A stretch of DNA of 64,000 bases from Candidatus Dojkabacteria bacterium (GTDB lineage: Bacteria; Patescibacteriota; Dojkabacteria; J137). The stretch lies in assembly GCA_025999215.1 (NCBI GenBank), contig AP024679.1, positions 433,082-497,081 of the forward strand, read 5' to 3'. Positions 1-64,000 of the stretch are shown here, piece after piece. Each line of letters starts with the position of its first letter. Positions within the stretch are counted from its first letter, which is position 1. The position numbers and the translations under genes were made by a program. The notes under the pieces were generated by a model. It did not search any database and had not been told where the DNA came from. It was given only the letters and a program-made list of their open reading frames with translations.

Positions 1-1035
1 GGCGTGACAGTTGTTTTGCCTTGGCTTAAGAATTTTATGCGTGATATTGGTGAATCACCATTATTTGCAGCTAAAACGCCATTTAAGCAACCTGGTTTTG
101 TGTATGAAGGCGGTGGTGATTGTAACGAAGATGGTGAATGTTTGGGGTTAAGAAGAAGTTGGTTAATTGTTGATAAAGAATATCAAAGAAGAATCAAGCA
201 AGTGAAGGTACAAGTATGTACTGATCAACCTGATAAACTTGCAAGACCAGTAGATATAGCGCTGGGTTTTGCAGAAGAAAAAGTTTTTACATATTATGTT
301 AGCCCAGTGCCTGAGTGGCAAAATTTTGTTGACTCGTATATGCGCCAGAAGCATTCTGAAAATCCAGCAGAAAATCCTTTGAATGGTGGACCTGAAGAAT
401 ACTGTGATGTAGATAGGTCTGGTGGTTCTGACGATCCAATTTTGAATATTACTGCACCGATTAATGGTGATACCGTTACAAATAGCATAACTATATCTGG
501 CGGTGTTTACTCTGATAATTCAGATATTGTGAGTGTAAAGGTATATTTTGCGAATCAATTACTTGGAACCATCGCTTCAGGTTTTGAAAATTTAAATCAA
601 ACTTATGATATTTCTTCACTAAATTTAGAAAATGGAACATATACTTTTGTTATTGATGCTATAGATGCTAACGGCAATTCTAGTCAATATTCGATTGATT
701 TAGTAAAAGGTTCAGTTACAACATCTAATCTGACTTTTGTTACAGAACCTCCTTCTAGTTTAACTTATGGTGTAACAGTAAATCCAGTAACTCATACAAT
801 TACGGTAAACTATGCTGGAACTAAAACAATTAGTAGTGTGGAACTATATCAAATCAAAAATGGTACTGATATTACTTTGCTAGGAACAATGACAAACGCT
901 GGCTCAGGCAATTACACATATAGTTGGGGTGCTAGTGTACCTAACCAAACTGCAACTTATGAATTTTACGCTATTGTATACGTCAATGGCGGATTCTTGA
1001 AATCTCCTAATAGTAATCAAGTTTCTGTTAACTAA
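1..1035 (+). CDS. C-terminal fragment (5' truncated by the window edge) of a secreted/cell-surface protein. It has Thr/Ser/Asn-rich beta-sandwich (Ig-like) repeats.
   Basis: The ORF is open from the window start. The composition is NGT/TVT-rich and repetitive, typical of bacterial Ig-like surface domains. No catalytic motif was recognised. Confidence 0.45.
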   Translation, partial: GVTVVLPWLKNFMRDIGESPLFAAKTPFKQPGFVYEGGGDCNEDGECLGLRRSWLIVDKEYQRRIKQVKVQVCTDQPDKLARPVDIALGFAEEKVFTYYVSPVPEWQNFVDSYMRQKHSENPAENPLNGGPEEYCDVDRSGGSDDPILNITAPINGDTVTNSITISGGVYSDNSDIVSVKVYFANQLLGTIASGFENLNQTYDISSLNLENGTYTFVIDAIDANGNSSQYSIDLVKGSVTTSNLTFVTEPPSSLTYGVTVNPVTHTITVNYAGTKTISSVELYQIKNGTDITLLGTMTNAGSGNYTYSWGASVPNQTATYEFYAIVYVNGGFLKSPNSNQVSVN

Positions 1036-1165
1036 AGAAATTCACAATAAAGTTAAAAGTTTTAACTTTTAGAAATGTAAATATTTTATCGAATCGCTTT
1101 TTGAAACGTTTATACTTTGGTGATCATTTAACTATTCTACTCTACTGTTTTTATAAAAAACTTCT

Positions 1166-1196
1166 CTAAATTTTAAAAAAAGGTTTAGAGTTTTTA
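1166..1196. terminator. Candidate bidirectional hairpin terminator between the convergent ORF ending at 1035 and rplT.
   Basis: The inverted repeat CTCTAAA(N13)TTTAGAG is flanked by T/A runs on both strands. Confidence 0.3.
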
Positions 1197-1229
1197 TAAA
1201 AAATAAAAAAACTTTTGGGTAATGGAAAA

Positions 1230-1574
1230 TTATTTGGTAACTTCTTTCACAATCTGATCAAAAGTCTCAGGTCTGGAAACTGCCAATTCAGAAAGAACTT
1301 TTCTATCAAGCGCAATATTTTTAGCTTTAAGATTTGCTACAAAATCTTTGTATGCAACACCACGCTGCGAAAGTGCACTTGAAATTGTTTTAATCCATTC
1401 TGATCGAAGTTGTGATTTCCTTCTTCTTCTGTGCGCAAAACTATACTGTCCAGCATGAAGCGTAGCCTCTATTGCTCTTCTGTAAAGTTTACTGTAGGTT
1501 AGTCTATAACCTTTCACTCTTTTTAAAACCTTTTTATGGCTTTTTCTTTTGGAGTGACCTCTTTTAATTCTCAT
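1230..1574 (-). CDS. rplT: 50S ribosomal protein L20.
   Basis: The translation MRIKRGHSKRKSHKK...YRLTYSKLYRRA...AHRRRRK shows the characteristic basic L20 N-terminus and length. It is the last gene of the infC-rpmI-rplT operon. Confidence 0.9.
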   Translation of the reverse strand: MRIKRGHSKRKSHKKVLKRVKGYRLTYSKLYRRAIEATLHAGQYSFAHRRRRKSQLRSEWIKTISSALSQRGVAYKDFVANLKAKNIALDRKVLSELAVSRPETFDQIVKEVTK

Positions 1575-1599
1575 AATCTCTAATTAATAGCTATTCCTT

Positions 1600-1833
1600 T
1601 TAATTTTTCTTTTTAATTCCTAATAATTCTTTCACTCTTTTTTGTTCTGGTTTTGATAATTCTAATTTATCCTTATCAACTCTTCTTTTTGAACTTCTTT
1701 TATTCTTTTTGTGGGCATTATTTTTTAATCTTTGAACTACCCTTGTTACTACTCCAGAACCAGTAACTTTAAATCTTTTGGCTGTAGATTTATGCACTTT
1801 CTTTTTAATTTTAGTTTTTTTAGCTTTACTCAT
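1600..1833 (-). CDS. rpmI: 50S ribosomal protein L35.
   Basis: A short, highly basic protein (MSKAKKTKIKKK...KRFKVTGSG) sits between infC and rplT. Confidence 0.85.
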   Translation of the reverse strand: MSKAKKTKIKKKVHKSTAKRFKVTGSGVVTRVVQRLKNNAHKKNKRSSKRRVDKDKLELSKPEQKRVKELLGIKKKN

Positions 1834-2390
1834 GATTTTTTCTTAACATTAATTACTAAATTATATCCTTCTTTTCGCACTTCCGATATTTCTTCAACCT
1901 TATCTTTCATCATTTCTCTAAGTCTTTCCATTGTAGCATACATTTGCTCTCTTGGCACTCTTCTAGTAGATTTAATTGTTAATTTAGCTGTATTACCTTT
2001 TGATACAAATTCAATAACCCTTTTTAGTTTGTTTTCCATGTCGTTATCTGCAATGTTAGGTTTGAACCACCACTCTTTATTTTTGACTTGGTGACCTTTA
2101 GCATTTTTAGCTTTTTTGGTTTGCTCGTACTTAAATTTTGACCAGTCTATGATTTTAGCTACAGGCGGATCAATATCTGGCGATACAAGAACCAAGTCTA
2201 AACCAACCTCTCTTGCTTTTGCTAAAGCTTCTGCTTTTGAAAGTACACCTAGATTTTCACCATTTTGATCTATTACTCTCATTTTCTCGGCACGAATATG
2301 ATTATTTCTATCGTACCATTTTATTTGAATAGATTTTTTCTTTGGCGATTTTCTAACTCTCCTGATCTTTTTACACTTAAAAATTAACAA
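1830..2390 (-). CDS. infC: Translation initiation factor IF-3.
   Basis: The motifs IRAEKMRVIDQNGENLGV...AREVGLDLVLVSP...VAKIIDWSKFKYE match the IF-3 N- and C-domains. The true start is probably downstream of the annotated ATG (infC commonly uses a non-AUG start). Confidence 0.85.
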   Translation of the reverse strand: MLIFKCKKIRRVRKSPKKKSIQIKWYDRNNHIRAEKMRVIDQNGENLGVLSKAEALAKAREVGLDLVLVSPDIDPPVAKIIDWSKFKYEQTKKAKNAKGHQVKNKEWWFKPNIADNDMENKLKRVIEFVSKGNTAKLTIKSTRRVPREQMYATMERLREMMKDKVEEISEVRKEGYNLVINVKKKS

Positions 2391-2429
2391 TGATATACTA
2401 ACATATTTTTAAAATATTGACAATGGATT

Positions 2430-3980
2430 TTACCCTATTTTTAGGTTTTCACTCAAAAAAGATGTTAAGTTTTCATAATCCATTAATCCAACCTCCCTAC
2501 CTTCAAACCTCACAGAAACTGAATTGTTTGTAACCTCTTTGTTACCAATCACAAGTATGACAGGAATTTTTCTTTCTTCAGCATTTCTGATTTTATTTTG
2601 TATACTTTTAGATCTTAAATCTACTTCCACATTATATCCTTGTTTTGCAATTTTTTTACTAAAATTGCTGGCGAATTCATTTTGTTTAGATTTTATTGGT
2701 ATACAAATAATATGAGTTTCTTTAATTGTAGTTGGTAAATTTCCATTGTTTTCTTCGAGTAAGTAAGCAATGATTCTTAGAGGTACCACTTCAATCTCAG
2801 TTACAAAAAGATTTTTATTTTCATTTTTCTCATCTACATAAGTAGGTGTATTTTGTGTGAAAGTTCTTAAGGATGCCAGTTGCCACTTTCTATCAAAAGA
2901 ATCTAGCACAAAAAATACAGTTTCCACGACACCATTAGTTTTGGTAAGCACTTGGTTGTGAGACACAACATTACTTTTCAAAACACTAGAAATGACTTTA
3001 ACTTTACCATCATCTAAATTATCACTTAAAATGTCGGCAGACACATCAATTAGAAGTTTTTTCCTGAATATATCAACAATTTCTTCTATTTGAATTCCCA
3101 ATTCACTCATTCCTTCCGTATCGGTGAACATCGAAATAATTGTTTGTACTAAAGTTTCAATTTTTTCTTTTTTAATTTCAAAAAAATTGGTTGAGTCGTA
3201 ATTAAAAATTAAAGGAAATTCTTTGTAACCATGATTTTTAGATTTGTAATTTTCGAATAGAATTTTTCTAAATTCGTAATTATTTTTTCCTTGAGGAAAG
3301 AGTGTTTGGTTTAAAATGTTATCTTTCAAGCTTCTCAAAAATAATTTTTTGAGACTCTTTATTGAATTTGCACCAAGAGGTGAAAAGTATATTGAGTTTT
3401 CGTATTCAAAAAATAAATTAGATGATAAGCCTATTGTTTTGTAGTTTTTGTTTTTGACAATTTCTAGCTTTTTTTTATAATCTTGTGCCTCATTAAGATT
3501 TCGAAATACCATTCCATAGACTCTTTGCAATTCTGGTCTGTTAGGATCATCTCTCCAAAAAGATTGCTCTACTTTGTTTACTACAATTATCCCAATTTCT
3601 TCAGTTGATGATACATGCGGTCCTCTGCACAAATCTGTAAATTCTTCTCCTAGTTTGTAAAAGCTTACTTCAGGCTCATCAATTTGTTTAACTAATTCTG
3701 CTTTGTAAATCTGGCCGTTTTGAAGTAAAAAATTCAAAGCGCTATCTTTATCGAGTGTTATTTGTGTAAATTTATGATTTTCTTTAATTATTTCGTTAGC
3801 AACTGCTTCAATATTTTTTAAATCTTCTTCTGTAATTTTTTTATCAATATCGATATCGTAATAAAATCCTTCACTGGTTACTGGTCCTATTCCAAATTTT
3901 ACTTCAGGAAAAACTCTTTTTATTGCTGCCGCCATAACGTGAGCCGCAGAGTGTTTGACTGTATCAGAAATTTTGGTCAT
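2430..3980 (-). CDS. Threonyl-tRNA synthetase homologue. It has an N2/editing-type domain, a divergent class-II core and an anticodon-binding domain. There is no TGS domain, and motif 2 and the Zn ligands appear to be missing.
   Basis: HSAAHVMAAAIKRVFPEVKFGIGPVTSEGFYYDID and LCRGPHV match the ThrRS N2 (tRNA_SAD) HxxxH/CxxxH motifs. The C-terminus IPVILVIGNKEV...VSVRFEGREVG matches the ThrRS anticodon-binding domain. The middle 230 aa align to the catalytic core but lack the KPMNCPGH/FGSCHRNE/H511 signatures. The gene occupies the conserved position upstream of infC. Confidence 0.6.
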   Translation of the reverse strand: MTKISDTVKHSAAHVMAAAIKRVFPEVKFGIGPVTSEGFYYDIDIDKKITEEDLKNIEAVANEIIKENHKFTQITLDKDSALNFLLQNGQIYKAELVKQIDEPEVSFYKLGEEFTDLCRGPHVSSTEEIGIIVVNKVEQSFWRDDPNRPELQRVYGMVFRNLNEAQDYKKKLEIVKNKNYKTIGLSSNLFFEYENSIYFSPLGANSIKSLKKLFLRSLKDNILNQTLFPQGKNNYEFRKILFENYKSKNHGYKEFPLIFNYDSTNFFEIKKEKIETLVQTIISMFTDTEGMSELGIQIEEIVDIFRKKLLIDVSADILSDNLDDGKVKVISSVLKSNVVSHNQVLTKTNGVVETVFFVLDSFDRKWQLASLRTFTQNTPTYVDEKNENKNLFVTEIEVVPLRIIAYLLEENNGNLPTTIKETHIICIPIKSKQNEFASNFSKKIAKQGYNVEVDLRSKSIQNKIRNAEERKIPVILVIGNKEVTNNSVSVRFEGREVGLMDYENLTSFLSENLKIG

Positions 3981-4022
3981 AACATTTTCTCTATCTTAGA
4001 GAAATATAAAATTTAATACACA

Positions 4023-4096
4023 TGAGCACTACAGGATTCGAACCTGTGACCTTTCCCACGTCAAGGGAACGCTCTAACCAGCTGAGCTAAGTGCTC
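4023..4096 (-). tRNA. tRNA-Val (anticodon GAC). No encoded CCA.
   Basis: It folds as a cloverleaf: acceptor GAGCACT/AGTGCTC, D arm GCTC/GAGC, anticodon stem TTCCC/GGGAA with loop TTGACGT, and T arm ACAGG-TTCGAAT-CCTGT. Confidence 0.85.
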
Positions 4097-4689
4097 TTTT
4101 GCACCTTCTTTTTTTCTATTACGCTGTCGATAATTCCATATTCTACTGCCTGTAGAGCTGTCATGTGATAGTCTCTGTCAATATCTTTTAATACTTTTTC
4201 TTTCTTCTGCCCAGTTGATTCCACTAACATATCTACCAATTTATCTTTGAGCCTTAAAATTTCTTTAGCTGTAATTTCAATGTCTGATGCTTGACCTTCA
4301 ACTCCTCCTAGTGGTTGATGAATTAAAATCAAACTGTTTGGCAAAGCAAACCTTTTGCCTTTTGTGCCTTGAGACAAAATCATAGCTCCCATTGAAGCAG
4401 CTTTACCTACCGCAATGGTAACAATATCAGGTTTTATATAATTCATTGTGTCAATTATTGAAAGACCGTCATATACAGAACCTCCAGGACTATTGATGTA
4501 CATGGTTATATCTTTTTTAGGATCTTCTTTTTCTAAAAAGAGAAGTTGAGCAATCACTGCATTTGCAACCCCCTCATCAATCGCCGTGCCCAAAAAAATT
4601 ATTCTATCTTTGAGTAGTCTAGAATAAAGATCATAAGCTCTTTCTCCATCTCTGGTTCTTTCAATTACGTTTGGTATTAAATATGCCAT
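4087..4689 (-). CDS. clpP: ATP-dependent Clp protease proteolytic subunit.
   Basis: The sequence [23 protein letters not shown]...[19 protein letters not shown]...GKAASMGA carries the ClpP Ser-His-Asp context. The 3' end overlaps the tRNA-Val 5' end by about 10 nt. Confidence 0.9.
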
Positions 4690-4767
4690 TTATTTTTTTT
4701 AATAACTACTTAATCATTATAGTAGTAATTATTTTAATTTTCAACAGAACCGATTAGCTTATCAGGT

Positions 4768-4808
4768 AAAAAACAAAAATCCCCGTTGGGATTTTTGTTT
4801 TTTACCTC
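4768..4808. terminator. Bidirectional intrinsic terminator: a perfect 19 bp palindrome with internal U-tracts.
   Basis: The sequence is GGTAAAAAACAAAAATCCC-CGTT-GGGATTTTTGTTTTTTACC. It lies at the 3' end of the murA-murB-mutL-DUF192 operon and upstream of clpP. Confidence 0.5.
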
Positions 4809-4926
4809 GTTTGTTGGAATATTATACACATTTTCAAATTTGTTTGTCAAAGGGGTTTATACAAAGTGTTTTAATTTCTTTATGTTAAAGCTTAAAAGCA
4901 CTTGAAATTTTGTATACAATTTTTAA

Positions 4927-5463
4927 TCACCATATAAATCTATCACCTATTTTAATTCCATTCTTTTCTGTCCAAAAAGCATTTACTTCAAGTGTGTATT
5001 TTGCCGGTTTTTCTGATGAGTAAATTTCTGTAGTTTGGTTTGGCATGGTGTTAGTGTGAATTTTAACAACTTTTTTATCTGCATCTAAAAATATAATATC
5101 TAGTGGAATATAAGTATTTTTCATCCAAAAGTTTAGAGTTTGTTCTTTTTCAAACACAAAAAGCATGCCAGCATCTTCAGGTAGATAATCTCTAAACATC
5201 AAACCTCGCTGCCTTTCTGTGTTATCATCAGCTATTTCTACAAAAATTTTTTTACCGTTCGGTGCGATTATTTCAATATTTTCTGAAGGTATTGCGTTTA
5301 ATTGAATGTCTTGATTTGCTTCGTTGTTATTTAAAAAGTTTTCACCTACACCTAACGCGATTAAAACAGCAAAAAAAACAGAAATTACTGTAGCAATAGC
5401 GCTAATTAAAAGTATAATCGGAGATTTGAGGTTTTGTAAAATTTTGTTTTTAATATTATTCAT
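4927..5463 (-). CDS. DUF192 (COG1430) family protein with an N-terminal membrane anchor.
   Basis: The GLMFR...GMLFVF...FWMKNTYIPLDIIFLD pattern is typical of DUF192. Confidence 0.65.
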   Translation of the reverse strand: MNNIKNKILQNLKSPIILLISAIATVISVFFAVLIALGVGENFLNNNEANQDIQLNAIPSENIEIIAPNGKKIFVEIADDNTERQRGLMFRDYLPEDAGMLFVFEKEQTLNFWMKNTYIPLDIIFLDADKKVVKIHTNTMPNQTTEIYSSEKPAKYTLEVNAFWTEKNGIKIGDRFIW

Positions 5464-7301
5464 TAAATTATTCGTTTAAAAAATTTATCTATATCTTCTT
5501 TCGTTAGTTTGTAGTAAGTTGGTCGTCCATGTGGGCAATTTTTGGGGTATTTAAGGCTAAACAAATCGTTAATGAGCTTATTCATTTCGTCTATAGATAA
5601 TTTTTGTCCAGCTCTAATTGATCCGTGGCATGCTGTTTTTGCCCAAACTACATACTGTTCTTGTGTTAATTTTACACTAGTTTCAAACTCGTAACTACTA
5701 AATTTTGAATCAAGATCATCTGATTCTTCGTTTATTATCTCATCAAAGAATTCGTTTAAATTTATATTTTCTAAGTCTTCAGGGATTTCCATAATTTGTA
5801 AGGATTTTTGTCCAAATCTTTCAAATTTAAATCCTATCTGAATTAAATCATTTTCAATCTTTTTAATATTATCTTTACCGCTAGTAGTTAACTCGACAAT
5901 TGCGGGAATTAATAGAGGTTTTGATTTAGGTTTTTGAATTTTTCGTAGCAATTTTTCAAAAATGATTTTTTCGTGAGCTGCATGCTGATCAACTATAATT
6001 AAGTTTGAATTTTGTTCAAACAGTATGTATGTTCCAAAAATTTGCATAGGGTTTTTGTTCCATGAAAAGGAAATCTCAACTTCATTTTTGCTACTATTAA
6101 TTCCTTCATCTGATAATAATTGCTGAGTAAATTCAAGTGCTTTTTTGACTTCATAATTTTTGTTTCTTTGGCTTCCGATATTAAATTTAATTTTATTACT
6201 CTGCTCTGTTTTTTGTAAGGGTAAGTAATGCCTTGGTGGATTAGTAGTTTTTAAATCTGGTTCATTTGAAAAGTTATTTTCTTCTCCTAAAAAATCTTTG
6301 AGTAATTCTTGCTTGGACTCTTTCTCAAGTGTTTTTTTGACGCTCAGAAAAACAGACTTGAAAATGGAACCTGGATCATCAAAACGAACTTCAAGCTTTC
6401 GTGGGTGCACATTAACATCAACTTGATTTGAATCAAGTGTTAAAAACAAAATATATTGTGGCTTTAAATCTTTATGCAAGAAACCTGAGTATGCTTTTTG
6501 GATTGCTGATGAAATAGTTTTGTTAGTTACAAATCTTTTGTTGATAAAAATATATTGAACTGGATTTGTTTTTTTTCCAAGTTTTGAATTACCCAAAAAA
6601 CCATTTAATTTGATTGAATTACTGTGAGCAGTTAAGTTATATGAGTTTTCTAAAAATTCTCTACCTAAAATATCTTTTATTCTGTTCTCAATTGAAGTTT
6701 TTTCTAGATTATAAAGTTGTTTATTATTGTGGTAAAGCTCAAAATGTATTTCAGGATTTGCAAGAGATGCATGAATGAAAACTTGGATAATGTGTCTAAG
6801 TTCAGTTTGATTAGATTTTAGAAATTTTTTTCTTGCAGGAACTGTAGCAAATAAATTAAAAACTTGAATTCTTGTGCCGTTATTGTAACCTTCTGGAGAA
6901 GCTTCTGAGATGGTTGTTGGGGTTACCACCACCGCTTTTGGGTTACTATCGGGTGTTTTAGATTGTAAAATAATCTTTTCAGCAACTGAACGAATGCTAG
7001 CCATTGCTTCACCTCTAAAACCAAATGAATTAATTTTAAGTAGGTCAGAAGATTTTTTAATTTTAGAAGTTGCGTGTTGTTCAAACACTAAATCAATATC
7101 ATCACTCTCTATTCCTATTCCATCATCAATAATTTCAATCAAATCTAGCCCATAGTTTTCAATATAAACTTTAATATGAGTTGCATTGGCATCAATGCTA
7201 TTTTCTAAAATTTCCTTAACTACGGACGCTGGTCTTTCAACAACTTCACCGGCAGCAATAAGGTTTATTACATGTGGAGGTAGTTTGTTAATTTTTCCCA
7301 T
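5463..7301 (-). CDS. mutL: DNA mismatch repair protein MutL.
   Basis: The N-terminal GHKL ATPase motifs IAAGEVVERPASVVKEILENSIDA and GTRIQVFNLF are present, with a C-terminal dimerisation domain. The length is 612 aa. Confidence 0.9.
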   Translation of the reverse strand: MGKINKLPPHVINLIAAGEVVERPASVVKEILENSIDANATHIKVYIENYGLDLIEIIDDGIGIESDDIDLVFEQHATSKIKKSSDLLKINSFGFRGEAMASIRSVAEKIILQSKTPDSNPKAVVVTPTTISEASPEGYNNGTRIQVFNLFATVPARKKFLKSNQTELRHIIQVFIHASLANPEIHFELYHNNKQLYNLEKTSIENRIKDILGREFLENSYNLTAHSNSIKLNGFLGNSKLGKKTNPVQYIFINKRFVTNKTISSAIQKAYSGFLHKDLKPQYILFLTLDSNQVDVNVHPRKLEVRFDDPGSIFKSVFLSVKKTLEKESKQELLKDFLGEENNFSNEPDLKTTNPPRHYLPLQKTEQSNKIKFNIGSQRNKNYEVKKALEFTQQLLSDEGINSSKNEVEISFSWNKNPMQIFGTYILFEQNSNLIIVDQHAAHEKIIFEKLLRKIQKPKSKPLLIPAIVELTTSGKDNIKKIENDLIQIGFKFERFGQKSLQIMEIPEDLENINLNEFFDEIINEESDDLDSKFSSYEFETSVKLTQEQYVVWAKTACHGSIRAGQKLSIDEMNKLINDLFSLKYPKNCPHGRPTYYKLTKEDIDKFFKRII

Positions 7302-7328
7302 AAAAATTTAAAACTTTTACAAATCTCT

Positions 7329-8417
7329 TTATTTAAATTCGCCAAGTAAAAATATTTCTAATTTAAGATTTAATCCTAACTTTTCTAATGCTCTTTTTTT
7401 TATCTCTTCTATCACTGCTAAGTATTCTTGCGCTGTAGCTTTACCTTTGTTTTCAATAAAATTATGGTGTTTTTCTGATATCCAAGCATCACCAATGTGG
7501 AACCCTTTCATATTTAAAACATGTTCTACCACATACCCAACACTTACCGTAGGCCAACCTCTTTTCTCTTTTTCTTTTACGCTTATATTTTGAAAAACAC
7601 AACCTATTGAATTACTTGGTTGATGCAACGCTTTTCTCTTGGTCCACTCTTGAGCTACGTAAATGGCTCTTTTTTTATCACCTTTTCTTAAATTAAAAGT
7701 AGCATCTAAAATTATTTCTTTTGTATCATGAAAAATTGAATAATCATATTTTGCCTTAAGTTCATTTTGTTTATATATCTTAATTTGATTTTTTGAATCC
7801 AGCACCTTTACTTCATCAATTATCTCATGAATAAAATGAGTACCACCATGAATGTTATTAAAAATTGCACCACCGATAGTTCCAGGAATTCTTCCATACC
7901 ATTGTAAACCAGTTAATCCTTGATATACTAAATGATTGATCGCAAATGGTAAATCTACACCACTTTCCATAACTACTTTTACTATAGGTCTGTCATTTTC
8001 ATCGTAATCTAAATCTTGAAATTCATACATTTTCCTTGCGCCCTCTTTTTCTGTTGCGCTATTCCATCTAATTTCAGATTTATATGATTTTTCCCATTGG
8101 TTTATTAAATTTTCATTGTTTTCACTTTTTTCAACTATTTCTTTTTGACCTATAGTAATTTTTTTAGCTTGATTTCGTATAACTAACCCTCTGATTCCTA
8201 AATCACCCACCAAAACATTTGAACCCCAACCAAGCATTGTGATTGGTACGTTTTCTTTTCGAGCGTGAATTATTGCATCTATTAATTCTTCATTAGTTCG
8301 TGGTTCGTAAAAAATATCCGCAGGTCCACCAATTCTTAAAGTTGTATGTTTACTCAATGGTTCATTAAGCTTTATAAATTTTGGGTTTAATTTTGAAATT
8401 AGTTTCTGATATTTCAT
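7329..8417 (-). CDS. murB: UDP-N-acetylenolpyruvoylglucosamine reductase.
   Basis: It carries the FAD-binding N-terminus TTLRIGGPADIFYEP...MLGWGSNVLV and sits directly downstream of murA. Confidence 0.85.
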   Translation of the reverse strand: MKYQKLISKLNPKFIKLNEPLSKHTTLRIGGPADIFYEPRTNEELIDAIIHARKENVPITMLGWGSNVLVGDLGIRGLVIRNQAKKITIGQKEIVEKSENNENLINQWEKSYKSEIRWNSATEKEGARKMYEFQDLDYDENDRPIVKVVMESGVDLPFAINHLVYQGLTGLQWYGRIPGTIGGAIFNNIHGGTHFIHEIIDEVKVLDSKNQIKIYKQNELKAKYDYSIFHDTKEIILDATFNLRKGDKKRAIYVAQEWTKRKALHQPSNSIGCVFQNISVKEKEKRGWPTVSVGYVVEHVLNMKGFHIGDAWISEKHHNFIENKGKATAQEYLAVIEEIKKRALEKLGLNLKLEIFLLGEFK

Positions 8418-8420
8418 AAT

Positions 8421-9707
8421 CTATTTAACTTTTTCTATTTGTGCTCCAAGTGTTAAATAAGTTTCAACTAATTCAGGATAACGTCTGCTCAATTGATCTG
8501 TTTCGTCAATTAAGGTTGAAACGCCACTTGCACCAAGTGCCGCTACAAATAAAGCTTTGGCTGAAGCGATAATATTCGGAGCTTTGATTACTGTACCTTC
8601 TAATTTGCTTGGCCCAAAAGTTATCACTCTGTGAGGATCTGCCATTACAACATTTGCTTTAAGTTTTGCTAGCTCTTCTATGAAGTAAAAGCCGTACTCG
8701 TAAAATGAATTATGAAATATTAAACTTCCCTCTGCAAAACATGCAGCGACTACTAGTGATTGTATAGCATCAGGAGGAAATTGTGGCCAATGTAGCGCCA
8801 TAATTTGAAATAAATCTCCTCTAACAGTTTTGTGAGCTTTTAATTTTTGATTTTTAGGAATTATAAGTTTATCTCCTTCGTAGTAAGAGTTAAGATTTAT
8901 TTTTTCAAAGGCAGATCTAATATTTGTCATGTGTTCTGGAATTGCGTTATTTATAGTGAGCTCGCTTCCAGTGACAGCAGCTATTGCCATATATTCTGCG
9001 ATATCTAAATGATCACTTATCACATTCCACTCTGTTCCCTTAAGTTTATCTACACCATTTATCACTAATTTGTTAGAGCCAATGCCTTTAATTTTAGCTC
9101 CCATGCTAACCAACATGTTACATAAATCTTGAGTGTGAGGTTCACAAGCAGCATTGTAAATTTCTGTAACTCCAGGCGTTAGTACAGCCAAATTAATTAA
9201 ATTTTCTGTTCCTGTAACACTTGGAAACCAAGACCAAACTTTTGCGCCTTTTAATTTTTTTGCCTCTAAAAAATAACCTTTTTCTCTTCTGTAAACAGCA
9301 CCAAGTTGCACCATATTATCAATAAAAGCATCCAGTGGCCTTGAACCTAATTTACACCCCCCCGGTATAGGCATTTCAGCTTTTCCAAATCGATGAAGAA
9401 GTGGCGCCATAAACATTACAGAAGCCTTTGCTTTTTGGGATAAATCCTCATCGATTTTATAAGTATTAATACCTTTAGCTACTATTTTCACAGATGTTCC
9501 ATTGTTAAAATACGTAACCTTACCGCCGAGAGTTTTTACAATTTTAAGCATTATTCTTACATCAGAACTTTTAGGAACATTGTGTATGATTACTGGTTCA
9601 TCAGTCAATAAACTAGCTGGAATTAATTTTAAAATTGAATTTTTATTTGGAACTGGAGTAACCTCACCATTTAGTTCTATGCCTCCTTGAATTTTATATA
9701 CAGCCAT
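8421..9707 (-). CDS. murA: UDP-N-acetylglucosamine 1-carboxyvinyltransferase.
   Basis: The sequence MAVYKIQGGIELNGEVTPVPNKNSILKLIPASLL is the EPSP-synthase fold N-terminus. The length is 428 aa. Confidence 0.9.
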   Translation of the reverse strand: MAVYKIQGGIELNGEVTPVPNKNSILKLIPASLLTDEPVIIHNVPKSSDVRIMLKIVKTLGGKVTYFNNGTSVKIVAKGINTYKIDEDLSQKAKASVMFMAPLLHRFGKAEMPIPGGCKLGSRPLDAFIDNMVQLGAVYRREKGYFLEAKKLKGAKVWSWFPSVTGTENLINLAVLTPGVTEIYNAACEPHTQDLCNMLVSMGAKIKGIGSNKLVINGVDKLKGTEWNVISDHLDIAEYMAIAAVTGSELTINNAIPEHMTNIRSAFEKINLNSYYEGDKLIIPKNQKLKAHKTVRGDLFQIMALHWPQFPPDAIQSLVVAACFAEGSLIFHNSFYEYGFYFIEELAKLKANVVMADPHRVITFGPSKLEGTVIKAPNIIASAKALFVAALGASGVSTLIDETDQLSRRYPELVETYLTLGAQIEKVK

Positions 9708-9912
9708 TGATTAAATTTAAAATATTTTAATAATTATACCTTAAAATTAAAAATTACTCTAAAATTTCGAAAGGGGTAGTTAGATAATAACGTTAAAGTA
9801 TTTAGTATTCTAAAATTAAGAAAACCATTTTGCAGTTTTGGCTTTCTATGAGGATAACCAGGCCAGCAGCAAGGTCTATTTGCGCTTGTTGATTTTTTTT
9901 CTAAAATCAATA
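9688..9912. repeat. Copy A of a roughly 225 bp direct repeat. It spans the murA promoter/leader plus the first codons of murA.
   Basis: It is near-identical to 12190-12414 (over 95% in the promoter-proximal 130 bp and about 75% distally). It contains a TATAAT about 30 nt upstream of the murA ATG. Confidence 0.75.
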
Positions 9913-10088
9913 AAAGATACAAAAATACACTCATCTTGTTTGGATGATTTTCACTTCCATGTAAGAGGTTTTATAAATATAGTTTAAATTATCTTTTTTC
10001 TGTATACTTTCCAGATTGTATTGTTCAGTAGATAGTATTTCAAACTTAAATTTCCATAATTGTCATTTTCTAACTTCTGTCAATAAGT

Positions 10089-12113
10089 TTAATCAGGAAC
10101 TTTTTGTAGTAAAAATTCTCTACAGTAAATCCTGGGTGGTTTAGACCAATCTATTTCACCATCAGGTTTGCGCTCATGTAAAATAAAACATCCATATCCA
10201 TATTGCCTTAACCCTATTCTACTGATCACGATCACATTATTTTTTAATTTTAATAGTTCTTTAACATATTTGTGATGCTTACGGGTTGCGTACATATTTT
10301 CATATATTCCATACTTTATACCAAAGTTACATGTGTACACACTAACATGTTTGCCATCCTCACATGCTTTGACATTTAGAATGGGTTCAACTGGTACATA
10401 CTTGAATCCTGCCCTTTTCCAATTATCTACTGCTTGATATACTCTTAACCAAGAAATAAATTCTTCATTTGATATGACTCTTCTATTACTTTTGTTGTCT
10501 AGCTCTTCAGTAATAATTGGGGGCTTTTTCTCTGCTTTTGATATTTCTTTTATTTCTGATTTTTCAAGGTTTTCTATTAGTTTTAATACATCTTTTTCGA
10601 TTGGTTTTCTATTTTTTTCTGGCAGATACTCAAAATTCCAAGCAAACCCAGGCGCAGCTTCTTTTGGTGCCATATCAATAAGTAGTCTAGCTACCTGTAA
10701 TTGATTCCCTTCATGTAAAGATGGGAGTCTAAAAGCGACCTCGTAAGCGGTTCCTTTTGGGTTTACACCCATAAGTAACTTAATGACTGCTAATTGATTT
10801 TTTTCTGACAAGTCCCGAAGTTGCCAAGCCACATTGCGAAGAAATTCGTCATTAATTGCTTTGGGAGCTTTTTCTATAAGTGAAGTAATAATTTCTATTT
10901 GAGTATCTTCTGGTAAACATGCTAAATGGCCAGCGAGGTTCTCAGCAGACTCTTGAGGTGCTTTTTCAACAAGTAGTTTAGCAATATCTCCCCTAATATC
11001 TTCAGATATATCATCAATTTTGTCAGATAACGGGCCTGCCGTTGGATTTATATATTCATCCTTATGTAACATGTACAAAATTTCATTTTTGATTTCTTGG
11101 GGTAATTCTTCAAATTCGCAAATTTCCCGAGCAAGTTCAGGTGCCGCTTCTTTTGGTGCTATATCGAGCAGTAAATTAAAGATATGTATCATTTGCTTTT
11201 CAGAAATAAACTCGCCGACATAAAAAAGTTTTTTAGCAAGTTCAGGTGCAGCTTCTTTTGGTGCTTTCTCTAGAATTAATTTTAATATTTCCATTTGAGC
11301 TTTTTCTGGTAAATATATGGCCTGATTTGCAAGCCCTGGTGCAGCTTCTTTAGGAGCTTTTTCTATAAGCTTTTTTGCGAAGTCTGCTCTAACTTCTTCT
11401 GGAAGGTCATTAATACCCCAGGCAAGTTTAGGTGCAGCTTCTTTTGGTGCTATATCGAGAAGCTTGTTTGCAAAGTCTACTCTTGTTTCTTTTGGAAGAT
11501 AAGAAACACTCCAGGCAATTTCAGGTACCGCTTTTTTGAGGGCTACATCAAACAGTAAATTAACAATTTGTTTTCTATTTTCGTATGGAAAAGATTCTAT
11601 GGAGCTAGCGATTACTGGAGCCGCTTCTTTGGGGGCATTCTCTAGGAACCAAGGTAATGCTTCTCTTTTAACCTCTGATGGGAGGTACTTAAAATTTTCA
11701 TATTCAGCTATTGCAGAAGTCACTTTTTTTAAATTTTTCTCCTTTATATGTTTTAAGAGCATTTTACAGATTTTTGTAAAAACTGCTGGTTCAAGAAGGC
11801 GATACAAATCTGAAATAAAGTTAGCAAGTTTAACCCCAGCTTCCTCTGGAGCGATATCTAAAATCTCTTGGGTTTTTTCGAAATAATCTCCTTGTTGACT
11901 ACATAGTGATAACATCGCATCAGTTATTTTAAAGTTTATTGGATCATTTTCGATAATGTTCTGGTATTGCCTTTCTAAATTTTCAACTATTTTTTGAAAC
12001 TCATCCTGGGACCATTTAGGTGCACCTGGCAAATGATACATTTCATAGTTTGCTATCATGTTGCGTGCCGTTTCACTTAAACTTGAATTAATTGAGGAAG
12101 TATTTTGTGACAT
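10089..12113 (-). CDS. Repeat protein of 674 aa. It has about ten roughly 30-aa 'L(L)DIAPKEAAPxLA...LPEE' HEAT-like repeats and a roughly 140-aa C-terminal domain of unknown function.
   Basis: The long ORF is intact. The nucleotide-level periodic repeat (gcagcttcttttggtgc recurring about every 90-100 bp) translates to APKEAAP. The C-terminal region ...YGCFILHERKPDGEIDWSKPP... has no recognised motif. Confidence 0.65.
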   Translation of the reverse strand: MSQNTSSINSSLSETARNMIANYEMYHLPGAPKWSQDEFQKIVENLERQYQNIIENDPINFKITDAMLSLCSQQGDYFEKTQEILDIAPEEAGVKLANFISDLYRLLEPAVFTKICKMLLKHIKEKNLKKVTSAIAEYENFKYLPSEVKREALPWFLENAPKEAAPVIASSIESFPYENRKQIVNLLFDVALKKAVPEIAWSVSYLPKETRVDFANKLLDIAPKEAAPKLAWGINDLPEEVRADFAKKLIEKAPKEAAPGLANQAIYLPEKAQMEILKLILEKAPKEAAPELAKKLFYVGEFISEKQMIHIFNLLLDIAPKEAAPELAREICEFEELPQEIKNEILYMLHKDEYINPTAGPLSDKIDDISEDIRGDIAKLLVEKAPQESAENLAGHLACLPEDTQIEIITSLIEKAPKAINDEFLRNVAWQLRDLSEKNQLAVIKLLMGVNPKGTAYEVAFRLPSLHEGNQLQVARLLIDMAPKEAAPGFAWNFEYLPEKNRKPIEKDVLKLIENLEKSEIKEISKAEKKPPIITEELDNKSNRRVISNEEFISWLRVYQAVDNWKRAGFKYVPVEPILNVKACEDGKHVSVYTCNFGIKYGIYENMYATRKHHKYVKELLKLKNNVIVISRIGLRQYGYGCFILHERKPDGEIDWSKPPRIYCREFLLQKVPD

Positions 12114-12148
12114 ATTTTGATAAAGATAAAATAAAAATTTTGGTTATT

Positions 12149-12205
12149 CTACAACATACTCAATGCATCTAACTCTACGCCTCCTTTAATTTTGTATACA
12201 GCAAT
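12149..12205 (-). pseudogene. Remnant of the murA 5' end (about 18 codons, no start codon).
   Basis: It translates to IAVYKIKGGVELDALSML*, matching the murA N-terminus MAVYKIQGGIELNGEV. It lies at the inner edge of repeat copy B, directly upstream of the 674-aa gene. Confidence 0.6.
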
Positions 12206-12414
12206 TGATTAAATTTAAAATATTTTAATAATTATACCTTAAAATTTAAAATTACTCTAAAATTTTGAAAGGGGTAGTTAGATAATAACGTTAAAGTATT
12301 TAGTATTCTAAAATTAAGAAAACCTTTTTTTCATTTTGGATTTCTGTGAGAACAACTAGGCCAGCAATAAGATGTTTTTGCACCTGTAGATATTTCTTTT
12401 TCTAAAAGGTTTAA
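12190..12414. repeat. Copy B of the roughly 225 bp promoter/leader direct repeat.
   Basis: See copy A. Here it now drives the 674-aa repeat-protein gene. Confidence 0.75.
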
Positions 12415-12708
12415 ACGTTTATTTCTAGTAGTTCCTTTTTAGCAGCGCTTAACCAACATATCCATTCATTGCGAGCTAATTGTGTGAGTTTACCCCAGAC
12501 ATCATTTTAAATAGTATTTTTTGAGCATATTATCAAGATCAAGCGGCACTGCATGAAAATAGTTTTGTATACTTTTATAATTTTTATTCATTATTTTTTA
12601 ATTAGGGAAGTTCTAATAATTTAAGAAGCGGTTTTTATTTTTTGGAAAAATACAATTACCTGAAAAGATATCTAAAAAAAGCAAATAAAAAAAACTAATT
12701 TTTAATCT

Positions 12709-12784
12709 TGGTGCCGAGGGGCGGACTCGAACCGCCGACACCACGATTTTCAGTCGTGTGCTCTACCAACTGAGCTACCTCAGC
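12709..12784 (-). tRNA. tRNA-Phe (anticodon GAA). CCA is encoded.
   Basis: Acceptor GCTGAGG/CCTCGGC, anticodon stem CACGA/TCGTG with loop CTGAAAA, and T arm GGCGG-TTCGAGT-CCGCC. Confidence 0.85.
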
Positions 12785-12908
12785 ACTACGCTTGATTATA
12801 CACCGTTTTTTTCAACTTTGCGAATTTTTTTTTGTTTGTATTAAAAATTGTTTAGAATTATAGTAATTTTTTTTAAAGTGTTGTACAATTAATTAGTTTA
12901 CATTTTAA

Positions 12909-13739
12909 TTGAAATTTATGGAAGAATCAAAAACTACTTCAAACCAAGATATGAAGACTGAAAAAGTTAAATCAAATGGAAAAAGTAAGGTCTGGTTGAT
13001 TGCAGGTTTGTTATTTGTGATTTTTTTATGTTGTTGTTTGTGTGTGGGAGTTTTGGGTTATATGTTGTTTCAATCTGAAGATTTTAAAGAGGGATATTGT
13101 GAATCACTAGAAGAGGATGATGCATTGGATAATGATTTGTTAGGTTTGTGTGATGATTGGGAACCATCTTACGAAAAAGAAGATACCAAGGTTAGTTCAA
13201 ATGACAGCGATAAAAAAGCTGACGTTGTAGACAACAATACAGACACTAAAAAAGATGAATCTAACGACAAGAAGCAAAATAATGATAGTGCTTATGTTAT
13301 TTATGATGGTTATTACTTTTCATTCGAATATCCAAGATATTGGAAACAAAGCACATCTTCTACAGATTGGTCAACAGTTGAGTTTACATCTGAAGAAGGA
13401 GTTGTAATTAGTTTAAAATCAATTTATGATAATGAGTATTCAAAGAATTTGTCAGGTTGTAGTGAATATGAAGAGTCAATTTTTAGTGGTTTGACTAGTG
13501 TGTATGATAATGTTGAGTCTGAATCTGTTTTATTTACAACTACGGAGAATGGATATGCCGCTTGTTATTTAAAAGGTTATCTTGTTGATGGACCTATTAC
13601 TACAGTTTTAGAGCAATATTTAGTATTTGATCCTTTGATTGATACTTTTGCTTTAGAATTTGGAATTAAATACGATTCTAGAGATTCTGGCATGGGTAGT
13701 TACTTGCAACATGCTGTTGATACATTAACGTTTGAATAA
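12909..13739 (+). CDS. Hypothetical N-terminally membrane-anchored, Cys-rich, acidic protein.
   Basis: It has a single TM segment (LIAGLLFVIFLCCCLCVGVLGYMLF) followed by a D/E/S-rich extracytoplasmic region. The start is probably the ATG at about 12918. Confidence 0.5.
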   Translation: MKFMEESKTTSNQDMKTEKVKSNGKSKVWLIAGLLFVIFLCCCLCVGVLGYMLFQSEDFKEGYCESLEEDDALDNDLLGLCDDWEPSYEKEDTKVSSNDSDKKADVVDNNTDTKKDESNDKKQNNDSAYVIYDGYYFSFEYPRYWKQSTSSTDWSTVEFTSEEGVVISLKSIYDNEYSKNLSGCSEYEESIFSGLTSVYDNVESESVLFTTTENGYAACYLKGYLVDGPITTVLEQYLVFDPLIDTFALEFGIKYDSRDSGMGSYLQHAVDTLTFE

Positions 13740-13818
13740 ATTTTAAAAAGCAAGAAATATAACTGAACCTAACATATTGATTTAATTTAAAAGTGTTGTT
13801 ACAATTTGTTGTTTGCTT

Positions 13819-13895
13819 GGGCGCCTAGCTCAACTGGCTAGAGCATCCCGTTTACACCGGGAAGGTTATAGGTTCGAGTCCTATGGCGCCCACCA
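13819..13895 (+). tRNA. tRNA-Val (anticodon TAC). CCA is encoded.
   Basis: Acceptor GGGCGCC/GGCGCCC, anticodon stem TCCCG/CGGGA with loop TTTACAC, and T arm ATAGG-TTCGAGT-CCTAT. Confidence 0.85.
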
Positions 13896-14019
13896 AAAAA
13901 TCTGTGTTTGTCGTTTTCGTTTTTTTTATTCAAAATATTCCCATACTTTGCTTGTGATTTTATTGTTTGGAATCTCTTTTAAATCTTTTCCTAAATTTTA
14001 TAAAAAGCTATAATAAACC

Positions 14020-14690
14020 GTGAGTAATGAAAAAATTAAACAAAAGGCAAAAAAGGTTAATGCGTTGTTAAAAAAAGAATACCCTATAGTTAAAACTCCT
14101 TTGCACCACAAAAATGCCTGGGAACTTTTAATTGCAGTTATATTGTCAGCTCAAACTTTAGATGAAACGGTAAACAAAGTTACTCCAAGGCTTTTTAAGT
14201 TATACAATTCATGTTATGAATTAGCTGGGGCTAATTTGGCTGAAGTAGAAGAAGTTATAAAAGGCGTAAATTATTATAAAACCAAAGCCAAAAATATTAT
14301 CAAGACATCTCAAAAGCTAGTAGAAAATTTTGATGGTAAAGTACCAAATAAAATTGAAGAATTAACAACTCTTCCTGGTGTTGGTAGAAAAACTGCCAAT
14401 GTTATAATAAACGAGTGGTTTTGTAGGCATGATCAGAAAGTTTTACCTCAGGGATTTGTTGTTGATACTCATGTAGCTAGGGTTTCAAAGCGTTTAGGTT
14501 TTACTAAGCATTCTGATCCTACTTAAAATTGAGCAAGATTTAATGAATTTGTTTGATCAGATCTGATTGGCCTGAGTTGAGTTTGAGATTGATTTTTCAC
14601 GGGAGATATAGGTGTACCGCTCGTCAACATTTATGTTGTGAGCATGATAGATTGGAGTAAACTTTGTCAATGTTTATGTTAACATTATGG
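14020..14690 (+). pseudogene. nth: Endonuclease III (Nth) with three or more frameshifts in the C-terminal [4Fe-4S] region.
   Basis: Frame 1 gives the HhH-GPD core through LPGVGRKTANVIIN...VDTHVARVS. The downstream KIEQDLMNLFDQI, DWPELSLRLIFHGRYRCTARQHLCCEHD and KLCQCLC pieces continue the Nth C-terminus in three other frames. Confidence 0.6.
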
Positions 14691-15963
14691 AATTTAATTT
14701 AGTTTCTGAGTATAAACCTGCTGGTGATCAACCACGAGCGATTGATACGCTTTCTAATGGTTTGCTTGCTGGGAATCAAGCACCAAACGCTTGGTTGGTG
14801 CGACCGGAACTGGTAAAACTTTTACAATGGCAAATATCATACAAAATCTTGGGAAACCTGCTTTAATTCTTTCTCACAACAAAACTTTAGCTGCTCAATT
14901 GTTTGCTGAATTTAAAAAATTTTTTCCTTACAATGCTGTTGAGTATTTTGTGAGTTACTACGATTATTATCAGCCTGAGGCTTATGTTCCCTCAAGAGAT
15001 TTGTATATTGAGAAAGATGCCGATATAAACGACACAATTGAGCGGTACAGGTCTTCAGCTAGCCAGTCGCTTTTGACAAGAAAGGATGTGATTGTAATTT
15101 CAACCGTTAGTTGTATCTATGGGCTAGGGAATCCTGCAGATTATTTAGAATTAAGTTTTGAATTTAATGTTGGGGAAAGTTATAAACGCGATAATATTTT
15201 AGCGCGACTAACAGATATGCAGTATGAAAGAAACCAACTTGATTTCATGCCTGGGAGTTTTAGAGCCATTGGTGAGATTATTGATATTTATTTAACAAAT
15301 GCAAATGATGAAGCTGTAAGGTTAGAGTTTTTTGGTGATGAATTGGAATCTATAAAGATAATTAATCCTCTAACAGGCGAGTTTGTAAAAAATTTAAATT
15401 CAGTTATTATTTTTCCTGCCAAACACTATGTAAGTCCACATCATAAACTAATGGAAACGATTGAAACAATAAGAGAAGATATGAAAAAAGAAGTTCAGCA
15501 ATTTTTGGATAAAGGAAAGGTGGTGGAAGCAACGAGACTTAAGCAAAGGGTTGAATATGATTTGGAAATGATTGCTGAAACAGGTTTTGTAAAAGGCATT
15601 GAAAATTATTCTAGATACATTGACAGAAGACCACCCGGAAGTGCGCCATCATGTTTAATTGATTATTTTCCTCATGATTACATTATGTTTATTGATGAAT
15701 CACATATAACTGTTCCGCAAATTGGAGGAATGTACAATGGCGATCGCGCACGGAAACAGAGCTTGGTAGATTATGGTTTTAGGATGAAAGCAGCGCTAGA
15801 TAATCGACCTTTGAAATTTGAAGAATTTGAACAAAAATTAAACCAAGTTATTTACACCACGGCAACGCCAAGGGATTATGAAATTCAGAAAAGCATGAAT
15901 GCAACAGAAGAAATTAGGGAAAAAAGCCCTCAAATATTCAGTGGAAAAATGTTAGAATATTAG
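14687..15963 (+). CDS. uvrB: Excinuclease ABC subunit B, N-terminal roughly 415-residue portion only. There is a -1 frameshift near 14775-14795 and a premature end at 15963.
   Basis: MEFNLVSEYKPAGDQPRAIDTLSNGLLAGN (frame 2) continues as LVGATGTGKTFTMANII...YFVSYYDYYQPEAYVP...FIDESHITVPQIGGMYNGDRARKQSLVDYGFRMKAALDNRPLKFEEF...YTTATPRDYEIQKS (frame 1), which is canonical UvrB. After EIQKS the frame diverges and stops. Confidence 0.85.
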
Positions 15964-15999
15964 AATGAAAATCAAGATTAGAAATATTTCACAAAAGGA

Positions 16000-16808
16000 A
16001 TGGTGATGGGTCTTGCTGAGGTTATCCCTGGAGTGAGTGGGTCAACCATGGCTTTGGTGATGGGTATTTATGATGATTTCATCAATCTACTCTACTCTTT
16101 TTCAAAGTTGGCGCAAAATTGTGTTGAGTTTTTGTTTCGAAAGAAAAGATTTTTTTGATCTTAAACAAGAGTTGACTGAACTATCTAGAATGGGGTTTTG
16201 CTATACCTTTGTTTTTCGGCATGATTGTGTCAATTTTATCTTTTGCCAATATTTTAAACTATTTCATTGATAAATCACCGGGTTACGTGCTTGCTTTTTT
16301 CTTTGGATTGGTGGTCGCATCGGTGTCAATTCCACTTCAGAGAGTTGGTAAGACCCAACATTTTGAAAGTTCTTTTGTTCTTGCTTCTCTCTTGCTTTTT
16401 TCTATTTTTTGCTTGGAGTTGATCCTATTGAGTTAAACGGTAAGCCAAATTTAGTTTATGTATTTTGTTGGGGGTATGCTTGCCATTTGCGCAATGAGTT
16501 TGCCTGGAATTAGCGGTTCTTTTATTTTGCTATTGTTGGGTTTGTATGAATACATTATTTCTATAATTAAAGATTTGTCTCATTTTAAGTTTAACTTCAG
16601 TGATTTTACTAGGTTGGTTGTTCTTTCTTTTGGTGTGGTGGCTGGATTTGTATTGTTTGTGAGAATACTAAAATGGTTGCTTTCAAAATACGAGGGCGAA
16701 TTGATGGCTTTTCTTGCAGGCTTGATGTTGGCATCGCTAAGAATTTTGTGGCCATTTATCGATAATTCACAGGAAGTTTCGAGAGTTTGGATGCTTATCC
16801 CAAGGTGA
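16000..16808 (+). pseudogene. DUF368 (COG2035) membrane protein gene with three or more frameshifts.
   Basis: The pieces VIPGVSGSTMALVMGIY..., FFGMIVSILSFANILNYFIDKSPGYVLAFFFGLVVAS and LPGISGSFILLLLGLYEYI are successive parts of one DUF368 protein, spread across three frames. Confidence 0.6.
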
Positions 16809-16914
16809 TGTTAGAGTTAAGTAACACTGAACACCTTGTACACGGTTGCAATTATTGTAGCAAGTGCTGTAGCCGTCTTAGTAATCAAAAAGATTTCTGA
16901 TAAAATTTAAGAGG

Positions 16915-18834
16915 TCACACCAAGGAAGCTTTGAGTCGCCTCAGGTTTGAGCCTATGTTTTCTTGTTTTAAAATTTTGAACTTTTTATTATTCTCTCCCA
17001 AAACTCCTGTTGTTTCAACATGCGGTCCTCCGCAAAACTCTTTTGAGAAACGCCTCATCTAAACTATTACCTATAAAATAAATGGTTACTTTGTCGGGAT
17101 ATTTTTGTCCAAACTCCATTTCTGCACCAATTTTTTGTGCTTCGCCTGAGAGGCATTTCTACTCTCTTCACTGGTAAATTTTCTGTGATCTTTTGATTGA
17201 CAATATCTTCAATTTTTTTGATTTCCTCTTCTGTAATTTTTTTTGAATAGTTAAAATCTATTCTTAATCTTTCAGAAGTTATGTTGCTACCTCTCTGGTG
17301 AATATTTTCGTCTAACACAAGCTGTAATGCTCTCAAAAGCAAGTGGTGAGCTGTGTGAAGCTTGGTTGTTTCGTGCGAGTGATCTGCCAAGCCTCCAGTA
17401 AATTTTTTTTGAGCGCCGGCACGAGATTGTTCTTTATGTTGTTCTAGCAACGTTTTAAAACCAACTATGTCTACTATAAATCCTATTTCTTTTGATAATT
17501 CTTGTGTCATTTCTACTGGAAATCCATAAGTTTCATAAAGATGGAAAGCTTCTTCACCTTTTAAGAAATTTCTATGAGGATTTTCGGATTTTTTGATATC
17601 AGTAACGATTTTGTAAAATTGCTTAATACCATTGTCTAGAGTTTTTCTAAATTTTATTTCTTCTTTATCTATTTCATCAATTATAAACATCTCCTTTTCT
17701 TTAAGATGAGGATAAGCATCTTTCATTTTTTCAATTACTAGGCTTGCCAAATCCTTGGTGAAATTTTTTTCTATTCCAAGAATTTTTGCATGTCTTATCA
17801 TCCTTCTGATTAAGCGCCTCAAAATATACCCTTGATCTTTGTTAGATGGCGCAATTCCATCGGCAAGAATAAAAGTTGATGCTCTTGCATGATCAGCTAT
17901 AATCCTGAATGCTTTCGTATATTTACTTCTGTTCTTCGTTGTGATCGTATTTGTGGCCTGATATATTTTCTATTGCGTTGATGTAGTCAATAAATAAATC
18001 AGTTTCGTAAACTGAGCGCTTGTTTTGAACTGTAGCGACAATTCTGTCTAGCCCTCCTCCATAATCAATGTTTTTTTGCTCCATAGGCTTCCATTTTCCA
18101 TCCTCAAATCTGTATTCCATAAAGACACTGTTTCCAATTTCTAAGTATCTTCCTGAATCATCATTAATGTGCAGTTTTTCTCCAGTATCATTTAATACTG
18201 TTTGCATATCATAAAAAATTTCTGAGCACGGTCCACCCAATTCTCCATTAACCTCGGGCCCTCTCTGCCACCAATTGTCTTTTTTACCATAAGGAAATAT
18301 TCTAAATTGCCAATTTTGACTTGATTCACCCTGTTGAGGAACATTTGTAATATCTTCACTAAATTTCGCTTCTATTCCATATTTTTTAAATGCCTTTATC
18401 CATGCGTCAATGGCTTCATCATCGCGAGGTATATTATCATCTCCTCCCCAGACGCTAGCAAAAATTCTTTGGGGATCAAGTCCGAACTTTTCTACATAAA
18501 GCTCCATTTTCCAAAGTATTTGTTCAGTTTTTGAAAAAGCGCCCAAAGACCAGTTACCGATCATTTCAAAAAAAGTTAAGTGATTGTAGTCGCCAACATC
18601 TTCAATATCATTTGTTCTTAGACATCTTTGTACATTACACAATCTTTTTCCCAAAGGATGAGGCTGTCCAGCTAGATATGGCACAAGTGGAAACATGCCT
18701 GAATTTACAAAAAGTAAAGTTGGATCATTATTTGGGACAAGGGATACATTCGGGATAATTTTTGCATTTCTTGGAGAACTTGTCCAAAATTTCAAAAATT
18801 CATTTCTTATTTCATCGGATGTTTTCATGAACAA
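16915..18834 (-). pseudogene. alaS: Alanyl-tRNA synthetase (catalytic, tRNA-recognition and editing regions) with three or more frameshifts. It ends without a C-Ala domain.
   Basis: The N-terminal core is LVPNNDPTLLFVNSGM...QRCLRTNDIEDVG...HLTFFEMIGNWS. Frame breaks occur at about 17920 (…EEQK* then KAFRIIADHARAS…), about 17148 (MPL then EAQKIGAEMEFGQKYPDKV) and about 17070 (…then FSKEFCGGPHVETTGVL…RRLKASLV*). Confidence 0.75.
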
Positions 18835-18867
18835 ATTATATCAAAATTACAAGGTAATTTAAATTTA

Positions 18868-21426
18868 TTATTTTTGTTGCAACATCAAATTGATTGTTTT
18901 CTTTTGAACAATGATAGCTAGTAATCCTATCAAAGTTAGGATTTGAATATAGATATAGTAATAAATGCTTATAGGAGTTATGTTGTAATAACTACTTACT
19001 GGAAAAAAAGTACCTAAAAGAATAGCCAAAATGGTTATAACCCATGAAGTTTTTAGTAGTTTAGGTTGGAGTTTAGATAAAACTAACCTTAAAAACAAGA
19101 AAAGTACAAAACTTCCAATGTATGTTGTTAGGGCTGTTAAAATAAATCTATCGCTACCGATGGGATGTTTGATGATTGGTAAGAATGTAAACAATGCTGA
19201 ACCTACCACCCCAACTCCATACATCAGAATTAAAACTGGTAATTTAGTTAATTTTCTACTTTCCCAAAATGTTATTGCAACAAACAATAAACTAAAAGCC
19301 ATATAGCACATTGTAAGTGCGGTGTTAAAATCAGTATTTTCCACCTCATTTGGCAGATCGTTCAGTTTTAAAATAACATAAAAAAAAGAAATCAATGTAC
19401 CTAAAACAATGCTTGATGGCACTGATGACAAAAAAACATCGTGCATAAATTTTCCAGAATTTACAACTGCTTCTCTAGTAAAACTTACAATGTAACTTGG
19501 GACTGAAGATGCAAAAAAACCAAAAAGAAGAGTTGAGGTTGGGAAAATAGGTAGTGGTTCTCTGTAAACAAAACTTACAAACATCACTAGCACCATGGTG
19601 ATAATGGATTTAGCTAGAAATATTTTGCTTGCAAATCTCAAATTGAATATTATGTTATTTCCTTCAAAGAAAATCTCAGGAATTTTTCTATAATCATTTT
19701 TGAGTAAAACAATATCTGCTATCTCTCGGGTTATTTTAGATCCACTCTCCATAGCTATACCAACATCCGCTTTTTTCATTCCCAACACATCATTTACACC
19801 GTCACCAACCATTGCAACTTTGAGTCCTTTTTCTTTAAGCTGTTTTATGATCGATAATTTATCTTCTGGTCTTGCTCGCGCAAATACTTGTTTTTCTAGA
19901 GCTAATTCTTCAACTGATAATCTCGTTTGACTTAAATCAACTACTTTATCTGTTGAGATGCCTATTTTTTCAACTATAGATTGAACAGAGCTTAAACTAT
20001 CTCCAGAGATTACTTTTAACTCAATATTTTGTTTTTGTATTTTTTTAATGATTTCTCTGATGCCTGGGTTTAAACTTTCTTCAAATGCAAAAATCATTAC
20101 CTGATCCGTGGATTTAAATTCATTTAGTTTTGCGTGTTCATTAAACTGAAAATACAACCCTAATAAAATTCTCAATCCTTTTGATTCATAATTTGCTAAA
20201 ACTTTTTTTACCTCTTCTCTTGTTTTGGGTGAGATCCATTTTTCTAAAACATTTGGAGCGCCAAAAATTATTCTTTTATATCGTTCACCAATTTCAGCTT
20301 GGATTAAGCTAAATTTGTTTTTTGATGTGAATGGTATTTGTTCAAAATTGTGATAATCTTCACTCTCATATGAAGAAAAAATTTGTTCTAGAATTTCTTG
20401 CGTCTTATTTTTTCCAAAAATTTCGTGCGATACTGAAATGTAAAATTTACCTATTTCTTCTTCACCTACATTGAAAAAATTTTTATCAAACAGTTTCATT
20501 TCATTCGTGGTAATTGTACCTGTTTTATCCATACATAAAACATTAATCTTGGCCAACTCATCAATTGCTCCTTTTTTTTGAATTAAAATTCCTTTTCGTG
20601 ATAATTTAGTTACAGAAAGTGAGTATGTTAAAGTAAACAGAAAAATTAATGATTGAGGAATAATTAAAGCAAGAATTGATGTTACAGCTAAAACTTTTTG
20701 TTGATTGGAGAAATCTCCCGAGTTTGAAAGGATAAAATTTGTTACAGCTGAAACAAACCCCATGAGGGCTAAAAGAAGTGCTATAAAATTTCCTATTTTT
20801 TCAAGCTCACTTCTTGTTTGTTTAAAGCTTGTAGCTTCTGTCCCAAGTCTGTTAAGATAATTTTGTTTTCCAACATTTTGAACTTGATAGATTATTTCTC
20901 CGGTTACCACAAAACTTCCAGACAAAACTTCATCTCCAACTTTTTTTATAATGTAATCAGATTCTCCAGTTAACATTGACTCATCAATTTGAAGTAGTTT
21001 TTCATAAACTACTACTCCATCAGCAATAATTCCTTCACCTTCTCTAGCAAGAATTAGGTCATCTATCACAATTTCGCTTGCTGGTATTTCTTTAATTTTA
21101 CCATCCCTGATAACTTTTGCTGTCCTCTGAAATTCTTTTTTTAGTTCTTCAAGTCTTTTTTTGACTCTGATTTGATCCCAAACTCCGAAAGCAGAATTAA
21201 TTATCACAAAACTAGCAAAAACTAAAACTTCCTTCCAAAGCGAAAAAATAGCAAGAGCAGTAATTACGCTGATTAAGATTAGGTTGATAAAATTAAAGTA
21301 GTTTCTTCTAATTATAGTTAATGTAGAAGGAGAATAAGAATCTATAATTTCGTTAGATAGTCCAAGTTTTTTTTGCTTACTAACATCATTTTCACTTAAA
21401 CCTTTGAGATTATACCTATTGATCAT
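18868..21426 (-). CDS. P-type cation-transporting ATPase.
   Basis: It has the DKTGTIT phosphorylation motif, GDGVNDVLGMKKADVGIAM, and 8-10 TM helices. The length is 852 aa. Confidence 0.85.
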   Translation of the reverse strand: MINRYNLKGLSENDVSKQKKLGLSNEIIDSYSPSTLTIIRRNYFNFINLILISVITALAIFSLWKEVLVFASFVIINSAFGVWDQIRVKKRLEELKKEFQRTAKVIRDGKIKEIPASEIVIDDLILAREGEGIIADGVVVYEKLLQIDESMLTGESDYIIKKVGDEVLSGSFVVTGEIIYQVQNVGKQNYLNRLGTEATSFKQTRSELEKIGNFIALLLALMGFVSAVTNFILSNSGDFSNQQKVLAVTSILALIIPQSLIFLFTLTYSLSVTKLSRKGILIQKKGAIDELAKINVLCMDKTGTITTNEMKLFDKNFFNVGEEEIGKFYISVSHEIFGKNKTQEILEQIFSSYESEDYHNFEQIPFTSKNKFSLIQAEIGERYKRIIFGAPNVLEKWISPKTREEVKKVLANYESKGLRILLGLYFQFNEHAKLNEFKSTDQVMIFAFEESLNPGIREIIKKIQKQNIELKVISGDSLSSVQSIVEKIGISTDKVVDLSQTRLSVEELALEKQVFARARPEDKLSIIKQLKEKGLKVAMVGDGVNDVLGMKKADVGIAMESGSKITREIADIVLLKNDYRKIPEIFFEGNNIIFNLRFASKIFLAKSIITMVLVMFVSFVYREPLPIFPTSTLLFGFFASSVPSYIVSFTREAVVNSGKFMHDVFLSSVPSSIVLGTLISFFYVILKLNDLPNEVENTDFNTALTMCYMAFSLLFVAITFWESRKLTKLPVLILMYGVGVVGSALFTFLPIIKHPIGSDRFILTALTTYIGSFVLFLFLRLVLSKLQPKLLKTSWVITILAILLGTFFPVSSYYNITPISIYYYIYIQILTLIGLLAIIVQKKTINLMLQQK

Positions 21427-21461
21427 AAAAAAATAATTACCTTTTAATCATATCAAATATA

Positions 21462-22037
21462 TCAAGATTTCCAAATTTCTTCTTCAAAATTAGTTTTAAA
21501 ATTTACGTATCTTGCAAATACAAACAACCAGTCCGAAAGTCTATTTAAATACGCTCTAATTTCAGGAATATTTTTTTTGAATGTTGGAGTTAATAATTTT
21601 TCATCAAGTAAGTCAAGTTCGAGAGTGTATGAAACGAATCTTCTTTCAGCTTTCCTACATATTGCTCTACATACGTGAAGTCTTGATCCGAGTTTGTTGC
21701 CTCCTGGCAGAATAAAATTTTTAAGAGTTGGAAGATTAGAATCCATTTCATCAATTGATTTTTCAATTTTTTTTGTAAGTTCATTCAAATTTATTTCTAG
21801 CTCTGCCCCAACAACTATAGCACCAATTGAAAATATACTACTTTGAACACACATCAATAATTCATCAAATTTTAAAAATTCTTTGAAATTTTCTTTCAAA
21901 ATTTCTCTTACAACTCCTAAGAAAGCATTAAATTCGTCAAGAGTTCCAATCAATTCTATAGTGTCACTTGCTTTGGATATTCTCCCCTTCACAACCGATG
22001 TTTTGCCATCATCTCCTGTTTTGGTGTATATTTTCAT
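21462..22037 (-). CDS. ATP:cob(I)alamin adenosyltransferase, PduO-type.
   Basis: The N-terminus MKIYTKTGDDGKTSVVKGRISKASDTIELIGTLDEFNAFLG matches the PduO N-terminal signature. Confidence 0.75.
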   Translation of the reverse strand: MKIYTKTGDDGKTSVVKGRISKASDTIELIGTLDEFNAFLGVVREILKENFKEFLKFDELLMCVQSSIFSIGAIVVGAELEINLNELTKKIEKSIDEMDSNLPTLKNFILPGGNKLGSRLHVCRAICRKAERRFVSYTLELDLLDEKLLTPTFKKNIPEIRAYLNRLSDWLFVFARYVNFKTNFEEEIWKS

Positions 22038-22096
22038 AAATTTTAAGTAAAAATATAGACAACTTAAATAATTTTTATTAGTATGTTGTTAGGTTA

Positions 22097-24664
22097 ATGA
22101 TACTACAAAAAATTTTTTTTACAATGAAATATTTAAAGTTAACAAAAAAAATATTCACTACAGTTTTGGTTTTTGGCATTTTTGGATTGGTTTTGCCTTC
22201 TATTTGGAGTGTAAATGCTATAGTAGATGTGCCTTTAGAGACTTACTCGAATACGCAGACAGAGGTAATTAAACCTACACCATCAATGAATGGTTTGTTT
22301 TGTTTTGTTCCTGCTGAAGTTAATCAAGCACTCTATGGATGTCCTATAGTTACAAGTTGTGGTTTCTTTAGTGATTTAATGTCTGTTGGTGAGACTGTTC
22401 TTTCTGGTACTACCTTTTTTAACACAGCATGTGATGCAACTAATGGAGATTCACAATTTAATCCTAATTCAGGAATTGGTTTAAATCACGTGGCATTAAA
22501 TGGTATTGATACTTTGTTAAACTTAAGACCTGTAAGTGGTGTAGATTATATTAACCAGAATGTTTATGCATTATCAAAGTTGGGTAACGTGAGCGCACAA
22601 GATGGTGGTAGGGTGCTTCCATATTATCCTGGACTTGGTTATCAGTTACAGGCACCAATGCAAGCTTTTTGGGGCTGGTCCGTTAATATAGTTTATGGTT
22701 TTTTGATAGTTTTGATAATTGTTGTAGCACTTGCAATAAGTTTCAGGCAAAGATTAGGCGGTAGCGCTGTTGTTACTTTACAAAATTCTATCCCAAATAT
22801 TGCTCTTGCTATGATTTTAGTACCACTCAGTTTTGCAATTACTGGTTTGTTTATTGATGCTATAACTGTCGGTTCGAATGTTGTTCATGGTTTTCTATTG
22901 GGACCTGGATCACCAGGTAGGGTTGTTATAGAAGGCGATGAAAACGATCGGCCCTTTAGTAGGGATCTATATCCAGATGATCCTGATTTACAGTTGTTAC
23001 AAGGAAGTATTGGAAACCCATTGGAATTATCTATTGAGGGTGGTACGGTTGGAGATGCTGCTTTTGATATTATTATTGGAGATAAAGGCACCACGAGGGA
23101 TGCAATTGATAAAGGTTTGTTAATTTTTTCTCCACTTTTTCCATTTGCAGCTATAACTATACTACTACAAGGTATATCTCAAATTCCAGTTGTTGGTGAA
23201 AGAACTACTTCTAGTATTTCTGAGTTGTTTGGTTTTGGCAGTGAGATTCCGCAGTTTGCAGCTTCGTGGTGGATAGGCCAATTTTTCACTTTATTTATGA
23301 ATATAATATTCTTTTTCACAGGTTTACGAATTTTATGGTTATTATTAAAAAAGTTTTTTGTTTTGATGATATCGCCTGTATTTTCTCCTTTTGTGTTTGC
23401 AACTATAGCAATTCCTGGAGTAGGTATGAAAAATGTTTATTCTTTTTTGAAATCACTAGGTGCTGTTTCAATATTTTATATTGTTGCTTATTCTATGATT
23501 TTGTTGGCAAATATTATTGGTAATATAAAATTTGTACAAAGCATAGAGCAACAATTTCAAGTTTCAGGTTATGTACCTCCATTACTAGGATTTAGTGGCA
23601 AATTTATTGAATTATCGGAAAAAATAATTAGTAGTGAAGGTACTGAAACTGGAGTCAATGCTTTAGTTTACTTGGTTATGTCTAGTGTTGCGGTTGTCAT
23701 CTATTTATCTATTCCAAAAACTCTAAGAGATATTGATAGAAGATTGGGAACAGATAGATCTATGTTAATGCCTATTTTGCAAGATACTATTCAGAGCGCA
23801 AGAGATTCTCTTGGAATTGGTAGAGAGTTAGGGTTATATGGTGCCAACTTAGCTGCGAGCGCCTACAATAGGTTTGCAGGTGTGGAAGCAGGGCAACCTG
23901 GAAGTGCGCAATACAGGTTTAGAAGATTTTTTTCTAACTCTTTGAATAGGTTAGATTCTCAATCAAATGATCCAAATAGGAGTTTTTTGGGTAGAGTTGC
24001 ATCTAGGTATGATAGGTTTGTAACAGGTCAAGTTGCTAGAGCTTTAGGTGTAACACCGCAAGGTTTTGATGAGCAAGGAAGGAGGTTGCCTGCTTCATTT
24101 AAGGTTCAATTTGTTCCAACTAAGTATGTAAATGAGTTTGGAATTATAACTTTTCCAAACTCATTCATTCAAGAAATATGTCAAGCAGCTACAGATGTTG
24201 GATCTAATAAATGGTCAATTGAGGGTTTTGTGATAATGAAGATAACTGCTGAAAATGCTGAGTTACCTTTTACATTTGATACAAATTCTGTTAGTATTCA
24301 AGAAGCAGTTAAAGCACCTGATGGTGCAACAGACATACCATCAGGTAAAACGGATACTCAAAGGTTGTATAAAGAGAAAGTAGATATATTTGGTGTGAGT
24401 AAAGCAACTAAAGGGGCTTTGTCCATTCAGCTGTCACCTAGATCTGCTCCTATGCCAACTGATGGTAAATCTGCAGGTATATTGTTTGATTTGGTTATAA
24501 ACGATGTAAGGAAATTGTTTGGATGGGATGGTCAAAAAATTGTAAAAGGGGACGCTATTATTTCAACTGTTTCCTCTGTCGTTATGTCGGACAAGATTTT
24601 CTTTGTTTTTAGGGATGGTGCTGCAGGACCAGTAAGGTTGCAATTGGGCGCAACACCTGATTAA
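22097..24664 (+). CDS. Large polytopic membrane protein of 855 aa. It has a signal peptide, an extracytoplasmic domain and 8 or more TM helices, and tentatively resembles TrbL/VirB6-like channel proteins.
   Basis: The call rests on topology only. Hydrophobic helices are clustered between residues about 190-270 and 340-520, with a long hydrophilic C-terminal domain. No sequence-search support. Confidence 0.4.
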   Translation: MILQKIFFTMKYLKLTKKIFTTVLVFGIFGLVLPSIWSVNAIVDVPLETYSNTQTEVIKPTPSMNGLFCFVPAEVNQALYGCPIVTSCGFFSDLMSVGETVLSGTTFFNTACDATNGDSQFNPNSGIGLNHVALNGIDTLLNLRPVSGVDYINQNVYALSKLGNVSAQDGGRVLPYYPGLGYQLQAPMQAFWGWSVNIVYGFLIVLIIVVALAISFRQRLGGSAVVTLQNSIPNIALAMILVPLSFAITGLFIDAITVGSNVVHGFLLGPGSPGRVVIEGDENDRPFSRDLYPDDPDLQLLQGSIGNPLELSIEGGTVGDAAFDIIIGDKGTTRDAIDKGLLIFSPLFPFAAITILLQGISQIPVVGERTTSSISELFGFGSEIPQFAASWWIGQFFTLFMNIIFFFTGLRILWLLLKKFFVLMISPVFSPFVFATIAIPGVGMKNVYSFLKSLGAVSIFYIVAYSMILLANIIGNIKFVQSIEQQFQVSGYVPPLLGFSGKFIELSEKIISSEGTETGVNALVYLVMSSVAVVIYLSIPKTLRDIDRRLGTDRSMLMPILQDTIQSARDSLGIGRELGLYGANLAASAYNRFAGVEAGQPGSAQYRFRRFFSNSLNRLDSQSNDPNRSFLGRVASRYDRFVTGQVARALGVTPQGFDEQGRRLPASFKVQFVPTKYVNEFGIITFPNSFIQEICQAATDVGSNKWSIEGFVIMKITAENAELPFTFDTNSVSIQEAVKAPDGATDIPSGKTDTQRLYKEKVDIFGVSKATKGALSIQLSPRSAPMPTDGKSAGILFDLVINDVRKLFGWDGQKIVKGDAIISTVSSVVMSDKIFFVFRDGAAGPVRLQLGATPD

Positions 24665-24674
24665 GGAAGTTTAC

Positions 24675-25691
24675 TTATTTAGCTCCAGCTCCTCTTAACC
24701 TATTAATCAATCCCACGACACTAGTTGGGTTCCTTTTGTCTCCAAAAAGAGCTTCAAAAAAGGTCCCTCCTAACGCACTTGTAAATTTACCGACATTGCT
24801 ATGAACTGGATTAAAAAGTGGCCTGGGCTTACTACCTTGTTCGAGTATATCCTTTATTGTTCTTGTATCTCCAAAAAAACTTGCAAAAAGACGAATTGGA
24901 AAAAGTTTTCTATTTTTTGTATACAAATAATTAACAGGTTTGTTTTTTCCTAGAGTTTGATACATATTACCTTCTATGTATGTTTGTGACTCCAAGCGAC
25001 TGCATGTTTTAAAAATTTTTTCAAAATACCTTATTTTTCTGTTTGGAATAGGGCGATTAAATTTTTTTGTAACAAGAAAACTATGAAAATCAGGATCTTT
25101 TGATTTTATTTTTTCAAGGAGCTCTATACGTCCTTGTATACTTTGTAGTTGCCTTTCTATAGGTAAAATTTGATTTAAGAGTGATTTTGGTAAACCATAT
25201 TCTTTTCGGAGCTCTTGTAAGACCCTTCTTCTTGCTTGCTGTTTAGACATAGCATTATTTGTTCCTAGTGTTTCAATTACTCTTTTTTCAAAAAAATTTT
25301 TTAAAGATTCTAAATCATTAGCTCTTTGTGCCTGATCGGTAGGGGTGGTAGTCGTTTGCTGTCCATTTGTAACATTTGGATTGTTTGTTTCAGTTGATGA
25401 TGAGAGTTCTTGTAATTTTTGATTAAGTCTTCCTATAAATTTATTTATAACATTTTCAACATCACTTGATTGAAGGGATTGTAATTCAGTAACTTCTATT
25501 CCAAGGGTTTGCCCGATCGGTTCAATAATCTCTTTAATGGTTGTAGTCAGCTTTTCGATATTTAGGTTAGCATTTGACTGTAGTTCTAATAGAAGTGCTT
25601 CCAATTCACTTAAAGCTTTATTCAAACTGTTTAAATTTTCATTTGTATTTTCTATTGGCTCGTTCGGTTGGGGTGGAATTGCTGATACCAT
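24675..25691 (-). CDS. Hypothetical coiled-coil protein (338 aa).
   Basis: The N-terminal half is heptad-rich with Q/N/T-rich linkers. No recognised motif. Confidence 0.45.
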   Translation of the reverse strand: MVSAIPPQPNEPIENTNENLNSLNKALSELEALLLELQSNANLNIEKLTTTIKEIIEPIGQTLGIEVTELQSLQSSDVENVINKFIGRLNQKLQELSSSTETNNPNVTNGQQTTTTPTDQAQRANDLESLKNFFEKRVIETLGTNNAMSKQQARRRVLQELRKEYGLPKSLLNQILPIERQLQSIQGRIELLEKIKSKDPDFHSFLVTKKFNRPIPNRKIRYFEKIFKTCSRLESQTYIEGNMYQTLGKNKPVNYLYTKNRKLFPIRLFASFFGDTRTIKDILEQGSKPRPLFNPVHSNVGKFTSALGGTFFEALFGDKRNPTSVVGLINRLRGAGAK

Positions 25692-25884
25692 TTTAATTTA
25701 CTAACATAAGAATTAATAAAACATGCCTGTAATTGTACTAATTTTATCAATTTTTAGTAATAATTAAAAATTTTTTATCAATTATATTTTTGTATTGTAA
25801 AATTTACCTTATAAGACTAAGTATTGAATAGTAAATTATTATTGATATAATTGTTTAATAATTAATCAATATATTTCAAAAGAT

Positions 25885-26424
25885 GTGAACAAATTAACTG
25901 AAATTTCTAATAGGTTTCGAGATAAAAAACTTAATGAGGTAACTAAAAAGTTAGCTAGAAAAGGTTTAGCTTCTGTTACTGGAGGGTCGTCTGAGCTTAT
26001 TCTAAAACTTAGAAATTTTGCAAAAAAACACAAAACTTTATCAATTACCATAGGATTATTTGCTTTTTTATTACCTTTATTACCCTTGTGTTTGCTTTTA
26101 TTTTTACCCCTTTTGTATGGTAATTTGCTTGATTTAGGGTATAGATTTGTAAAAGATAAATTACAAAGTATAATAAAAGATACTTTTTTAGACAGTATTT
26201 TTGGTGCTACATCAGATTTACCAACCTTTGCAGAAAATATTGAAAATGGCCGTTATTCCTGTATTGGTGATACTTATTTATTAGATACTCTTACGGGTGA
26301 AATTGTGAGTTTGTATGATATGTCACAGGAGCTTCAGGTAAATTTGACTTGTTTGCAACCTTTAGAGGTATATTTGGATCTGAAGTCGCAACAAAATATT
26401 AAAAATAGGTTTTTAGACAAATAA
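25885..26424 (+). CDS. Hypothetical membrane protein (179 aa).
   Basis: It has a central Leu/Pro-rich TM hairpin (LSITIGLFAFLLPLLPLCLLLFLPLLYG). Confidence 0.4.
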   Translation: MNKLTEISNRFRDKKLNEVTKKLARKGLASVTGGSSELILKLRNFAKKHKTLSITIGLFAFLLPLLPLCLLLFLPLLYGNLLDLGYRFVKDKLQSIIKDTFLDSIFGATSDLPTFAENIENGRYSCIGDTYLLDTLTGEIVSLYDMSQELQVNLTCLQPLEVYLDLKSQQNIKNRFLDK

Positions 26425-26593
26425 TTTTAAGTAGTTTTTTTTGACAAATTTATTTAGTAGAAAAACTAAGTGGAAATATTAATGGATGCTTACAAAATAT
26501 CATAAAGATTCTTGAGATCAATGATAGTTATAAAAATAACAGATGTGGTATAAACTTTAATTTTAAAAATTAAGTTAAACTAAATTTTGAGGT

Positions 26594-28318
26594 TTAAGTA
26601 TTTTTATTTTCAAAACTTTGAGGCTCATTGTAGGTCGGGGGCGTATAATAATTTGTAGTTATTGTAGTATCTGTAGCTGGTATTTGATATTGTTCCGTAA
26701 TTATTTCACTTTCAGTAGTTTTAATTTCTTCTTCTAATTCATCGGTGTCTCTTCTCCAAAGTGCGTACAGAAACCAAGGCACAAAAAGCAATACCAAAGA
26801 ACTAAAACAAATTAATAAAACTATAAATATTGAGTTTGGATTAATTTCTCGATTAAATAAAATTAAGCTTTCGTGTTTGTTTTGAGATTCTTCTCTCTCA
26901 AGAGGAGTTGGATCAACGCGAAACTGCCAATCAAAACTATTTGCTGCACCGCTTGTGTCACCTATTTCAACTTTTACATTGTGTAGACCTTCTTTTGCTA
27001 AATCTGTTGTAATGATACATCTAAACTCACTTTCGATCACTTCACAATTTTCCGAAATATCTTTTCCATCAAAATAAACTCTGAGGCTTTTCTCATCGAT
27101 GGATGAGTTTTGTGACGGTACTAATTTACCTTCAATTGTTTTTACCTCGGTAACAGTTGAATCTATTTCTGGTTTTACATTTAAAATCAAAGGAATGCTT
27201 GTTATTGTTTCATTTTGGTTTACCACAAACTTAGGAGAAACCTTACTTATTGCTATGCCATTATCAAACTGTACTTTAATTCGTAAGTAGTAAACTCCTT
27301 CACTCAAACTACTTACATCCCAACTAAATTTCCTTTCATTATTTTCAAGCTCAGCAATTTGAAAAAAGGTTTCTAAATTTGAACTATACTCAAGTATTTG
27401 TGATTTAGTTTGAGAATCTGGGCTTATTTCCCATACTATCTCTAGTAAATTATTTTCAATAATTTGGTCAGATTTTGGAGACAAAAATTCTAGAGAAATC
27501 TCAGCTTCTTTCATAGATTCACCATTATCTTGCTCTTCGTTTGGTTGATTGCTGTTAGAATTGTTTTGGCTTTGGTTAGATCCTAAAGATTCACTCACTT
27601 GAGTGTCTAAATTTTTTACGGTCAGTTTAAATTGTTGTTCAACTTCTCCACTTAATCCGTCATCAATTGAAATTATAACAGTGTAAGTGAGTTCACCTTG
27701 AGAAATTGTTGGCGTTTGAATTTTTAAGTTTGAACCGTTTAGTGTAACAAAGCTAGGAGCTTGCTTTATTCGAAAACTAATAGTATCACCATCAGCATCA
27801 AAACCTTCTAGTTTAAAAGTAAATTGCTCATTTTCATTCAAAATTAAATCATTCGGAAATTTTGTGAATGTTGGTAGTTCGTTTTGATTAGTGATTGTAA
27901 CAATTCTGGAGTTACAAACACTGTAGTAATTTTCGTTTTGGAGTTGTAAGCAAATTCTTAAACAATAATCTCCATCATTTAAATTGTTTGTGAGTGTTGA
28001 ATTTGTATTCCATGTTACAGTGTAGGGATCAGTTTGGCTAGATTGTCCAGTTGATGCGCTAGTTATACTTCCAAAATTTTGTGTGCAATTTTGTGAATCT
28101 AGAATTTCAGCCACAAAGGGGATGTTTTCGTTGTCATCATCATACATTATCCAAGAAACGTTTACTTCTCCTTTTAATTTTTTGTTGGGTGCAGGTTCAA
28201 TAACTTTAAAAACATCATTCACATCAGCTAGGGTGTTTGCTGTCGTATTTGTTTTAAAAAGTAAAAAAACTAGGCCAAGCGCTATAAAGCCAGTTAAAAA
28301 AATTTTGTTAAAATTCAT
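26594..28318 (-). CDS. Surface protein with a signal peptide, Ig-like/He_PIG-type beta repeats and a C-terminal TM anchor.
   Basis: The N-terminus MNFNKIFLTGFIALGLVFLLF is a signal peptide. Repeats are rich in T/S/N with conserved Cys pairs. The C-terminal IFIVLLICFSSLVLLFVPWFLYALWRRD is a TM segment with a positive stop-transfer. Confidence 0.55.
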   Translation of the reverse strand: MNFNKIFLTGFIALGLVFLLFKTNTTANTLADVNDVFKVIEPAPNKKLKGEVNVSWIMYDDDNENIPFVAEILDSQNCTQNFGSITSASTGQSSQTDPYTVTWNTNSTLTNNLNDGDYCLRICLQLQNENYYSVCNSRIVTITNQNELPTFTKFPNDLILNENEQFTFKLEGFDADGDTISFRIKQAPSFVTLNGSNLKIQTPTISQGELTYTVIISIDDGLSGEVEQQFKLTVKNLDTQVSESLGSNQSQNNSNSNQPNEEQDNGESMKEAEISLEFLSPKSDQIIENNLLEIVWEISPDSQTKSQILEYSSNLETFFQIAELENNERKFSWDVSSLSEGVYYLRIKVQFDNGIAISKVSPKFVVNQNETITSIPLILNVKPEIDSTVTEVKTIEGKLVPSQNSSIDEKSLRVYFDGKDISENCEVIESEFRCIITTDLAKEGLHNVKVEIGDTSGAANSFDWQFRVDPTPLEREESQNKHESLILFNREINPNSIFIVLLICFSSLVLLFVPWFLYALWRRDTDELEEEIKTTESEIITEQYQIPATDTTITTNYYTPPTYNEPQSFENKNT

Positions 28319-28354
28319 GCCTGATTATAGCAGTTTTTACTACAAATTTGCAGA

Positions 28355-29797
28355 TCAATCTAATTCTCCTGCACTATCTATCAAAATTTGAACATCGTTT
28401 TCGGCAGAAGATATTGCGCTCGAACTTGCATTCTTATCAATTAATTCTTTGAAAATTTCCTTAACTTGCAAACCCTTTACTTGACGCCAAGTTTTCGCAT
28501 GCGGCAAAGATTCATTGTAAATTTTTAAGTAACTATCACTTTCAAGTTCATTTGACATATCAAGCCTTGGGTAAAGAATTCCAAAGTCATACCCGTAGAA
28601 ATTTTTGATGTTATCACTAAGTTTTTTTAACTGCTGAGGCTCACTCATCCAGCTTAAGAAATCCCAAGCAACAGTTGAGTACGGTCTTGAGTTTGATACT
28701 ACTACCCCCCAGTAGTCCGTCCAATTAATTACAGGTTCATCTTGTCCTTGCAGTTGAGGAACTTGAGATATGCCAATATCCAAGCCTAAATCGTACTGTT
28801 TATTGTAAAAAAGTATGTCTCGCAATCTCCAACTTGGAGCATAAATCATTGCAGTTTTGCCTTCTAAGAAAGTTTTAGCATCGTTATCAAGGTTTGGACT
28901 CCAAGTTTGAAATTCATTTGTAGTAAAACTTTTATAAAAAATTATAGCATCAAGCGCATCTGGATCAGTTGAAAAAGTTGCATTACCATTTACATCTGTA
29001 AATTCTACCCCATTTTGTGCAAACAAAGTAAAAAGTAGTTGTGTTGGAAAGCTTACATTTTGAGAAGTTCCAGCAGCGAAACCAGCTTGAGTGATGATGT
29101 CACCATTTTTTTTGGTTAGATTTACTGCCACATTTCTAAATTCAGCCCATCCTGTTGGTGGAGCACTAATAGCGCTTTGTTGTAAAAGATCTTTGTTATA
29201 AATGATTGCAAAAGTGTCCATCCAAAGAGGAACCCCAATCACTTGACCGTTTGGTGCAAAATCGCTTACCACTGCTGGATAAAATTTACTTTGAAAAGTC
29301 TGCAAATTTTCTGTCGTGCTAATTCTTACATATGGCACATAATCAGCGGCCCAAGAGTTGTGAACCATAAACATATCTGGAATCTCAACGCTATTTCCAG
29401 ATGATATAACCCTATTCAATTCGCTATTGTATTGTTGCTCAGCGTTCTCAAATTTCCCACCGGGCCACTTATTGACATATTCAATTGTTACATTAGGCTT
29501 GATTGATTTATAATCGTCAAGCAGCGGGTTAACTACTTCTTCATCCACAAATACACCCCACCATTGTAGTACAACTGGGTCTGCATTAGCTGAATCAGGG
29601 GTTGAATTGTTTGATGAATTATTTGATCCAAGTAGTAAAAATATTAGTAAGATAAAGAGTATTATACCAATTACCACCAAAATTAATACCGCGAAGTTTT
29701 TGTTAGATGGAGGTTTAGAGCTTTTTTGCGTTGTTTCTTCGTAACTAAATGAAGGGTTAGCATACCCATAGGTTTGTGTTGTATAAGCATCTGCCAT
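28355..29797 (-). CDS. Extracellular solute-binding protein (ABC transporter family 1, sugar-type), membrane-anchored. No adjacent permease or ATPase genes.
   Basis: It has an N-terminal TM anchor, the LQWWGVF motif and an overall MalE-like length and composition. Confidence 0.6.
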   Translation of the reverse strand: MADAYTTQTYGYANPSFSYEETTQKSSKPPSNKNFAVLILVVIGIILFILLIFLLLGSNNSSNNSTPDSANADPVVLQWWGVFVDEEVVNPLLDDYKSIKPNVTIEYVNKWPGGKFENAEQQYNSELNRVISSGNSVEIPDMFMVHNSWAADYVPYVRISTTENLQTFQSKFYPAVVSDFAPNGQVIGVPLWMDTFAIIYNKDLLQQSAISAPPTGWAEFRNVAVNLTKKNGDIITQAGFAAGTSQNVSFPTQLLFTLFAQNGVEFTDVNGNATFSTDPDALDAIIFYKSFTTNEFQTWSPNLDNDAKTFLEGKTAMIYAPSWRLRDILFYNKQYDLGLDIGISQVPQLQGQDEPVINWTDYWGVVVSNSRPYSTVAWDFLSWMSEPQQLKKLSDNIKNFYGYDFGILYPRLDMSNELESDSYLKIYNESLPHAKTWRQVKGLQVKEIFKELIDKNASSSAISSAENDVQILIDSAGELD

Positions 29798-29886
29798 ATA
29801 GATATACTATCACTATTTTTATAAAGTTTCTAATTTTTTGATTTTTTCTTTTTTGTCTAAAATTTAGTTTTAGTTTAAAATGAGTT

Positions 29887-31074
29887 ATGGCTAATTCGTT
29901 ATATAAAACAACAGCAAATGCTAGAAAAATTTTGTTTGCTTTTTTAGTATTTTCTTTGCTAATTGTTGTTAATGATTTTTACCAAAGTTTGTCAAAAACT
30001 CAAACAGATTTTGGTTTGAATTCTCAAAGAAGGTTTTATATGTCTACTAAGTTTTTTGATTTTTTAGATGATATTCCACCAGTTCCTGATATTCCAGGTA
30101 TTCCTCGTGATACAAATGATTCTCTAACTTATTCTGTTGAAGGAGTTTTTTCCGAATTTCCTGATATTTCTTATGTTTATACAATTGAAGAGCCAGCTGA
30201 AAAACTTCTCACATTTCAAAATGCACAAAATATTGCAAGTGAGCTTGGATTTAACTCAGAAAATTTTTCTGAAAGTGGCCAGTCTCAGGTTGTGTGGTCT
30301 AAAGATAATGGCGCTACAACTTTAACATTCGATAGGGTTTTACAGACATGGAATATGAAAACCGATTTGACAAACAATCCTCGATTTAATCCTGTTCAAA
30401 AAATTGTACAAAATCGTTTGAATAATTTATCTCTCACTTTGCTTAGTCGTATTAGGTTAAATGGAGGGAAGGGTTTTAATAATGGTTTATCTGAAAATAT
30501 TTTTTTAAAAAGGGAGGCAAATGGTGATTTGGTTGAAGTTACAGATTCAAATCAAGCACAGCTTATATTGTCAAATGCTTATAGAATACTACCTTTGGCT
30601 GATCTGAAACCACAGAGCGAACAGCCGGAACTATTACCTGGTGAAGTAAGACCTCGACCAGTTTCGGCAAAGGTTTATACTTCTGATCCTTTTCGTGGTT
30701 CTGCAAATTTTTTAACCAAGGGAAGTGAACCTGAAGATGACATTTACGAATTTTCTTTCATTAATTGGGAGTATGGTGTTGATGTAGGAGCTTATCCAAT
30801 TATCACTCCACAAGAAGCGTGGAATAATGTTCAGCAAGGTCAGGGAAGTTTGGTGTTTATAAGGCAACAAGGAGATAGTAGAATTGGTGGAAGAGATCCT
30901 TTAAATGTGAGAAGGTATGTTTTAGAAGCAGACAAAACAGAAATAGCTTTTTATGAACCTAGTGAGTGGAATGGTTTTGTTACTCCAGTTTATATATTTA
31001 GAGGAAGAGCTGAACTAGAGAACGGAAGGCAAGCAAGTTTTATATTTTATATTGATGCTCTTAAAAGATTATGA
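29887..31074 (+). CDS. Hypothetical N-anchored secreted protein (395 aa). It is the first gene of a four-gene plus-strand cluster with overlapping start/stop codons.
   Basis: It has an N-terminal TM segment (ILFAFLVFSLLIVVNDF). Its stop overlaps the next start (ATGA). Confidence 0.5.
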   Translation: MANSLYKTTANARKILFAFLVFSLLIVVNDFYQSLSKTQTDFGLNSQRRFYMSTKFFDFLDDIPPVPDIPGIPRDTNDSLTYSVEGVFSEFPDISYVYTIEEPAEKLLTFQNAQNIASELGFNSENFSESGQSQVVWSKDNGATTLTFDRVLQTWNMKTDLTNNPRFNPVQKIVQNRLNNLSLTLLSRIRLNGGKGFNNGLSENIFLKREANGDLVEVTDSNQAQLILSNAYRILPLADLKPQSEQPELLPGEVRPRPVSAKVYTSDPFRGSANFLTKGSEPEDDIYEFSFINWEYGVDVGAYPIITPQEAWNNVQQGQGSLVFIRQQGDSRIGGRDPLNVRRYVLEADKTEIAFYEPSEWNGFVTPVYIFRGRAELENGRQASFIFYIDALKRL

Positions 31075-32270
31075 AAAAATTACTAATAAGTCTAACAGTT
31101 TTAATGATTTTTTTTCAATTTATAAATTTTAATTCATACGCGTCGGGTTCATCAGACGCTGCTTGTAGTGATCCTGAGGTTAGAATAGGTAGAATAGCAT
31201 TTTTAACTGCTCTTGCAACTGAAATAATTAATAACCCGGGTATTGTGACTTATCTTAAGGAAGCAGTAGATAACCAATATGATGGTAATAGCTCTAATGA
31301 TTATTTTACTGGGCATTCACTAGATTATCAAGGAACTTTTTGTGAGGATAATGGTAAAGTATACTTGTTATGTACAGCAATGGATGGAAAGGTTTGTGTA
31401 AATAGATATTGGCATTTGTCAAGAGAAGAAGCTGATAACTTAGCAAAATCTGAAAATGATAGTACTTACGATGATGAAAAAGGACCTAGATTTGCAAATA
31501 CTTTAATTCCTGAAGAACAATATGATAATGAACTTTATCGTTGTGGTCAATTTTTAGAAAGTGACTTAAACTATGAACAACAAGATTTAGTTTATAGTGA
31601 ATATAATTTGTTTTATGTTCTGCGCAATCTTTATTTAGATTTTTTTTCTTCAATAAGCGTCACTGATGATGATCGTGATCAAGTTGATAGAAGTATTGCA
31701 GATATTTATGACACTTATAACCCTAAAGATATTGATGATCAGTATTTTTTTTCAACGGCACCGTATTCGGATTGGTTTGATATAAATTGGAATAGGCTTT
31801 ACAGTTGTGTTAATAGTGGGGTAACACAAGGGGACTTTTTCTATATTGATCGTGAAAAAGCAGATTCGGAATATAGACTTATTAATGACAACAATAACAA
31901 TAATAATAATAGTAACATAATTAGCAGTAAATGTAATGGAATAGATTGTTGTGCAGAAAATGATCAGCAATGTAGAAGTTGTGTAGGAGCTGGAGGAGTA
32001 TGGACGGCTGTTGGGTGTATAGATCCAAGTCCGGTTGGCGTGTTAACAAGGCTTGTGCAGTTAGGATTGGGAATAATGGGAGGAGTTGCGCTGATTCAAA
32101 TAATATATGCGGGCATAATGTACCAATCAGGAAATGAAGAGAAAATAAGGAAAGCAAGAGAGCAATTATTGGCAACGCTAACAGGGCTAGCGGTATTGGT
32201 GTTTAGCGTATTGATAGTACAAATATTAGGAGTTAATTTACTTGATACAGTACCAGCTGGTTTATTGTAA
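31071..32270 (+). CDS. Secreted Cys-rich protein, paralogue A. It has a variable N-terminal domain plus a conserved C-terminal module (Cys cluster and two TM helices).
   Basis: It has a signal peptide (…NFNSYA|SG). The C-terminal 115 aa, CNGIDCC…GVWTAVGCIDPSPVGVLTRLVQLGLGIMGGVALIQIIYAGIMYQSGNEEKIRKAREQLLATLTGLAVLVFSVLIVQILGVNLL, are about 95% identical to paralogue B. Confidence 0.6.
   Translation: MKKLLISLTVLMIFFQFINFNSYASGSSDAACSDPEVRIGRIAFLTALATEIINNPGIVTYLKEAVDNQYDGNSSNDYFTGHSLDYQGTFCEDNGKVYLLCTAMDGKVCVNRYWHLSREEADNLAKSENDSTYDDEKGPRFANTLIPEEQYDNELYRCGQFLESDLNYEQQDLVYSEYNLFYVLRNLYLDFFSSISVTDDDRDQVDRSIADIYDTYNPKDIDDQYFFSTAPYSDWFDINWNRLYSCVNSGVTQGDFFYIDREKADSEYRLINDNNNNNNNSNIISSKCNGIDCCAENDQQCRSCVGAGGVWTAVGCIDPSPVGVLTRLVQLGLGIMGGVALIQIIYAGIMYQSGNEEKIRKAREQLLATLTGLAVLVFSVLIVQILGVNLLDTVPAGLL
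31985..32270. repeat. Near-identical roughly 290 bp direct repeat (copy 1) encoding the shared C-terminal module.
   Basis: A run of over 110 bp is identical to 33215-33330, and the repeat is about 95% identical overall to 33195-33497. Confidence 0.8.
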
Positions 32271-32282
32271 TGTTATAGTATT

Positions 32283-33497
32283 ATGTTTGTGATACAGAAA
32301 ATATTAGGTAAAATTTTTCATAATTCAATAAATACATTCATATTCGTTTTTGTAGTAACTTTCATCTTTGTGTCGGTTTTTGGTAGTAATATCTCAGCAC
32401 AAATTTCCAATACGTGTACAATTGTGAATTATATAAACGAAAATGATATTGATTTGTTTAAAGACTTTTCTGTGTGTGATGTTGTTGTTACCAATGAAGA
32501 AAATCAGCTGATAGATGTTACACTGCCCGAATGCACTACAATAAAAGATTTACAAAACAATCAGTTTTTTTATTGTCCATATAGGGGAGGTGATGCGATA
32601 AGTTTGACTGAAACAGCAAGCTCTCAAGAAATTAGAAATGACTTAGAATCCTGTAAGGAAAAATGGAGAACAGGTCTTTTAAGTTTTGACGGTTTACCAA
32701 CAATTACAAATTTTTTACAAACGGATTCAGATATAGAAGAGTTGGTAACTTTTTTTCAGACAAATTCGGTAATTGAAATAGCAAATATTTGCTCAGTTAA
32801 TTCTGAAACAATAGTTGAAGCTGAAGATTGTCCAAGAATAGAAGGTAGTTTTTTCATGAATGATTTAGTTAGCCAAAACACTGTAGAATTATCTCTTACA
32901 GATATTTGCTTAAAAAAAACAGGCGTAACTCAAATTGATATACTCTACTCTTATGATTTGTCTTTTAATGATTTTGAGAAAACTGAAAATCCTCAAGGTA
33001 TTCTTTTAGCACGTTTTACTTTAGATCCAAGTGGTAGCGGAAAAGTGTTAAATTTACCGCTTACATCTGAAATAAATATCAACAATAGCAATCATTTAAT
33101 TGTATGGGTCAAGGAGGATAAGAGTCTAAATCTAAAATACTCCAAACCGAACTCTAATAATTGTCAAGGAATAGACTGTTGTGCTCCAGGAGATTTTGAA
33201 TGTAGATGTTTACAAAGTGGAGGAGTATGGACGGCTGTTGGGTGTATAGATCCAAGTCCGGTTGGCGTGTTAACAAGGCTTGTGCAGTTAGGATTGGGAA
33301 TAATGGGAGGAGTTGCGCTGATTCAAATAATATATGCAGGTATAATGTACCAATCAGGAAATGAAGAGAAAATAAGAAAAGCAAGAGAGCAGTTGTTAGC
33401 AACACTAACAGGACTTGCGGTATTGGTATTTAGTGTATTGATAGTGCAGATACTGGGAGTTAATTTACTAGATACGATTCCAGCTGGTTTATTGTAA
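32283..33497 (+). CDS. Secreted Cys-rich protein, paralogue B, with the same conserved C-terminal two-TM module.
   Basis: See paralogue A. The N-terminal 290 aa are unrelated in sequence. Confidence 0.6.
   Translation: MFVIQKILGKIFHNSINTFIFVFVVTFIFVSVFGSNISAQISNTCTIVNYINENDIDLFKDFSVCDVVVTNEENQLIDVTLPECTTIKDLQNNQFFYCPYRGGDAISLTETASSQEIRNDLESCKEKWRTGLLSFDGLPTITNFLQTDSDIEELVTFFQTNSVIEIANICSVNSETIVEAEDCPRIEGSFFMNDLVSQNTVELSLTDICLKKTGVTQIDILYSYDLSFNDFEKTENPQGILLARFTLDPSGSGKVLNLPLTSEININNSNHLIVWVKEDKSLNLKYSKPNSNNCQGIDCCAPGDFECRCLQSGGVWTAVGCIDPSPVGVLTRLVQLGLGIMGGVALIQIIYAGIMYQSGNEEKIRKAREQLLATLTGLAVLVFSVLIVQILGVNLLDTIPAGLL
33195..33497. repeat. Near-identical roughly 290 bp direct repeat (copy 2).
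   Basis: See copy 1. Confidence 0.8.
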
Positions 33498-33498
33498 T

Positions 33499-35232
33499 AT
33501 GAAATTTATAAAATTTGCACAACTTCTACAATCGCTAGAAAAAACTAAAAGCAGGAATGATATGACTAGTCTTCTGGCTGAATTTTTAGATGGTATAACG
33601 GAACAAGAGTTTGTTGTGGTTTACCTTATTCAAGGAAGATTGAAACCTAAGTTTGTAGATTTAGAATTTAATTTATCTCAAAAATTGATTCTCAAAGCTC
33701 TAGAAAATTTAGGTGATTCTAATATGCTTTTTAAAGATTTGGGAGATTGTGGTTTGGTGGCCGAAAAGCTTTGTAGTGATGCAAGTGATGATTTAGAAAT
33801 TGTTGAGGTTTATGAAAAACTTATTGAAATTGCAAACTTGAAGGGAGCGGGATCTCAAGATTCTAAAATTGAAATGTATCTTGAATTGATTAAGAATGTA
33901 AAACCTCTGAGTGCAAAATACATTACAAGAGTAATTGTGGGTAATTTGAGATTGGGTTTGAGTGATAAAACTATTTTAGATTCAATTTCTTGGCTTAAAA
34001 AAGGTGATAAGTCATTAAGATCAATTTTAGATAGAGCTTACGGCATAAGGTCAGATATTGGAGAAATTACTAAAATTACCTTATTCAATAAAGATTTTGA
34101 AAATATTCTAAACTCAATTTCACTAAAGCCTCTAACACCTGTAGCTTCAAAACTCGTTGAAAGAGCAAAAGATACAAAAGAAGTTTGGGAGCGTATGCCA
34201 AATTGTTTTGTGCAGCCCAAATTAGACGGATTAAGAGGACAAATTCACTATGATGGGAATGAAAATGTTGAAATATTTAGTAGAAATATGGAAAGGTTAA
34301 CTTTGCAATTTCCTGAAATTGTTGAGGAAATAAAACAAAATTTTAATAATTCCTTTATCTTGGATTCTGAAATAATAGGTTGGGATGAAGAAAATAAAAC
34401 TTTTTTACCCTTTCAAGAAACAATTAAACGAAAAAGGAAATATGATATTCAAAACCACCTCAAATCGATTCCTATAAAGGCAATGTGTTTTGATGTTTTG
34501 TATTTTGATGGAACTGATCTTACCCAAAAGCCACTAAATGAAAGGATAAATATTTTGTTCAAAAATTTTGGAAGTAAGAGTAGGTTTTTGGAAATTTTAG
34601 AAACAAAGCAGATAGCATCACTTGATGAACTAACCACGTATTTTGAAGAAAAAGTGTATAGTGGTTTGGAGGGAATTATCACAAAACAATTTGATTCATT
34701 TTATGAACCAGGGACAAGAAATTTTAGCTGGATAAAACTCAAAGCAAACACTGTGTCAAGTTTAGTAGACACGATTGATGTTGTGGTTTTAGGTTATTAC
34801 TACGGAAAGGGAGCTCGAGCAAAGTTTGGTGTAGGGACCTTGTTGGCAGGAGTTTATGACCCTGATAAAAATGAATATTATTCTTTAGGGAAAGTTGGTA
34901 GTGGTTTTACTGACGAAGATTTGAAAAAAATAAAATTTGATTTATGTCAAATTCAGATTTCGGAAAAACCAGATAATTTTATAGTTGATAAAAATATATA
35001 TCCGGACGTTTGGGTTGAACCTAAAATTATAATGGAAATTGTTGCTGATGAAATTACAAGGAGTAATGTACATACAGCAGGCAAAGGTTTTCGGACAAAA
35101 GTAAAAAACGATGATTTTCAAAAAGGTCTATCAATCCGATTTCCAAGGATGAAAATTTGGAATCGCCAAGATAAAGACATTCCTACAACTGTGACTGAAC
35201 TTGTCCGAATGTACGAATTAAGAAAAGGTTAG
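33499..35232 (+). CDS. ATP-dependent DNA ligase.
   Basis: It has the adenylation motif I QPKLDGLRGQIH (KxDG), an N-terminal DNA-binding domain and OB-fold spacing. The length is 577 aa. Confidence 0.8.
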   Translation: MKFIKFAQLLQSLEKTKSRNDMTSLLAEFLDGITEQEFVVVYLIQGRLKPKFVDLEFNLSQKLILKALENLGDSNMLFKDLGDCGLVAEKLCSDASDDLEIVEVYEKLIEIANLKGAGSQDSKIEMYLELIKNVKPLSAKYITRVIVGNLRLGLSDKTILDSISWLKKGDKSLRSILDRAYGIRSDIGEITKITLFNKDFENILNSISLKPLTPVASKLVERAKDTKEVWERMPNCFVQPKLDGLRGQIHYDGNENVEIFSRNMERLTLQFPEIVEEIKQNFNNSFILDSEIIGWDEENKTFLPFQETIKRKRKYDIQNHLKSIPIKAMCFDVLYFDGTDLTQKPLNERINILFKNFGSKSRFLEILETKQIASLDELTTYFEEKVYSGLEGIITKQFDSFYEPGTRNFSWIKLKANTVSSLVDTIDVVVLGYYYGKGARAKFGVGTLLAGVYDPDKNEYYSLGKVGSGFTDEDLKKIKFDLCQIQISEKPDNFIVDKNIYPDVWVEPKIIMEIVADEITRSNVHTAGKGFRTKVKNDDFQKGLSIRFPRMKIWNRQDKDIPTTVTELVRMYELRKG

Positions 35233-36062
35233 TTATAGAATACAAAACTTTGATGAGGTCTCCCTGGTTTAAATTCTTCTGGAACGGTTTGTTTGGTTAA
35301 TTTATCTGCGCCTGGTCTCAAATATGGATCAAGCACAAAATCTTGCAGGTTGGTACTAAAAAAGATAAAGCCATTTGTTCGAAGCAGGTTTTTTTGTATG
35401 GTTCTAATCAATTCTTTGTGATCTCTCTGAACTTGAAAAGTTTTTGATTTGTTTCTTGAAAAACTAGGAGGATCAATTATTATGATATCGTATTGTGTTT
35501 CACTTTTTATAGCTAATTCTAAGAACGAATATACATCCATGCTCCAAAATTCATTTGGAGCGAGAGTATTTAAGTTATTTAATACAAAATTTCTCTTACT
35601 CCACTCTATATAATTTGATGAGAGATCTACACTTGTTACGGATTTTGCGCCTTTGTCTGCACAGTACACACTAAATGATCCAGTGTAAGAAAAAAGATTA
35701 AGCACATCTTTTTTGTTGCAATGTTCAGACACTAGTTCCCGAGATATTCTATGATCAAGAAATAAGCCCACATCTAAATAATCTTCAAAGTTTATTTCAA
35801 ATTTAAGATCATTTTCTATGCAGTAATATGGTTTTGGAGCTGGCTGACCAGCAATTAGCTCAGTTTTGTTGAGTTTGGTATCAAATCTCCTTTTAAGATA
35901 AATTCCTTTGAGAGAATATGTATCAAGCAATTCTTGTGCAAAGTTTAGATAATTTAATTCAACATAAGCTTGAAGCACTCCGTATTCATCGTATTTATCT
36001 AGAGCCCACAAAATCTTGTTACTTTCATCTAAGTTTTGTGTTAATCTTTTACAGTTAGTCAT
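35229..36062 (-). CDS. Class I SAM-dependent methyltransferase, RlmI/RlmK-like putative rRNA methyltransferase.
   Basis: It has a SAM-binding fold (VLNLFSYTGSFSV), a DPPSF motif IV and a PUA-less short form. Confidence 0.6.
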   Translation of the reverse strand: MTNCKRLTQNLDESNKILWALDKYDEYGVLQAYVELNYLNFAQELLDTYSLKGIYLKRRFDTKLNKTELIAGQPAPKPYYCIENDLKFEINFEDYLDVGLFLDHRISRELVSEHCNKKDVLNLFSYTGSFSVYCADKGAKSVTSVDLSSNYIEWSKRNFVLNNLNTLAPNEFWSMDVYSFLELAIKSETQYDIIIIDPPSFSRNKSKTFQVQRDHKELIRTIQKNLLRTNGFIFFSTNLQDFVLDPYLRPGADKLTKQTVPEEFKPGRPHQSFVFYN

Positions 36063-36134
36063 TTTTACAAAATAATTTTTTTATTTTATCATTAAGTAGG
36101 TTAAGTTTAAATTTTAAAGTTTATTGTTTGAATT

Positions 36135-36869
36135 ATGGAATTGCTAAAAGTTAGGTCTCAAATTCGCTCTATTGTTTTAGCTATTTTGGGAATAATTGCG
36201 TTTTTACTTTTTTTAAGAATTTCTTTTGAATTGGTCGAAGCAAATAGACAAAACGGAGTAGTTAGAGCGCTTTTTACGGTAACAGATTATTTAATTAATC
36301 CTTTCGAAGGATCAGTTATTTTAGATGATGATAGCGATTTAAAACCTTTTAATTTTGATGCACTATTTGCTTTAGTAACTTATGTTGTGCTTGGTTTTGT
36401 ATTTATTGATTTTGTGACTGGGTTCTTGCATGAGCGTTTAAAAGATGTTGTTAAAAATATTGTTGATGCATTATTTAAGTTAGTGGAATTTTTGTTAATT
36501 TTAAGGATTATTTTTATCTTTTTTGAAATTGGTATACCACGAAGCGCTGCAAGCGGTATTGTAAAATTTATTTATAATATTACAGATTGGAGTGATGTAG
36601 TTGATATTAAATTTGTTATTGAAAATTTAGCTTGGAGTAGCATCATAACTCTTGGGATTGTTGCTGTGTTTGATATTTTGAGTGAGCAATTAATTGATGC
36701 TTTGTTTGATTATGGCAATAAGGGCGATACTGTGATTACCAAAAAAGTAGTGAAAACAAAGACAATACCACAGCCTACCCAGCAAAACATAACCATAAAT
36801 GTTCCAGTGCCACCACCGCAGTACACTTCAGGTAATCCTTTTGGTGGTAATGCTAATAAGCCAAAGTAA
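36135..36869 (+). CDS. Hypothetical membrane protein, possibly YggT-like, with a Pro-rich C-terminus.
   Basis: It has two similar TM-containing halves. The YggT resemblance is weak. Confidence 0.35.
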   Translation: MELLKVRSQIRSIVLAILGIIAFLLFLRISFELVEANRQNGVVRALFTVTDYLINPFEGSVILDDDSDLKPFNFDALFALVTYVVLGFVFIDFVTGFLHERLKDVVKNIVDALFKLVEFLLILRIIFIFFEIGIPRSAASGIVKFIYNITDWSDVVDIKFVIENLAWSSIITLGIVAVFDILSEQLIDALFDYGNKGDTVITKKVVKTKTIPQPTQQNITINVPVPPPQYTSGNPFGGNANKPK

Positions 36870-36871
36870 TT

Positions 36872-38425
36872 TTAAAATAAATTTTTGCTTCTTAATTGGG
36901 TATGATATTTTTTAGCAAATCTGTGTGCTTCGTCTCTTATTCTTTGAATTAGGTATAAACTTTCAGAATTTTTAGGTAGAATTATTCTTTGGAATGTAGA
37001 ATCAATTTTTTTGGGATCTTGGTTGAATTGTTTTTTAATTTTAAATATTTCTTCATTTTTCTTAGCTAAACCAATTATTGGTATTTCATTATCAAGTTTA
37101 AAAATTTTTAAAACTTCATAAACTGCAGAAATTTGACCTTTTCCTCCATCAATTATTATTAAATCAGGTTTTTGAGCAAAGCTTTCATCAAATTTCCACT
37201 TTTTCATTTTGCTTGCAATTTCAGGGTTTATTTGGCTTAGTTCCACATCACTTTCAATTAATCTTTTAAATCTTCGCGCTAATACTTCTTGCAGCATTAA
37301 AAAATCATCAGGATTTTGTTTAGAACGAATCCTAAATTTTCTATAAAATTGTGGAGCTGCCTCTCCATCAATTTGCACTACCATTGAGCCCGTAGCGTTA
37401 GTTCCTTGCAGATTGCTAATATCGTAGCATTCAATTCTAAAATTAGGGTGTTTTTTTAATTTGTTAGCTGGAAAGTTGAGTTTTGAGATTAAATCATCAA
37501 TTGCATTTTTTCTAAGATTTTGTAGATGGTCTTCAACCATTATATCGTCAAAAGTCTCTTCAACGACTGTATTTTTTGTTGCATAATCAATGTCGTTTAT
37601 CATGTTTCTTATTTCTGCTGCTTTTTCAAATTCTAAATTGCGAGCGTATGTTTTCATTTGTTTTTCTAAATCATTCAAAATTTTATCTTTTTCTCCTTTG
37701 AAAAACCTTAAAATATGTTTGTATCTTTGAGTATATTCTTCTTTGGTTTCTAATCCAGCGCAAGCACCTTTACATAATCCAATGTGGTAATAAAAACAAG
37801 GTTTTTTCATATTTGTGATCACCTTTTTTGATTTGTCATCTAGTTGATAAGCAATTTTTCTGTGAGAGCAAAAAGGGAAAATTTTTCTTAGTTTTCTTAA
37901 AACTCTTTTTACTGGATAAGCATTGGGATATGGACCAAAGTAGATAGCGCCATCGGTTTCTTTTTTGCGAGTAATCGTAATTTTTGGAAAATCTTGATAT
38001 GTAGAGTTTGCGGTTGGAATTGGTTGATTCTTTTTTCGTATTTTTTCAAACCTCACAAATATGTAGTTTTTATCATCTTTCATCAGCGTGTTATATTTTG
38101 GCCTGTATTTTTTAATTAGGTTTGTTTCAAGAATAAGTGCCTCAATTTCAGTATCTACTGTGTAATAATTGATTTTTACAGCCTCATTTAACATCTGTTT
38201 AATTTTGTCTGAAAGTTTGTCATAGTTATTAAAATAACTTTGAATTCTATTTTTAAGGATTTTAGCTTTGCCTACATACAAAACTGTATCTTTTTGATCT
38301 AAATACAAATAAACTCCTGGTAGCTTGGGAGCATTTTTGACTATTTCTTGAAAATCTTTTGATTTGGTATTCAATATATCCATAATTAAATGATAGCATG
38401 GCGCAATTTTTGAACCAAAAGGCAA
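36872..38425 (-). CDS. uvrC: Excinuclease ABC subunit C. It has GIY-YIG and UvrBC-interaction regions plus an endonuclease domain, and appears to lack the C-terminal (HhH)2.
   Basis: The GIY-YIG region is PKLPGVYLYLDQKDTVLYVGKAKILKNRIQSYF. The C-terminus carries ...IIDGGKGQISAV...IPIIGLAKK. Confidence 0.85.
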   Translation of the reverse strand: MPFGSKIAPCYHLIMDILNTKSKDFQEIVKNAPKLPGVYLYLDQKDTVLYVGKAKILKNRIQSYFNNYDKLSDKIKQMLNEAVKINYYTVDTEIEALILETNLIKKYRPKYNTLMKDDKNYIFVRFEKIRKKNQPIPTANSTYQDFPKITITRKKETDGAIYFGPYPNAYPVKRVLRKLRKIFPFCSHRKIAYQLDDKSKKVITNMKKPCFYYHIGLCKGACAGLETKEEYTQRYKHILRFFKGEKDKILNDLEKQMKTYARNLEFEKAAEIRNMINDIDYATKNTVVEETFDDIMVEDHLQNLRKNAIDDLISKLNFPANKLKKHPNFRIECYDISNLQGTNATGSMVVQIDGEAAPQFYRKFRIRSKQNPDDFLMLQEVLARRFKRLIESDVELSQINPEIASKMKKWKFDESFAQKPDLIIIDGGKGQISAVYEVLKIFKLDNEIPIIGLAKKNEEIFKIKKQFNQDPKKIDSTFQRIILPKNSESLYLIQRIRDEAHRFAKKYHTQLRSKNLF

Positions 38426-38490
38426 ATTTAATCAATCTGTAAATAATTTTATTTTTGTGCTAGACTTGTGAATAGTAATTTTAAACTTAC

Positions 38491-39660
38491 ATGTACTCGG
38501 CGATAGATTTTAATTTTTTACTAAGAGACTTACTAAATGCAGCTATGCTATCGTTAGTTTTTAGTTTTTTGATAGCTTTTCCGATCATTCACTTGCTGTA
38601 TAAGTTTAATATCACTCGGAGAATGGATTATGATTTTACCACTTTGATTGAAAAAAGGAACCTCAAAGTAGGTGTGCCAATAATGGGCGGACTCATAGTC
38701 GTAATAAGCGTTGTTGTTTTAAATTTATTTTTCAATCCAGCTAGAGATAATTCTGAAAAAGCTTATGAAAGTTTGCTTTTGATTTTAGGGATATTTGTAT
38801 TATCAGCATTGCTAGGTGGTTTTGATGACGTTTTAAATATTTATGGAAAAGAAAGAAAGCAAAGGGCTTTGAGCTTGACTTTAAGGCTCATTAAAGTTCA
38901 TAAAAGTAAATTAACCAGGATAAAATTATTAATTACTCTACCCTGGGAAGTTTACAAAAGGTTTTTTTACATACTTGGATCTAACCCCGGTAGAGGTATT
39001 CATGCCCATGAAAAAATTATAGTGCAATCCATTGTAGGTATTGCCTTGGGATCAGGTATATACTTTTATTCATCTCGTCCAAATCCTGGAGAATTTTGGA
39101 TACCTTTTTTTGATTTTAACTTAGATATTGGCTTCTTGATTATTCCTTTTGCTTGGTTAACTGTTTTGTTAATGACTAATGCTGTTAATTTAGCAGACGG
39201 GATGGATGGTTTGGCAGCTGGAGAGTTATTTCCTTCTTTTTTTGGCTTTTTAGTGCTAGCTATCGCAAAGCAGGATTTTAGAATTGCATTTTTGATTGCT
39301 ACAGTTTTGGGAGCCTTACTTACTTATCTTTATTTCAATGCTCCACCAGCACGTTTTCAAATGGGAGATGTGGGTTCATTATCGCTTGGAACGTTATTGG
39401 CAACCGTTGCGTTTATCTTAGCTGAACCGATGATGCTGTTGATAATTTCATTTCCGTTTGCTTTGACATTACTATCTTCACTGATTCAGGGTGTTGGAAG
39501 AAGGATCATCGGGAGAAGGATTTTTAGGATGGCACCTATACACTATCATTTGCAATTAACTAGAAAATGGAGTGAAGAAAAAGTTGTGTTTAGGTTAATT
39601 TTGTTCTCTATGGCTTGCTCTTTATTTGGATTGTGGGTATATTTTAATCAAGCATTATGA
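38491..39660 (+). CDS. mraY: Phospho-N-acetylmuramoyl-pentapeptide transferase.
   Basis: The NAVNLADGMDGLAAG motif and the C-terminal APIHYHLQL...W motif (MraY HHH-box equivalent) are present, with 10 TM helices. Confidence 0.75.
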   Translation: MYSAIDFNFLLRDLLNAAMLSLVFSFLIAFPIIHLLYKFNITRRMDYDFTTLIEKRNLKVGVPIMGGLIVVISVVVLNLFFNPARDNSEKAYESLLLILGIFVLSALLGGFDDVLNIYGKERKQRALSLTLRLIKVHKSKLTRIKLLITLPWEVYKRFFYILGSNPGRGIHAHEKIIVQSIVGIALGSGIYFYSSRPNPGEFWIPFFDFNLDIGFLIIPFAWLTVLLMTNAVNLADGMDGLAAGELFPSFFGFLVLAIAKQDFRIAFLIATVLGALLTYLYFNAPPARFQMGDVGSLSLGTLLATVAFILAEPMMLLIISFPFALTLLSSLIQGVGRRIIGRRIFRMAPIHYHLQLTRKWSEEKVVFRLILFSMACSLFGLWVYFNQAL

Positions 39661-40874
39661 AAAAAATAAAAATAGAAATTAGTCTACAATCGTTTTTTTT
39701 ACTTTTTCTTGCAATATTTGCTTTGTATATAGCTTACTTGCTTAGAGAAATTTTGTTACTTCTTTTTTTGGCTTTTATTATTAATTCAGGTTTGAGACCG
39801 TTGGTAGATAAACTAGAGCAAAAAAATATACCTAGAGTTTTAAGTATCGCAATAATTTATTTTTTTGCAATCAGCGTAATTATTCTTTTGATTTCAATCA
39901 TTGTTTCTGCATTAATAAATCAAGCTAATGATCTTTTTAGTTCTCTTCCTGTTTTTGTTGAAGATACGCTTGTTGAATTAAGGGAGGATGTGCCTGCAAT
40001 TAGAGAATATTTGGATAATAATGATATAAATTTAATTGTAAATGATTTACAAAATACCATTAAAGAATTAAATGGTTTAGAAGATATAAATACCAATAAT
40101 GTGATATCTATTCTTGCATACTTTGTTGAGTTGTTGGCAAGAGAAGGTTTGTCTGTTTTTCAAACTGTTTCTGGAGTATTGTTTTCAATTTTTATAGTCA
40201 TTGTAACTTCAATTTACATGTTGAGTAAAAAAGAAGATGTTTATGAGGGAATTGTTAAATTGCTTCCGTCGCAAACCTCTAAAAAAGTGACGAGTATTTT
40301 AAAAAAGATTGAAACTGGGCTAGGAGAATGGTTAATAGCAATTATCACTGTAATTTTGATAATAGGTTTTCTTGCTTACTTAATAATATCAATACCGAGC
40401 CTTTTCTTGAGTATTGATGATTATGAAGTAGCTAGGTTTGCTGTAATTATCGGGCTTGTGTCGGGTTTAATGGAGTTGATACCGCAGATAGGTGCTTTAA
40501 TTGCTTTTATATTTGCTGTTGGTTTGACCATTATTACAGGTGGTTCGCTTCCAATTGTTATTTATGTTGCAATTATGTTTTTATTGCTTCAACAAGCTGA
40601 AGGGTTGATAATCAGCCCAATTGTAATGAAAAAAGTTGTTGATATTGATCCAGTTTTGAGCATTTTTACGGTTTTGGCAGGTTTTAAACTCGGAGGAGCA
40701 TTTTTAGCGGCGCTAAGTATTCCTTTAATTGTTACATTTCAGATTATAGTAGCAGAGTTATCCAATGAATGGAAAGAACATCAAAAGAGAAAAATGCATC
40801 AAAGAGAGGAAGCAGAACAAAAAATTACTAATGAACTGAAAAATGTTTGGAAAAATATTTTTTCTTCTCAATAA
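39657..40874 (+). CDS. AI-2E family transporter (PerM/UPF0118-like permease).
   Basis: The 8-TM topology, length and conserved G/P-rich helix pattern fit this family. Confidence 0.65.
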   Translation: MKKIKIEISLQSFFLLFLAIFALYIAYLLREILLLLFLAFIINSGLRPLVDKLEQKNIPRVLSIAIIYFFAISVIILLISIIVSALINQANDLFSSLPVFVEDTLVELREDVPAIREYLDNNDINLIVNDLQNTIKELNGLEDINTNNVISILAYFVELLAREGLSVFQTVSGVLFSIFIVIVTSIYMLSKKEDVYEGIVKLLPSQTSKKVTSILKKIETGLGEWLIAIITVILIIGFLAYLIISIPSLFLSIDDYEVARFAVIIGLVSGLMELIPQIGALIAFIFAVGLTIITGGSLPIVIYVAIMFLLLQQAEGLIISPIVMKKVVDIDPVLSIFTVLAGFKLGGAFLAALSIPLIVTFQIIVAELSNEWKEHQKRKMHQREEAEQKITNELKNVWKNIFSSQ

Positions 40875-41075
40875 TTTTTAATAATTTGTTTCACAGTCAT
40901 TTTTCTGATTTTACCTTGTGAAAATTAACTAATTAGAATTTATATTTTTGTCTTTTTTATTTTCACACAAACTTTCCCACGTTATGCCTGTGAAATTTTA
41001 TACTTAACTTTGTTAAGTTAATTTTATATTAGCTAGTATGGGTTTTTTTGACTATTTTCACGGGTAAGTTTTATT

Positions 41076-41103
41076 TATGGGGCAATGAAAAATCATTGCC
41101 CCA
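41076..41103. terminator. Candidate bidirectional terminator between the convergent permease gene and nrdJ.
   Basis: It is a perfect 12 bp inverted repeat, ATGGGGCAATGA-aaaa-TCATTGCCCCAT. Confidence 0.45.
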
Positions 41104-41129
41104 TAAACTAATTTCTTTTACTTAAGTCA

Positions 41130-44100
41130 TCAAGAACACCCGGTTGTGCTACCACAATCTTCACAAACTGAACAGCTACCGTTTTTTCTAACATTTACAC
41201 TTCCACAGGTTCCACAAATCTCTCCGGTGTATCCTTTACTTTTTGCTTCCTTTAACAAAGTATCTTCATCAAGAGTTCCATCAAAGCTTATTTGTTGTTC
41301 TAGCTTCATTTGTACAGGATCAGTAACGATTGGTTTAAAACTTTGCATATTGTCTTCATCATTTTCGTTATCAAAATTTAAAACTTCAGTATGTCCCTTT
41401 CCATTGATATGTGGAATTCTGATTCTAAAGTTACTTCCTTCTCTATAAGACTTTTCTACTAGCTCTTCGTTGTGATAGTATTTTGCAGTCTCTTTATCCA
41501 AAAACTTTAATGCTAACCATCTTGCTATATAGTCTATTAGTGATTTAGCAATAGGAATTTCTTTATTGCTGGTCATTCCACTTGGTTCAAATTTAGAGTT
41601 TGTAAACTTTTCAACCAAAACTTCTAGAGGAACTCCGTACTGCAAATTTAGTGAAAGTGATGTTGCAAAAGCATCCATTATACCTGATAAGGTGCTTCCA
41701 GCTTTGGAGATTACCAAGAATATTTCTCCTGGTGTACCATCTTCAAAAAGCCCTACAGTGATATAACCTTCAATTGCGCCTACAGTAAATTTATGAGTGA
41801 TGCTGTGTCTTTCATCAGGTAATCTTTTTCGCTTAACTGTGCTCTGCTCTTTCATTACAATGGTTTGTACAGCTTTAGAATCAACGTCTTCTGATACTAC
41901 TTCTTCATCGTTAAAGTTAAATAATTCTGCATAAGAACTTTTATCAGAGCTCGAATTTAGAGGTTGGCTTAATTTTGAACCATCTCTATACAAAGCATTC
42001 GCTTTGAGCATGAGCCTCCAACCTTCCCAGTATGCTTGCTCAACATCTTCAAGTGTTGCATCTTCTGGTAGATTAACGGTCTTACTGATAGCTCCAGATA
42101 TGAATGGTTGCGCTGCAGCCATTTGTTTCAAATGTCCAAGTGTTGCAATATATCTTTCACCTTTTGTTCCACATTTATTTGCGCAATCAAATACCTTTAG
42201 ATGCTCTGGTTTGATGTGAGGAGCTCCTTCGATTGTCATTGTTCCGCACGCGTACTCGCTTGCAGCTGATATCTCTTCATCGCTAAAACCGATGGCTTTG
42301 AGAATATCAAGATTGCTATTATTTAGTTCTTCATCACTTAAGCCTAAAACATCTTTACAGAATTCTTCACCGAGAATCCATTTGTTGAATGCATGCCTTA
42401 TTTCAAAAGCATTTTTGAGCCCTCCTTCTACAGCCATAATCTCTTTATCTGTAAAACCTTTTGACTTTAGAACTTCATGATTTATAAAAGGAGCGTTTTG
42501 AAGTGTAGCATGACCTATTATATATTTGATTATCTCATCAATTTGCTTTTTGCTGTAACCTAATTTTTGTAATGCAGGTTCTACTGATTGATTTACAATC
42601 TTGAAATATCCTCCACCTACTAATTTTTTAAATTTAACCAAAGCGAAATCTGGTTCAATTCCTGTAGTATCGCAATCCATAACCAATCCAATTGTTCCTG
42701 TAGGTGCAATTACAGAAACTTGAGCATTTCTGTATCCGTACTTTTCACCTAAATCAAGAGCAAAATCCCATGCTTTGCGAGCTTCCTCCAAAAGATATTT
42801 GGGAGCAAATTTTGGGTTAATTCCCATTGGTTTTATGGTTAATCCTTCATACTCATTTTCATTAGCGTTGTATGCTGCTCTACGATGATTTCTAATTACT
42901 CTCATCATGTGTTCTTTGTTCGCTTCAAATCTTTCAAAACTTCCTCGTACTTTTGCTAACTCTGCAGAAGTTGCGTATGATTCTCCGGTGAGTATTGCCG
43001 TAAGTGATCCGGTAATTGCAAAACCTTCTTCACTATCGTAAGGAATACCTTGTCTCATTAAAAGTGATCCAATGTTAGCATATCCGAGTCCGAGAGTTCT
43101 GTATTTGTAAGTTAGCTCCGCTATTTCTTTTCCGGGTAAATGTGACATTAAAACTGAAATTTCAAGGACAATTGTCCAAAGTCTTATTGCATGTTTGTAT
43201 GTTTCAACATCAAATTTTCCAGTTTTGTCATCATAAAATTTTACAAGATTAAGTGATGCAAGATTACAAGCAGTATTATCCAAAAACATATATTCTGAAC
43301 ACGGATTGCTCGCATTTATCTTTCCATCAGCGGGGCAGGTATGCCATTCATTGATTGTTGTGTCAAACTGTACCCCAGGATCTGCAGATTGCCATGCAGC
43401 TCTAATAATTTGTTCCCACAGATCTCTTGCTTTAACGGTTTTGTAAACTCCCCCATCTGTCCTATTTCTTAATTTCCACTCTTTGTCTTGTTGAACCGCT
43501 TCAAGGAATTCATTAGTTATTCTTACTGAATTATTAGAATTTTGACCACTTACAGTTGAGTAAGCTTCAGATCTAAAATCTGTATCGTATTTTTCAAGAG
43601 TAAACTCCTCGCTTGAGACTCCATTTTCAACTAGCATCAAAGCTTGTTTTATGAAGTTTAGTGGAACAAAATTATCGTGTGCTTCTTTAATTAATTTTTT
43701 TAATTCTTTATTAGTTTCGGGATTAATTCCTTTTTGTTCAGCTGATTGCATTATTTTCTTAAGATGAAGATAATTTACATGCGATCCACTTACTAGAGCA
43801 GCTACCTTTTGTTCTTCTACTACTTTCCAATTTATAAACTCTTCTATCTCTGGGTGATCCATGTCAACACAAACCATTTTAGCGGCTCTTCGAGTAGTAC
43901 CGCCACTTTTGATTGCTCCTGCTGCTGAGTCAAAAACCTTCAAAAAGCTCATTAGTCCTGATGAAGTTCCTCCACCACTTAACAATTCACCCTTTCCTCT
44001 AATTGGTGAAAAATTAGTTCCTGTACCAGATCCGTATTTAAATAATCTTGCTTCTTTTAACACAAGATCAAAAATTCCACCTTCATTTACTAAATCATCT

Positions 44101-44744
44101 TCAACTGATTGAATGAAACAAGCGTGAAGTTGAGAACGGGTATAAGCATCTTCTGATAATTTAGTTTCACCAGTTAGTTCATCCACATAGTAGTGACCCT
44201 GTGGAGCGCCTGTGAGACCGTATGCATAATTTAATCCTGTATTAAACCATTGAGGACTGTTGGGCGCACCAATTTGCATAGTTATCATGTATGCGAGTTC
44301 ATCTTGAAAAGCATCTGCATCTTCTTTGCTATTGAAGTATCCATACTCTTCTCCCCAGTGTCTCCAAGCACCGGCTAGCCTTGTAGCTACTTGTTTGATT
44401 GAATTTTCGCCACCCAAAATTACATTACCTTCTTTATCTTTTCTAAGTTCACCTTTAGAGTTTCTTTGAGGAACTCCCTTTTTTCTGCAATATTTTTGAG
44501 CAAGAATGTCTGTAGCCATTTGGCTCCATGAAACAGGAACCTCAACATTTTTCATTTCAAAAACTACTGATCCATCTGGATTCACAATTTTTGAAGATCT
44601 GAATTCAAACTCAATACCATCATACCAATTTTCTTTACCTTTAGTAAAAACTCTTTTAATCTTCAAACCTTTTGATCCGATGTTATCCTTTATTCTTTTT
44701 GAAACATCGGTTGGGCTGATGTTTTTTTGTGGTGAACTGTCCAT
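41130..44744 (-). CDS. nrdJ: Class II (adenosylcobalamin-dependent) ribonucleotide reductase, 1204 aa, with a C-terminal Zn-ribbon.
   Basis: The N-terminus VFTKGKENWYDGIEFEFRSSKIVNPDGSVVFEMKNVEVPVSWSQMATDILAQKYC is typical of class II RNR. The active-site region is NPCSEYMFLDNTACNLASLNL. The C-terminal Cys cluster is CGTCGS...CSVCEDCG. Confidence 0.9.
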   Translation of the reverse strand: MDSSPQKNISPTDVSKRIKDNIGSKGLKIKRVFTKGKENWYDGIEFEFRSSKIVNPDGSVVFEMKNVEVPVSWSQMATDILAQKYCRKKGVPQRNSKGELRKDKEGNVILGGENSIKQVATRLAGAWRHWGEEYGYFNSKEDADAFQDELAYMITMQIGAPNSPQWFNTGLNYAYGLTGAPQGHYYVDELTGETKLSEDAYTRSQLHACFIQSVEDDLVNEGGIFDLVLKEARLFKYGSGTGTNFSPIRGKGELLSGGGTSSGLMSFLKVFDSAAGAIKSGGTTRRAAKMVCVDMDHPEIEEFINWKVVEEQKVAALVSGSHVNYLHLKKIMQSAEQKGINPETNKELKKLIKEAHDNFVPLNFIKQALMLVENGVSSEEFTLEKYDTDFRSEAYSTVSGQNSNNSVRITNEFLEAVQQDKEWKLRNRTDGGVYKTVKARDLWEQIIRAAWQSADPGVQFDTTINEWHTCPADGKINASNPCSEYMFLDNTACNLASLNLVKFYDDKTGKFDVETYKHAIRLWTIVLEISVLMSHLPGKEIAELTYKYRTLGLGYANIGSLLMRQGIPYDSEEGFAITGSLTAILTGESYATSAELAKVRGSFERFEANKEHMMRVIRNHRRAAYNANENEYEGLTIKPMGINPKFAPKYLLEEARKAWDFALDLGEKYGYRNAQVSVIAPTGTIGLVMDCDTTGIEPDFALVKFKKLVGGGYFKIVNQSVEPALQKLGYSKKQIDEIIKYIIGHATLQNAPFINHEVLKSKGFTDKEIMAVEGGLKNAFEIRHAFNKWILGEEFCKDVLGLSDEELNNSNLDILKAIGFSDEEISAASEYACGTMTIEGAPHIKPEHLKVFDCANKCGTKGERYIATLGHLKQMAAAQPFISGAISKTVNLPEDATLEDVEQAYWEGWRLMLKANALYRDGSKLSQPLNSSSDKSSYAELFNFNDEEVVSEDVDSKAVQTIVMKEQSTVKRKRLPDERHSITHKFTVGAIEGYITVGLFEDGTPGEIFLVISKAGSTLSGIMDAFATSLSLNLQYGVPLEVLVEKFTNSKFEPSGMTSNKEIPIAKSLIDYIARWLALKFLDKETAKYYHNEELVEKSYREGSNFRIRIPHINGKGHTEVLNFDNENDEDNMQSFKPIVTDPVQMKLEQQISFDGTLDEDTLLKEAKSKGYTGEICGTCGSVNVRKNGSCSVCEDCGSTTGCS

Positions 44745-44777
44745 TCTAAAAAAAATAAAAAATAAATTAAATTTTAA

Positions 44778-45231
44778 TTATTCAGATAGTCTTTTTAATT
44801 CGTTTTCGACATCCTCCAATGTTTGAAATTCTTTGTAAACTGCTGCAAAAAGTAATGCACCAAGTTTATCAATCTTATTTAAATGTTTAAGTACCAAATT
44901 TCCAATTTCTTGAGAGCTTACAGATGTTTGATTTTTTTTATTCATTAGTGTTATTTCTATTTCATCAATCATTTGTTCAATTTTTTCATCAGGAATTCCT
45001 CTCTTGGCGGTAGCCTTTAGAATTCCGCGCTTTAGTTTTTCTCTGTCAAATTCTTCAATGTTGCCATTACGTTTTAAAACATTAAGTATAACTTTTTCTA
45101 TTCGCTCGTATGTTGTGAACCTTTTGCCACAATTTTCGCATTCTCTTCTTCTTCGTACGACATTTGTGCTTAAATTATCGCGTTTATCTATTACTCTAGT
45201 GTTAGTTTTTTTACAATAAGGACATACCATA
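44778..45231 (-). CDS. nrdR: Transcriptional repressor NrdR. The true start is most likely the internal Met (MVCPYC) rather than the upstream ATG at 45266.
   Basis: It has the Zn-ribbon MVCPYCKK...CENCGKRFTTYE followed by an ATP-cone domain. Confidence 0.9.
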
Positions 45232-45287
45232 CTCAACAAATTGTGTTTATGCCATACTTTACACACAACCTATTGTGGTGTCAAGCT
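45230..45287 (-). promoter_or_regulatory. nrdR-nrdJ promoter (TTGACA-17-TAAAGT) with two NrdR-box-like 16-mers. Box B lies in the spacer and box A overlaps the start codon, about 33 bp centre-to-centre.
   Basis: On the sense strand, box B is ACACAACCTATTGTGG and box A is ACACAATTTGTTGAGT. Each matches 13/16 positions of the acaCwAtATaTwGtgt consensus. Confidence 0.5.
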
Positions 45288-45407
45288 ATTTTAAAAAATT
45301 TCTGAAGTTATTATTTTATCTCAAAAATCTCATATTTTAATTTACTATAGGATAAGTTTAAACAAATTTTTTATAAAAAATTTTTTACATGTTAATATTA
45401 TCTAACT

Positions 45408-46841
45408 ATGAAAAATTGGATACACATTACTGGGGTTTGTGGTAAAGCAACATCATTAGTTGCCTACATGTTCAAAGATCTTGGTTGGTTTGTAACTGGC
45501 TCAGATATTCAATATTTTCCACCAGCAAGCGATTTTTTGGTTAAGAATAAAATTCCGCATGCAGAGGGTTACACTTTTAAACACTTAACCAAAAATTTTT
45601 GGCTAAAGCTAGGATATATTCCTCCTAAAGATAATCCTGATATTTGCATGGTTATTAGTACAGTATCTAGAAACAATCCAGAGCTAAAGTATGCCATGGC
45701 AAGAAATATAAAAGTTATGCCCATGTCTCAAATTCTTGGAGAGTATTTAGTAAAAAAAGAGTCAATTGTGGTTGTAGGTAGCTCTGGAAAAACAACTACA
45801 ACAGCTATGTGCGCCTTTGCTCTTTCAAAGTTGGGCTACAATCCGAGCTTTATGATTGGTGCTGATGTTTTAGATTTTGAATATTCAATAAGTAACACTG
45901 ACTCAATATGGAGTGTGGTTGAGGGTGATGAGTATCACAACATAGATCCTATAATTGAAGGAAAACCTAAATTTATGGAGTATAAGCCAAAGTATATAAT
46001 TTTAACTAATTTAAACTGGGAACATCAGGATGTTTTTAAAACCTTTGAGAATTATTTGGATGCTTTTGCTGATTTGATTAGACTTTTACCGGAAGATGGT
46101 TTGCTAGTTTATAACCAAGACGATGCTAATATTTCAAAACTTTTAACAACAATAAGCGATGAAATAAGACCTAGAATGATATCTTTTGGGGAAGGTGTGA
46201 AAAGTAATTATTTTTATAAATATTCAATAGATAATTCCAAAACTAAATTTGTTTTGCATAAAAATAAACAAGAAATTTGTAGGGGTGAGACTACATTGTT
46301 GGGTAGCTATAATATTGCGAATATTACCGCCGTTTTTGCTCTGCTTGATTCTTTGGGGCTTAATTTAACTAACTTTTCAGAAATAATTTCAAAGTTTAGA
46401 GGTGTGCGAAAAAGACTTGAAATTTTATTTCAAAGTGAAAATTTAGTTGTGATTGATGATTTTGGAGTTGCGCCATCAAGGGCTAAGAGAACTCTTGAAA
46501 CTATAAAAAAATATTATCCAGATAAAAAAATTGTGGTGGTTTTTGATCCAAACGCTGGTAGCAGAATAAAAGATAAAAGTGTTTTTAAAGAAGTTTATGA
46601 AAATTCGTTTCAACATGCAGATTTTTTGTACATACCGGAATTGTCAAATTTTGATGAAAATTTACTGTCAAGAGATAAAATGATTGAATATTTAAAAGAG
46701 ATGAATTTTAAAGTTTTTGAAACACTTGAATGGCTAGAAGAAATTAAAAGTATAGTAAAAAAAGAACAATGTGTTGTGGTTTTTTTGAGTAGTTATCGTT
46801 TAACTAAAATATCGCACGATTTTGCCAAAAAGTTTTTATAA
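45408..46841 (+). CDS. Mur ligase family protein (Mpl/MurC-like).
   Basis: The N-terminus IHITGVCGKATSLVAYMFKDLGWFVTGSDIQYFPPAS parallels the Mpl/MurC Rossmann N-domain. The P-loop VVGSSGKTTTTAM is present. Confidence 0.65.
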   Translation: MKNWIHITGVCGKATSLVAYMFKDLGWFVTGSDIQYFPPASDFLVKNKIPHAEGYTFKHLTKNFWLKLGYIPPKDNPDICMVISTVSRNNPELKYAMARNIKVMPMSQILGEYLVKKESIVVVGSSGKTTTTAMCAFALSKLGYNPSFMIGADVLDFEYSISNTDSIWSVVEGDEYHNIDPIIEGKPKFMEYKPKYIILTNLNWEHQDVFKTFENYLDAFADLIRLLPEDGLLVYNQDDANISKLLTTISDEIRPRMISFGEGVKSNYFYKYSIDNSKTKFVLHKNKQEICRGETTLLGSYNIANITAVFALLDSLGLNLTNFSEIISKFRGVRKRLEILFQSENLVVIDDFGVAPSRAKRTLETIKKYYPDKKIVVVFDPNAGSRIKDKSVFKEVYENSFQHADFLYIPELSNFDENLLSRDKMIEYLKEMNFKVFETLEWLEEIKSIVKKEQCVVVFLSSYRLTKISHDFAKKFL

Positions 46842-46893
46842 TTTGTTTAAACAATTCTGATGTGTTAGAATGATATAGTAATATAATCAAGTT

Positions 46894-47832
46894 ATGTGGG
46901 AGCTATTTTTAGTACTTTTTTGGGCATTTATATTTGTTTCACCGGTACTTATTTTTTTGTTGTTACTTAGCTTTTTTACTGTTGAACAGCAGACTGTTGC
47001 TATTGTAGAACGTTTTGGAAAATTTTCTAGATTATCTGGGCCTGGACTTCATTTTAAAATCCCGTTGATTGAAAGGATAGCTGGTAGATTGTCTCTTAGA
47101 GTACAACAATTAGATGTGGTTGCTGAGACTAAAACAAAAGACAATGTATTTGTTCATATTACAGTTTCTGTTCAATACTTTGTTATTCCAGAAAAAGTAT
47201 ATGAGGCTTTTTATAAACTAGATGATCCAAAAGAACAGATTAATTCTTACGTTTTTGATGTGATTAGGTCTAGGGTTCCTAGAATTAGTATTGACAAATT
47301 ATTTGAGGAGAAAGAAGAAATAGCACAAGCTATAAAAGTTGAGTTAAATGACACTATGCAGGCTTTTGGTTTTGAGATATTAAATTCATTAGTTACAGAC
47401 ATAAATCCAGATGCGAAAGTGAAAGAAGCAATGAACGAAATAATTGCAGCGGAAAGACTAAAAGTAGCAGCAAAAGAAAAAGCAGAGGCAGCAAAGATTA
47501 TGAAAGTTAAAGAAGCTGAGGCTGACGCTGAATCCAAAGCTTTGCAAGGTAAAGGTATTGCTGATCAAAGGACTGCAATAGTCAACGGTCTCAAAGAATC
47601 TGTGGAAGATTTTCAAAGCGGAATTCCCGGAACATCAGCACAAGATGTTATGAACCTTGTATTGATGACTCAATATTTTGATACCCTACAATCATTAGGG
47701 CAAACTTCAAATACAATTCTAATACCCCATTCACCAGGCGGAATGAGTGATTTGATGGAGCAAATGCGTAATGCTTTGATACAATCAGACATGGTTTCAG
47801 AAGCCAATAAAAAAAAGATCGATGCTGATTAA
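46894..47832 (+). CDS. SPFH/band-7 (stomatin/prohibitin-like) membrane protein.
   Basis: An N-terminal TM segment is followed by QQTVAIVERFGKFSRLSGPGLHFKIPLIERI and a C-terminal coiled-coil EAEKAK region. Confidence 0.8.
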   Translation: MWELFLVLFWAFIFVSPVLIFLLLLSFFTVEQQTVAIVERFGKFSRLSGPGLHFKIPLIERIAGRLSLRVQQLDVVAETKTKDNVFVHITVSVQYFVIPEKVYEAFYKLDDPKEQINSYVFDVIRSRVPRISIDKLFEEKEEIAQAIKVELNDTMQAFGFEILNSLVTDINPDAKVKEAMNEIIAAERLKVAAKEKAEAAKIMKVKEAEADAESKALQGKGIADQRTAIVNGLKESVEDFQSGIPGTSAQDVMNLVLMTQYFDTLQSLGQTSNTILIPHSPGGMSDLMEQMRNALIQSDMVSEANKKKIDAD

Positions 47833-47849
47833 TTTTTTAAATTAACAAA

Positions 47850-48791
47850 TTGTCTAAAGTAAAGTCTGCTAAAGAGATTCTTCTTGATTATGATATTTTG
47901 AAGGGTGATGGAAATCGCCACCCTAAGCATGAGTTTCAGGCTTATGCTTATAGGCTTGCACATGATCTTAATGATTTGGTTAATCTAAAAATTTATATGA
48001 GATTAGCTAAAAACGTTGAAAGAACCCTGCTTGAGCAAGCATATGCATATGCAATCGATTCAAAGACAGAAGAAAAAGCTAAAATTTTTTTGTGGAAAGT
48101 CAAAGATTTGAGAAAAAAGTTGTCGCAGCTAAAAATCACTAGTTCTTTCGATTATGAAATAATAATTAAGCAAATGACAAAACTTCGTAATGATTTGGCA
48201 GAAGATATTGTTAAGAAAAATAATAAAACTTTTTTAGCTCAAGATATTAATCATTTTAGAATTTTGTTATCTGAATTTTTTGATAACAATACCAAAAAGA
48301 ATAATGTTTTGTTTGTAGGTCTTGATTGTATTGAGTTAGTAAGTCTTTTTAATCATCAAAATTTCCGTATTTTTGGTATAGAATACGCAAGAAATTTAAC
48401 AAATCTGTTTAAAAAACATTTTAAAATAAAAAATTTCGCCAAACAAAAATTTATAACTAAAGATTTTTTAAAAAATTCTTATAAAAATGAACAGTTTGAT
48501 TTGGTAGTTTTAAATTCTTATTGGAATTTTGTACCAACTGGAGTTGAAAAAATTTTTTTTAATGAATTAGCTAGAATCTCTAAAAGTAAAATTTTGATGA
48601 GTGTTAAATTTGCTAAGGAAACTACACAGACTTGGGATAAGTTTGTTGCTAAGGATACTGAATATTTATATTTTCAAAAAACAAACAGTTTTGATGATTT
48701 TAATTCACTACTTCATGTTTTAAATTTACAGGTAATTAAAAATGAACAATGTAATTCTAAATATTTATATTTAATCGAGAAGAAATTATGA
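47850..48791 (+). CDS. Hypothetical protein, with a possible methyltransferase-like C-terminal half.
   Basis: VLFVGLDCIELV...FDLVVLNSYW loosely resembles SAM-MTase motifs I and II. Confidence 0.35.
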   Translation: MSKVKSAKEILLDYDILKGDGNRHPKHEFQAYAYRLAHDLNDLVNLKIYMRLAKNVERTLLEQAYAYAIDSKTEEKAKIFLWKVKDLRKKLSQLKITSSFDYEIIIKQMTKLRNDLAEDIVKKNNKTFLAQDINHFRILLSEFFDNNTKKNNVLFVGLDCIELVSLFNHQNFRIFGIEYARNLTNLFKKHFKIKNFAKQKFITKDFLKNSYKNEQFDLVVLNSYWNFVPTGVEKIFFNELARISKSKILMSVKFAKETTQTWDKFVAKDTEYLYFQKTNSFDDFNSLLHVLNLQVIKNEQCNSKYLYLIEKKL

Positions 48792-49450
48792 ATGTAAAGA
48801 TAAATGATTCATGGAAGAATCTATTGCAAGAAGAGTTTGAAAAACAATATTTTAAAGATTTGGCATCATTTGTAAGAGAAGAATATTCAAAATTTAGAGT
48901 TTATCCTCCTGGTAGTAGCATATTCAATGCTTTTGAATTGTGCCCTTTCGATAAAGTTAAAGTTGTAATCTTGGGGCAAGATCCATACCATGGGCCTAAT
49001 CAGGCACATGGCCTTGCTTTTTCTGTAACTGATGGTGTTAAGATTCCGCCTTCACTTCAAAATATTTTTAAGGAAATTAATCAAGAATTTGGAACCCCCA
49101 TTCCAAAAAGTGGTAATTTAGAGAGATGGGCAAAGCAAGGCGTTTTTTTGCTGAACTCAATTTTAACTGTACGAGCTGGTCAACCTGGCTCTCACAAAGG
49201 AAAAGGTTGGGAAATTTTTACTGATAAAGTTATTGAGATTTTGTCAGAAAATAAAAATAATTTAGTTTTTTTACTTTGGGGTAATTTTGCTCAAAACAAA
49301 GCAAGTTTGATTGATTCCAATAGACATTTAATTCTTAAATCACCACATCCATCCCCATACTCAGCAAATAGGGGTTTTTTTGGAAATAAACATTTTATAA
49401 AAACAAATAATTATTTAATTGAAAATAATCTAGAGCCTATCGTTTGGTAA
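48788..49450 (+). CDS. ung: Uracil-DNA glycosylase (family 1).
   Basis: The GQDPYHGPNQAHGLAFSV and HPSPYSA motifs are present. Confidence 0.9.
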   Translation: MNVKINDSWKNLLQEEFEKQYFKDLASFVREEYSKFRVYPPGSSIFNAFELCPFDKVKVVILGQDPYHGPNQAHGLAFSVTDGVKIPPSLQNIFKEINQEFGTPIPKSGNLERWAKQGVFLLNSILTVRAGQPGSHKGKGWEIFTDKVIEILSENKNNLVFLLWGNFAQNKASLIDSNRHLILKSPHPSPYSANRGFFGNKHFIKTNNYLIENNLEPIVW

Positions 49451-49454
49451 GTAA

Positions 49455-49680
49455 GATTGAGGAGAAGAGTTTGGGTTATCCCAAACTCTTCTCCTCATTA
49501 CCTACCTTCAACTTATTCGCCCCCTGTATTCGTTGATATCAAGGTCGACTCTTATGTATTCGAGTATCGAACTAACAGCACCTTTTGATAATTTAATCAA
49601 AGGCTTGGTATTCCCAAATTAAGCTGCGAGGGAGCCTCAATAAACTAATTTTAACACAATGCGTATCAATTTGTCAATAC
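49455..49680 (-). ncRNA. Candidate small non-coding RNA (roughly 185 nt), transcribed from a TTGACA-N17-TTAAAAT promoter on the minus strand and ending at the 17 bp hairpin. Identity unknown.
   Basis: The region is an ORF-free block of elevated GC. The promoter-like hexamers (RC of 49648-49676) have ideal spacing, and the strong terminal hairpin follows. Confidence 0.3.
49460..49497. terminator. Perfect 17 bp stem hairpin (GAGGAGAAGAGTTTGGG-TTAT-CCCAAACTCTTCTCCTC) immediately after ung.
   Basis: The inverted repeat is visible directly. It is GC-rich relative to its surroundings. Confidence 0.5.
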
Positions 49681-49735
49681 TTCTTAGCATCACAACGGTA
49701 TATATTTAAGGCTTACATTTTGATAAAATAAAAAA

Positions 49736-50341
49736 ATGAATTTTATTAAAAACTTTTCTGGAATAATTGCTTGTTTTGTTGTTGTGATATCAAGCCTAGT
49801 TTGTACCACTTTGGCTCCAGATGTAATTGAAGAGAAGGATTATGTATTGAGTTATTTCGGTAAAGAATCTCAAACTCAATTTATTTTCAACTTTAGCTTA
49901 ATTTTGGCTGGACTATTTTTAATGATATTTTTAAATTATTTGCGAGTAAAACTAGAGATATCGTATAGCAAAGTTGTTTTATTTTCACCAGCGATTTTTT
50001 TTATGTTAGTTGGAGTTTTCTCATTGGATGTTAATAGTTTTTTACACACACTTTGCTTTATCGCTTTTATTTTCAGCTGGTTTGTAAATGTTATTTTGAT
50101 TTCTAAATTTGTAAGAAAAAAAATATATGCAAGTTTTTTGAGTGGAACGAGCTTTAGTGCATATATTATTCTTTCTACTTTGTTTCTGGCTGATGTAAGA
50201 TTTTGGATATGGGCAGAATTTGTTTTAGGTTCATTTGTTTTATTTCAAATTTTAATACTTACGGATTATGTAATATTTTTGAAAGAAAAAAGATTTTCTT
50301 TTAAAAAAGTCCTGAAATATGAAAAAAAATTATTTGGTTGA
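49736..50341 (+). CDS. Hypothetical polytopic membrane protein (201 aa).
   Basis: It has 5-6 predicted TM helices. Confidence 0.5.
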   Translation: MNFIKNFSGIIACFVVVISSLVCTTLAPDVIEEKDYVLSYFGKESQTQFIFNFSLILAGLFLMIFLNYLRVKLEISYSKVVLFSPAIFFMLVGVFSLDVNSFLHTLCFIAFIFSWFVNVILISKFVRKKIYASFLSGTSFSAYIILSTLFLADVRFWIWAEFVLGSFVLFQILILTDYVIFLKEKRFSFKKVLKYEKKLFG

Positions 50342-51322
50342 CTCTATTCTTGTCCATGTTTTTATGAAATCCTTTTTTAAAACTCTTCTTTCCCAATAAA
50401 TCATTAGCCACAACCACAACCTTATTGGATAAAGACTTAAAGACCAAAGTAACTCTTTGAAATTTCTTGCGTACTTAATCGGAAACCAAAAATATTCAAG
50501 CTCTTTTTTGAACGATCTAGCTTTAGTTTCTGGTTTAACTACACCAAACTCCCAAAGTTGAACATAACCTCCTGTTGATCTTTTCTTTTGCGCCATGTAA
50601 TCTTTTAAATTGTTTGCGTATTTGACATAAACAATAGCGTTTGGAGAATATCTAATTTTGCCTCCATTGTTATGAACCACATATGAAATGTAAGCATCGT
50701 CAACTAAAGTGTTTTCAGGAAAAATTCCAATTCCAAAATCCACTTTGTGTTTGGGAAGAATATCTAAAAAGTCTTTTCTGATAGCCCATAAATATCCACT
50801 GACTGGAAAAAAATTAATTTTAGATACTATTTTTGTACTTTTTCCTTGAGGGTTAGGTGTTAGTTCTATGGTTCTTTTGTGGTGGGCAGCATCTGCTAGT
50901 AGATGTCCCAAGTAACTCATTCTTTTGTTTTTAGGTTCCATTGATTTTGGTCTTCCGCTAACGAGTGTGGCATTTTCTGTGATTAGAGTCGTAATTAAAT
51001 TTTTAACAGCATCTTTTTCCAAAAAAACATCTCCATCAGTAAAAACTAAAATATCTCCAGAAGCTTTTTCAATACATAAATTTAGCGCAGTTGGCTTTCC
51101 TTTACCGAACTTTCTTCCAGGATCTTGTATGTATGTGAAATTTTTTATGTTAAGCCTTTTAACAACTTCATATGCGCTATCTTTAGTTTCTTTATCAGGT
51201 GCTGCAACAATCAATTCAAAATCTCCAGTATATCCAGAATAGTTCGGGTCGGCGAGAGTCTCAATTGTCTTTTTAATTGTGTCGGCCTCTTTGTAGGCAG
51301 TTATTATCAATGATACTTTCAT
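50330..51322 (-). CDS. Family 2 glycosyltransferase.
   Basis: The N-terminus MKVSLIITAYKEADTIKKTIETL and the DGD (DxD) motif fit a GT-A fold. Confidence 0.7.
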   Translation of the reverse strand: MKVSLIITAYKEADTIKKTIETLADPNYSGYTGDFELIVAAPDKETKDSAYEVVKRLNIKNFTYIQDPGRKFGKGKPTALNLCIEKASGDILVFTDGDVFLEKDAVKNLITTLITENATLVSGRPKSMEPKNKRMSYLGHLLADAAHHKRTIELTPNPQGKSTKIVSKINFFPVSGYLWAIRKDFLDILPKHKVDFGIGIFPENTLVDDAYISYVVHNNGGKIRYSPNAIVYVKYANNLKDYMAQKKRSTGGYVQLWEFGVVKPETKARSFKKELEYFWFPIKYARNFKELLWSLSLYPIRLWLWLMIYWERRVLKKDFIKTWTRIESTK

Positions 51323-51416
51323 GTTTATAGTTTTGAGTTCGTTAATTTTAACATTTTACTTTTAAATTTTCTAATTGCTGATTTAAAAATATTTCTTTGG
51401 TGTGAGATAATCATTC

Positions 51417-52268
51417 ATGTCGGAATTTTTGATAACACACATTGGCTGGAGCAAAAAAGGTCAAAAATATTTGCCAGTTCTAGAGTGGTTTAGATTAGAC
51501 AACCATGAATTTCAAAAGGTTGAGCTGGATAAGTTTAAAAATTTTGATTTTACAAAGCAATCTTCCAAAAAATTTTGTATTGGATACTATGATGAGTTAG
51601 AGGGAAAGAAACCTTGCCCAAGGTTAAAACTTATTGATGAAAAGTATGAAAGGTGTTTTGAGTGTGAAGAAAAAAATCAATTAAAAAGTATTCTTTTTTT
51701 TGGTAAAACTCCAACAACTCAAGGTTTAAAAAATTATTTTAATTCAGAGCATTTAGTATACTTGGCATATTTTGAGCCTAATATTTTAAAAGTAGGTACT
51801 GTTAATATCAAAAGATCAGAGTTAAGACTCTTAGAGCAAGATGCGCAGGCGTATGTTTTTATTGCTCGAACCCCGAATGCTGAAAGCGCTTGGAAACTTG
51901 AAAAATACTTATCAAAAAGATTTGGTTTAACTACAGCTGTTCAATCAAAAACTAAGTTTTCAACCATTACTCTGAAGCCTAACCTTGACAAAATAAAAAC
52001 ACTCTTAAATCAAAAAACAAATGAGATTGAAAAGAACATAGATGAAAATTATTTTGAATTTTTGCTTACATCAAAGAATATAAATTCATTTTTTCAAAAT
52101 GATATAATCTTTTACCCTGAGACTCTTCCGAAGAAGATGACGAAAGCTTCAAAAATAAAAGGAGTTTTTAAGGGGTTACGTGGAAATTACTTAATTTTAG
52201 AATCTGAGCAAAACTATTTTGCTTATTCAAAAAAAGATTTAGTTGGTTATAGAATAAGTTATGTTTAA
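51417..52268 (+). CDS. Hypothetical protein with a CxxC...CxxC Zn-ribbon.
   Basis: The Cys pairs are CPRLKLIDEKYERCFEC. No recognised catalytic motif. Confidence 0.4.
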   Translation: MSEFLITHIGWSKKGQKYLPVLEWFRLDNHEFQKVELDKFKNFDFTKQSSKKFCIGYYDELEGKKPCPRLKLIDEKYERCFECEEKNQLKSILFFGKTPTTQGLKNYFNSEHLVYLAYFEPNILKVGTVNIKRSELRLLEQDAQAYVFIARTPNAESAWKLEKYLSKRFGLTTAVQSKTKFSTITLKPNLDKIKTLLNQKTNEIEKNIDENYFEFLLTSKNINSFFQNDIIFYPETLPKKMTKASKIKGVFKGLRGNYLILESEQNYFAYSKKDLVGYRISYV

Positions 52269-52947
52269 TGGAAATACAGTCTTAAAAAATAAAAGACAAA
52301 TTTATGGAAATGTTTGGGAGTATCAATTGGAACTTGATCAAACTCTTGAGTTTGTGCCCGGGCAATTTGTAAGTATAGAGGTTGATAAAATGATCAGGCG
52401 GTCTTATTCGATTTTATCAGTTGAAGAAAATTTATTAACCCTTGTGATAGATTTGTCTCCTGGAGGTCCAGGCTCTAAGTTTTTTGCGCAGATAAAACCT
52501 GGGCAAAATGTCAAAATTATGGGGCCTCTAGGCAGGTTTACTTTATCAAATGTCAATATTGAAAAAGTTTTTATTGCAACAGGCACGGGGATTGTGCCGT
52601 TTGTTCCAATGATTAAATATTTACTTAAAAATCAATTTCCACATAAAATTTCACTTTTTTTTGGAACTAAATTTTTAGAAGAAAATAAAAATTACCACTA
52701 CTTAAATTTTGAAGAAGCAAATTATGAAAATTTTGAAGTTTATCGATGTATTACAAGAGATAAATTTATAGAGGATGATCATACTTTTTTAGGCAGAGTT
52801 ACTGAAGTTTTACCAAGACTAATTACAAACTGGGAAAATAAAGAATTTTATATTTGCGGAGTAAATGTGATGATTGATGATGTAGTTGATATTTTAAATA
52901 AAAATAACGTTTCTCCTTCTCGAATATTTTTTGAAAAGTACGGCTAA
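52261..52947 (+). CDS. FAD/NAD(P)-binding oxidoreductase (ferredoxin-NADP reductase-like).
   Basis: It has RRSYSILS (the RxYS FAD motif) and GTGIVPF (the NAD(P) GxGxxP motif). Confidence 0.55.
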   Translation: MFNGNTVLKNKRQIYGNVWEYQLELDQTLEFVPGQFVSIEVDKMIRRSYSILSVEENLLTLVIDLSPGGPGSKFFAQIKPGQNVKIMGPLGRFTLSNVNIEKVFIATGTGIVPFVPMIKYLLKNQFPHKISLFFGTKFLEENKNYHYLNFEEANYENFEVYRCITRDKFIEDDHTFLGRVTEVLPRLITNWENKEFYICGVNVMIDDVVDILNKNNVSPSRIFFEKYG

Positions 52948-53537
52948 TCTAGCAAAAAATCTATATCTAATTTTTGGAGCTCTTGCGCCATTCGTTCAAG
53001 TAATCTTTCCATTTTGTGTTCATCATTTAGTTTAATTTTGCCAACGCCGATTTGTGAAGCTGCAAGAATTGTGTTAGCTATCAAAATACTATACAGAGAT
53101 TCAAGAATGCTTGCAAAAATATCTATATTTTCATCTCTAATAATTTCAGATTCTAGTTCTGGGCTTAATTCTGCCATTTTTGTAATACCACTTTTGTTCG
53201 CCAAAGCATTTTGAAGAAGTTTTTCTATGGTTGGTTTAATTTCAAATTCATTATTATCTTGACTTATATCTGGATACTTCTCAACTTTTGATATATCAGC
53301 TGCGCTTTTGGCTATCTCAAGCAAGTTATCCATTAAAATCATTTTATCTTTAATTTTTTTGAGTACATCGTCAATTAAATCTAACCTTTTGGCAACATCC
53401 ACAATGATTTCATATAGATCTACTTCTTCTATTGTAAGTTGTCTGCTCATGTCTTCTGCAGGGTGAAATGTTATTGTAGGTTTAAAGTTAATAATATTTA
53501 ATGCTATGTATGGGTAAATATTTTGTGGCTCTTTCAT
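52944..53537 (-). CDS. Hypothetical protein (197 aa).
   Basis: The ORF is intact and its stop overlaps the upstream gene. No motif was recognised. Confidence 0.4.
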   Translation of the reverse strand: MKEPQNIYPYIALNIINFKPTITFHPAEDMSRQLTIEEVDLYEIIVDVAKRLDLIDDVLKKIKDKMILMDNLLEIAKSAADISKVEKYPDISQDNNEFEIKPTIEKLLQNALANKSGITKMAELSPELESEIIRDENIDIFASILESLYSILIANTILAASQIGVGKIKLNDEHKMERLLERMAQELQKLDIDFLLD

Positions 53538-53597
53538 AACCTATTATACCATCTTTTGCGAAAAATTTTTAATATGCTGTTATAATTACTTGTTGCT

Positions 53598-54737
53598 ATG
53601 AAAAAAACTATTAAAACCAATCACGGAGAAATAAAAACACCGGCTTTTATGCCTGATGCAACCTATGGTTCAATTAAGACAGTTTCATTTAATGATGTTA
53701 AGAAGGCAGGAATTAAAGAAATTGTTACAACAACGCTACATATTGAACAAAAAGTAGGTAGTATATACATTAAAAAATTTGGAGGCATTCATAAATTTTT
53801 TAAATGGGATAGACCAATTTTAACTGATAGCGGCGGATGGCAAGTATTTTCCTTAATTAACTCTCCAAAATCAAACGGGAAAAACAAATTAACAAATGCT
53901 GGTTGCACTTTTGTGGATCCGAGTACTGGAAAAACTTCCCTACTCACTCCAGAAAACTCAATTCAAATTCAACTTAATTTAGGTTCTGACATTTTGACAG
54001 TACTAGATATTCCGATTGATCCAACTATATCCCTTGAAGAGCGAAAGAAAGCGACAACCTTAAATTCGCTATGGGCACAAAGGGCAAAAAAATACTTTGA
54101 TCAAAATAAATTGCCTGGTCAGCTTTTGGGCGCAGTTATACAAGGTGGGGATGATTTCGAGCTACGTAAGCAAAGCGCTAAAGATTTAGCTGAGTTAGAT
54201 TTTGATTTATATAATTTTGGTGGAATTCCTTTGTATTCTGAAGTTTCATGGAAATATGATTATCCCCAAGGACTTTACAGAGAGATGTTACATTTTGTTA
54301 AAAGCCTTATTCCAGACGATAAAATATCATACGCAATGGGAGTTGGAATGCCTGATGATATTGCTTATTGTGTGGATATTGGCTGGGATTTGTTTGATAC
54401 TGTTTTACCAACCAGAAATGCAAGGCATGGTTTTCTTTTTGTATCCGAAGGTCAAGGTGATGCAACTCGTAGTTACAAAAGTCCTTTTGATGATTCAAAG
54501 CTTTCTAAAAAAAGTTTTAGTTATGATATTTTGCATCTGCGGAATAAAAGGTATGAGTTTGATGAAAACCCCGTTGATGTTAATTGTACATGTGAGTGTT
54601 GTAAAAGTGTTTCGAGAGCTTATTTGAGGTATTTGATTAGAATTAAAGAACCCGCTGGTTTTAGACTTGCAACTATTCACAATTTAACGTTTTATGCTAA
54701 TTGGGTTAATAAGCTTATGATTTCGATTTCAAATTAA
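53598..54737 (+). CDS. tgt: Queuine tRNA-ribosyltransferase.
   Basis: It has LTDSGGWQVFSL, a DxD catalytic region and the Zn site CTCECCKSVSRAYLRYL. Confidence 0.9.
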   Translation: MKKTIKTNHGEIKTPAFMPDATYGSIKTVSFNDVKKAGIKEIVTTTLHIEQKVGSIYIKKFGGIHKFFKWDRPILTDSGGWQVFSLINSPKSNGKNKLTNAGCTFVDPSTGKTSLLTPENSIQIQLNLGSDILTVLDIPIDPTISLEERKKATTLNSLWAQRAKKYFDQNKLPGQLLGAVIQGGDDFELRKQSAKDLAELDFDLYNFGGIPLYSEVSWKYDYPQGLYREMLHFVKSLIPDDKISYAMGVGMPDDIAYCVDIGWDLFDTVLPTRNARHGFLFVSEGQGDATRSYKSPFDDSKLSKKSFSYDILHLRNKRYEFDENPVDVNCTCECCKSVSRAYLRYLIRIKEPAGFRLATIHNLTFYANWVNKLMISISN

Positions 54738-54768
54738 ATTTCATTATCGTTGATTTTTTTAAAATGCT

Positions 54769-55488
54769 TTATAACTCGTTTTCAAAAATTATATCTCCAA
54801 CTGCACATAAAAATTCAATAATTATATCTATAAAAATGCATAAAATTAATAACTCAATATTTATGTCCTCATTATTCAAACCATTTATATCTAGCAATGA
54901 GTATAACTTTTCAGGTATTTTTGTTATAGAATTTAAAATATCTGAAACTTCAGATAGATTACCAATGAATTCATTGTAATAAGCCATAATTCTACCATTT
55001 TCATTTAGAGTATTGTTGTGGTTTTTACTTATAGTATTTTGGCTGGTTTCACTTATTTTCTTATAGTTTATAATTTGACTAAATGTATTAACAAGTTCTA
55101 TAGCATCATCAATACCTATTGCGTTTATAAGGTCTCTTAGGTTTTGAATAAAATTTTCTTTAGTAAGAAACGCATAATTATTCTGTAAAGCACTTAATTT
55201 CAAATTGTATCTAATTACTGGCTCTATATTGGTTATATCATCTATATTGTGATTTTTGTATCGTACTAACAACTCGATAAGTATACGATTAATTTGAAAC
55301 ATTGCATCAAATGCTTCAGTATTTTGCTGTATATTATTTCTAATTATATCAATATTTTTTTTTACATAATTAATTTGGTCAGAAGGGTTGCCCTTAGATA
55401 CGAAAAAACTATTATATATATCTTCAGCGATTTCACTTTGAAATTTAAGCAAATTAGGATTGGGATTTTCAATATTGAGTTGACTCAT
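54769..55488 (-). CDS. Hypothetical Asn/Ile-rich ORFan protein (239 aa).
   Basis: The ORF is intact. No motif was recognised. Confidence 0.4.
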   Translation of the reverse strand: MSQLNIENPNPNLLKFQSEIAEDIYNSFFVSKGNPSDQINYVKKNIDIIRNNIQQNTEAFDAMFQINRILIELLVRYKNHNIDDITNIEPVIRYNLKLSALQNNYAFLTKENFIQNLRDLINAIGIDDAIELVNTFSQIINYKKISETSQNTISKNHNNTLNENGRIMAYYNEFIGNLSEVSDILNSITKIPEKLYSLLDINGLNNEDINIELLILCIFIDIIIEFLCAVGDIIFENEL

Positions 55489-55647
55489 AAATATCTATTA
55501 AACAAAATAAATAATTTCAAGAAAAAGTGATGACATTTTATCACATCTGAATAAATTTTTCAAGAAACATTACAAGAGCAACATGAGAGCTTTTTAACAC
55601 TCGATATCTAAAAAATGAAAATTATGAAATGCCCCAAATTCAAAAAA

Positions 55648-56301
55648 TTAATTTTCCGGCTGAGCAGATAATTCACATAACGTTTCAACTAACGTATCTG
55701 TAAAGGTTTTATTATTTGCTAATTCTGCTAGTTTTGGTAATTTAGAGAGTTGTTGTTCTAAAAAAGTTTTATCTAAATTATATACATTTTGAAGCTCAGT
55801 AATGCCAGTTAAAACTTTTAAAATAGTTTCTGATACAACATTTTTTGAAGATGAACCAGTAGTGCTAGTTAAAACTTCTAAAATAAATTTTGATAAATCA
55901 TCTGAAGATGAACCAGAGTTAATATTATCTTTCTATTTTATAATTTTATGATGCAATATAGATAATCTTAGGATTATTGGTTGCATTATGTTAGCTAAAG
56001 CTTGTTGAGGATTTTCCTGAAGTATTAGTGAATTTAAAGTATTTGTCTCTGAAGGTTTTGTCTCTAAAGACATAATATGAATAATATAACTTAAAAGTAT
56101 GTCTAAAAATGCATTAAATACTTCATCACCAACATTTAGTTTTAGTTTTTTTTCTTCTAACTTTTTTCTTAATGCTTCTTTTAAATTCTCTCTGTTCTCT
56201 GAACTTAATTTTGTTTGAAAAACATTTAGAATTTTCGTTAACTGAGCTATTGTTAGTGATTCTCCTGTTGTGTCCTGTTTGATTGTTTCTGCCATAAACA
56301 T
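55648..56301 (-). CDS. Hypothetical protein interrupted by an in-frame TAG at about 55930. The upstream 122 aa and a downstream roughly 93-aa continuation lie in the same frame. The C-terminal part contains a tandem roughly 19-aa repeat.
   Basis: The translation reads ...HHKIIK-TAG-KDNINSGSSSDDLSKFILEVLTSTTGSSSKNVVSETILKVLTGITELQ... in one frame. The DNA carries a tandem imperfect roughly 57 bp repeat at 55810-55925. Confidence 0.4.
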
Positions 56302-56396
56302 AACTTTTTTTTTAAAAAAAAACGTTAAATTGTATCATACAAGCTTACTTTTTACAAGATATTCCAAAAAAAATTTCTTTTTTGGTACAATGAAGC

Positions 56397-57959
56397 GTGG
56401 CGAATTTTTTCAAAAGACCAAAACCTTTAGTTTTAATCTCAATGGATGGTGTTGGTGTGGCTGAACCAGGCCCTGGCAATGCTGTAACTTTAGCCAAAAC
56501 TTCAAACCTTGATAGGCTATGGTATGAATATCCTCATACTTACCTTGAAGCTGCTTCATTGAGTGTTGGGTTACCTGTTGGTACAGATGGAAATAGTGAA
56601 GTTGGACACATGACAATGGGCGCTGGTAAAGTGATTTTTCAAGATTTACCAAGAATTGATAATTCTATCCAAACTGGAGCATTTCAACATAACCCAGTTT
56701 TGAAAGAGGCATTTAGATATGCCAAAGATCACAAATCTAATATTCATGTGATGGGGTTGGTTGGAAAAGGAAAAGTTCATTCATCGTTTGAACATCTCAA
56801 AGCAATCATTGACATGGCAAGTGCAGAGGATGCAGATTCTAATAGGTTTTTTATCCATGCTTTTACTGATGGTAGAGATTCTGGCGTTAATGACGGATTA
56901 GATTTGCTTGATAATTTAGAGATATATTGTAAGCAGAGAAGAATTGGAAGAATAGCATCCATCATAGGAAGAGCTTACGCAATGGATCGTGACGAACGAT
57001 GGGATAGAACACAAAAGGCTTATAACTTAATTACTGAAGGAATTGGTGAAAAGGTTAAAGATTGGAGAAAAAGATTAAAAGAATTTTACAAAAAAGGTGT
57101 GAGTGATGAATACATAGAGCCGTTAGTAATCCTTGACCGGCATGATTCATATTCCAAAGTTGGTGAAAATGATGTTGTGATTTTTTTTAACTTTCGACCT
57201 GATCGAGCAATACAACTTACTAAGGCATTTGAAGATAAAAATTTTAGAGGTTTTGATAGATCTTTAATACCAGGGTTATTTTTTGTTGGGTTGACTAGTT
57301 ATGAAGATAATTTGCCAAGCAAAGTTGCTTTTCCACCTGAAGATATTACAATGCCACTAGGAAAGGTACTCTCACTGAATGGTTTAACTCAGCTTAGAAT
57401 TGCGGAGTCAGAAAAATTTCCTCATGTTACTTATTTCTTCAATGGTGGTAACGAGGAAGTATTGCCTGGTGAAACTTATGTTGAAATACCTTCCCCGAAA
57501 GATGTAGCCACTTACGACTTGAAACCTGAAATGAGCATGGAATGGGTTACAACAGAATTAATTAAAAGATTAGAGACTGGCAAGTTTGATTTTGCTTTAA
57601 TTAATTTTGCAGGACCAGATATGGTTGGACACACAGGAGTGATTGATGCTACGATAAAATCAATGGAAATTTGTGATCAGCAAATTGGAAGAATTGTTAA
57701 GTATGTACTAAATCATGACGGCGCTGTGGTAATTACAGCGGATCACGGTAATGCCGAAGAAATGATAAATACTATCACAGGAGAGCCAGACACAAAACAT
57801 TCTACAAACCCTGTTCCTTTCTTGGCGGTTAAAAAAGGACTTAAGCCTGTAGAATTGCCAGTGGGAGGTTTGGCTGATGTGGCACCAACAATTTTGGCGA
57901 TGTTAGGTTTGGAAATACCAGCAGAGATGACAGGCAGAAATTTACTTGAAGGAATATGA
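56397..57959 (+). CDS. gpmI: 2,3-bisphosphoglycerate-independent phosphoglycerate mutase.
   Basis: The N-terminus LVLISMDGVGVAEPGPGNAV...SEVGHMTMGAGKV shows the metal-binding iPGM signatures. The length is 520 aa. Confidence 0.9.
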   Translation: MANFFKRPKPLVLISMDGVGVAEPGPGNAVTLAKTSNLDRLWYEYPHTYLEAASLSVGLPVGTDGNSEVGHMTMGAGKVIFQDLPRIDNSIQTGAFQHNPVLKEAFRYAKDHKSNIHVMGLVGKGKVHSSFEHLKAIIDMASAEDADSNRFFIHAFTDGRDSGVNDGLDLLDNLEIYCKQRRIGRIASIIGRAYAMDRDERWDRTQKAYNLITEGIGEKVKDWRKRLKEFYKKGVSDEYIEPLVILDRHDSYSKVGENDVVIFFNFRPDRAIQLTKAFEDKNFRGFDRSLIPGLFFVGLTSYEDNLPSKVAFPPEDITMPLGKVLSLNGLTQLRIAESEKFPHVTYFFNGGNEEVLPGETYVEIPSPKDVATYDLKPEMSMEWVTTELIKRLETGKFDFALINFAGPDMVGHTGVIDATIKSMEICDQQIGRIVKYVLNHDGAVVITADHGNAEEMINTITGEPDTKHSTNPVPFLAVKKGLKPVELPVGGLADVAPTILAMLGLEIPAEMTGRNLLEGI

Positions 57960-58993
57960 ATGAGAAAACAAAAATAAAAAATGAAATTTTAAATAAAATT
58001 GAAAATGCTTCAAATATTGCAATTTGCGCTCACAGAAATCCAGATTTTGATTGCATATCATCAGCTTTGATTTTTTATTTTTTTATTAAAGAAAATTATA
58101 AAAAGTCAGCTACAATTTTTGTAGAAGATGATGTTGATGGTTTAGAATTTTACAGTACTCTGCCAGGTTTTGATAAGGTAAATTTTGTAGATGATTTGGC
58201 AAAAAGCATTAGTGCTTATGATCTTTTAATCTTTGTTGATAGCAACGTTTACAAACAATTTACAAGTGATCCATTAGCATTAGAAAATATTTTAAAATCA
58301 AAAGAAAATATACTAGTTGATCATCACGATGGGGAAGGTGATCGCTTTAACACAAAATTTGCTTTTCCCGAAAGCCCTTCATGTGCTGGGGTTTTTACTG
58401 ATTTTTTGTTTGATGAAAATAGTGCTAATTTTGAAATGGCTTTTTGGAGTGTTGTGGGAATAATGTCCGATACTTCAAAACTTTCATATGTTGATAGTAC
58501 TCAAATTTTTGAAGTTGAGAAATTAACAAGACTTGTTAAGCAATTTCTAATTGATCTTAGGTTGGTAAATAGAATTTTAGACTACAGAACTCGTTTTGAT
58601 GTGTTGCAAGAGCAAGAGTTATTTAAAAATTTAAGTGTCAGATTCTCCGAAAAATTAAATTGTAATTTTATTTGTTCGTTTTTGAGTGAAGATTTTTACA
58701 AAATTGATGCTGGTAAAAAAGGTTTAGCTGAAAGTACTTTTATAAATTTTTATTTATACAATATTGCAAATTGCGAATGGGGTTTTGTGGTGAAGATGAA
58801 AGATAGCAAAAATTTTAAAATTTCTTTTAGATCTAGCGGTAGAGGTCCTAATGTAAGACTTTGGACAGAACTGTTTGGAGGTGGTGGACATAATCAAGCT
58901 GCTGGTGCATCAATTAAATTTGATAAAAATACCAAGCCTTTGGAGGTTATTGATTATGTTATCCAAAAAATTGAAAATTCTAGTATAAAATAG
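57956..58993 (+). CDS. DHH-family phosphoesterase (NrnA-like).
   Basis: It has ICAHRNPDFDCISSAL (DHH motifs I-II), VDHHDGEG and a C-terminal DHHA1-like GGGH. Confidence 0.7.
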   Translation: MNEKTKIKNEILNKIENASNIAICAHRNPDFDCISSALIFYFFIKENYKKSATIFVEDDVDGLEFYSTLPGFDKVNFVDDLAKSISAYDLLIFVDSNVYKQFTSDPLALENILKSKENILVDHHDGEGDRFNTKFAFPESPSCAGVFTDFLFDENSANFEMAFWSVVGIMSDTSKLSYVDSTQIFEVEKLTRLVKQFLIDLRLVNRILDYRTRFDVLQEQELFKNLSVRFSEKLNCNFICSFLSEDFYKIDAGKKGLAESTFINFYLYNIANCEWGFVVKMKDSKNFKISFRSSGRGPNVRLWTELFGGGGHNQAAGASIKFDKNTKPLEVIDYVIQKIENSSIK

Positions 58994-59037
58994 TAATAAA
59001 TTGTTATTTTTACAATAATATCTTTTAGTTATTTAAA

Positions 59038-60468
59038 ATGAAAAAATCTTTAATAATTTTGCTGACAATTTTTTTTGTGTGTTGCTGTTTACTAATTTTA
59101 GGATTTATTGTTATTTTTACATTAAGCTCTGAAAGATTTAATCTAAAAGGAAAATATCAAGCAGAAACTCCTCATGAAGGAATAGAAATGTTTTTGGCAG
59201 ATACTCTAATTACTTTTGTTGATAATTTAGATTTTAGTAGTGAGCAAAATCTTGCACGTTCTTTATCAGACAGCAATGCTTTAGGTAATTCCGTAGTAGA
59301 AGTTTTTGAAAAAACAAAATTTTTGCAATATCCAGAATTTTCTAAAGAAAATAATTCAATTGAAGCTGTTTTAAATTTTTCAGTAATAAATTCTGATGTA
59401 AATGCTAAATTTGATTCTAATTGGATTGTTGAATACGGAGATGAAAAGTTTAATAGAGATAGTTTAAAAGGAAAATTATCAAAAACTGAAGTTGAAAAGA
59501 TAATTAGAAGTTTTCCGAAACTTCAGGTGACTGGAAATTTAGAAAGTACTGAACTGGATGGAGAAATTGATTTTGACGCAAGATTTATGGAAGGAAAACT
59601 TTATGTTAGTTTCGGAGATCAAGCTTTAGAAGTCTTGGAAGTTCCAAGTGATATATTTTCAAATAATTTTGTTAAACTTAATTTAAATGAAACTATTGTA
59701 AACTCTACCCTTCAAAATCAAGAAGATTTTTTGACAGAAGAACAAATTGATTTTTTTACTGATGATGAAGATATAACAAAGTTATATCAAAATGAAGCTA
59801 AAATAAAGAAAAATTTAAGAAAAATTTTGAGAAATGGAAAAATTTTTAGTGATGTTGAAGAAATTGATTCTAAGTTATTTCCTTTGGCAGTTAATTGCTA
59901 CAACGGTCAAGTGGATACAACAGAAATGAGACAAAGTTTTGAAAAGTATGGATTAGAGTTAGTAACTCTTCTTACTCCTGATTTAGAAGATCCTATTGAA
60001 GCTTTTAACCAAACTTTGGACTCTTTAATTGATGCAGAGAAGTTTTTTGATGAAAATGAAACTTTTATAAATTACTGTGTTGATAAGAATAAAAACTTTT
60101 CTGGTTTGGAAGTTACCATTGAAGCAAGTAATTTTGAATTTAAATTAAATTATTTCTTAAAAGATTTAAATTCTAGTAAAAAAATTACTAAACCGCAAGA
60201 TTATTTTGATATTACAGATTTGGTTTTATCTTCTGATGGCACAGTTAACTTAGGTACTCTATTTAGTGGCAATTTATACAACTTAGAGAATAATCATGAC
60301 GAACTTACACCTAAGAAAAGTGATGAATTTATTTATAACTCAAACATTGATTGGGATAAGTATTTAAAAGACGTTGATGAAATAATCAAAGAGTTTGAAA
60401 ACGGAAATATTGACTATGAAGAGTATTTGAAAAGATTTGATGAGCTAAATTTGAAGTATGGTGTTTGA
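59038..60468 (+). CDS. Hypothetical N-anchored extracytoplasmic protein (476 aa).
   Basis: It has a signal-anchor LIILLTIFFVCCCLLILGFIVIF. No motif was recognised. Confidence 0.45.
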   Translation: MKKSLIILLTIFFVCCCLLILGFIVIFTLSSERFNLKGKYQAETPHEGIEMFLADTLITFVDNLDFSSEQNLARSLSDSNALGNSVVEVFEKTKFLQYPEFSKENNSIEAVLNFSVINSDVNAKFDSNWIVEYGDEKFNRDSLKGKLSKTEVEKIIRSFPKLQVTGNLESTELDGEIDFDARFMEGKLYVSFGDQALEVLEVPSDIFSNNFVKLNLNETIVNSTLQNQEDFLTEEQIDFFTDDEDITKLYQNEAKIKKNLRKILRNGKIFSDVEEIDSKLFPLAVNCYNGQVDTTEMRQSFEKYGLELVTLLTPDLEDPIEAFNQTLDSLIDAEKFFDENETFINYCVDKNKNFSGLEVTIEASNFEFKLNYFLKDLNSSKKITKPQDYFDITDLVLSSDGTVNLGTLFSGNLYNLENNHDELTPKKSDEFIYNSNIDWDKYLKDVDEIIKEFENGNIDYEEYLKRFDELNLKYGV

Positions 60469-60693
60469 TGTGATTTTGAGATATGGTTCATAATATAATA
60501 GTTTTACGACTTAAATTTATTTTGATATTGATAACTTAAGTAAAATCTTTTATAGATCCACAAGTTTTTTGGTTTATAGGTGTAATAAAAATTTTAAGTA
60601 TAAGTTAAATTTAAAGTGGTTTTAAAAAGTTGGGAAGTATGTTATAATGTAATCGGTTTGAATTAGCTCAAGCAACGCTAAAGGAGAATAGCC

Positions 60694-61314
60694 ATGAGCG
60701 AGCACGTTAAGAAAACATATCTTCTTGTGATTTTTGTATTGCCAATGATTATACTTATACTACTACTTATTATTGGTGGGGAAGACACCCATGATCACAA
60801 AGTAGAGGTGTTTGATCAAATCTATATCCCCTCCATGGTTTTGGAAGTAGATATAGCTTTCTATTGTACTGTTGAAGGTCCTCCTCCAGAGAAAATGGAG
60901 AAGGATTGGATAGGTACTGTTCAATTCTTGAATGTTAAAGTTAACAAAGTAAGTAAAGAATTGAACATAGAAGAAACGAATATTTTGGATATTTGGTACA
61001 GTGTTGATGTAAACATTGTATCATTTGAACGCATTCAGTTCCCTGATCTAGATCAGGGATCAGAACTCTTCCGCTGTATGCCGGAGGGTTTTGAGTATGA
61101 TCAGGTTGTACAAGATTTCATGGCGTATCGGGTCATGCGAGATCTTTTGAGATCAGATAATGTTGATCTTGAAAGAATAAGAGATGTGAGCCATAGTGTC
61201 ATAATTTGGTATATAAAGACCGAACTGAAAAGGCTCGGTCGAATCATAGGGTTGGTGTATAGAGGACAGGTGTTAAATTACAATAAACCAACACCTACTC
61301 TATGGTTAAATTAG
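60694..61314 (+). CDS. Hypothetical N-anchored protein (206 aa) of atypical composition (higher GC, strong AAAGGAG SD).
   Basis: The ORF is intact. It is preceded by an extended -10 promoter (TGTTATAAT) and followed by a 13 bp perfect inverted repeat (61321-61365). Confidence 0.5.
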   Translation: MSEHVKKTYLLVIFVLPMIILILLLIIGGEDTHDHKVEVFDQIYIPSMVLEVDIAFYCTVEGPPPEKMEKDWIGTVQFLNVKVNKVSKELNIEETNILDIWYSVDVNIVSFERIQFPDLDQGSELFRCMPEGFEYDQVVQDFMAYRVMRDLLRSDNVDLERIRDVSHSVIIWYIKTELKRLGRIIGLVYRGQVLNYNKPTPTLWLN

Positions 61315-61547
61315 TATACATGATGAATCCTATGTTTATTTTATCATAGGATTCATCACAAAGTTTTCCTTGCAGAAAAATAGTTTTGTTGATTAAATTA
61401 AGATTTTTGCTTAATTTTTTTTAAACAAAAAATTATCAATGGTCAAAAACAAGATGTGATATTTACAATGTTTGTGCACAAACAATTATCATTGATGATT
61501 TTATGGTATAATTAAAAGGATTGCGAAAGTACAGACAAGGAGCAATT

Positions 61548-61772
61548 ATGGAGCTGCTGATTGGTTCTTTACAAATTTTGGGAGCATTTCCGATTGCATT
61601 CCTGAACATGGTGAACTCAATTTTTATTATCGTCCTTGCAACAATTTTAATATCAGTGGGTTTTATTACAAACACACTGATTTTAATCGATGTAGGTAGT
61701 TTGCTGTTTGCTACAGCAATAGCAATTTACTTACTATTTTGGTTACTATATGTAGTAACCAAAGCAAAATAA
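61548..61772 (+). CDS. Small membrane protein (roughly 75 aa, 2-3 TM).
   Basis: MELLIGSLQILGAFPIAF...LLFWLLYVVTKAK is preceded by an AAGGAG SD. A strong terminator follows. Confidence 0.45.
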   Translation: MELLIGSLQILGAFPIAFLNMVNSIFIIVLATILISVGFITNTLILIDVGSLLFATAIAIYLLFWLLYVVTKAK

Positions 61773-61782
61773 AAATCATAAG

Positions 61783-61810
61783 CCCCTTCGGGGGCTTTTT
61801 TTCTTTTTTT
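61783..61810 (+). terminator. Rho-independent terminator.
   Basis: AAGCCCCTTCGGGGGCTTTTTTTC forms a GC stem with a TTCG loop and a T-tract. Confidence 0.8.
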
Positions 61811-61933
61811 AATCTTTCATTTATAAAATTTTTTAAATTAAATTTAAAGCTAATTTTTTAATTTTTATTAATTTGTTTTAACTTAAAATGTTTTTATTAA
61901 TTTCCTAATGATTTTATTGTATAATGAATTTAT

Positions 61934-62007
61934 GGTGTGGTAGCCAAGTGGTTTAAGGCGAGGGTCTGCAAAACCCTTATGCGCGGGTTCGAATCCCGCT
62001 CACACCT
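61934..62007 (+). tRNA. tRNA-Cys (anticodon GCA), U73 discriminator. No encoded CCA.
   Basis: Acceptor GGTGTGG/TCACACC, anticodon stem AGGGT/ACCCT with loop CTGCAAA, and T arm GCGGG-TTCGAAT-CCCGC. Confidence 0.8.
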
Positions 62008-62008
62008 T

Positions 62009-62665
62009 TTAATTTTTCTGATCCCAAAGAAAACCTGTGTTGGTGATATACAAATTGTAGGTTTGTGGAGTGTTTAATACAAATTGACCGGGAACTGATA
62101 GCTGGGTTGTATCAATGAAAAAATTGTAAATTTTAGATTTAAAGGAATCTTTTGATAAATTTTCACTCAAATCTTTCCATGTTGCATCAATTCCACCGTT
62201 TAGATCGTAGTTTGAGAATTGCATTTGAATTTCATTTTTGTTAATTTCTTTTTCATTATCAATGTTGTACCTTCCGAATATTTTGGCAACTTTATAAATC
62301 GTTTTAAAATCAAGCAAAATTAAATTGTCTTTAAATTTTATAATTGGACCACCAATGTGAATGCTATCGCCGTACACTTTAAACTCTTGTTCACTTGCCT
62401 CCTCTACCCTAGTTTCATCTTTAAAAAAAATTCTTGCTAGAGCTGATTGATTTTTGATAGGTTTATATTTTACTATTGCAAATTCTCCATTTTCATCTTG
62501 TCTCAATTCTGAGATACTAACTTCAGCAACTAAAGTTTTATCAGTGAAAACCTGATAAGTACGAAGCCAAATGCCTACAAAGCTTGTTGCAGAAATTAAC
62601 AAACAAGCAAACAAAAAAAGACTTAGCAAAATTAAAGATAGAATTATTTTATTTAAAGTTTTCAT
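62009..62665 (-). CDS. Hypothetical N-anchored secreted protein (218 aa).
   Basis: It has a signal-anchor ILSLILLSLFLFACLLISA. No motif was recognised. Confidence 0.45.
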   Translation of the reverse strand: MKTLNKIILSLILLSLFLFACLLISATSFVGIWLRTYQVFTDKTLVAEVSISELRQDENGEFAIVKYKPIKNQSALARIFFKDETRVEEASEQEFKVYGDSIHIGGPIIKFKDNLILLDFKTIYKVAKIFGRYNIDNEKEINKNEIQMQFSNYDLNGGIDATWKDLSENLSKDSFKSKIYNFFIDTTQLSVPGQFVLNTPQTYNLYITNTGFLWDQKN

Positions 62666-62704
62666 TGTTTAATTATAACTATCAAATGGCACAATTACAA
62701 ATTT

Positions 62705-63232
62705 ATGATAAAATTTTATATGCAAAAATTATCAAAAAAAGAAATTAAAAAAATTTTTAAACATGAGCAAAGAAGCAAATTAATTCATGTGGTTGCAGAA
62801 AATATTCAATATGCCAAAAATGTAGCGAGTATATTTAGAATATGCGATGCTGGAGGAGTTTCAAGACTATATTTAACAGGAATATCGCATACGCCACCAT
62901 TTGGTAAAGAATTGCGGAAAGTATCTCGAAATAAAGAAAAAAGTGTTGAGTGGCATTATTTTGAAAGCTCTGTGAAATTACTTTCTAGTCTCAAAAGTCA
63001 AGGTTTTAAAATAATTGCTATTGAACTTTGTAGAGAGTCTTTTCCTATTCAAGAATTAAGAGACAAAATCAAACCTTTTGATAAAATTTGTCTGGTTGTA
63101 GGTAATGAAGTTTATGGAGTTACTAGTCGTACTTTGGACGTTTGCGACATGGCAACAGTCATTCCAATGTATGGCAAAGGCGCAAGCCTCAATGTAACTA
63201 GTAGCTTAGCAATAGCGCTTTTCAACTCCTAA
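62705..63232 (+). CDS. SpoU/TrmH-family RNA 2'-O-methyltransferase (TrmL-like).
   Basis: The SPOUT motifs LVVGNEVYGV and VIPMYGKGASLNVTSSLAIALF are present. Confidence 0.7.
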   Translation: MIKFYMQKLSKKEIKKIFKHEQRSKLIHVVAENIQYAKNVASIFRICDAGGVSRLYLTGISHTPPFGKELRKVSRNKEKSVEWHYFESSVKLLSSLKSQGFKIIAIELCRESFPIQELRDKIKPFDKICLVVGNEVYGVTSRTLDVCDMATVIPMYGKGASLNVTSSLAIALFNS

Positions 63233-63239
63233 AATTACT

Positions 63240-63683
63240 TTAAAATGGCAAATCATCAGGATCTATAGAATCATCTACAGAATCATCATTATTCGATGTT
63301 GCCTTGGTATCAGAGCTAGATTCTGCTTTGTTTTCATCAGATCCACCTTCGTATCTTGCCACCAAAATCACATCGTCAGCATTTACCTCTGTTTTGTATT
63401 GCTTTTGACCTTCACTGTTTTCCCAGCTTCTAGTTTGTAGTCTTCCTTCAATGTAAACTCTGGTGCCTTTTTTTATTCTTTGCGCAAGAGCTTCTGCATT
63501 TCTCCAAACCACAATGTTGTGGTAAGTAACTTCGTTTTCCCATTCATCATTTTTTTTGTAACTTCTGTTGGTTGCTATTCCAAAGTTTAAAACAGCGCTT
63601 CCGCTAGGTGTAAATCTCAAATCAGGCTCATTGGTTACATTCCCCATTAAAATTACTTTGTTGACGTCTCCGAACATGCTCAT
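63240..63683 (-). CDS. ssb: Single-stranded DNA-binding protein.
   Basis: It has an OB-fold (NKVILMGNVTNEPDLRFTPSGSAVLNFGIATNR...WHNIVVW) and an acidic tail ending DDLPF. Confidence 0.9.
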   Translation of the reverse strand: MSMFGDVNKVILMGNVTNEPDLRFTPSGSAVLNFGIATNRSYKKNDEWENEVTYHNIVVWRNAEALAQRIKKGTRVYIEGRLQTRSWENSEGQKQYKTEVNADDVILVARYEGGSDENKAESSSDTKATSNNDDSVDDSIDPDDLPF

Positions 63684-63779
63684 TTTTTAAAATTAATAAA
63701 TATTTACTTATTATAGTTTTTTTTGATTAAAATGTAAAACTTAAAAATTCTAAAAAAATTTAAATGTTATAATCAAAAT

Positions 63780-64000
63780 ATGAGTTTAATTCTTCCAAAA
63801 AATTACAAAGGTGTTGTCAAACAAGTGATTAGACCAACTGGGCTTTTGGATCCATTGGTTGAGGTCAGGCCAACCATGCCTGAAACTTTTGACAAACTTA
63901 AATTATCTTTACGAGAAAATGGATATGAAGACATGCCCACCTACAAAAAAACAACATGGTTAAAACCACAAATTCCTGATTTAATCGAAGAAATTGAAAA
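63780..64000 (+). CDS. uvrB: Excinuclease ABC subunit B, C-terminal portion (3' truncated by the window). It has its own ATG and an extended -10 promoter.
   Basis: [32 protein letters not shown] matches UvrB ...[23 protein letters not shown], exactly where the 14.7-16.0 kb copy breaks off. TGTTATAAT lies 9 nt upstream of the ATG. Confidence 0.8.
   Translation, partial: [73 protein letters not shown]

Follow-up and report, generated by a model that had tools for sequence, protein, structure and literature searches.

A candidate editing-only descendant of threonyl-tRNA synthetase at the thrS locus of Candidatus Dojkabacteria

Introduction

To our knowledge, editing-only descendants of threonyl-tRNA synthetase (ThrRS) are known from Crenarchaeota, where they use an unrelated editing fold, and the only bacterial precedent is a reversible, zinc-dependent state in cyanobacteria. 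A more distant parallel is HisZ, a class-IIa synthetase paralog in which a degenerate core serves a non-aminoacylation role, as the regulatory subunit of a metabolic enzyme; it shares with the gene described here only the reuse of a dead synthetase core and has no editing function.

The crenarchaeal proteins, called ThrRS-ed or ThrRS-2 in Sulfolobus and Aeropyrum, are non-aminoacylating ThrRS derivatives with editing and anticodon-binding domains (PMC4491819; PMC4787780), and the A. pernix ThrRS-2, which is built in this way, deacylates Ser-tRNA-Thr in trans (PMC4491819). The apo form of Anabaena T1, an N2-type ThrRS of a bacterium, has no synthetic activity and serves solely in trans-editing: it pairs with the editing-defective T2 and edits on its behalf (PMC4787780). 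AlaX proteins (AlaXp-S/M/L) have an N2-type editing fold with HxxxH/CxxxH motifs and likewise act in trans (PMC12003907), but they carry neither an anticodon-binding domain nor a synthetase core, and their substrate is tRNA-Ala.

Here we analyze a gene of Candidatus Dojkabacteria, thrS*, found in a 64-kb stretch of DNA (the window). Like crenarchaeal ThrRS-ed, it appears to be an old thrS reduced to a proofreader, with an activity that in our case is predicted from sequence. The two differ in that the crenarchaeal protein has a DTD-like archaeal N-terminal editing domain whereas thrS* has the bacterial N2 fold, in that thrS* keeps a full-size folded remnant of the core, and in that its host is a bacterium (CPR); in archaea, moreover, the partner ThrRS-cat is known (e.g., P0290). 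With Anabaena T1/T2, thrS* may share the arrangement of an N2-type subunit that edits for an editing-poor paralog, possibly in a heterodimer (PMC4787780). T1, in contrast, is a complete enzyme that is reversibly inactive when zinc is scarce, whereas the loss in thrS* is genetic and its state is fixed across the whole lineage. Because zinc ligands and motifs are deleted from the sequence, the inactivity of thrS* would be irreversible and constitutive. We consider it probable, at roughly two chances in three, that thrS* is an editing-only ThrRS in which the loss of aminoacylation is permanent and genetically fixed, and that it acts in trans as a deacylase of Ser-tRNA-Thr.

Results

A ThrRS-derived gene at the thrS position

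The thrS* gene (2430..3980, minus strand) encodes a ThrRS-derived protein of 516 amino acids, as delineated by its open reading frame, Pfam, NCBIfam, an AF2 model and Foldseek. Directly downstream, on the same strand, lie infC, rpmI and rplT (1230..2390 in all, with Pfam IF3_N/IF3_C, L35p and L20 matches at 1830-2390, 1600-1833 and 1230-1574, respectively), which are the canonical operon partners of thrS. The first-pass annotation of this DNA had assigned the gene to the canonical thrS position directly before infC-rpmI-rplT, and the Pfam matches verify those neighbors. On the upstream side are a tRNA-Val(GAC) gene (4023..4096, minus strand; ARAGORN and Rfam), which ends 42 nt before the thrS* start codon, and clpP (4087..4689, minus strand; Pfam). 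A promoter scan placed a perfect match to TTGACA-18-TATAAT at 4850-4821 (minus strand), and a terminator scan found no terminator between clpP and thrS*. Across related loci the gene order is murA, murB, mutL, DUF192, clpP, tRNA-Val, thrS*, infC, rpmI, rplT, with the tRNA-Val gene also adjacent to thrS* in lineage loci L081, L084, L086, L088 and L089 and with infC-rpmI-rplT synteny kept in all loci compared. Because the locus is constant throughout the lineage, we regard thrS* as the original thrS rather than a paralog from elsewhere. No tRNA-Thr gene was present in any locus retrieved, in the window or among its relatives.

In the thrS* protein Pfam recognized tRNA_SAD (PF07973) at residues 105-155 (E 1e-10) and HGTP_anticodon (PF03129) at residues 426-511 (E 6e-16), and matched neither PF00587 nor TGS even at E<=1. 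The absence of a TGS domain, as had been proposed, is also consistent with the surrounding DNA: because the reading frame begins so soon after the tRNA-Val gene, there is no room for such a domain 5′ of it. The ThrRS model TIGR00418 scored 210.1 bits, below its curated cutoff of 383.65, and matched at the two ends only; a phmmer search of the PDB likewise matched residues 71-255 and 502-620 of S. aureus ThrRS and left the core unmatched. Profile–profile alignment with hhalign nonetheless detected homology to ThrRS from end to end (probability 100%, E 9e-105), upholding the earlier claim that the protein aligns with ThrRS over its full length from the N2 domain onward. The AF2 model has a pLDDT of 93.4, and its best Foldseek match was the E. 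coli ThrRS-tRNA complex 1qf6, over the whole chain and with a TM of 0.79, suggesting that the ThrRS fold has outlasted the active-site residues. The same architecture recurs across the family, in ~60 clusters when sequences are grouped at 90% identity and in ~34 representatives at 50%, and such conservation argues that it is not a product of chance; overall identity within the family falls to ~30%. Thus the central proposal of the first-pass annotation, that catalysis is degenerate while the editing and anticodon-binding domains are kept, was borne out by HMM scanning, profile–profile alignment and structure prediction.

The editing and anticodon-binding domains are conserved

The N2 (AlaX-like) editing domain spans residues 1-160 (3501..3980, minus strand) and was assigned by PF07973 and by a phmmer match to the ThrRS N2 structure 1tje (E 8e-27); NCBIfam AlaXM also matched residues 10-139, weakly. 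Its sequence contains KHSAAHVMAAA, EGFYYDIDI and DLCRGPHVSS, so that the HSAAH, GFYYD and LCRGPHV motifs singled out earlier as the retained editing-site histidines and cysteine are indeed in the reading frame. The HxxxH editing motif (3939..3953, minus strand) supplies H10 and H14, corresponding to E. coli H73 and H77, and the D-L-C-R-G-P-H motif (3615..3635, minus strand) supplies D116, C118 and H122, corresponding to D180, C182 and H186. Together with K93 (E. coli K156) these residues form an editing hexad that is invariant in 60/60 relatives. How H73 and C182 contribute to the editing of Ser-tRNA-Thr has been described (PMC12003907).

Identity across N2 is 0.55 within the family, above the 0.49 seen among canonical ThrRS, and four N2 positions (V34, G89, E95 and S106) are invariant in the family and not common to canonical enzymes. 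These extra positions could mean that specificity was retuned, such that the protein deacylates some other substrate, for instance tRNA-Thr carrying Ala/Gly or a hydroxy amino acid not used in proteins, and AlaX-fold domains do serve several substrates (PMC12003907). We consider such a change of substrate quite improbable, as every residue with a known part in defining Ser-tRNA-Thr editing is preserved, and the simplest expectation is that the substrate is unchanged as well.

At the other end of the protein, a remnant of the motif-3 helix and the anticodon-binding domain occupy residues 399-516 (2433..2786, minus strand), the domain being identified by PF03129 with the E value given above. G479, E482 and R491, the counterparts of G597, E600 and R609 in E. 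coli, are each invariant in 60/60 family members, in agreement with the proposed retention of this domain; E600 and R609 contact G35 in the 1qf6 complex. NF011500, the model for the Ser-tRNA(Thr) hydrolase of the crenarchaeal ThrRS-ed type, matched the anticodon domain only (residues 403-493; 38.4 bits, where the cutoff is 362).

The retained anticodon-recognition residues, in a gene that sits within a translation-factor operon, would also suit a regulator that senses tRNA-Thr or represses translation, acting on infC-rpmI-rplT or on the real thrS. Autoregulation by E. coli ThrRS uses a mimic of the anticodon arm, and a repressor of this kind would bind tRNA-Thr or an mRNA mimic, as the E. coli enzyme does on its own mRNA. 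We find this improbable. A pure binder would not require six hydrolytic editing residues to be invariant in 60/60 relatives, a regulatory RNA search around thrS* found no T-box, thrS leader, L20 leader or other known RNA element, and the upstream gap is just 42 nt and follows a tRNA gene.

Catalytic residues are missing from the class-II core

Between these two domains lie a poorly conserved linker helix (residues 161-190; 3411..3500, minus strand; DSSP helices 162-177 and 180-186; identity 0.25) and the catalytic-core remnant (residues 191-398; 2787..3410, minus strand), the latter defined by the lack of PF00587, column tallies and hhalign. Residues 180-402 align to E. coli residues 244-520, making the core 54 amino acids shorter, close to the ~60 estimated by eye. 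When the family was mapped to the E. coli enzyme, C334 and the KPMNCPxH zinc segment were deleted in 60/60 members, and the other zinc ligands were replaced, H385 by K/R/I/V and H511 by E/S/T/Q. The motif 2 arginine, R363, is S/L/E/F/D in the family (F in the window protein); G516 is deleted; the motif 3 arginine, R520, is kept in 5/60 only; and D383, Y462, K465, Q479 and Q484 are unconserved. The motif 2 loop was absent in both MAFFT and hhalign alignments, FYGPK and HRAxxGSxERF were not conserved, and hhalign against ThrRS recovered neither motif 2, motif 3 nor the zinc ligands. MAFFT, residue mapping to E. coli and profile–profile alignment therefore agree with the prior observation that the zinc segment, the motif-2 loop and the second histidine are missing. 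In E. coli ThrRS the motif 2 loop touches the acceptor stem; because this loop is gone, docking of the tRNA may differ from that in the canonical enzyme.

The beta-sheet fold of the core is kept in the AF2 model. Judged from the alignments and the model, the core appears to be a folded but dead remnant in which every catalytic residue has been lost. Its identity within the family is 0.23, compared with 0.46 among canonical enzymes, giving a core/N2 identity ratio of 0.41 in the family versus 1.04 in canonical enzymes; by this sequence measure the remnant is under relaxed constraint and evolves faster than any other part of the protein.

These values bear directly on the possibility that thrS* remains active as the only ThrRS, its core being minimal and radically divergent. 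Such a reading would fit with this being the only thrS position seen, with the window containing no other ThrRS, and with thrS*-type proteins being labelled threonine--tRNA ligase by both NCBI and IMG. We nevertheless find it scarcely credible: no conserved residue is able to bind ATP, zinc or threonine, the zinc-cysteine segment and motif 2 loop are physically deleted, and an active site cannot drift at 23% identity with the remainder conserved. The first-pass annotation had allowed that the core might be simply highly divergent, a suggestion that finds no support in a core that is 23% identical, alongside an N2 domain that is 55% identical, and that has no conserved catalytic residue.

One part of the core has gained conservation. 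In the compact family, residues 330-343 (2952..2993, minus strand; E. coli 441-454) form a patch, I-S-x-x-L-x-x-x-x-(I/V)-S-H-N-(K/Q), in which S331 is present in 33/37, S340 in 36/37 and H341 in 31/37 members. This ISHNK patch is absent from the intermediates and clade A described below and from canonical ThrRS, and a pure spacer role for the dead core does not account for it. The patch is of a surface type and could be a docking site, which raises the possibility that thrS* works only as the non-catalytic half of a ThrRS heterodimer, pairing through the core remnant with a catalytic, editing-poor protomer, much as Anabaena apo-T1 pairs with T2. The confidently modelled class-II fold of the dead core would likewise suit an interface role. 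Yet motif 1 (GY...P), the classic dimer interface of class-II enzymes, is not conserved in the family, and no partner was found in the sequence searched, so that we regard obligate pairing as rather unlikely. A subunit of this kind would supply editing and perhaps tRNA binding, and it would refine the editing-only reading and not oppose it.

A graded series at one locus

Across the class, PF00587 scores at the thrS locus were 133, 114, 102, 88, 44, 37, 35, 24 and 17 bits, ending with no match. Along this series the count of catalytic residues declines from 7/10 to 0/10 and the editing site stays constantly at 6/6, with the scores of the editing and anticodon domains remaining flat. On these sequence comparisons, decay at this single locus is graded across Candidatus Dojkabacteria, and thrS* of the window represents one end of the series. 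The progression from near-canonical to point-mutated to deleted forms would constitute a natural record of an essential synthetase becoming a stand-alone proofreader.

Clade A, recovered by using the core and anticodon domain of P0144 as bait, proved to hold the positional ortholog rather than a paralog. Its members, among them MBD3280496.1, carry C334T in 13/13 cases and so lack the zinc cysteine, while all ATP-binding residues are present and the core is constrained (core/N2 ratio 0.88). Because this core is constrained though it lacks the zinc cysteine, the route by which an active enzyme became a relic may include an intermediate function. We give little credence to two bolder readings. 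The milder is that the class passed via such a constrained ThrRS lacking the zinc cysteine, with non-canonical recognition of threonine; the stronger is that Dojkabacteria with the compact relic have no conventional ThrRS, and that an unrecognized enzyme or route produces Thr-tRNA-Thr with the thrS relic as its dedicated proofreader.

Search for a catalytic ThrRS

No second thrS was found in the 64-kb window (of an 862-kb contig) or within +-10 kb of thrS* in the related loci examined, and no catalytic partner ThrRS was found among the best 120 matches listed in either homology search. The absence of a partner from the sequence searched is weak negative evidence.

Several candidates were considered and set aside. 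P0065 and P0112, canonical enzymes with the highest N2 identity, come from ordinary thrS-infC-rplT loci of other organisms and are not second copies. Five proteins with intact catalysis and damaged editing residues (P0221, P0248, P0170, P0181 and P0214) might have served as partners, but none is assigned to Dojkabacteria. As for ThrRS lacking N2, P0290 was rejected as a partner, being of the known ThrRS-cat type on a TACK-archaeal contig, and P0341, whose source DNA is 41% GC, was not accepted. A contig scan with FxDLCRGPH, a motif that we take to be universal to ThrRS, turned up at least 80 loci in unrelated phyla, with ordinary thrS genes. We also scanned metagenome DNA for the KPMNCP motif in AT-rich codons and considered the best 80 of at least 120 loci: L114, seemingly without N2, was an assembly-gap artefact, and L145, a genuine ThrRS whose N2 is dead, is 67% identical to an Uhrbacteria enzyme and not from Dojkabacteria.

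Discussion

Trans-editing appears to be the best-supported mechanism for thrS*. The anticodon-binding domain would recognize tRNA-Thr through E482 and R491, and the dead class-II core would act as a rigid spacer and probable dimerization scaffold. The N2 domain would then use H10, H14, K93, D116, C118 and H122 to hydrolyze Ser mis-attached to tRNA-Thr. The Ser-tRNA-Thr itself would come from a separately encoded catalytic ThrRS without effective editing, and thrS* might act either as a free homodimer, as crenarchaeal ThrRS-ed does, or as the non-catalytic partner in a heterodimer, as in Anabaena apo-T1:T2. We infer the deacylase activity, the Ser-tRNA-Thr substrate and both the existence and the nature of the partner enzyme.

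If this reading is true, thrS* is a genetically fixed bacterial editing-only ThrRS that has the N2 fold and resides at the ancestral thrS locus. That a reduced genome of ~0.86 Mb keeps a 516-amino-acid protein in which proofreading is the sole conserved chemistry would point to strong selection against Ser-for-Thr mistranslation. Surveys that count aminoacyl-tRNA synthetases would also wrongly score ThrRS activity from thrS* because of its database label. The TyrRS of Dojkabacteria has already been replaced by an archaeal type (PMC5370408).

The window gene occupies the thrS locus and matches ThrRS at its two ends

The degenerate ThrRS homologue at the thrS position (here thrS*; 2430–3980, minus strand) is an intact ORF of 516 codons in a window of 32% GC, with clpP upstream and infC, rpmI and rplT directly downstream on the same strand; an identical protein is listed at NCBI under the title 'MAG: threonine--tRNA ligase [Candidatus Dojkabacteria bacterium]', on an 862,240-bp contig. 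Five related loci, whose thrS* proteins are 32–70% identical, share the gene order murA, (murB), mutL, DUF192, clpP, tRNA-Val, thrS*, infC, rpmI, rplT and PBP. By its locus, thrS* is the old thrS.

Pfam recognized the ThrRS/AlaRS second additional domain at residues 105–155 and the class-IIa anticodon-binding domain at residues 426–511, and found neither the class-II core (PF00587) nor a TGS domain, even at E≤1. The ThrRS equivalog TIGR00418 reached 210 bits, below its cutoff of 384, with its match limited to the two ends, and phmmer searches of solved structures aligned residues 6–192 to the N2 editing domain and residues 380–495 to the anticodon domain of the S. aureus and E. coli enzymes, leaving the middle region without a match. 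All database methods agreed in identifying both ends as ThrRS and in failing to recognize the middle. The first-pass annotation, which had reported a retained anticodon-binding domain and no TGS, is supported on both points by the Pfam scan, and the editing strings that it quoted (HSAAH, GFYYD and LCRGPHV) are present in the ORF.

A tRNA-Val(GAC) gene (4023–4096, minus strand) lies between clpP and thrS*, 42 nt before the thrS* start codon, and occupies the same interval, 14–75 nt 5′ of the start, in every Dojkabacteria locus examined that carries thrS* or a relative with a deleted core (together, the compact family); examples are L081 9876–9951, L084 9888–9963, L086 9855–9928, L088 9902–9976 and L089 9915–9987. 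This tight linkage may have a functional meaning such as co-transcription. Nearby synteny also extends to a tRNA-Val(TAC)/tRNA-Phe(GAA) pair and to a tRNA-Ser(TGA). Between DUF192 and clpP are a perfect 20-bp palindromic hairpin and a 12/12 match to TTGACA-18-TATAAT (4764–4807 and 4821–4850), likely a terminator/promoter pair bounding a clpP, tRNA-Val, thrS*, infC operon.

Loss of catalytic residues

We mapped 60 aligned members of the compact family to E. coli ThrRS (locus L085) using MAFFT, hmmalign to a canonical profile and profile–profile alignment. Because hhalign matched canonical ThrRS over the full length (probability 100%, E 9e-105), the thrS* protein must be the descendant of a complete ThrRS. 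In the family consensus there is a gap at KPMNCPxH, the site of zinc ligand C334 (E. coli numbering), which is deleted in 60/60 members, and in the profile–profile alignment no conserved residues stand opposite motif 2, FYGPK or HRAxxGSxERF. At the zinc-ligand positions H385 has become K, R, I or V and H511 has become E, S, T or Q; the motif 2 arginine R363 is replaced by S, L, E, F or D, G516 is deleted, and the motif 3 arginine R520 is kept in only 5 of the 60. The hhalign alignment recovered neither motifs 1–3 nor the zinc ligands and, together with the missing PF00587 match and deleted C334, upholds the degenerate core claimed in the first-pass annotation. That thrS* encodes a still-active minimal ThrRS is highly improbable, as its former active site lacks any conserved residue.

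Constraint on the editing and anticodon domains

H73, H77, K156, D180, C182 and H186, the six residues that define the bacterial ThrRS editing site, were invariant in all 60 members, and so were, in the anticodon domain, G597, E600 and R609. Dock-Bregeon et al. reportedly described roles for H77, K156, D180 and H186. The roles of H73 and C182 in editing are discussed in PMC12003907. Identity in N2 was 55% within the compact family versus 49% among canonical ThrRSs, and in the core 23% versus 46%. Between the window and the related locus L081, ClpP was 71% identical, L20 61% and MurA 51%, versus only 32% for the thrS* protein, a low value attributable to the dead core. This pattern is typical of a functional protein that works through N2 and the anticodon domain, and neither of a pseudogene nor of a synthetase that is divergent yet active.

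A putative editing-only ThrRS

AlphaFold2 produced a model that was confident over the whole chain (pLDDT 93.4, pTM 0.82) and superposed along its length on the E. coli ThrRS–tRNA complex 1qf6 (TM 0.79, E 6.5e-43); in this prediction, a check suggested in the first-pass annotation, the class-II sheet is retained, evidently as a scaffold. We propose, with a probability of about two in three, that thrS* encodes an editing-only ThrRS, in that its anticodon domain would read tRNA-Thr, its dead core would provide a rigid ThrRS-shaped scaffold, and its fully conserved N2 hydrolytic site would act on Ser-tRNA-Thr. From the observed architecture, residue states, selection pattern, fold and locus, we infer that the protein is a deacylase, that it acts on Ser-tRNA-Thr and that a catalytic partner without editing exists. 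A role solely in regulation, by binding tRNA or mRNA, is improbable, because it would leave the six invariant hydrolytic residues unexplained and no leader element was found at thrS*.

Within the dead core, the compact family has a patch of its own (ISxxLxxxxISHNK, residues 330–343; window 2952–2993, minus strand), with consensus I-S-x-x-L-x-x-x-x-(I/V)-S-H-N-(K/Q), which is absent from the intermediates, clade A (the Dojkabacteria thrS orthologs with the best-kept core) and canonical ThrRS, and which may be a docking surface. Both this patch and the retained fold would suit a refinement in which thrS* is one subunit of a heterodimeric ThrRS, although motif 1 is unconserved in the family and we regard this version as rather unlikely.

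Graded decay across Dojkabacteria

When 1.84 billion representatives were searched exhaustively with a profile, about 34 proved to be from the compact family (499–527 aa), followed by a tier of 549–594-aa proteins that scored above ordinary ThrRSs and had an intact editing hexad with 0 to 7 of 10 catalytic residues left; two of these are labelled Candidatus Dojkabacteria at NCBI (MBD3280496.1 and MBD3363066.1). Pfam core-domain scores formed a series of 133, 114, 102, 88, 44, 37, 35, 24 and 17 bits, with none in the compact family, while editing and anticodon domain scores were flat along it. The best-preserved group, clade A (P0144 and P0270–P0283), has the same thrS locus position as the compact family (for example P0276, L095 10001–11806). 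It has lost none of the ATP-binding and motif 2/3 residues and keeps R363, E365, H385, Y462, K465, H511 and R520, with Thr at the zinc-Cys position C334 in 13/13 members (LRPMATPSH) and a variable D383. Its core is still under constraint, with a core/N2 identity ratio of 0.88; canonical CPR enzymes have 1.04 and the decayed grades 0.36–0.41. Its members are either working ThrRSs whose amino-acid site is non-canonical or proteins at the first step of decay. Judged from these sequences, the decay is class-wide and graded, and the graded series at the locus places the window gene at the terminal, deleted stage.

Search for a catalytic partner

We know of no indirect pathway to Thr-tRNA-Thr, and another ThrRS should therefore exist. 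In the window, tBLASTn with six canonical ThrRSs matched only thrS*, and no synthetase was among the largest ORFs; within 10 kb of thrS* in any family locus, no PF00587 gene was found beyond those of pheS or alaS type. Among the best 120 matches listed for each of two homology searches, none was on a contig equal in length to one of the family's long contigs.

Candidate mirror images of thrS*, catalytically intact but with editing missing or dead, occur elsewhere. P0290 (413 aa; L093 10001–11242) and P0341 (409 aa; L094 1524–2753, 41% GC) are genuine N2-less ThrRSs starting just ahead of the DHRxxG that leads into the catalytic domain. Of the two, P0290 is of the crenarchaeal ThrRS-cat type and was rejected as a Dojkabacteria partner because it sits on a TACK-archaeal contig (TackOD1, MoeA). 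The ThrRS of locus L145 (329–1945, minus strand), with an intact catalytic site and a gutted N2 without HxxxH and CRGPH, was rejected as parcubacterial (67% identical to an Uhrbacteria enzyme). Adjoining it (2629–5669) are a regulator resembling Fur/Zur and a His-rich zinc-uptake operon of the znuABC type, an arrangement like that of cyanobacterial T2, a zinc-regulated, editing-defective ThrRS paralog.

Comparison with known systems

Two precedents make the editing-only reading credible. By analogy, thrS* would resemble crenarchaeal ThrRS-ed in function, although the editing fold of ThrRS-ed differs from N2 and thrS* does not belong to its family; the ThrRS-ed model NF011500 matched thrS* only in the anticodon domain. 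It also resembles Anabaena apo-T1, with the difference that inactivation of thrS* is hard-wired. Literature searches on this synthetase and its tRNA in Dojkabacteria and the wider CPR (Patescibacteria) gave no description of the thrS* protein and led only to work on TyrRS and TrpRS of archaeal type in these organisms.

Other features

Short AlaRS genes near the thrS locus (L084 1–848 and L095 746–2623; 625–637 aa) match only PF01411 and tRNA_SAD and seem to be without the C-terminal domain that bacterial AlaRS typically has. In the window, three large ORFs of 674, 855 and 476 aa (10089–12113, minus strand; 22097–24664, plus strand; 59038–60468, plus strand) had no Pfam match at E≤1e-4. The window also encodes an ATP-dependent DNA ligase (33499–35232, plus strand) with N-terminal, adenylation and C-terminal domains (PF04675, PF01068 and PF04679), which is of the archaeal/eukaryotic type rather than the usual bacterial NAD-dependent LigA.

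Follow-up and report, generated by a model that had tools for sequence, protein, structure and literature searches.

In the genome of an uncultivated member of the Dojkabacteria, a 2.3 kb piece of DNA with a single repeat-protein gene was probably inserted directly upstream of murA, and about 240 bp of the junction at which it entered were duplicated. In the window, i.e. the whole 64 kb stretch of DNA analysed, every gene at this locus lies on the minus strand. The features are as follows:

8421-9707, minus strand: murA (UDP-N-acetylglucosamine 1-carboxyvinyltransferase), 428 aa, intact (Pfam EPSP_synthase, E 1.3e-58)
9668-9906, minus strand: repeat copy A (repeat scan, local alignment, blastn), made up of murA codons 1-13 (9668-9707), a core (9708-9831) and an omdA 3' remnant (9832-9906, extended to 9913 by tblastn)
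9708-9831, minus strand: core A, the complete omdA-murA intergenic spacer and presumed murA promoter region
9832-9913, minus strand: omdA 3' remnant (…LEKKSTSANRPCCWPGYPHRKPK), the C-terminal motif of which matches that of the intact protein P0124 (…GKRRPCCWPGCSHRNK)
9914-10088, minus strand: unique 175-nt spacer 3' of the 674-aa gene, part of the inserted segment and inside Logan contig L001
10089-12113, minus strand: 674-aa gene, locus name KatS3mg085_430, intact ORF
12114-12148, minus strand: unique 35-nt spacer separating the stop codon of the murA remnant from the 674-aa gene's ATG (sequence reading)
12149-12205, minus strand: murA 5' remnant, with ATT for ATG, 18 codons and a TAG stop
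12166-12407, minus strand: repeat copy B (repeat scan, local alignment, blastn), made up of the murA remnant (12166-12205), core (12206-12329) and omdA 3' end (12331-12407)
12331-12591, minus strand: omdA, OmdA/YdeI family, about 87 codons, an apparent pseudogene (three-frame translations)
12709-12784, minus strand: tRNA-Phe(GAA), the conserved upstream anchor (ARAGORN)

The order is thus tRNA-Phe, omdA (with two frame breaks), spacer, murA remnant, 674-aa gene, omdA remnant, spacer and murA. An NCBI protein from a Dojkabacteria MAG, with the annotation MurA, matches the murA product at 100% identity, and the gene is followed by murB (7329-8417) and mutL (5463-7301), in the same order as in relatives.

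The two direct copies were aligned over 243 columns with 88.1% identity by gapped local alignment (9668-9906 versus 12166-12407), and a repeat scan of the window gave a match of 233 nt at 88% (9668-9900 versus 12166-12398). The earlier note had placed the repeat at 9688-9912 and 12190-12414 and proposed a self-comparison; blastn of the window against itself recovered it (235 nt, 88.9% identity, E 4.6e-77). The repeat is real and direct, but those coordinates miss about 20 nt at the murA end, being otherwise right. A block of 58 nt is exactly identical in both copies and absent elsewhere in the 64 kb (chance expectation 0). The unit runs from ~25 codons before the end of omdA, across the entire 124-nt intergenic spacer, to about codon 13 of murA. 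Its former description as a promoter/leader holds in that the murA upstream region is included, but the distal third is a 3' coding remnant of an OmdA-family gene (PF13376).

The murA remnant in copy B spans 12205-12149 and reads ATT GCT GTA ... (IAVYKIKGGVELDALSML*). It had been described as a start-less copy of the first 18 murA codons; start codon loss and the stop after 18 codons were found as described, but the remnant is alignable with murA over codons 1-13 only. Remnant and resident murA have the derived codons GTA (3), ATT (6) and GGC (9) in common, compared with four relatives, indicating that the duplication arose within this lineage. The omdA gene is full length, but two frame changes are needed, at ~12500 and ~12425, both in short A-runs. 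The reconstructed protein matches Pfam OmdA PF13376 (E 1e-9, 38.6 bits versus a cut-off of 25.6) and aligns gap-free with the intact 85-aa P0124 at 43% identity. The two frame breaks could be consensus errors rather than decay. In a stretch of ~5 kb adjoining omdA (14.0-18.9 kb), about seven frame disruptions were seen in conserved genes including alaS. Used as a tblastn query, the reconstructed OmdA also matches 9913-9836 with its residues 61-87 (E 0.004). The stop codon of omdA (12331-12333) is lacking in this remnant, so that its frame stays open into the core, giving a spurious ORF of 66 aa (9734-9934). The omdA remnant of copy A and the murA stub of copy B are mirror-image truncations, the pattern that duplication of a junction would leave.

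The closest relative found, L035 (MurA 86% identical), is collinear with the window over 21 kb. Its tRNA-Phe, identical to that of the window at 76 of 76 positions, is separated from murA by 119 nt with no gene between, versus 3001 nt in the window; the synteny comparison proposed by the earlier note therefore supports an insertion. Among the murA loci of 37 relatives (33 genome and four metagenome), neither omdA nor the 674-aa gene was present near murA, none had the two-copy repeat arrangement, and the full-length second murA-like gene which the note had named as contrary evidence was not found. The absence of omdA and the 674-aa gene from the locus in the relatives examined points to a lineage-specific duplicative insertion. 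No relative with more than 90% MurA identity was found in any collection searched, and the order omdA-spacer-murA without the insert was observed in none; omdA may have been gained here or lost in L035. Over its full length, core A can be aligned with the L035 spacer between tRNA-Phe and murA (score 55 versus 37.8 +/- 5.3 for shuffles). The spacers adjoining tRNA-Phe and tRNA-Val both hold lineage-specific DNA (3.0 kb and 1.0 kb, versus 119 and 117 nt in L035).

As had been noted before, the 674-aa ORF lies between the repeat copies and starts at 12113, 35 nt after the stop codon of the remnant. The encoded protein consists of an N-terminal region, about nine 31-aa 'APKEAAP' HEAT-like repeats (spaced at 93 nt in the repeat scan) and a C-terminal domain of ~150 aa. 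This domain is a protein-kinase-like fold which has lost its catalytic motifs: of 43 positions conserved in its family it matches only 24, and it is without the conserved His, Asn and Asp as well as the glycine-rich loop segment. The closest folds are the minimal protein-kinase-like Bud32, RIO1/2 and archaeal Ark1, and pseudokinases; unlike in these, the domain shares its chain with HEAT-like repeats. The protein gave no Pfam or NCBIfam match, kinase models included. Composition of the gene is genome-like (GC 35.1% and GC3 24.0%, versus 32.0 +/- 3.1 and 22.5 +/- 3.5). An ORF of 2 kb would stay free of stop codons by chance with P ≤ 0.001 at 5% or more neutral substitution; the gene is thus under selection and presumably expressed.

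The ancestral order would have been tRNA-Phe, omdA, a 124-nt spacer and murA. A segment of ~2.26 kb carrying the 674-aa gene alone would have been inserted at the omdA-murA junction, duplicating ~240 bp of target, namely the entire spacer together with omdA codons ~62-87 on one side and murA codons 1-13 on the other. The upstream copy would then be joined to the full omdA and end in the dead murA start, the downstream copy opening with the dead omdA tail and running into functional murA. A transposon target-site duplication was rejected: as the earlier note had argued, the repeat is far too long, and it is also too imperfect; neither a transposase nor a terminal inverted repeat was found at the locus. 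The route tentatively preferred, at somewhat less than even chances, is single-crossover (Campbell-type) homologous integration of a hypothetical circle carrying a copy of the junction. A replication template switch in a single step, in which synthesis would have moved to the foreign template and returned upstream of the leaving point, is possible but rated lower, and the remaining probability falls to other routes.

In Campbell-type integration of suicide plasmids and episomes, the insert likewise lies between direct repeats of the homology segment, the upstream repeat joins an intact upstream gene to a truncated downstream gene with the downstream repeat as its mirror image, the target genes stay intact, and recombination between the repeats would excise the insert. 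Differences are that the insert is without vector or replicon functions, that the circular intermediate is hypothetical, and that the repeats are 12% diverged with a mosaic identity pattern. Integration of phage 21/e14 into E. coli icd is integrase-mediated, brings in a whole prophage and duplicates only the 3' gene end. There, too, the element brings a diverged substitute gene end, the host gene stays functional and the displaced remnant forms an imperfect direct repeat of 100-200 bp; the present locus differs in having no integrase, a single-gene insert, and a repeat of 3' end, intergenic promoter region and 5' end. In the lpl cluster of Staphylococcus aureus, recombination at the conserved central ORF region shuffles a '3' ORF - intergenic - 5' ORF' unit between tandem paralogues (Tsuru and Kobayashi 2008, PMC2568036). 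What is duplicated or recombined is again a gene end, spacer and next gene start instead of a whole ORF; unlike in lpl, the spacer lies between the unrelated omdA and murA, and the copies stand on either side of a foreign gene. Homology-facilitated illegitimate recombination and transformation-generated merodiploids, which are RecA-dependent and trap non-homologous DNA beside a homologous anchor, can leave orphaned gene ends or duplications as seen here (PMC5361080, PMC3784515). However, typical homology-facilitated events replace or delete recipient DNA, whereas 240 bp were duplicated here, and pneumococcal merodiploids are tandem duplications of 100-900 kb between pre-existing repeats.

Three other origins of the structure were weighed against an insertion. 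The murA stub might be the last trace of a decayed and overwritten paralogous murA which had its own omdA-like upstream gene. Two murA genes are present in some bacteria, and two murA-bearing contigs (L007, L011) come from one Dojkabacteria MAG. This origin is nevertheless very improbable: murA similarity ends after ~13 codons and is directly replaced by the unrelated intact 674-aa ORF, tblastn found a single MurA-like region in the window, the omdA remnant is truncated as the mirror image of the stub, L035 is without a second murA copy at the locus and tandem full-length murA pairs were found in no relative. Moreover, the lineage-specific codons shared by stub and resident murA indicate that the stub was copied recently and does not go back to an old paralogue. 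The neighbouring frame disruptions at 14.0-18.9 kb, where local consensus quality may be poor, and the metagenome-assembled source of the sequence would suit an assembly artefact, either a duplicated or mis-joined segment or collapsed strain variants. The earlier note had raised an assembly duplication as well. It is countered by the copies, which differ at 29 of 243 columns and have distinct unique flanks on all four sides, and by contig L001, from a separate k-mer assembly of run DRR290133. This contig matches window positions 9797-12233 at 100% and thus contains both inner junctions; it breaks only inside the identical cores, as k=31 predicts. If the genome belongs to the Katase hot-spring study, a link made by locus-tag name only, single reads would span the 2.7 kb structure (PacBio HiFi, read N50 10.5 kb, metaFlye; PMC9671151). 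An artefact is accordingly given hardly any weight.

Slightly more room, though still little, is left for a remnant of a site-specific integrative element (a tRNA-associated island or prophage-like), the attachment site of which carried a replacement copy of the omdA-murA junction, in the manner of phage 21/e14 at the 3' end of icd. The locus adjoins tRNA-Phe and tRNA-Val, the flanking spacers of which both hold lineage-specific DNA relative to L035, and direct repeats that are imperfect but have an identical centre are reminiscent of attL/attR. However, no integrase, excisionase or other mobile-element gene was found in 9.7-12.7 kb, where the 674-aa gene is the sole ORF; the tRNA sequence lies outside the repeat, and this gene has a native composition and no relatives in phage, plasmid or viral collections.

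Identity along the repeat is uneven (Fisher p 2.4e-5). The core (9708-9831 versus 12206-12329) matches at 121 of 124 positions (97.6%) and the flanks at 93 of 115 (~80%); the unevenness had been recognised before, but both flanks are diverged, not the distal one alone. Since the insertion, the useless coding remnants would have drifted to ~80% identity while the spacers stayed at 97.6%. Most likely, gene conversion between the copies is the cause of the spacer near-identity, to which purifying selection on both functional promoters would contribute. What favours conversion is the rapid change of the orthologous spacer from species to species: core and L035 spacer are ~60% identical with many gaps, compared with 52% at murA third codon positions, so that the spacer is not under strong constraint between species. 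Purifying selection alone, acting on a dense functional element required by both copies (a promoter with upstream binding sites, or else a small RNA or leader that has escaped recognition), is rather unlikely. The sharp edges of the near-identical block coincide within a few nt with the omdA stop and the murA start, which is easier to reconcile with selection on the spacer than with conversion tracts placed at random. The three core differences all spare the TATAAT box, and murA is a conserved cell-wall synthesis gene that presumably needs its promoter; with the 674-aa ORF kept open as well, both promoters should matter. On the other hand, the divergence of the L035 spacer, together with the lack of detectable similarity between the core and the spacers of three other relatives, suggests that most spacer positions are free to change, and with flanks ~20% diverged, only 3 differences in 124 would require constraint on nearly every position. 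In neither strand of the core was a significant RNA fold detected (z -0.2 to +0.5), and there was no Rfam match. Of the two causes suggested in the earlier note, conversion is thus favoured, and selection on a leader element is not supported, as the putative leader is only ~18 nt, most of the block is situated upstream of the -10 box, and RNA structure and Rfam match are lacking. A second segment of ~280 nt with 93% identity is common to otherwise unrelated neighbouring genes, so partial duplication or conversion happens in this genome.

Both spacer copies carry the same predicted TATAAT-type promoter. The TATAAT noted earlier upstream of the murA start is present in both (9733-9738 and 12231-12236, minus strand), 25 nt from the ATG in copy A and from the ATT in copy B. 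A consensus promoter scan returned 19 sites versus 13.6 +/- 3.5 expected, barely above background in a sequence of 68% A+T, and the TATAAT site is missing from its list due to a poor -35. Copy A would serve murA via a short leader without a Shine-Dalgarno sequence, and the transcript from copy B would pass the 57-nt dead murA stub and the 35-nt spacer into the 674-aa gene. From the sequence, we infer that the 674-aa gene may be transcribed from the duplicated murA promoter. It is possible, but judged doubtful, that the gene uses signals of its own at the junction, copy B being a scar kept similar by gene conversion. A TAGAAT hexamer (12146-12151) straddles the stop codon of the murA remnant and precedes the start codon of the 674-aa gene by 32 nt, with weak -10-like boxes nearer to this ATG. 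Many genes here have a -10-like box just 7-12 nt before the ATG, and a Shine-Dalgarno sequence was found in 3 of 41, so that a leader of ~110 nt from copy B would be atypical. However, -10-like hexamers are common throughout this A+T-rich DNA, and the TATAAT of copy B is perfectly preserved whereas the adjacent remnants decayed. No terminator-like site was found on the minus strand in the spacer 9914-10088, between the 674-aa gene and murA; read-through from the duplicated promoter of copy B may therefore add to murA transcription. The insertion as such is a real but fairly ordinary genome rearrangement.

A search of the window for repeats returned a direct repeat of 233 nt with 88% identity (9668-9900 versus 12166-12398). 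The limits obtained by gapped local alignment were 9668-9906 (copy A, on the murA side) and 12166-12407 (copy B, on the side of omdA, a small gene of the OmdA/YdeI family), with 88.1% identity over 243 columns. When the window was compared with itself using blastn, the pair had an E-value of 4.6e-77; the direct repeat claimed in an earlier note is therefore present. An exact block of 58 nt occurs twice in the 64 kb, both times within the copies of the repeat, with zero occurrences expected by chance. The following features were assigned:

5463-7301, minus strand: mutL, downstream of murA and murB
7329-8417, minus strand: murB, directly downstream of murA
8421-9707, minus strand: murA, 428 aa; Pfam EPSP_synthase, E 1.3e-58, residues 7-415
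9733-9738, minus strand: TATAAT of copy A, 25 nt upstream of the ATG
10089-12113, minus strand: ORF of 674 aa
12205-12149, minus strand: murA stub without start codon in copy B, reading IAVYKIKGGVELDALSML and then a stop
12231-12236, minus strand: TATAAT of copy B, 25 nt upstream of ATT in place of ATG
12709-12784, minus strand: tRNA-Phe(GAA)

The assignment of murA (PF00275, EPSP synthase fold) was based on the full-length profile match and on the murA-murB-mutL context, which is the same in L035, the contig of the closest relative. As the earlier note had stated, TATAAT is found in both copies and copy B carries a start-less murA stub, from which it is exactly 35 nt to the ATG of the 674-aa gene. 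The duplicated unit is composed of the 3' end of omdA, the complete 124-nt intergenic spacer between omdA and murA (the core, 9708-9831 in copy A and 12206-12329 in copy B) and codons 1-13 of murA. The truncations are complementary: copy B joins the whole omdA to a dead murA start, and copy A joins a dead omdA tail to the whole murA. The distal, less conserved third, previously read as promoter DNA, encodes the omdA 3' end instead. Overall, the earlier observation was confirmed, and its interpretation is supported in part only.

In copy B, the region 12331-12591 codes for a protein of 87 residues, which can be read only across two frame changes; omdA is thus not an intact frame. The reconstructed product matched the Pfam family OmdA/YdeI (PF13376) with 38.6 bits (cut-off 25.6, E 1e-9) and is 43% identical, without gaps, to an intact OmdA protein of 85 aa (P0124), including the C-terminal motif …CCWPGCSHRN. 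The frame breaks may be assembly errors, as neighbouring genes are broken likewise. Copy A retains just the last ~25 codons of omdA, …RPCCWPGYPHRKPK (tblastn match 9913-9836). Since the omdA stop codon was lost there, a spurious ORF of 66 aa (9734-9934) results. Neither this ORF nor one of 27 aa at 12300-12383 was accepted as a gene; both are by-products of omdA remnants, and neither is retained as an ORF in the other copy. The annotation is corrected with respect to the 66-aa ORF, the unannotated omdA pseudogene and the murA stub.

An assembly artefact was ruled out. Copies A and B differ in 29 columns, and unique sequence differs on all four flanks. Furthermore, the Logan contig L001 (2437 nt, a k-mer assembly of run DRR290133) equals window positions 9797-12233 at 100% and hence reproduces both inner junctions; both of its ends lie within the identical cores, at which a graph of k=31 must break. 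DRR290133 probably belongs to the same project as the genome, and L001 would then represent a second assembler, not a second sample. MurA and the 674-aa protein are identical to proteins of a metagenome-assembled Candidatus Dojkabacteria genome at NCBI (locus tag KatS3mg085_430). From the prefix of this tag, the genome seems to derive from the Katase hot-spring study, in which PacBio HiFi reads with an N50 of 10.5 kb were assembled with metaFlye (PMC9671151). If this study is the source, single reads span the whole structure. Elsewhere, between 14035 and 18828, about 7 frame breaks were found in 5 kb, the remainder being clean. Compared to L035, a HhH-GPD glycosylase, a UvrB-like helicase, a VCA0040-like gene and alanyl-tRNA synthetase have 1-3 frame changes each, not all of them in homopolymers. 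Possible causes are errors of the local consensus, strains collapsed into one sequence, or genuine decay. Look-ups of the omdA and alaS breaks in a second assembly gave no counterpart, with Logan contigs ending at the tRNAs.

The closest MurA relatives are 86%, 80%, 78% and 74% identical, and none closer than 86% was found in the protein, genome and metagenome collections searched. L035, a JGI metagenome contig which carries the 86% MurA, is collinear, gene by gene, with positions 1-23.5 kb of the window, with two exceptions. The distance from tRNA-Phe to murA is 119 nt in L035 versus 3001 nt in the window, and the distance from tRNA-Val(TAC) to tRNA-Phe is 117 nt versus 1034 nt. As the earlier note had proposed for related genomes, L035 has a single spacer and no gene between tRNA-Phe and murA. 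Neither omdA, the 674-aa gene nor a second copy of the junction was found near murA at 33 genome loci and the 4 closest metagenome or Logan loci. Consequently, the idea that the arrangement is common to relatives was rejected, and relatives with two copies and a full-length second murA, which would have made the stub a decayed paralogue, were not seen at these loci. In the collections searched, no other genome carries two copies of the junction. The window contains only one MurA-like sequence. Both murA 5' copies have GTA as codon 3, ATT as codon 6 and GGC as codon 9, and all four relatives differ; these shared derived codons indicate that the duplicate arose within this lineage and rule out an old murA paralogue or a distant import.

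The 119-nt spacer of L035 aligns with the core over nearly its full length (score 55; shuffled controls 37.8 +/- 5.3, of which about 1% reach 55) and gives no alignment with the 117 nt following tRNA-Phe in the window. Thus, the core is the old upstream region of murA. Accordingly placed between tRNA-Phe and the core, omdA with its own leader was either gained in the window lineage or lost in L035. The second exception to collinearity, 12785-13818 between tRNA-Phe and tRNA-Val(TAC), contains an ORF of 276 aa (12909-13739, plus strand) with only a weak LITAF-like zinc-ribbon hint. It is a further lineage-specific insertion, located in the neighbouring spacer, and the tRNA pair therefore looks like a hot spot.

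Conservation between the copies is uneven, as had been noticed before, and significantly so. The core is identical at 121/124 positions (97.6%), the murA codons at 33/40 and the omdA part at 60/75 with four additional indels; for the core against the flanks (about 81%), Fisher's exact test gave p 2.4e-5. In one copy or both, the flanks serve no function, and they have drifted. Between species, the core is only about 60% identical to the L035 spacer, with many gaps, and murA of the window shares 79% of its nucleotides with that of L035, or 52% if only third codon positions are counted. Such excess and mosaic identity within one genome (97.6% in the core, about 81% in the flanks, about 60% to the L035 spacer) is the pattern of concerted evolution. 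Selection alone could have kept the core if two promoters are in use, and the near-identical block does end at the omdA stop on one side and at the murA start on the other. However, the orthologous spacer varies freely across species, RNA structure is undetectable on either strand (z -0.2 to +0.5) and no Rfam family matches; gene conversion is therefore favoured as the main source of the near-identity, with selection contributing. The exact runs left in the repeat (58, 18 and 43 nt) would be its remaining substrate.

The leader element suggested in the earlier note was supported neither by folding nor by Rfam. The z-scores for both cores, the copy-B leader and the opposite strand were -0.2, +0.5 and +1.6, none significant, and a search of both repeat copies against Rfam at E up to 10 returned nothing. 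With the sequence upstream of murA also unconserved in relatives, a structured leader or riboswitch was dismissed. A mobile or multi-copy element was likewise rejected, as the core has two copies in 64 kb and no terminal inverted repeats; a search of the metagenome contig collection with the core pattern gave no matches. The window holds another direct repeat of 281 nt with 93% identity (31991-32271 versus 33218-33498, plus strand) at the 3' ends of the adjacent genes 31071-32270 and 32283-33497. Their proteins have only the C-terminal 115 aa in common (90% identical; type IV secretion pilin-like, PF18895), and the N-terminal ~285 aa are unrelated, which resembles a shared module or the outcome of gene conversion between the two genes. 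This second segment shows that parts of genes are duplicated or converted in this genome. At 55790-55919, a short sequence is repeated in tandem (period about 62 nt, identity about 80%).

The event is a duplicative insertion by which a promoter region came to be present twice, probably with concerted evolution afterwards; it adds a further example to a type of event already known. As argued previously, the repeat is too long for a target-site duplication of a transposon: it has ~240 bp and 88% identity compared to short exact duplications of about 2-14 bp. The insert is not flanked by terminal inverted repeats, and its only ORF has neither a transposase match nor any other Pfam match. A site-specific integrative element at the tRNA gene was rejected too, because no integrase gene is found in 9.7-12.8 kb and tRNA-Phe (12709-12784) lies outside the repeat, which contains no tRNA sequence. 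An imperfect duplication of ~240 bp lacking transposase, integrase and inverted repeats is thus not the footprint of a transposon or island.

Flanking direct repeats with complementary truncation are present, and complementary truncations at omdA and murA are what Campbell-type integration predicts. A single crossover with a DNA circle that itself bore a copy of the junction is tentatively proposed, with somewhat less than even confidence. A template switch during replication would give the same product in one step and is considered a little less likely. Documented relatives of such events are homology-facilitated illegitimate recombination and transformation-driven duplication (PMC5361080; PMC3784515), and a unit of evolution of the form '3' end, spacer, 5' end' was described in S. 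aureus (PMC2568036). That the cores are working parts of a minimal excisable cassette and not a passive scar appears very improbable. Recombination between the cores would then release a circle of ~2.5 kb with the 674-aa gene and one hybrid omdA-murA junction; excision would restore omdA-spacer-murA, and the circle could insert again through this homology. In the assembly graph, a unitig ends inside both cores, which at k=31 fits either topology. If true, the cassette would move by carrying a copy of the promoter of an essential host gene, and its presence or absence would vary in the population.

Each core is presumed to be a promoter region. Copy A would serve murA via a leader of about 18 nt, and copy B would serve the 674-aa gene via a leader of ~110 nt running across the dead murA stub. 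Alternatively, the 674-aa gene has its own promoter at the junction, where TAGAAT is found at 12146-12151; a scan for consensus promoters is near background here (19 sites versus 13.6 +/- 3.5). No terminator-like site was found between the 674-aa gene and murA, so that read-through into murA is possible. In the whole window, a Shine-Dalgarno-like 4-mer at -20 to -5 precedes 3/41 ORFs of at least 200 aa, and in many ORFs a TATAAT-like box is located 7-12 nt upstream of the ATG. Judged from these sequence features, the pattern suggests that leaderless mRNAs or mRNAs with very short leaders are widespread in this genome.

The 674-aa protein has no match in Pfam or NCBIfam. It contains about nine repeats of 31 aa with the motif 'APKEAAP' at a spacing of 93 nt. 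A word-based search found two homologues (34-36% identity); an exhaustive HMMER search gave 264 cluster representatives, and 98 loci were confirmed in a metagenome scan. Most members resemble the protein only over the C-terminal ~150 residues (window 10092-10640). The family architecture is an N-terminal 'MYxxPG', a variable HEAT/ARM-like array (HEAT_2 in one member, E 2.8e-21) and then the C-terminal domain, a minimal kinase-like domain of ~150 aa; that of the 674-aa protein has a kinase-like fold. Of the consensus motifs GSxTTLxGG, HGHxHxxNF and IDFD, the GSxTTLxGG segment is missing from the 674-aa protein, which has Q, Y, a gap and C at HGHxHxxNF positions and REFL at IDFD; the catalytic-loop and metal-binding residues are thus not retained. 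Having lost these motifs and agreeing with the family at 24/43 conserved columns, the protein looks, from its sequence, like a pseudokinase or a decaying member.

In simulations of a 2 kb frame, the probability of no stop codon does not exceed 0.001 at a neutral substitution of 5% or more, and the remnants adjoining the 674-aa gene have diverged by about 18-20%. Since its frame is open over 2 kb next to them, the gene is under selection, provided that gene and duplication arrived together. Its GC and GC3 resemble those of the genome, and no relatives were found in phage, plasmid and viral collections; a mobile-element origin of the gene was therefore rejected.

Repeats also occur at two metagenome loci with family members. 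L119 has an intergenic element of ~180 nt in two places (2732-2925 and 6494-6690), each copy ending just before an ATG. It is MITE-like, with perfect 12-bp terminal inverted repeats (TTACGAAACTCC … GGAGTTTCGTAA), and the pair encloses a 369-aa gene, tRNA-Gln and a kinase-like family member. In L041, a repeat of 139 nt with 98% identity (1142-1280 and 2899-3037) covers the upstream region and the initial 50 nt of a gene that is closely homologous to the 674-aa gene; the second copy is located 62 nt past the stop of the homologue, at the contig end, and the repeat probably marks tandem paralogues. With a MITE-like element in one case and the probable start of a tandem paralogue in the other, a mode of insertion common to the family was rejected.

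The family is undescribed, with 264 cluster representatives yet no Pfam or NCBIfam model. The event itself is neat and well delimited; it would not surprise a specialist and does not overturn current understanding. It provides a dated example of gene gain in a reduced CPR genome with the essential neighbour left undisturbed: as the junction was duplicated, murA retains the region upstream of it, of which the inserted gene receives a copy. The near-identity of the cores suggests that short dispersed repeats evolve in concert even in a genome of ~0.86 Mb.

Follow-up and report, generated by a model that had tools for sequence, protein, structure and literature searches.

Within 4.8 kb of the 64,000-nucleotide stretch of Dojkabacteria DNA analysed here (the window), four adjacent conserved genes are each broken into several reading frames: nth, the gene for the N-terminal half of UvrB (uvrB-N), a DUF368 gene and alaS. 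The question is whether the organism has inactivated these genes or whether the deposited sequence misrepresents them. We infer that the 15 frame breaks described below are very probably consensus errors in the deposited sequence and absent from the organism itself. We expect living cells to have all four genes whole, just like a syntenic relative.

To map the breaks, the intact orthologous proteins of this relative (L005) were aligned to the DNA by a frameshift-aware method, and each site was then inspected by hand. Where a preliminary description had claimed at least ten frameshifts (at least three in nth, one in uvrB, and at least three each in the DUF368 gene and alaS), 15 frameshifting indels could be placed (three, two, seven and three, respectively; Table 1), so that the earlier counts were either right or too low. 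Pieces of HhH-GPD/EndoIII, UvrB, DUF368 (VCA0040-like) and class II AlaRS, as recognized by Pfam, are spread over different frames. About 12 of the indels are single-base insertions and about three are deletions, at a rate of 0.44% per base in the affected patch.

Table 1. Positions in the window of the four genes, their frameshifting indels and the patch that contains them.
Feature	Position	Strand	Frameshifting indels	Sites outside any homopolymer of at least 3 bases
nth (endonuclease III, HhH-GPD)	14020..14682	+	three, all +1: ~14521, ~14558, ~14649	14521, 14558, 14649
uvrB N-terminal-half gene (natural length 424 aa)	14687..15963	+	two, both +1: ~14777, ~14794	14777
DUF368/VCA0040-like gene (Pfam description: undecaprenyl phosphate translocase-like)	15965..16910	+	seven; -1: ~15986, ~16365-16399, ~16776; +1: ~16144-16156 (T7 run, 16150-16156), ~16193, ~16463, ~16841	16841
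alaS (short 637-aa form without C-Ala domain)	16915..18828	-	three, all +1: ~17943, ~17144, ~17050	17144, 17943
Putative error-rich patch	14521..17943	.	all 15; about 1 per 228 bp over 3.4 kb	

The damage had been located correctly at 14020–18834, but it occupies a narrower patch whose edges fall within nth and within alaS, away from gene boundaries, and it affects both strands. No indel occurs in the first 500 bp of nth or in the initial 885 bp of alaS. Inside the patch the indels are spaced somewhat unevenly, leaving about 1.2 kb of uvrB and about 0.8 kb of alaS free of them. Twelve flanking genes for which L005 has an orthologue, together 13.4 kb of coding sequence, contain no frameshift, each giving one full-length tblastn match, and such a confined patch with clean neighbours is what an artefact is expected to leave. 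If the indels were spread uniformly, the probability of finding all 15 inside the 4.8 kb would be 2e-9. The other long ORFs of the window are unbroken, as had been noted before; gaps of 400 bp or more between long ORFs correspond to small genes and tRNAs.

Apart from the indels, the four genes appear undamaged. Compared with L005, their approximately 1590 codons contain no in-frame stop, including those of nth, whose indels sit in the C-terminal Fe-S part. Identity to the L005 orthologues amounts to 78% for alaS, 77% for uvrB-N, 52% for the DUF368 gene and 64.5% over aligned codons for nth (68.9% in a trimmed three-way alignment). Removal of the indels gives back full-length, single-stretch Pfam matches for the corrected proteins. 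Specifically, the nth product covers positions 1–106 of 108 of HhH-GPD, and the alaS product positions 1–449 of tRNA-synt_2c together with tRNA_SAD. The corrected DUF368 protein matches positions 1–237 of 246 of PF04018 in one stretch with 211 bits, whereas the uncorrected gene yields three PF04018 fragments of 41–106 bits. Corrected UvrB-N aligns in a single stretch to residues 5–411 of Bacillus caldotenax UvrB (PDB match). The two insertions in its gene are 17 nt apart and directly upstream of the Walker A motif GATGTGKT, and the intermediate frame between them reads KHQTL, which matches the B. caldotenax protein. The alaS gene retains both editing motifs, HxxxH and CxxxH, and it is not truncated: its short 637-aa form lacking the C-Ala domain is normal for this lineage. 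All four genes are intact in L005 (nth, 237 aa; uvrB-N, 424 aa; DUF368, 310 aa; alaS, 637 aa), where they are arranged in the same order as in the window between murA and a gene for a P-type ATPase. In two further relatives (L006 and L007), nth, uvrB-N and alaS are likewise intact.

A relative-rate test with L006 as the outgroup was applied to nth, uvrB-N and alaS, with murB and murA as controls. Replacements unique to the window versus those unique to L005 numbered 12 and 9 in nth, 28 and 25 in uvrB-N, and 28 and 36 in alaS, which sums to 68 versus 70. The control genes behaved in the same way (murB, 23 and 19; murA, 12 and 17), and amino-acid change in the window lineage was not significantly accelerated for nth, uvrB-N and alaS (p = 0.38–0.78). 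In simulations, 75–150 neutral substitutions (5–10 per indel) led to 3–6 stops and 53–103 replacements, with a probability of 0.034–0.002 that no stop arises. Neither the faster amino-acid change nor the in-frame stops that characterize a pseudogene are thus seen. The indels occur alone, as is typical of an artefact, in a patch that is blind to gene and strand boundaries, and therefore consensus error is a better explanation than decay.

The window is part of KatS3mg085, a circular Dojkabacteria MAG of 862,240 bp with a mean coverage of 10.8x (Kato et al. 2022, PMC9671151). PacBio Sequel II HiFi reads of Q20 or better went into the assembly, which was made with metaFlye 2.8.3; the source paper describes no polishing step, and the word 'polish' is absent from its text (PMC9671151). 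Long reads only, low coverage and no described polishing are the marks of an error-prone method, and the indel rate in the patch fits what a read barely above Q20 permits. The consensus of the 3.4 kb was probably set either by very few reads of rather low quality where coverage dips locally, or from a mixture of diverged strain haplotypes that the polisher merged badly. Either cause would leave about 12 inserted and about three deleted single bases, at about 0.4% per base, and we infer that the reads would lack support for the indels. With sampling at 10.8x, about 28% of genomes should contain 3.4 kb or more with a depth of 3x or less, and about 6% should contain such a stretch with a depth of 2x or less. 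Because a dip to one single read over 3.4 kb has a likelihood of only about 1% under ideal random sampling, we consider collapsed strain variation just as good a cause. An artefact in a low-coverage or strain-heterogeneous stretch, the reading already preferred in the preliminary description, fits all indirect tests run. These include the lack of substitutions and stops, the disregard of boundaries, the hit in an essential and apparently single-copy alaS, and the HiFi-only metaFlye assembly at 10.8x.

Homopolymer runs can accommodate about one half of the indels but not the other, seven sites being outside any run of at least three bases (Table 1); runs of this length occur at 76 per kb in this AT-rich DNA. 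Since residual HiFi errors are mostly homopolymer indels, plain homopolymer miscalling cannot account for all of the breaks. The pattern resembles the indel artefacts of long-read assemblies that are unpolished or of low coverage, artefacts of the kind that the IDEEL truncated-protein test measures (Sereika et al. 2022, PMC9262707). Common to both are conserved genes cut into neighbouring fragments by single-base indels but otherwise undamaged, the use of long reads only at low coverage, and the recovery of full-length proteins upon removal of the indels. By contrast, the indels described here form one 3.4-kb patch instead of being scattered, half of them are outside homopolymers, and the reads are HiFi and not Nanopore. 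These differences suggest that the cause is local, namely a dip in coverage or the collapse of strain variants, and not a bias that affects base calling systematically.

It is unlikely that the frameshifts are real and very recent, be it in the population as a whole or in a captured minor defective variant, with all four genes inactivated. The deposited sequence does contain them, and the half of the sites that lack a homopolymer may be counted in their favour, as may the frequent gene loss among Patescibacteria, which are reduced symbionts. A symbiotic lifestyle is also suggested by the source paper (PMC9671151). However, the 15 indels are accompanied neither by nonsense codons nor by surplus amino-acid change, the damage ends abruptly within genes next to clean flanking DNA, and the four genes are intact in relatives. 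In mutation-accumulation studies, bacterial spontaneous substitutions are several-fold more frequent than indels, which likewise argues against real frameshifts. Moreover, AlaRS is essential, and protein searches, which are not absolute in this respect, show no second copy of alaS that would make the broken one dispensable in KatS3mg085. Clusters of pseudogenes are known from reductive evolution, for example in Mycobacterium leprae and recent insect symbionts, and they share with the window the presence of adjacent frameshifted genes in a small-genome symbiont lineage. Real pseudogenes also carry nonsense and missense mutations and deletions, and essential single-copy genes are spared, whereas the window lacks stops and surplus replacements and alaS is hit. 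A Dojkabacteria subpopulation with real, recent and simultaneous frameshift inactivation of alaS, nth, uvrB-N and the DUF368 undecaprenyl-phosphate translocase is highly doubtful. If it did exist, a localized burst of indel mutagenesis might be its origin, and it would survive only via complementation by co-resident wild-type cells or the host.

The preliminary description had offered as an alternative a decaying, recently duplicated region, meaning that intact nth, uvrB-N, DUF368 and alaS genes would be present elsewhere in the genome. Such an arrangement would reconcile real frameshifts with viability, and direct inspection covered 64 of the 862 kb; nevertheless, we regard it as very improbable. 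The four genes are at their ancestral place between murA and the P-type ATPase gene, as in L005, and therefore represent the native copy. Additional substitutions are lacking in the window lineage, and no repeats were found flanking the patch. Protein searches returned a single KatS3mg085 match each for the N-terminal part of alaS and for uvrB-N, although a recent duplicate would top the list. Among the 120 best AlaRS hits, many of which carry no source name, P0001 is the only one labelled KatS3mg085. Neither a second copy nor a non-ancestral position was thus found. A mobile element or island beside the tRNA-Val gene (13819–13895) was also considered and ruled out: the four genes are in ancestral synteny, and the DNA that the window has in addition to L005 lies upstream of them (9708–14019).

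Hardly credible is a rescue of real frameshifts during expression, be it through programmed ribosomal frameshifting or through transcriptional slippage of the type known from poly(A) tracts in insect endosymbionts: the site in the T7 run and another that can be placed in a T6 run qualify loosely, but long A/T runs and slippery heptamers are missing from most of the 15 sites, a 310-codon gene would need seven corrections and yield almost no full-length product, and none of these shifts occurs in relatives.

No independent contig of the same species was found in any collection; the best match reached 51% identity among contigs from metagenomes and 68% among database proteins. A metagenome scan with the clean N-terminal part of alaS gave at least 80 loci (51% identity at best), and a scan of the genome collection with the ATPase of the window retrieved only distant relatives from Firmicutes and Alphaproteobacteria with 24–31% identity. 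Locus L004, which holds an alaS relative (P0005) with 61% identity to the N-terminal fragment of the window, was dropped as a reference; it is itself broken up into many very small genes and seems to be a further contig full of errors.

Since the four genes are most likely intact, their frame breaks carry no biological weight. They do affect the public record of a 'finished' circular MAG, where KatS3mg085_438 and KatS3mg085_434, which are 100% identical to the alaS and uvrB fragments of the window, are labelled as hypothetical-protein fragments. Such fragments can mislead metabolic reconstruction, with AlaRS, base-excision repair, nucleotide-excision repair and undecaprenyl-phosphate recycling seemingly missing, and they can skew completeness, contamination and pseudogene counts.

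A more interesting by-product than the frameshift cluster is the organization of uvrB. The cluster had been linked to a uvrB breakpoint that it flanks, but this link does not hold: an N-terminal product of 424 aa is what this lineage normally has, and the C-terminal half is encoded separately, starting from its own ATG at 63780. More than 100 homologues of UvrB-N with 405–430 aa are encoded on contigs of up to 1.19 Mb (424 aa in L005 and 429 aa in L006), and a stand-alone homologue of the C-terminal half (P0241, 301 aa) consists of Helicase_C, UvrB and UVR. The cut is at a domain boundary, corresponding to about residue 404/405 of B. caldotenax UvrB, and separates the N-terminal ATPase/beta-hairpin part from the Helicase_C, UvrB and UVR part. 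Judging from these gene structures, uvrB is naturally split into two genes in this lineage, unrelated to the frameshift patch. No mention of a split uvrB came up in our literature searches, and a lineage-wide two-gene uvrB in Dojkabacteria has apparently been unreported so far. Nanoarchaeum equitans provides a precedent with its split AlaRS and reverse gyrase, whose products reassemble. The two genes of uvrB, cut at a domain boundary, resemble this case but concern another protein in a bacterial lineage; here the split is known from the genes, and reassembly into an active UvrB is hypothetical.

The ORF listing spread nth, the gene for the N-terminal half of UvrB (uvrB-N), the DUF368 gene and alaS each over several frames, and Pfam assigned the fragments of each gene to one and the same family. 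Thus, the cluster of frame breaks that the preliminary description had reported for these four genes is confirmed, and it can be refined to 15 frameshifting indels (nth, 3; uvrB-N, 2; DUF368, 7; alaS, 3) in a patch of 3.4 kb. Their positions were obtained by frameshift-aware alignment of the proteins of L005, a syntenic relative's locus on a JGI contig, with the window DNA, and every site was then checked by hand.

Features of the window and positions of the frameshifting indels
Feature	Position	Strand	Remark	Indels
Segment missing in L005	9708-14019		4.3 kb
233-nt direct repeat	9668-9900 and 12166-12398		88% identical
tRNA-Val gene	13819-13895		left neighbour of the four-gene stretch
nth	14020-14682	+	Pfam matches to fragments	~14521, ~14558, ~14649 (all +1)
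uvrB-N	14687-15963	+	Pfam matches to fragments	~14777, ~14794 (both +1)
DUF368 (VCA0040-like) gene	15965-16910	+	Pfam: 'undecaprenyl phosphate translocase-like'	~15986 (-1), ~16150 in T7 run (+1), ~16193 (+1), ~16365-16399 (-1), ~16463 (+1), ~16776 (-1), ~16841 (+1)
alaS	18828-16915	-	Pfam matches to fragments	~17943, ~17144, ~17050 (all +1)
P-type ATPase gene	18868-21426	-	852 aa; right neighbour of the four-gene stretch
Class II ribonucleotide reductase gene	41130-44744	-	1204 aa
C-terminal uvrB ORF	63780-64000	+	passes the window end

The same frame changes were found by tblastn with proteins of a second relative (L006). The two insertions in uvrB-N, spaced by 17 nt, are separated by five codons that read KHQTL, residues shared with L006 and with UvrB of B. 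caldotenax. Once corrected for the indels, each protein matched its own Pfam family, or UvrB from the PDB, in one full-length stretch. Insertions (about 12) outnumber deletions (3), and the overall rate is about 0.44% per base. Homopolymer runs can accommodate about half of the indels (T7 at 16150, G4/T4 at 16192-16199, T6 near 16395, T4 at 16463, and T3 at 16777 and 17050), whereas hand inspection allowed no such placement for the other half.

The window's nth, uvrB-N, DUF368 and alaS are evidently native and occupy their ancestral place, because L005 carries intact orthologues of all four in a shared gene order. L005, which contains the nearest uvrB-N homologue (P0122, 77% identity), reads mutL, murB, murA, nth (237 aa), uvrB-N (424 aa), DUF368 (310 aa), alaS (637 aa, opposite strand), P-type ATPase, cobalamin adenosyltransferase and an 853-aa membrane protein. 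In L006 and L007, which belong to the second relative, nth is likewise intact, as are uvrB-N (429 aa) and alaS (639 aa). The relatives lead one to expect about 220-237 codons for nth, 424 for uvrB-N, 310 for DUF368 and 637 for alaS, the last without a C-Ala domain being the normal form.

All 15 indels fall inside 14521-17943. The patch disregards gene and strand boundaries, and no indel falls in the initial 500 bp of nth or the initial 885 bp of alaS. Each of the 12 flanking genes that have an orthologue in L005, together 13.4 kb of coding sequence, gave a single full-length match; given a uniform indel rate, the probability that all 15 indels lie in the 4.8 kb of the four genes is 2e-9. In the remaining window, stretches without long ORFs occur only where small genes and tRNAs sit, and a repeat search of the window detected no repeats flanking the patch.

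Real, recent inactivation of the genes is an improbable explanation. Read along the followed frames, the four genes contain no in-frame stop in roughly 1590 codons. By contrast, neutral decay simulated with 5-10 substitutions per indel, a ratio in line with bacterial mutation-accumulation studies, would produce 3-6 stop codons together with 53-103 replacements; the probability of no stop was 0.034-0.002. Moreover, a relative-rate test that used L006 as the outgroup revealed no surplus amino-acid change on the window branch (window-unique versus L005-unique replacements: nth, 12 and 9; uvrB-N, 28 and 25; alaS, 28 and 36; controls murB, 23 and 19, and murA, 12 and 17), and the genes struck include that of AlaRS, which is essential. 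That the region is a decaying, recently duplicated copy, as the preliminary description had alternatively proposed, is less credible still. No second AlaRS labelled KatS3mg085, the MAG to which the window belongs, was present among the best 120 database matches (to about 39% identity), many of which bear no source label, and among the best matches of uvrB-N only the fragment itself carried this label. A single labelled match for each protein counts against a recent duplication with one decaying copy, as does the ancestral synteny of the genes. Compensation of the frameshifts at the level of expression deserves hardly any credence.

KatS3mg085 was assembled with metaFlye 2.8.3 from PacBio Sequel II HiFi reads filtered above Q20, and is listed as circular and 'finished' with 852 CDS, 31.4% GC and 10.8x coverage (Kato et al. 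2022, PMC9671151); the word 'polish' is absent from the text of that study. The contig of this Candidatus Dojkabacteria MAG comprises 862,240 bp, and the alaS N-terminal fragment (KatS3mg085_438) and the large uvrB fragment (KatS3mg085_434), both 100% identical to the window, are annotated by NCBI as 'hypothetical protein'. A boundary-blind patch consisting of indels only, in a HiFi-only 10.8x assembly, is the signature of local consensus failure. Judged from the sequence and the assembly method, the 15 indels are very probably an assembly or consensus artefact; all of this indirect evidence supports the artefact of low coverage or strain heterogeneity suggested at the outset. The rate of 0.44% is compatible with a consensus from one or very few poor reads because reads that only just pass Q20 may contain errors at up to 1%. 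In a simulation of random sampling with 10.5-kb reads at 10.8x, the chance that a genome of this size has 3.4 kb or more of continuous sequence at low depth was about 1% for ≤1x, about 6% for ≤2x and about 28% for ≤3x. The mixed homopolymer and non-homopolymer picture fits a poor-quality read or a consensus of two diverged strain haplotypes equally well, and either would be an artefact. Truncated or fragmented proteins are an accepted, coverage-dependent sign of residual indels in long-read MAGs (PMC9262707). The patch is best taken as a sequence-quality flag on MAG KatS3mg085.

The split of uvrB is unrelated to the patch. In this lineage uvrB naturally consists of two genes, 47.8 kb apart in the window, since short homologues are widespread and a separate C-terminal gene exists. 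More than 100 of the nearest uvrB-N homologues measure 405-430 aa; those among them with a source label belong to Dojkabacteria or other Patescibacteria, with contigs as long as 1.19 Mb. Only a few more distant homologues reach 650-674 aa. Residues 424-487 of a full-length UvrB (P0222) match the window again at 63804-63995, in an ORF that has its own ATG behind an AT-rich spacer and begins with MSLILPKNYKGVVKQVIRPTGLLDP... Among representative homologues of this ORF, the best is P0241, a stand-alone protein of 301 aa with Helicase_C, UvrB and UVR domains. Aligned with UvrB of B. caldotenax, the N-terminal gene spans residues 5 to about 404, and residue 405 is where the C-terminal gene sets in; the cut separates the N-terminal ATPase/beta-hairpin/UvrA-interaction part from the Helicase_C, UvrB and UVR part. 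Hence, the end at about residue 424, previously taken as a breakpoint tied to the frameshifts, is the normal two-gene form of the relatives. No mention of a split uvrB was found in the literature. The tail of the N-terminal half (...IFSGKMLEY) resembles the head of the C-terminal half (...NYKGVVKQVIRPTG).

The segment missing in L005, where the murA-nth gap is about 400 bp, contains a 674-aa protein, tRNA-Phe, a 276-aa ORF and tRNA-Val. The 674-aa protein consists of a repeated unit of about 93 nt (31 aa) and has no Pfam match; the 276-aa ORF has no significant one. The direct repeat brackets the gene of the repeat protein and takes in the 5' end of murA. Elsewhere, the barrel domain of the ribonucleotide reductase was matched in two stretches, followed by a C-terminal TSCPD domain.

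AlaRS of this lineage is short (636-639 aa; 12227-14140 in L005 and 12500-14419 in L006), keeping its catalytic and tRNA-recognition parts as well as the editing part (tRNA_SAD), and many database homologues are shorter still (303 or 461 aa). Between uvrB-N and alaS, the window and L005 carry the DUF368 gene, and L006 (11428-12063) and L007 (6120-6755) a VTT/DedA-domain gene and, after it, an ORF of 143 aa without Pfam match. Both families have been proposed as undecaprenyl-phosphate translocases, and it looks like one analogue was swapped for the other in this slot. A VTT/DedA-domain gene (8854-9378) also lies upstream of alaS in L004 (JGI 3300045909, Ga0496406_001274), the locus of an alaS relative (P0005) with 61% identity to the window's N-terminal fragment. 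This whole locus is broken into many genes of 30-150 aa, with alaS in pieces of 500, 46 and 49 aa and tRNA_SAD on the last, which suggests another public contig full of indels.

Follow-up and report, generated by a model that had tools for sequence, protein, structure and literature searches.

The pilins described in Patescibacteria are proteins of approximately 100-150 amino acids. VirB2-like pilin arrays belonging to the family PF18895 are found in Ca. Southlakia epibionticum ML1 (SEML1_0006-0019) and N. lyticus TM7x, and the array pilins are mutually divergent (mean 25%, maximum 54% identity) and usually encoded beside virB4 (PMC10633639, PMC12102498). The T4SS of Patescibacteria includes these arrays as essential components (PMC12102498, PMC10633639, PMC12857230). 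Elsewhere, amplified variant VirB2/VirB5 genes, represented by trwL/trwJ of the Bartonella Trw system and the virB2 paralogues of Anaplasma, are thought to widen or vary host-surface recognition (cited in PMC12102498). VirB4 has been reported in Dojkabacteria assemblies, and a search of the supplement of PMC12102498 found two Dojkabacteria rows, both VirB4-positive.

Here we analyzed a 64-kb stretch of DNA (the window) from the metagenome-assembled genome (MAG) of a Candidatus Dojkabacteria bacterium, an ultrasmall CPR bacterium. Two adjacent genes in this window encode proteins in which a large N-terminal head is joined to a pilin hairpin with two transmembrane (TM) helices. The PF18895 pilin family has already been described; the unusual feature is the presence of large heads on the hairpin, and no description of headed PF18895 proteins was found in the literature searched.

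31071..32270, + strand: headed pilin A (KatS3mg085_447), 399 aa, open reading frame (ORF), with PF18895 at residues 323-386
32283..33497, + strand: headed pilin B (KatS3mg085_448), 404 aa, ORF, with PF18895 at residues 328-391

Pilin A consists of a signal-like N-terminus, a Cys-rich head of ~290 aa, a poly-Asn linker, a Cys knot (CxGIDCC..C..C) and the PF18895 two-TM hairpin. Hydropathy places its hydrophobic segments at residues 4-22, 324-349 and 373-391, and those of pilin B at residues 329-354 and 378-396 in addition to an N-terminal signal-like segment; the proteins contain 12 and 14 Cys, respectively. Both have the order characteristic of PF18895, with a signal peptide followed by two hydrophobic helices and a short polar loop, which reads YQSGNEEKIRKAREQ in genes A and B. 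The heads show no kinship by BLASTP (best E 0.41), while the final 93 residues contain two differences, A/S at the first position and V/I close to the end, and the 99-residue module is 96% identical. The initial annotation had described two adjacent genes with unrelated Cys-rich heads and a C-terminal module of ~95% identity; the ORFs were recovered exactly as given there, and within the 64-kb window the module has just these two copies.

By profile score, the shared module is a member of PF18895 (T4SS_pilin), the VirB2-like pilin family, and sits just above the cut-off, with 28.3 bits for A and 27.2 bits for B compared to a gathering cut-off of 26.6 (a margin of 1-2 bits), over profile positions 7-71 of 71. 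A search with a profile of the module yielded 11,390 proteins at E<=1e-3, including canonical PF18895 proteins with 3-6 tandem repeats at E-values of 1e-25 to 1e-29. The module profile matched P0185, P0204 and P0191, which themselves score 236, 168 and 82 bits with PF18895, at E-values of 7e-29 to 1e-27, and PF18895 was detected at E<=1e-3 in 32 of 68 diverse relatives. The bit scores and this profile link support the earlier proposal of a VirB2/TrbC-pilin-like module. The direct tie of the module to VirB2 itself is weak. No hmmscan match of the module to TrbC/VirB2 (PF04956) was obtained at E<=0.1, and hhalign comparison of the module family with six MPF_T VirB2/TrbC proteins placed TM1-loop-TM2 in register with a probability of 17% and a score of 23.9, higher than the reversed control (11.3) and each of 30 local shuffles (maximum 20.4). 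A PDB sequence profile search with the module yielded nothing useful and no solved relative, and a PHROGs search yielded nothing. VirB2-like pilins in the literature are recognized as small proteins beside virB4, and the proteins encoded here differ from that description at 399 and 404 aa, with no VirB4 within the 64-kb window.

The similarity of the two modules is also visible at the nucleotide level, as a direct repeat of 295 nt.

31977..32271, + strand: direct repeat copy 1, hairpin module of gene A, from repeat search and alignment
33204..33498, + strand: direct repeat copy 2, module of gene B, from repeat search and alignment, 92% identical to copy 1
31991..32110, + strand: identical tract of 120 nt (partner 33218-33337), from alignment, 0 differences

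The repeat had been reported as ~290 bp with more than 110 identical bp and attributed to recent gene conversion or cassette exchange; the repeat is confirmed, and gene conversion is supported. Across the last 279 nt of A and B, there are 0 differences at nt 2-121 compared to 19 across the other 157 nt. As the chance of such a difference-free tract is (157/277)^19, or ~2e-5, the tract is not a product of chance. Compared with the L004 orthologue, these 120 nt show 30 differences, and the codon changes between the A and B hairpins comprise 16 synonymous and 1 non-synonymous. The pattern of differences points to a recent gene-conversion tract between the two copies. An alternative source of the repeat is an assembly artefact, in which either two strain alleles were joined in tandem or a repeat was collapsed. 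The MAG does contain at least one probable indel error, seen in an alanyl-tRNA synthetase split by a frameshift; however, copies A and B differ at 21 mostly synonymous sites, the junction (end of module A, 12-nt spacer, start of gene B) is unique with both ORFs intact, and the independent metagenome L021 has a tandem pair at the equivalent locus. These observations rule out the collapse that had been raised as a concern and leave an artefact of either kind hardly credible.

The idea of swappable heads on a common anchor, proposed from the window alone, is borne out by the relatives, as the 141 module-bearing proteins carry at least 46 unrelated head groups. The heads on the pilin hairpin are 200-670 aa in length with a median of 15 Cys among relatives, and no head domain was recognized by Pfam in 68 diverse headed pilins. 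Orthologues of head A were found only in P0002 and a 387-aa gene of L005, and head B is a singleton among the 141 relatives. Headless relatives of 141-161 aa, the normal pilin size, contain the signal peptide, Cys knot and module; at the equivalent locus, one of these forms a tandem pair with a headed copy of 518 aa. A profile search of genome contigs with the module detected four other Dojkabacteria loci. In the comparison with P0002, 77 of 77 hairpin residues match despite many synonymous differences in the DNA, compared to identities of 71-77% (about 72%) for neighboring housekeeping proteins and 41% for the whole pilin. On this codon-level pattern, the hairpin is under extreme purifying selection.

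This constraint bears on what the hairpin does. If it were a membrane anchor only, these proteins would be surface adhesins or enzymes on a pilin-derived two-TM tail, with no polymerization and no dependence on a T4SS. The large size of the heads is compatible with such a role, as are the lack of a T4SS ATPase near the locus in any genome examined and the position of the headed pilin among other secreted or anchored surface proteins in L007, L009 and L022. However, complete identity over 77 residues is not usual for a simple TM anchor when the rest of the proteome has drifted to ~72%, headless pilin-sized relatives exist at the equivalent locus, and the conserved loop and Cys knot suggest specific protein contacts. 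We consider an anchor-only role fairly unlikely. It is improbable that the hairpin serves as a signal for sorting or secretion at the C-terminus, or that the head is a pro-domain, such that the head is cleaved and then released or passed to another structure, as known for LPXTG, PEP-CTERM and T9SS C-terminal domains. A variable passenger with a conserved C-terminal domain is typical of such signals, and gene A has a low-complexity poly-Asn linker ahead of the Cys knot, but a dedicated protease or sortase was not found in the locus and the headless versions have no passenger to sort. In addition, the Cys pair spanning the head-hairpin junction (C..C....GC) is invariant, which suggests a junction that is folded and not cleaved.

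The pilin pair is surrounded by the following genes. Those from 22097 to 31074, eight genes together with the pilins, had been tentatively grouped into one apparatus in the initial annotation.

22097..24664, + strand: 855-aa polytopic membrane protein (KatS3mg085_441), ORF, candidate extended VirB6/DotA-like protein
24675..25691, - strand: 338-aa protein with no TM and no family, poorly conserved, ORF, linked to the pilins by position only
25885..26424, + strand: 179-aa single-TM protein, ORF, linked to the pilins by position only
26594..28318, - strand: 574-aa surface protein with signal peptide, Ig-like domains and C-terminal TM anchor, linked to the pilins by synteny only
28355..29797, - strand: 480-aa membrane-anchored solute-binding protein, linked to the pilins by synteny only
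29887..31074, + strand: 395-aa partner (KatS3mg085_446) with N-terminal TM helix, ORF
33499..35232, + strand: ATP-dependent DNA ligase (Pfam DNA_ligase_A_N/M/C)

The gene of the 395-aa partner ends inside the start of pilin A, with an overlap of 4 nt. The extracytoplasmic part of this protein is an alpha/beta domain with a fold like that of YycI/YycH/YpeB; with the N-terminal TM helix, this is the combination of anchor and fold expected of YycH/YycI. The protein has no Pfam/NCBIfam match, and a PDB sequence profile search yielded nothing useful. It is tightly coupled to the pilin gene but is no known T4SS component. On the other side, the DNA ligase begins 1 nt past the pilin B stop, and a ligase is also found next to the pilin in six other loci (L001, L003, L004, L005, L011 and L021). 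The ligase is probably co-transcribed with the pilins. A promoter/terminator scan yielded signals at shuffle level only, so the operon structure is read from gene spacing alone.

In the 855-aa protein, the TM core (~residues 180-550) is conserved and the C-terminal region, which is helical and beta-rich, is variable. It had been described earlier as TrbL/VirB6-like in architecture, and it is indeed polytopic. At the sequence level, no Pfam or NCBIfam match was obtained, VirB6/TrbL (PF04610) included, a PDB profile search with the family gave no relevant match, and hhalign of the family with three VirB6 proteins scored equal to the shuffle maximum. The predicted model aligned over 227-240 residues to PDB 9ngy and 7o3v. 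A Foldseek search of the PDB with the model gave no significant match. The 574-aa protein (TM segments 3-21 and 496-514) matches Big_7 with 24.6 bits compared to a cut-off of 24.1, in agreement with an Ig-repeat surface protein, and is fast-evolving, with 45% identity to orthologues vs 71-77% for housekeeping proteins. The 480-aa protein (TM segment 37-55) matches SBP_bac_8 (E 6e-23) and SBP_bac_1 (E 1e-17), and with ABC partners absent nearby it is indeed an orphan.

As noted from the outset, the 64-kb window contains no VirB4/VirD4/PilB-type ATPase by Pfam on the larger ORFs, and UvrB has the sole Walker A motif among window ORFs of at least 300 aa. Genes for VirB4, VirD4, VirB3 and VirB8 were found neither in the window nor, in six relatives, at distances of up to 10 kb from the locus. 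Gene order is conserved in relatives, and as this conservation takes in the flanking housekeeping genes, synteny alone provides no evidence of functional coupling. In GCA_040006935.1, the headed pilin is on a different contig than the polytopic protein and the partner. With these two observations and the YycI/YycH/YpeB-like identity of the partner, the single-apparatus interpretation is not supported. The pilin family name, together with a weak NCBIfam match (E 0.013, 15 bits vs a cut-off of 40) to a pilin-like protein of ICEs, could indicate that this stretch belongs to an ICE or plasmid, a conjugative element with a DNA-transfer T4SS. Against this, the locus lies in chromosomal DNA whose gene order is shared across Dojkabacteria, flanked by a cob(I)alamin adenosyltransferase-family gene and a P-type ATPase on one side and by the genes for DNA ligase, UvrC and RNR on the other. 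The window contains neither a relaxase nor a coupling protein, VirB4 or integrase, and GC is uniform at ~0.33. A conjugative element is thus largely excluded, and we assign it almost no probability.

We propose, with confidence evenly balanced between acceptance and doubt, that the products of both genes are VirB2-like pilins with heads, belonging to the T4SS pilin family of Patescibacteria. Each protein would be exported by its N-terminal signal sequence, leaving the large, presumably disulfide-rich head outside the cell. The C-terminal hairpin would then adopt the topology that VirB2 pilins have when stored in the membrane: TM1 would cross from outside to inside, the short K/R-rich loop would lie in the cytoplasm, and TM2 would lead back out. 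The hairpin would act as a constant adaptor that has to fit an unchanging partner. This partner would be either further hairpins, in an oligomer or filament, or a platform in the membrane, which may consist of the VirB6/DotA-like 855-aa protein together with the YycI-like 395-aa partner and a VirB4-driven T4SS encoded elsewhere. The part that evolves fast and can be exchanged would be the head, whose most likely target is the host-cell surface. A tandem duplication in this lineage may have been followed by the gain of a different head in the second copy, with gene conversion keeping both hairpins interchangeable for one machinery. Counting against this model, a rough estimate from published F-pilus geometry suggests that a 30-kDa head on each subunit would crowd a VirB2-type helical filament.

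A bolder version, which we regard as unlikely, is that Dojkabacteria have made the conjugative-type (VirB2) pilin a universal C-terminal adaptor, by which disulfide-rich heads for host recognition could be exchanged on a filament or platform derived from a T4SS. The dedicated locus (VirB6/DotA-like protein, YycI-like partner and headed pilin) would stand apart from virB4 and share its transcript with an ATP-dependent DNA ligase. If true, this adaptor would represent a modular host-selection organelle, possibly tied to host nucleic acid uptake, of a kind not described for any T4SS.

In the sole genetically tractable Patescibacterium, epibiotic life depends on the T4SS and its VirB2-like pilins, both of which are essential. 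Headed pilins may let ultrasmall bacteria of the kind studied here change their binding target with a single assembly machine. Pilins with large, rapidly replaced outer domains on a near-invariant hairpin are concrete candidates for host-specificity determinants, and the conserved hairpin is a simple marker for finding such candidates in metagenomes. The heads also pose the structural question of whether a VirB2-type filament can bear a 30-70-kDa domain on its subunits. Finally, sequence methods do not reveal the possible VirB6/DotA-like neighbor, which suggests that counts of T4SS parts are too low for some CPR classes.

In comparison with known systems, the 395-aa partner differs from the WalK regulators YycH/YycI and the PepSY-type extracytoplasmic protein YpeB of Firmicutes in that there is no histidine kinase nearby and the gene is coupled to a pilin. 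The 855-aa protein resembles extended VirB6/DotA proteins (the Legionella Dot/Icm DotA-IcmX protochannel, PDB 9ngy, and R388 TrwI, PDB 7o3v) in being polytopic with extra hydrophilic domains, but it has no sequence similarity to them, no VirB5/IcmX-like partner was identified, and it is not beside virB4. LPXTG/sortase, PEP-CTERM/exosortase and the T9SS CTD likewise place many unrelated passengers on one conserved C-terminal module, whereas the module here is a pilin-type two-TM hairpin and no cognate sorting enzyme was identified. Tandem pilin paralogues are shared with Bartonella and Anaplasma, in which variation lies inside the small pilin; in this locus the pilin part is frozen and the variation lies in the added N-terminal domain. 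The Patescibacteria arrays share the Pfam family, the unit of signal peptide and two-TM hairpin, the tandem paralogues, and a chromosomal location in monoderm ultrasmall bacteria with no relaxase. The locus described here differs from these arrays in that each hairpin carries a Cys-rich head of ~290 aa, the hairpins are 96-99% identical, and virB4 is not nearby.

Gene A and gene B encode secreted proteins (pilins A and B) in which a variable, Cys-rich N-terminal domain, the head, precedes a shared C-terminal module of a Cys knot and a two-TM hairpin. They close a row of eight genes (KatS3mg085_441 to _448), all at the positions given in the initial annotation. The main genes, with the ligase that follows, are:

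22097-24664: polytopic protein, 855 aa (KatS3mg085_441)
29887-31074: partner, 395 aa (KatS3mg085_446)
31071-32270: gene A, 399 aa (KatS3mg085_447)
32283-33497: gene B, 404 aa (KatS3mg085_448)
33499-35232: ATP-dependent DNA ligase

The module had been likened to VirB2/TrbC pilins, and both C-termini match nearly the full profile of PF18895 (T4SS_pilin) above its gathering score (28.3 and 27.2 bits; gathering score 26.6). A module profile searched against 1.84 billion representative proteins matched 11,390 of them (E<=1e-3), and the strong matches include proteins in which the PF18895 unit occurs three to six times in tandem, with Pfam scores up to 236 bits. Because the profile retrieves these multi-repeat proteins, PF18895 membership, as judged by profile comparison, is secure, the thin margin notwithstanding. 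P0185 (236 bits on PF18895), P0204, P0191, P0195 and P0222 are "poly-pilins", each a single 312-552-aa chain built of three to six such hairpins in a row. Alignment of the module family with six MPF_T pilins (VirB2/TrbC) using hhalign was in register, with a probability of 17% and a score of 23.9 (reversed sequences, 11.3; maximum of 30 local shuffles, 20.4), suggesting a weak tie to the classical pilins. Published work regards PF18895-family proteins as the VirB2-like pilins of Patescibacteria T4SS; Ca. Southlakia epibionticum cannot do without them, and arrays of 2-11 genes are frequent (PMC10633639, PMC12102498, PMC12857230).

The near-identical direct repeat noted initially spans 31977-32271 and 33204-33498 (295 nt, 92% identity), the only two module copies in the window. 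The heads are indeed unrelated (BLASTP E 0.41), with 12 and 14 cysteines in A and B and hydrophobic N-termini in both. Across the last 93 residues there are two mismatches, A/S at the first position and V/I near the end, and the hairpin codons carry 16 synonymous changes and one non-synonymous change. Within the last 279 nt, nucleotides 2-121 show no differences and the following 157 nt show 19, a gap with a chance probability of ~2e-5. Compared with the orthologue on a relative's contig (L004), this 120-nt tract has 30 differing sites, so its synonymous sites are free to vary. Given this freedom, the identity and the low chance probability, the tract is best read as recent gene conversion, as first proposed. 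The assembly collapse raised alongside that proposal is contradicted by the differences between copies, the unique A-to-B junction and a tandem pair of module-bearing genes at the same locus on an independent metagenome contig (L021), making an assembly artefact an unlikely source of the repeat.

The picture of swappable heads on a common anchor was upheld among relatives. In every one of the best 151 module-bearing proteins (median length 473 aa) the module lies at the extreme C-terminus, and the heads of the 141 headed proteins (median 15 cysteines; no Pfam domain in 68 diverse ones scanned) fall into 46 BLASTP groups, of which the largest holds 70 proteins. Among the 141, head A is related to one other head, and it also has a relative in a gene on contig L005; head B has none. 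Other relatives, of pilin size (141-161 aa), are headless, consisting of signal peptide, Cys knot and hairpin, and one lies directly upstream of a headed copy:

L021, 2069-6986: partner (393 aa), headless pilin (141 aa), headed pilin (518 aa) and ligase; same locus, other metagenome

This looks like a major pilin paired with a headed pilin, their hairpins ~80% identical as judged by eye. The existence of headless relatives indicates that the hairpin is a self-sufficient unit to which heads were added. In addition, the hairpin is identical to that of the module-matched protein P0002 at 77/77 residues despite many synonymous DNA differences, and the same relatives share 71-76% identity in the ligase, P-type ATPase and methyltransferase and 41% over the pilin as a whole, indicating extreme purifying selection on the hairpin. 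The chief rival explanation, that the hairpin has been reduced to a mere membrane anchor, is countered by this extraordinary conservation and by the headless relatives.

In the proposed mechanism, the head would be exported via the signal sequence and the hairpin inserted in the membrane with its basic loop cytoplasmic, as in membrane-stored VirB2, a topology suggested by the signal peptide, extracytoplasmic cysteines and two TM helices. The invariant hairpin would fit a fixed partner, namely itself (oligomer or filament) and/or a VirB6-like platform and T4SS, and the head would be the variable part, probably host-binding. Two heads would then confer two specificities, with gene conversion keeping both hairpins compatible. 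Three points chiefly weaken this mechanism. By rough estimate, a bulky head on each subunit of a VirB2-type helix would pose a steric problem. As initially reported, no VirB4-type secretion ATPase was found near the pilin locus in the 64-kb window. The structural case for a VirB6-like platform is modest.

Contigs L001, L003, L005 and L011, from relatives whose fast-evolving proteins are down to 27-35% identity, show the same succession of genes between the 855-aa protein and the ligase. Because the order of flanking housekeeping genes is kept there too, synteny alone is no proof of a functional unit. Assembly GCA_040006935.1 keeps the polytopic protein together with the partner and ligase, but its headed pilin lies on a separate contig, amid further surface proteins. 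The partner stop and pilin start overlap or nearly abut in 6/8 loci, pointing to these two genes as the specific coupling within the locus. Of the other members of the proposed eight-gene apparatus, the Ig-repeat protein, the membrane-anchored solute-binding protein and the 338-aa and 179-aa proteins are tied to the pilins by position only. The ligase starts 1-10 nt after the pilin gene in seven loci; speculatively, this reflects DNA handling, and a preprint of the Patescibacteria T4SS paper notes that, in a different CPR group, competence and recombination genes neighbour those of the T4SS. On L003, a HEPN/nucleotidyltransferase toxin-antitoxin-like pair (8031-8728) is inserted between the solute-binding protein and partner genes, and a YafQ-like toxin follows the ligase.

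The TrbL/VirB6-like architecture proposed for the 855-aa protein found partial support. Foldseek placed chains of TrwI (R388; PDB 7o3v) among the matches to its model, below significance, and sequence methods (Pfam, NCBIfam, PDB profile search, hhalign against VirB6) gave no match. Its 83 homologues carry no Pfam domain, and the few with a source name are Dojkabacteria. With modest confidence, the model suggests an extended VirB6-class protein.

The source, KatS3mg085 (Candidatus Dojkabacteria bacterium), is a metagenome-assembled genome in one contig of 862,240 bp, with GC ~0.33 across the whole window. Housekeeping genes lie upstream (MutL, MurA/MurB, AlaRS, P-type ATPase, a Cob_adeno_trans-family protein) and downstream (ATP-dependent DNA ligase, methyltransferase, UvrC, class II RNR, a MurC-like ligase) of the locus. 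Four further genes of the window stand out:

10089-12113 (-): 674-aa protein, ~12 repeats with motif APKEAAP(E/G)LA, no Pfam match; the repeats resemble helical ones of the HEAT or armadillo type
14791-15963 (+): UvrB-like, 390 aa, ResIII and UvrB interaction domains, without the C-terminal helicase half; short forms also in relatives (412-424 aa)
17067-18834 (-): AlaRS, frameshifted near codon 290-303 into ORFs of 303 and 251 aa (single gene of 637-645 aa in relatives); probably an assembly indel error, less likely a pseudogene
41130-44744 (-): class II ribonucleotide reductase, 1204 aa (1208-1223 aa in relatives), barrel domain matched as two stretches, TSCPD domain present; may carry an insertion

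Finally, Patescibacteria were already known to have PF18895 pilins and arrays of them (PMC10633639, PMC12102498). In the literature searched we found no description of headed pilins with frozen hairpins, of a dedicated pilin locus apart from virB4, or of a structurally VirB6/DotA-like protein adjoining such pilins, and relative to that literature these features, the last as a candidate, are new. Paralogues in the published arrays share a mean identity of 25% and a maximum of 54% (PMC10633639, PMC12102498); the hairpins of A and B are the opposite case.
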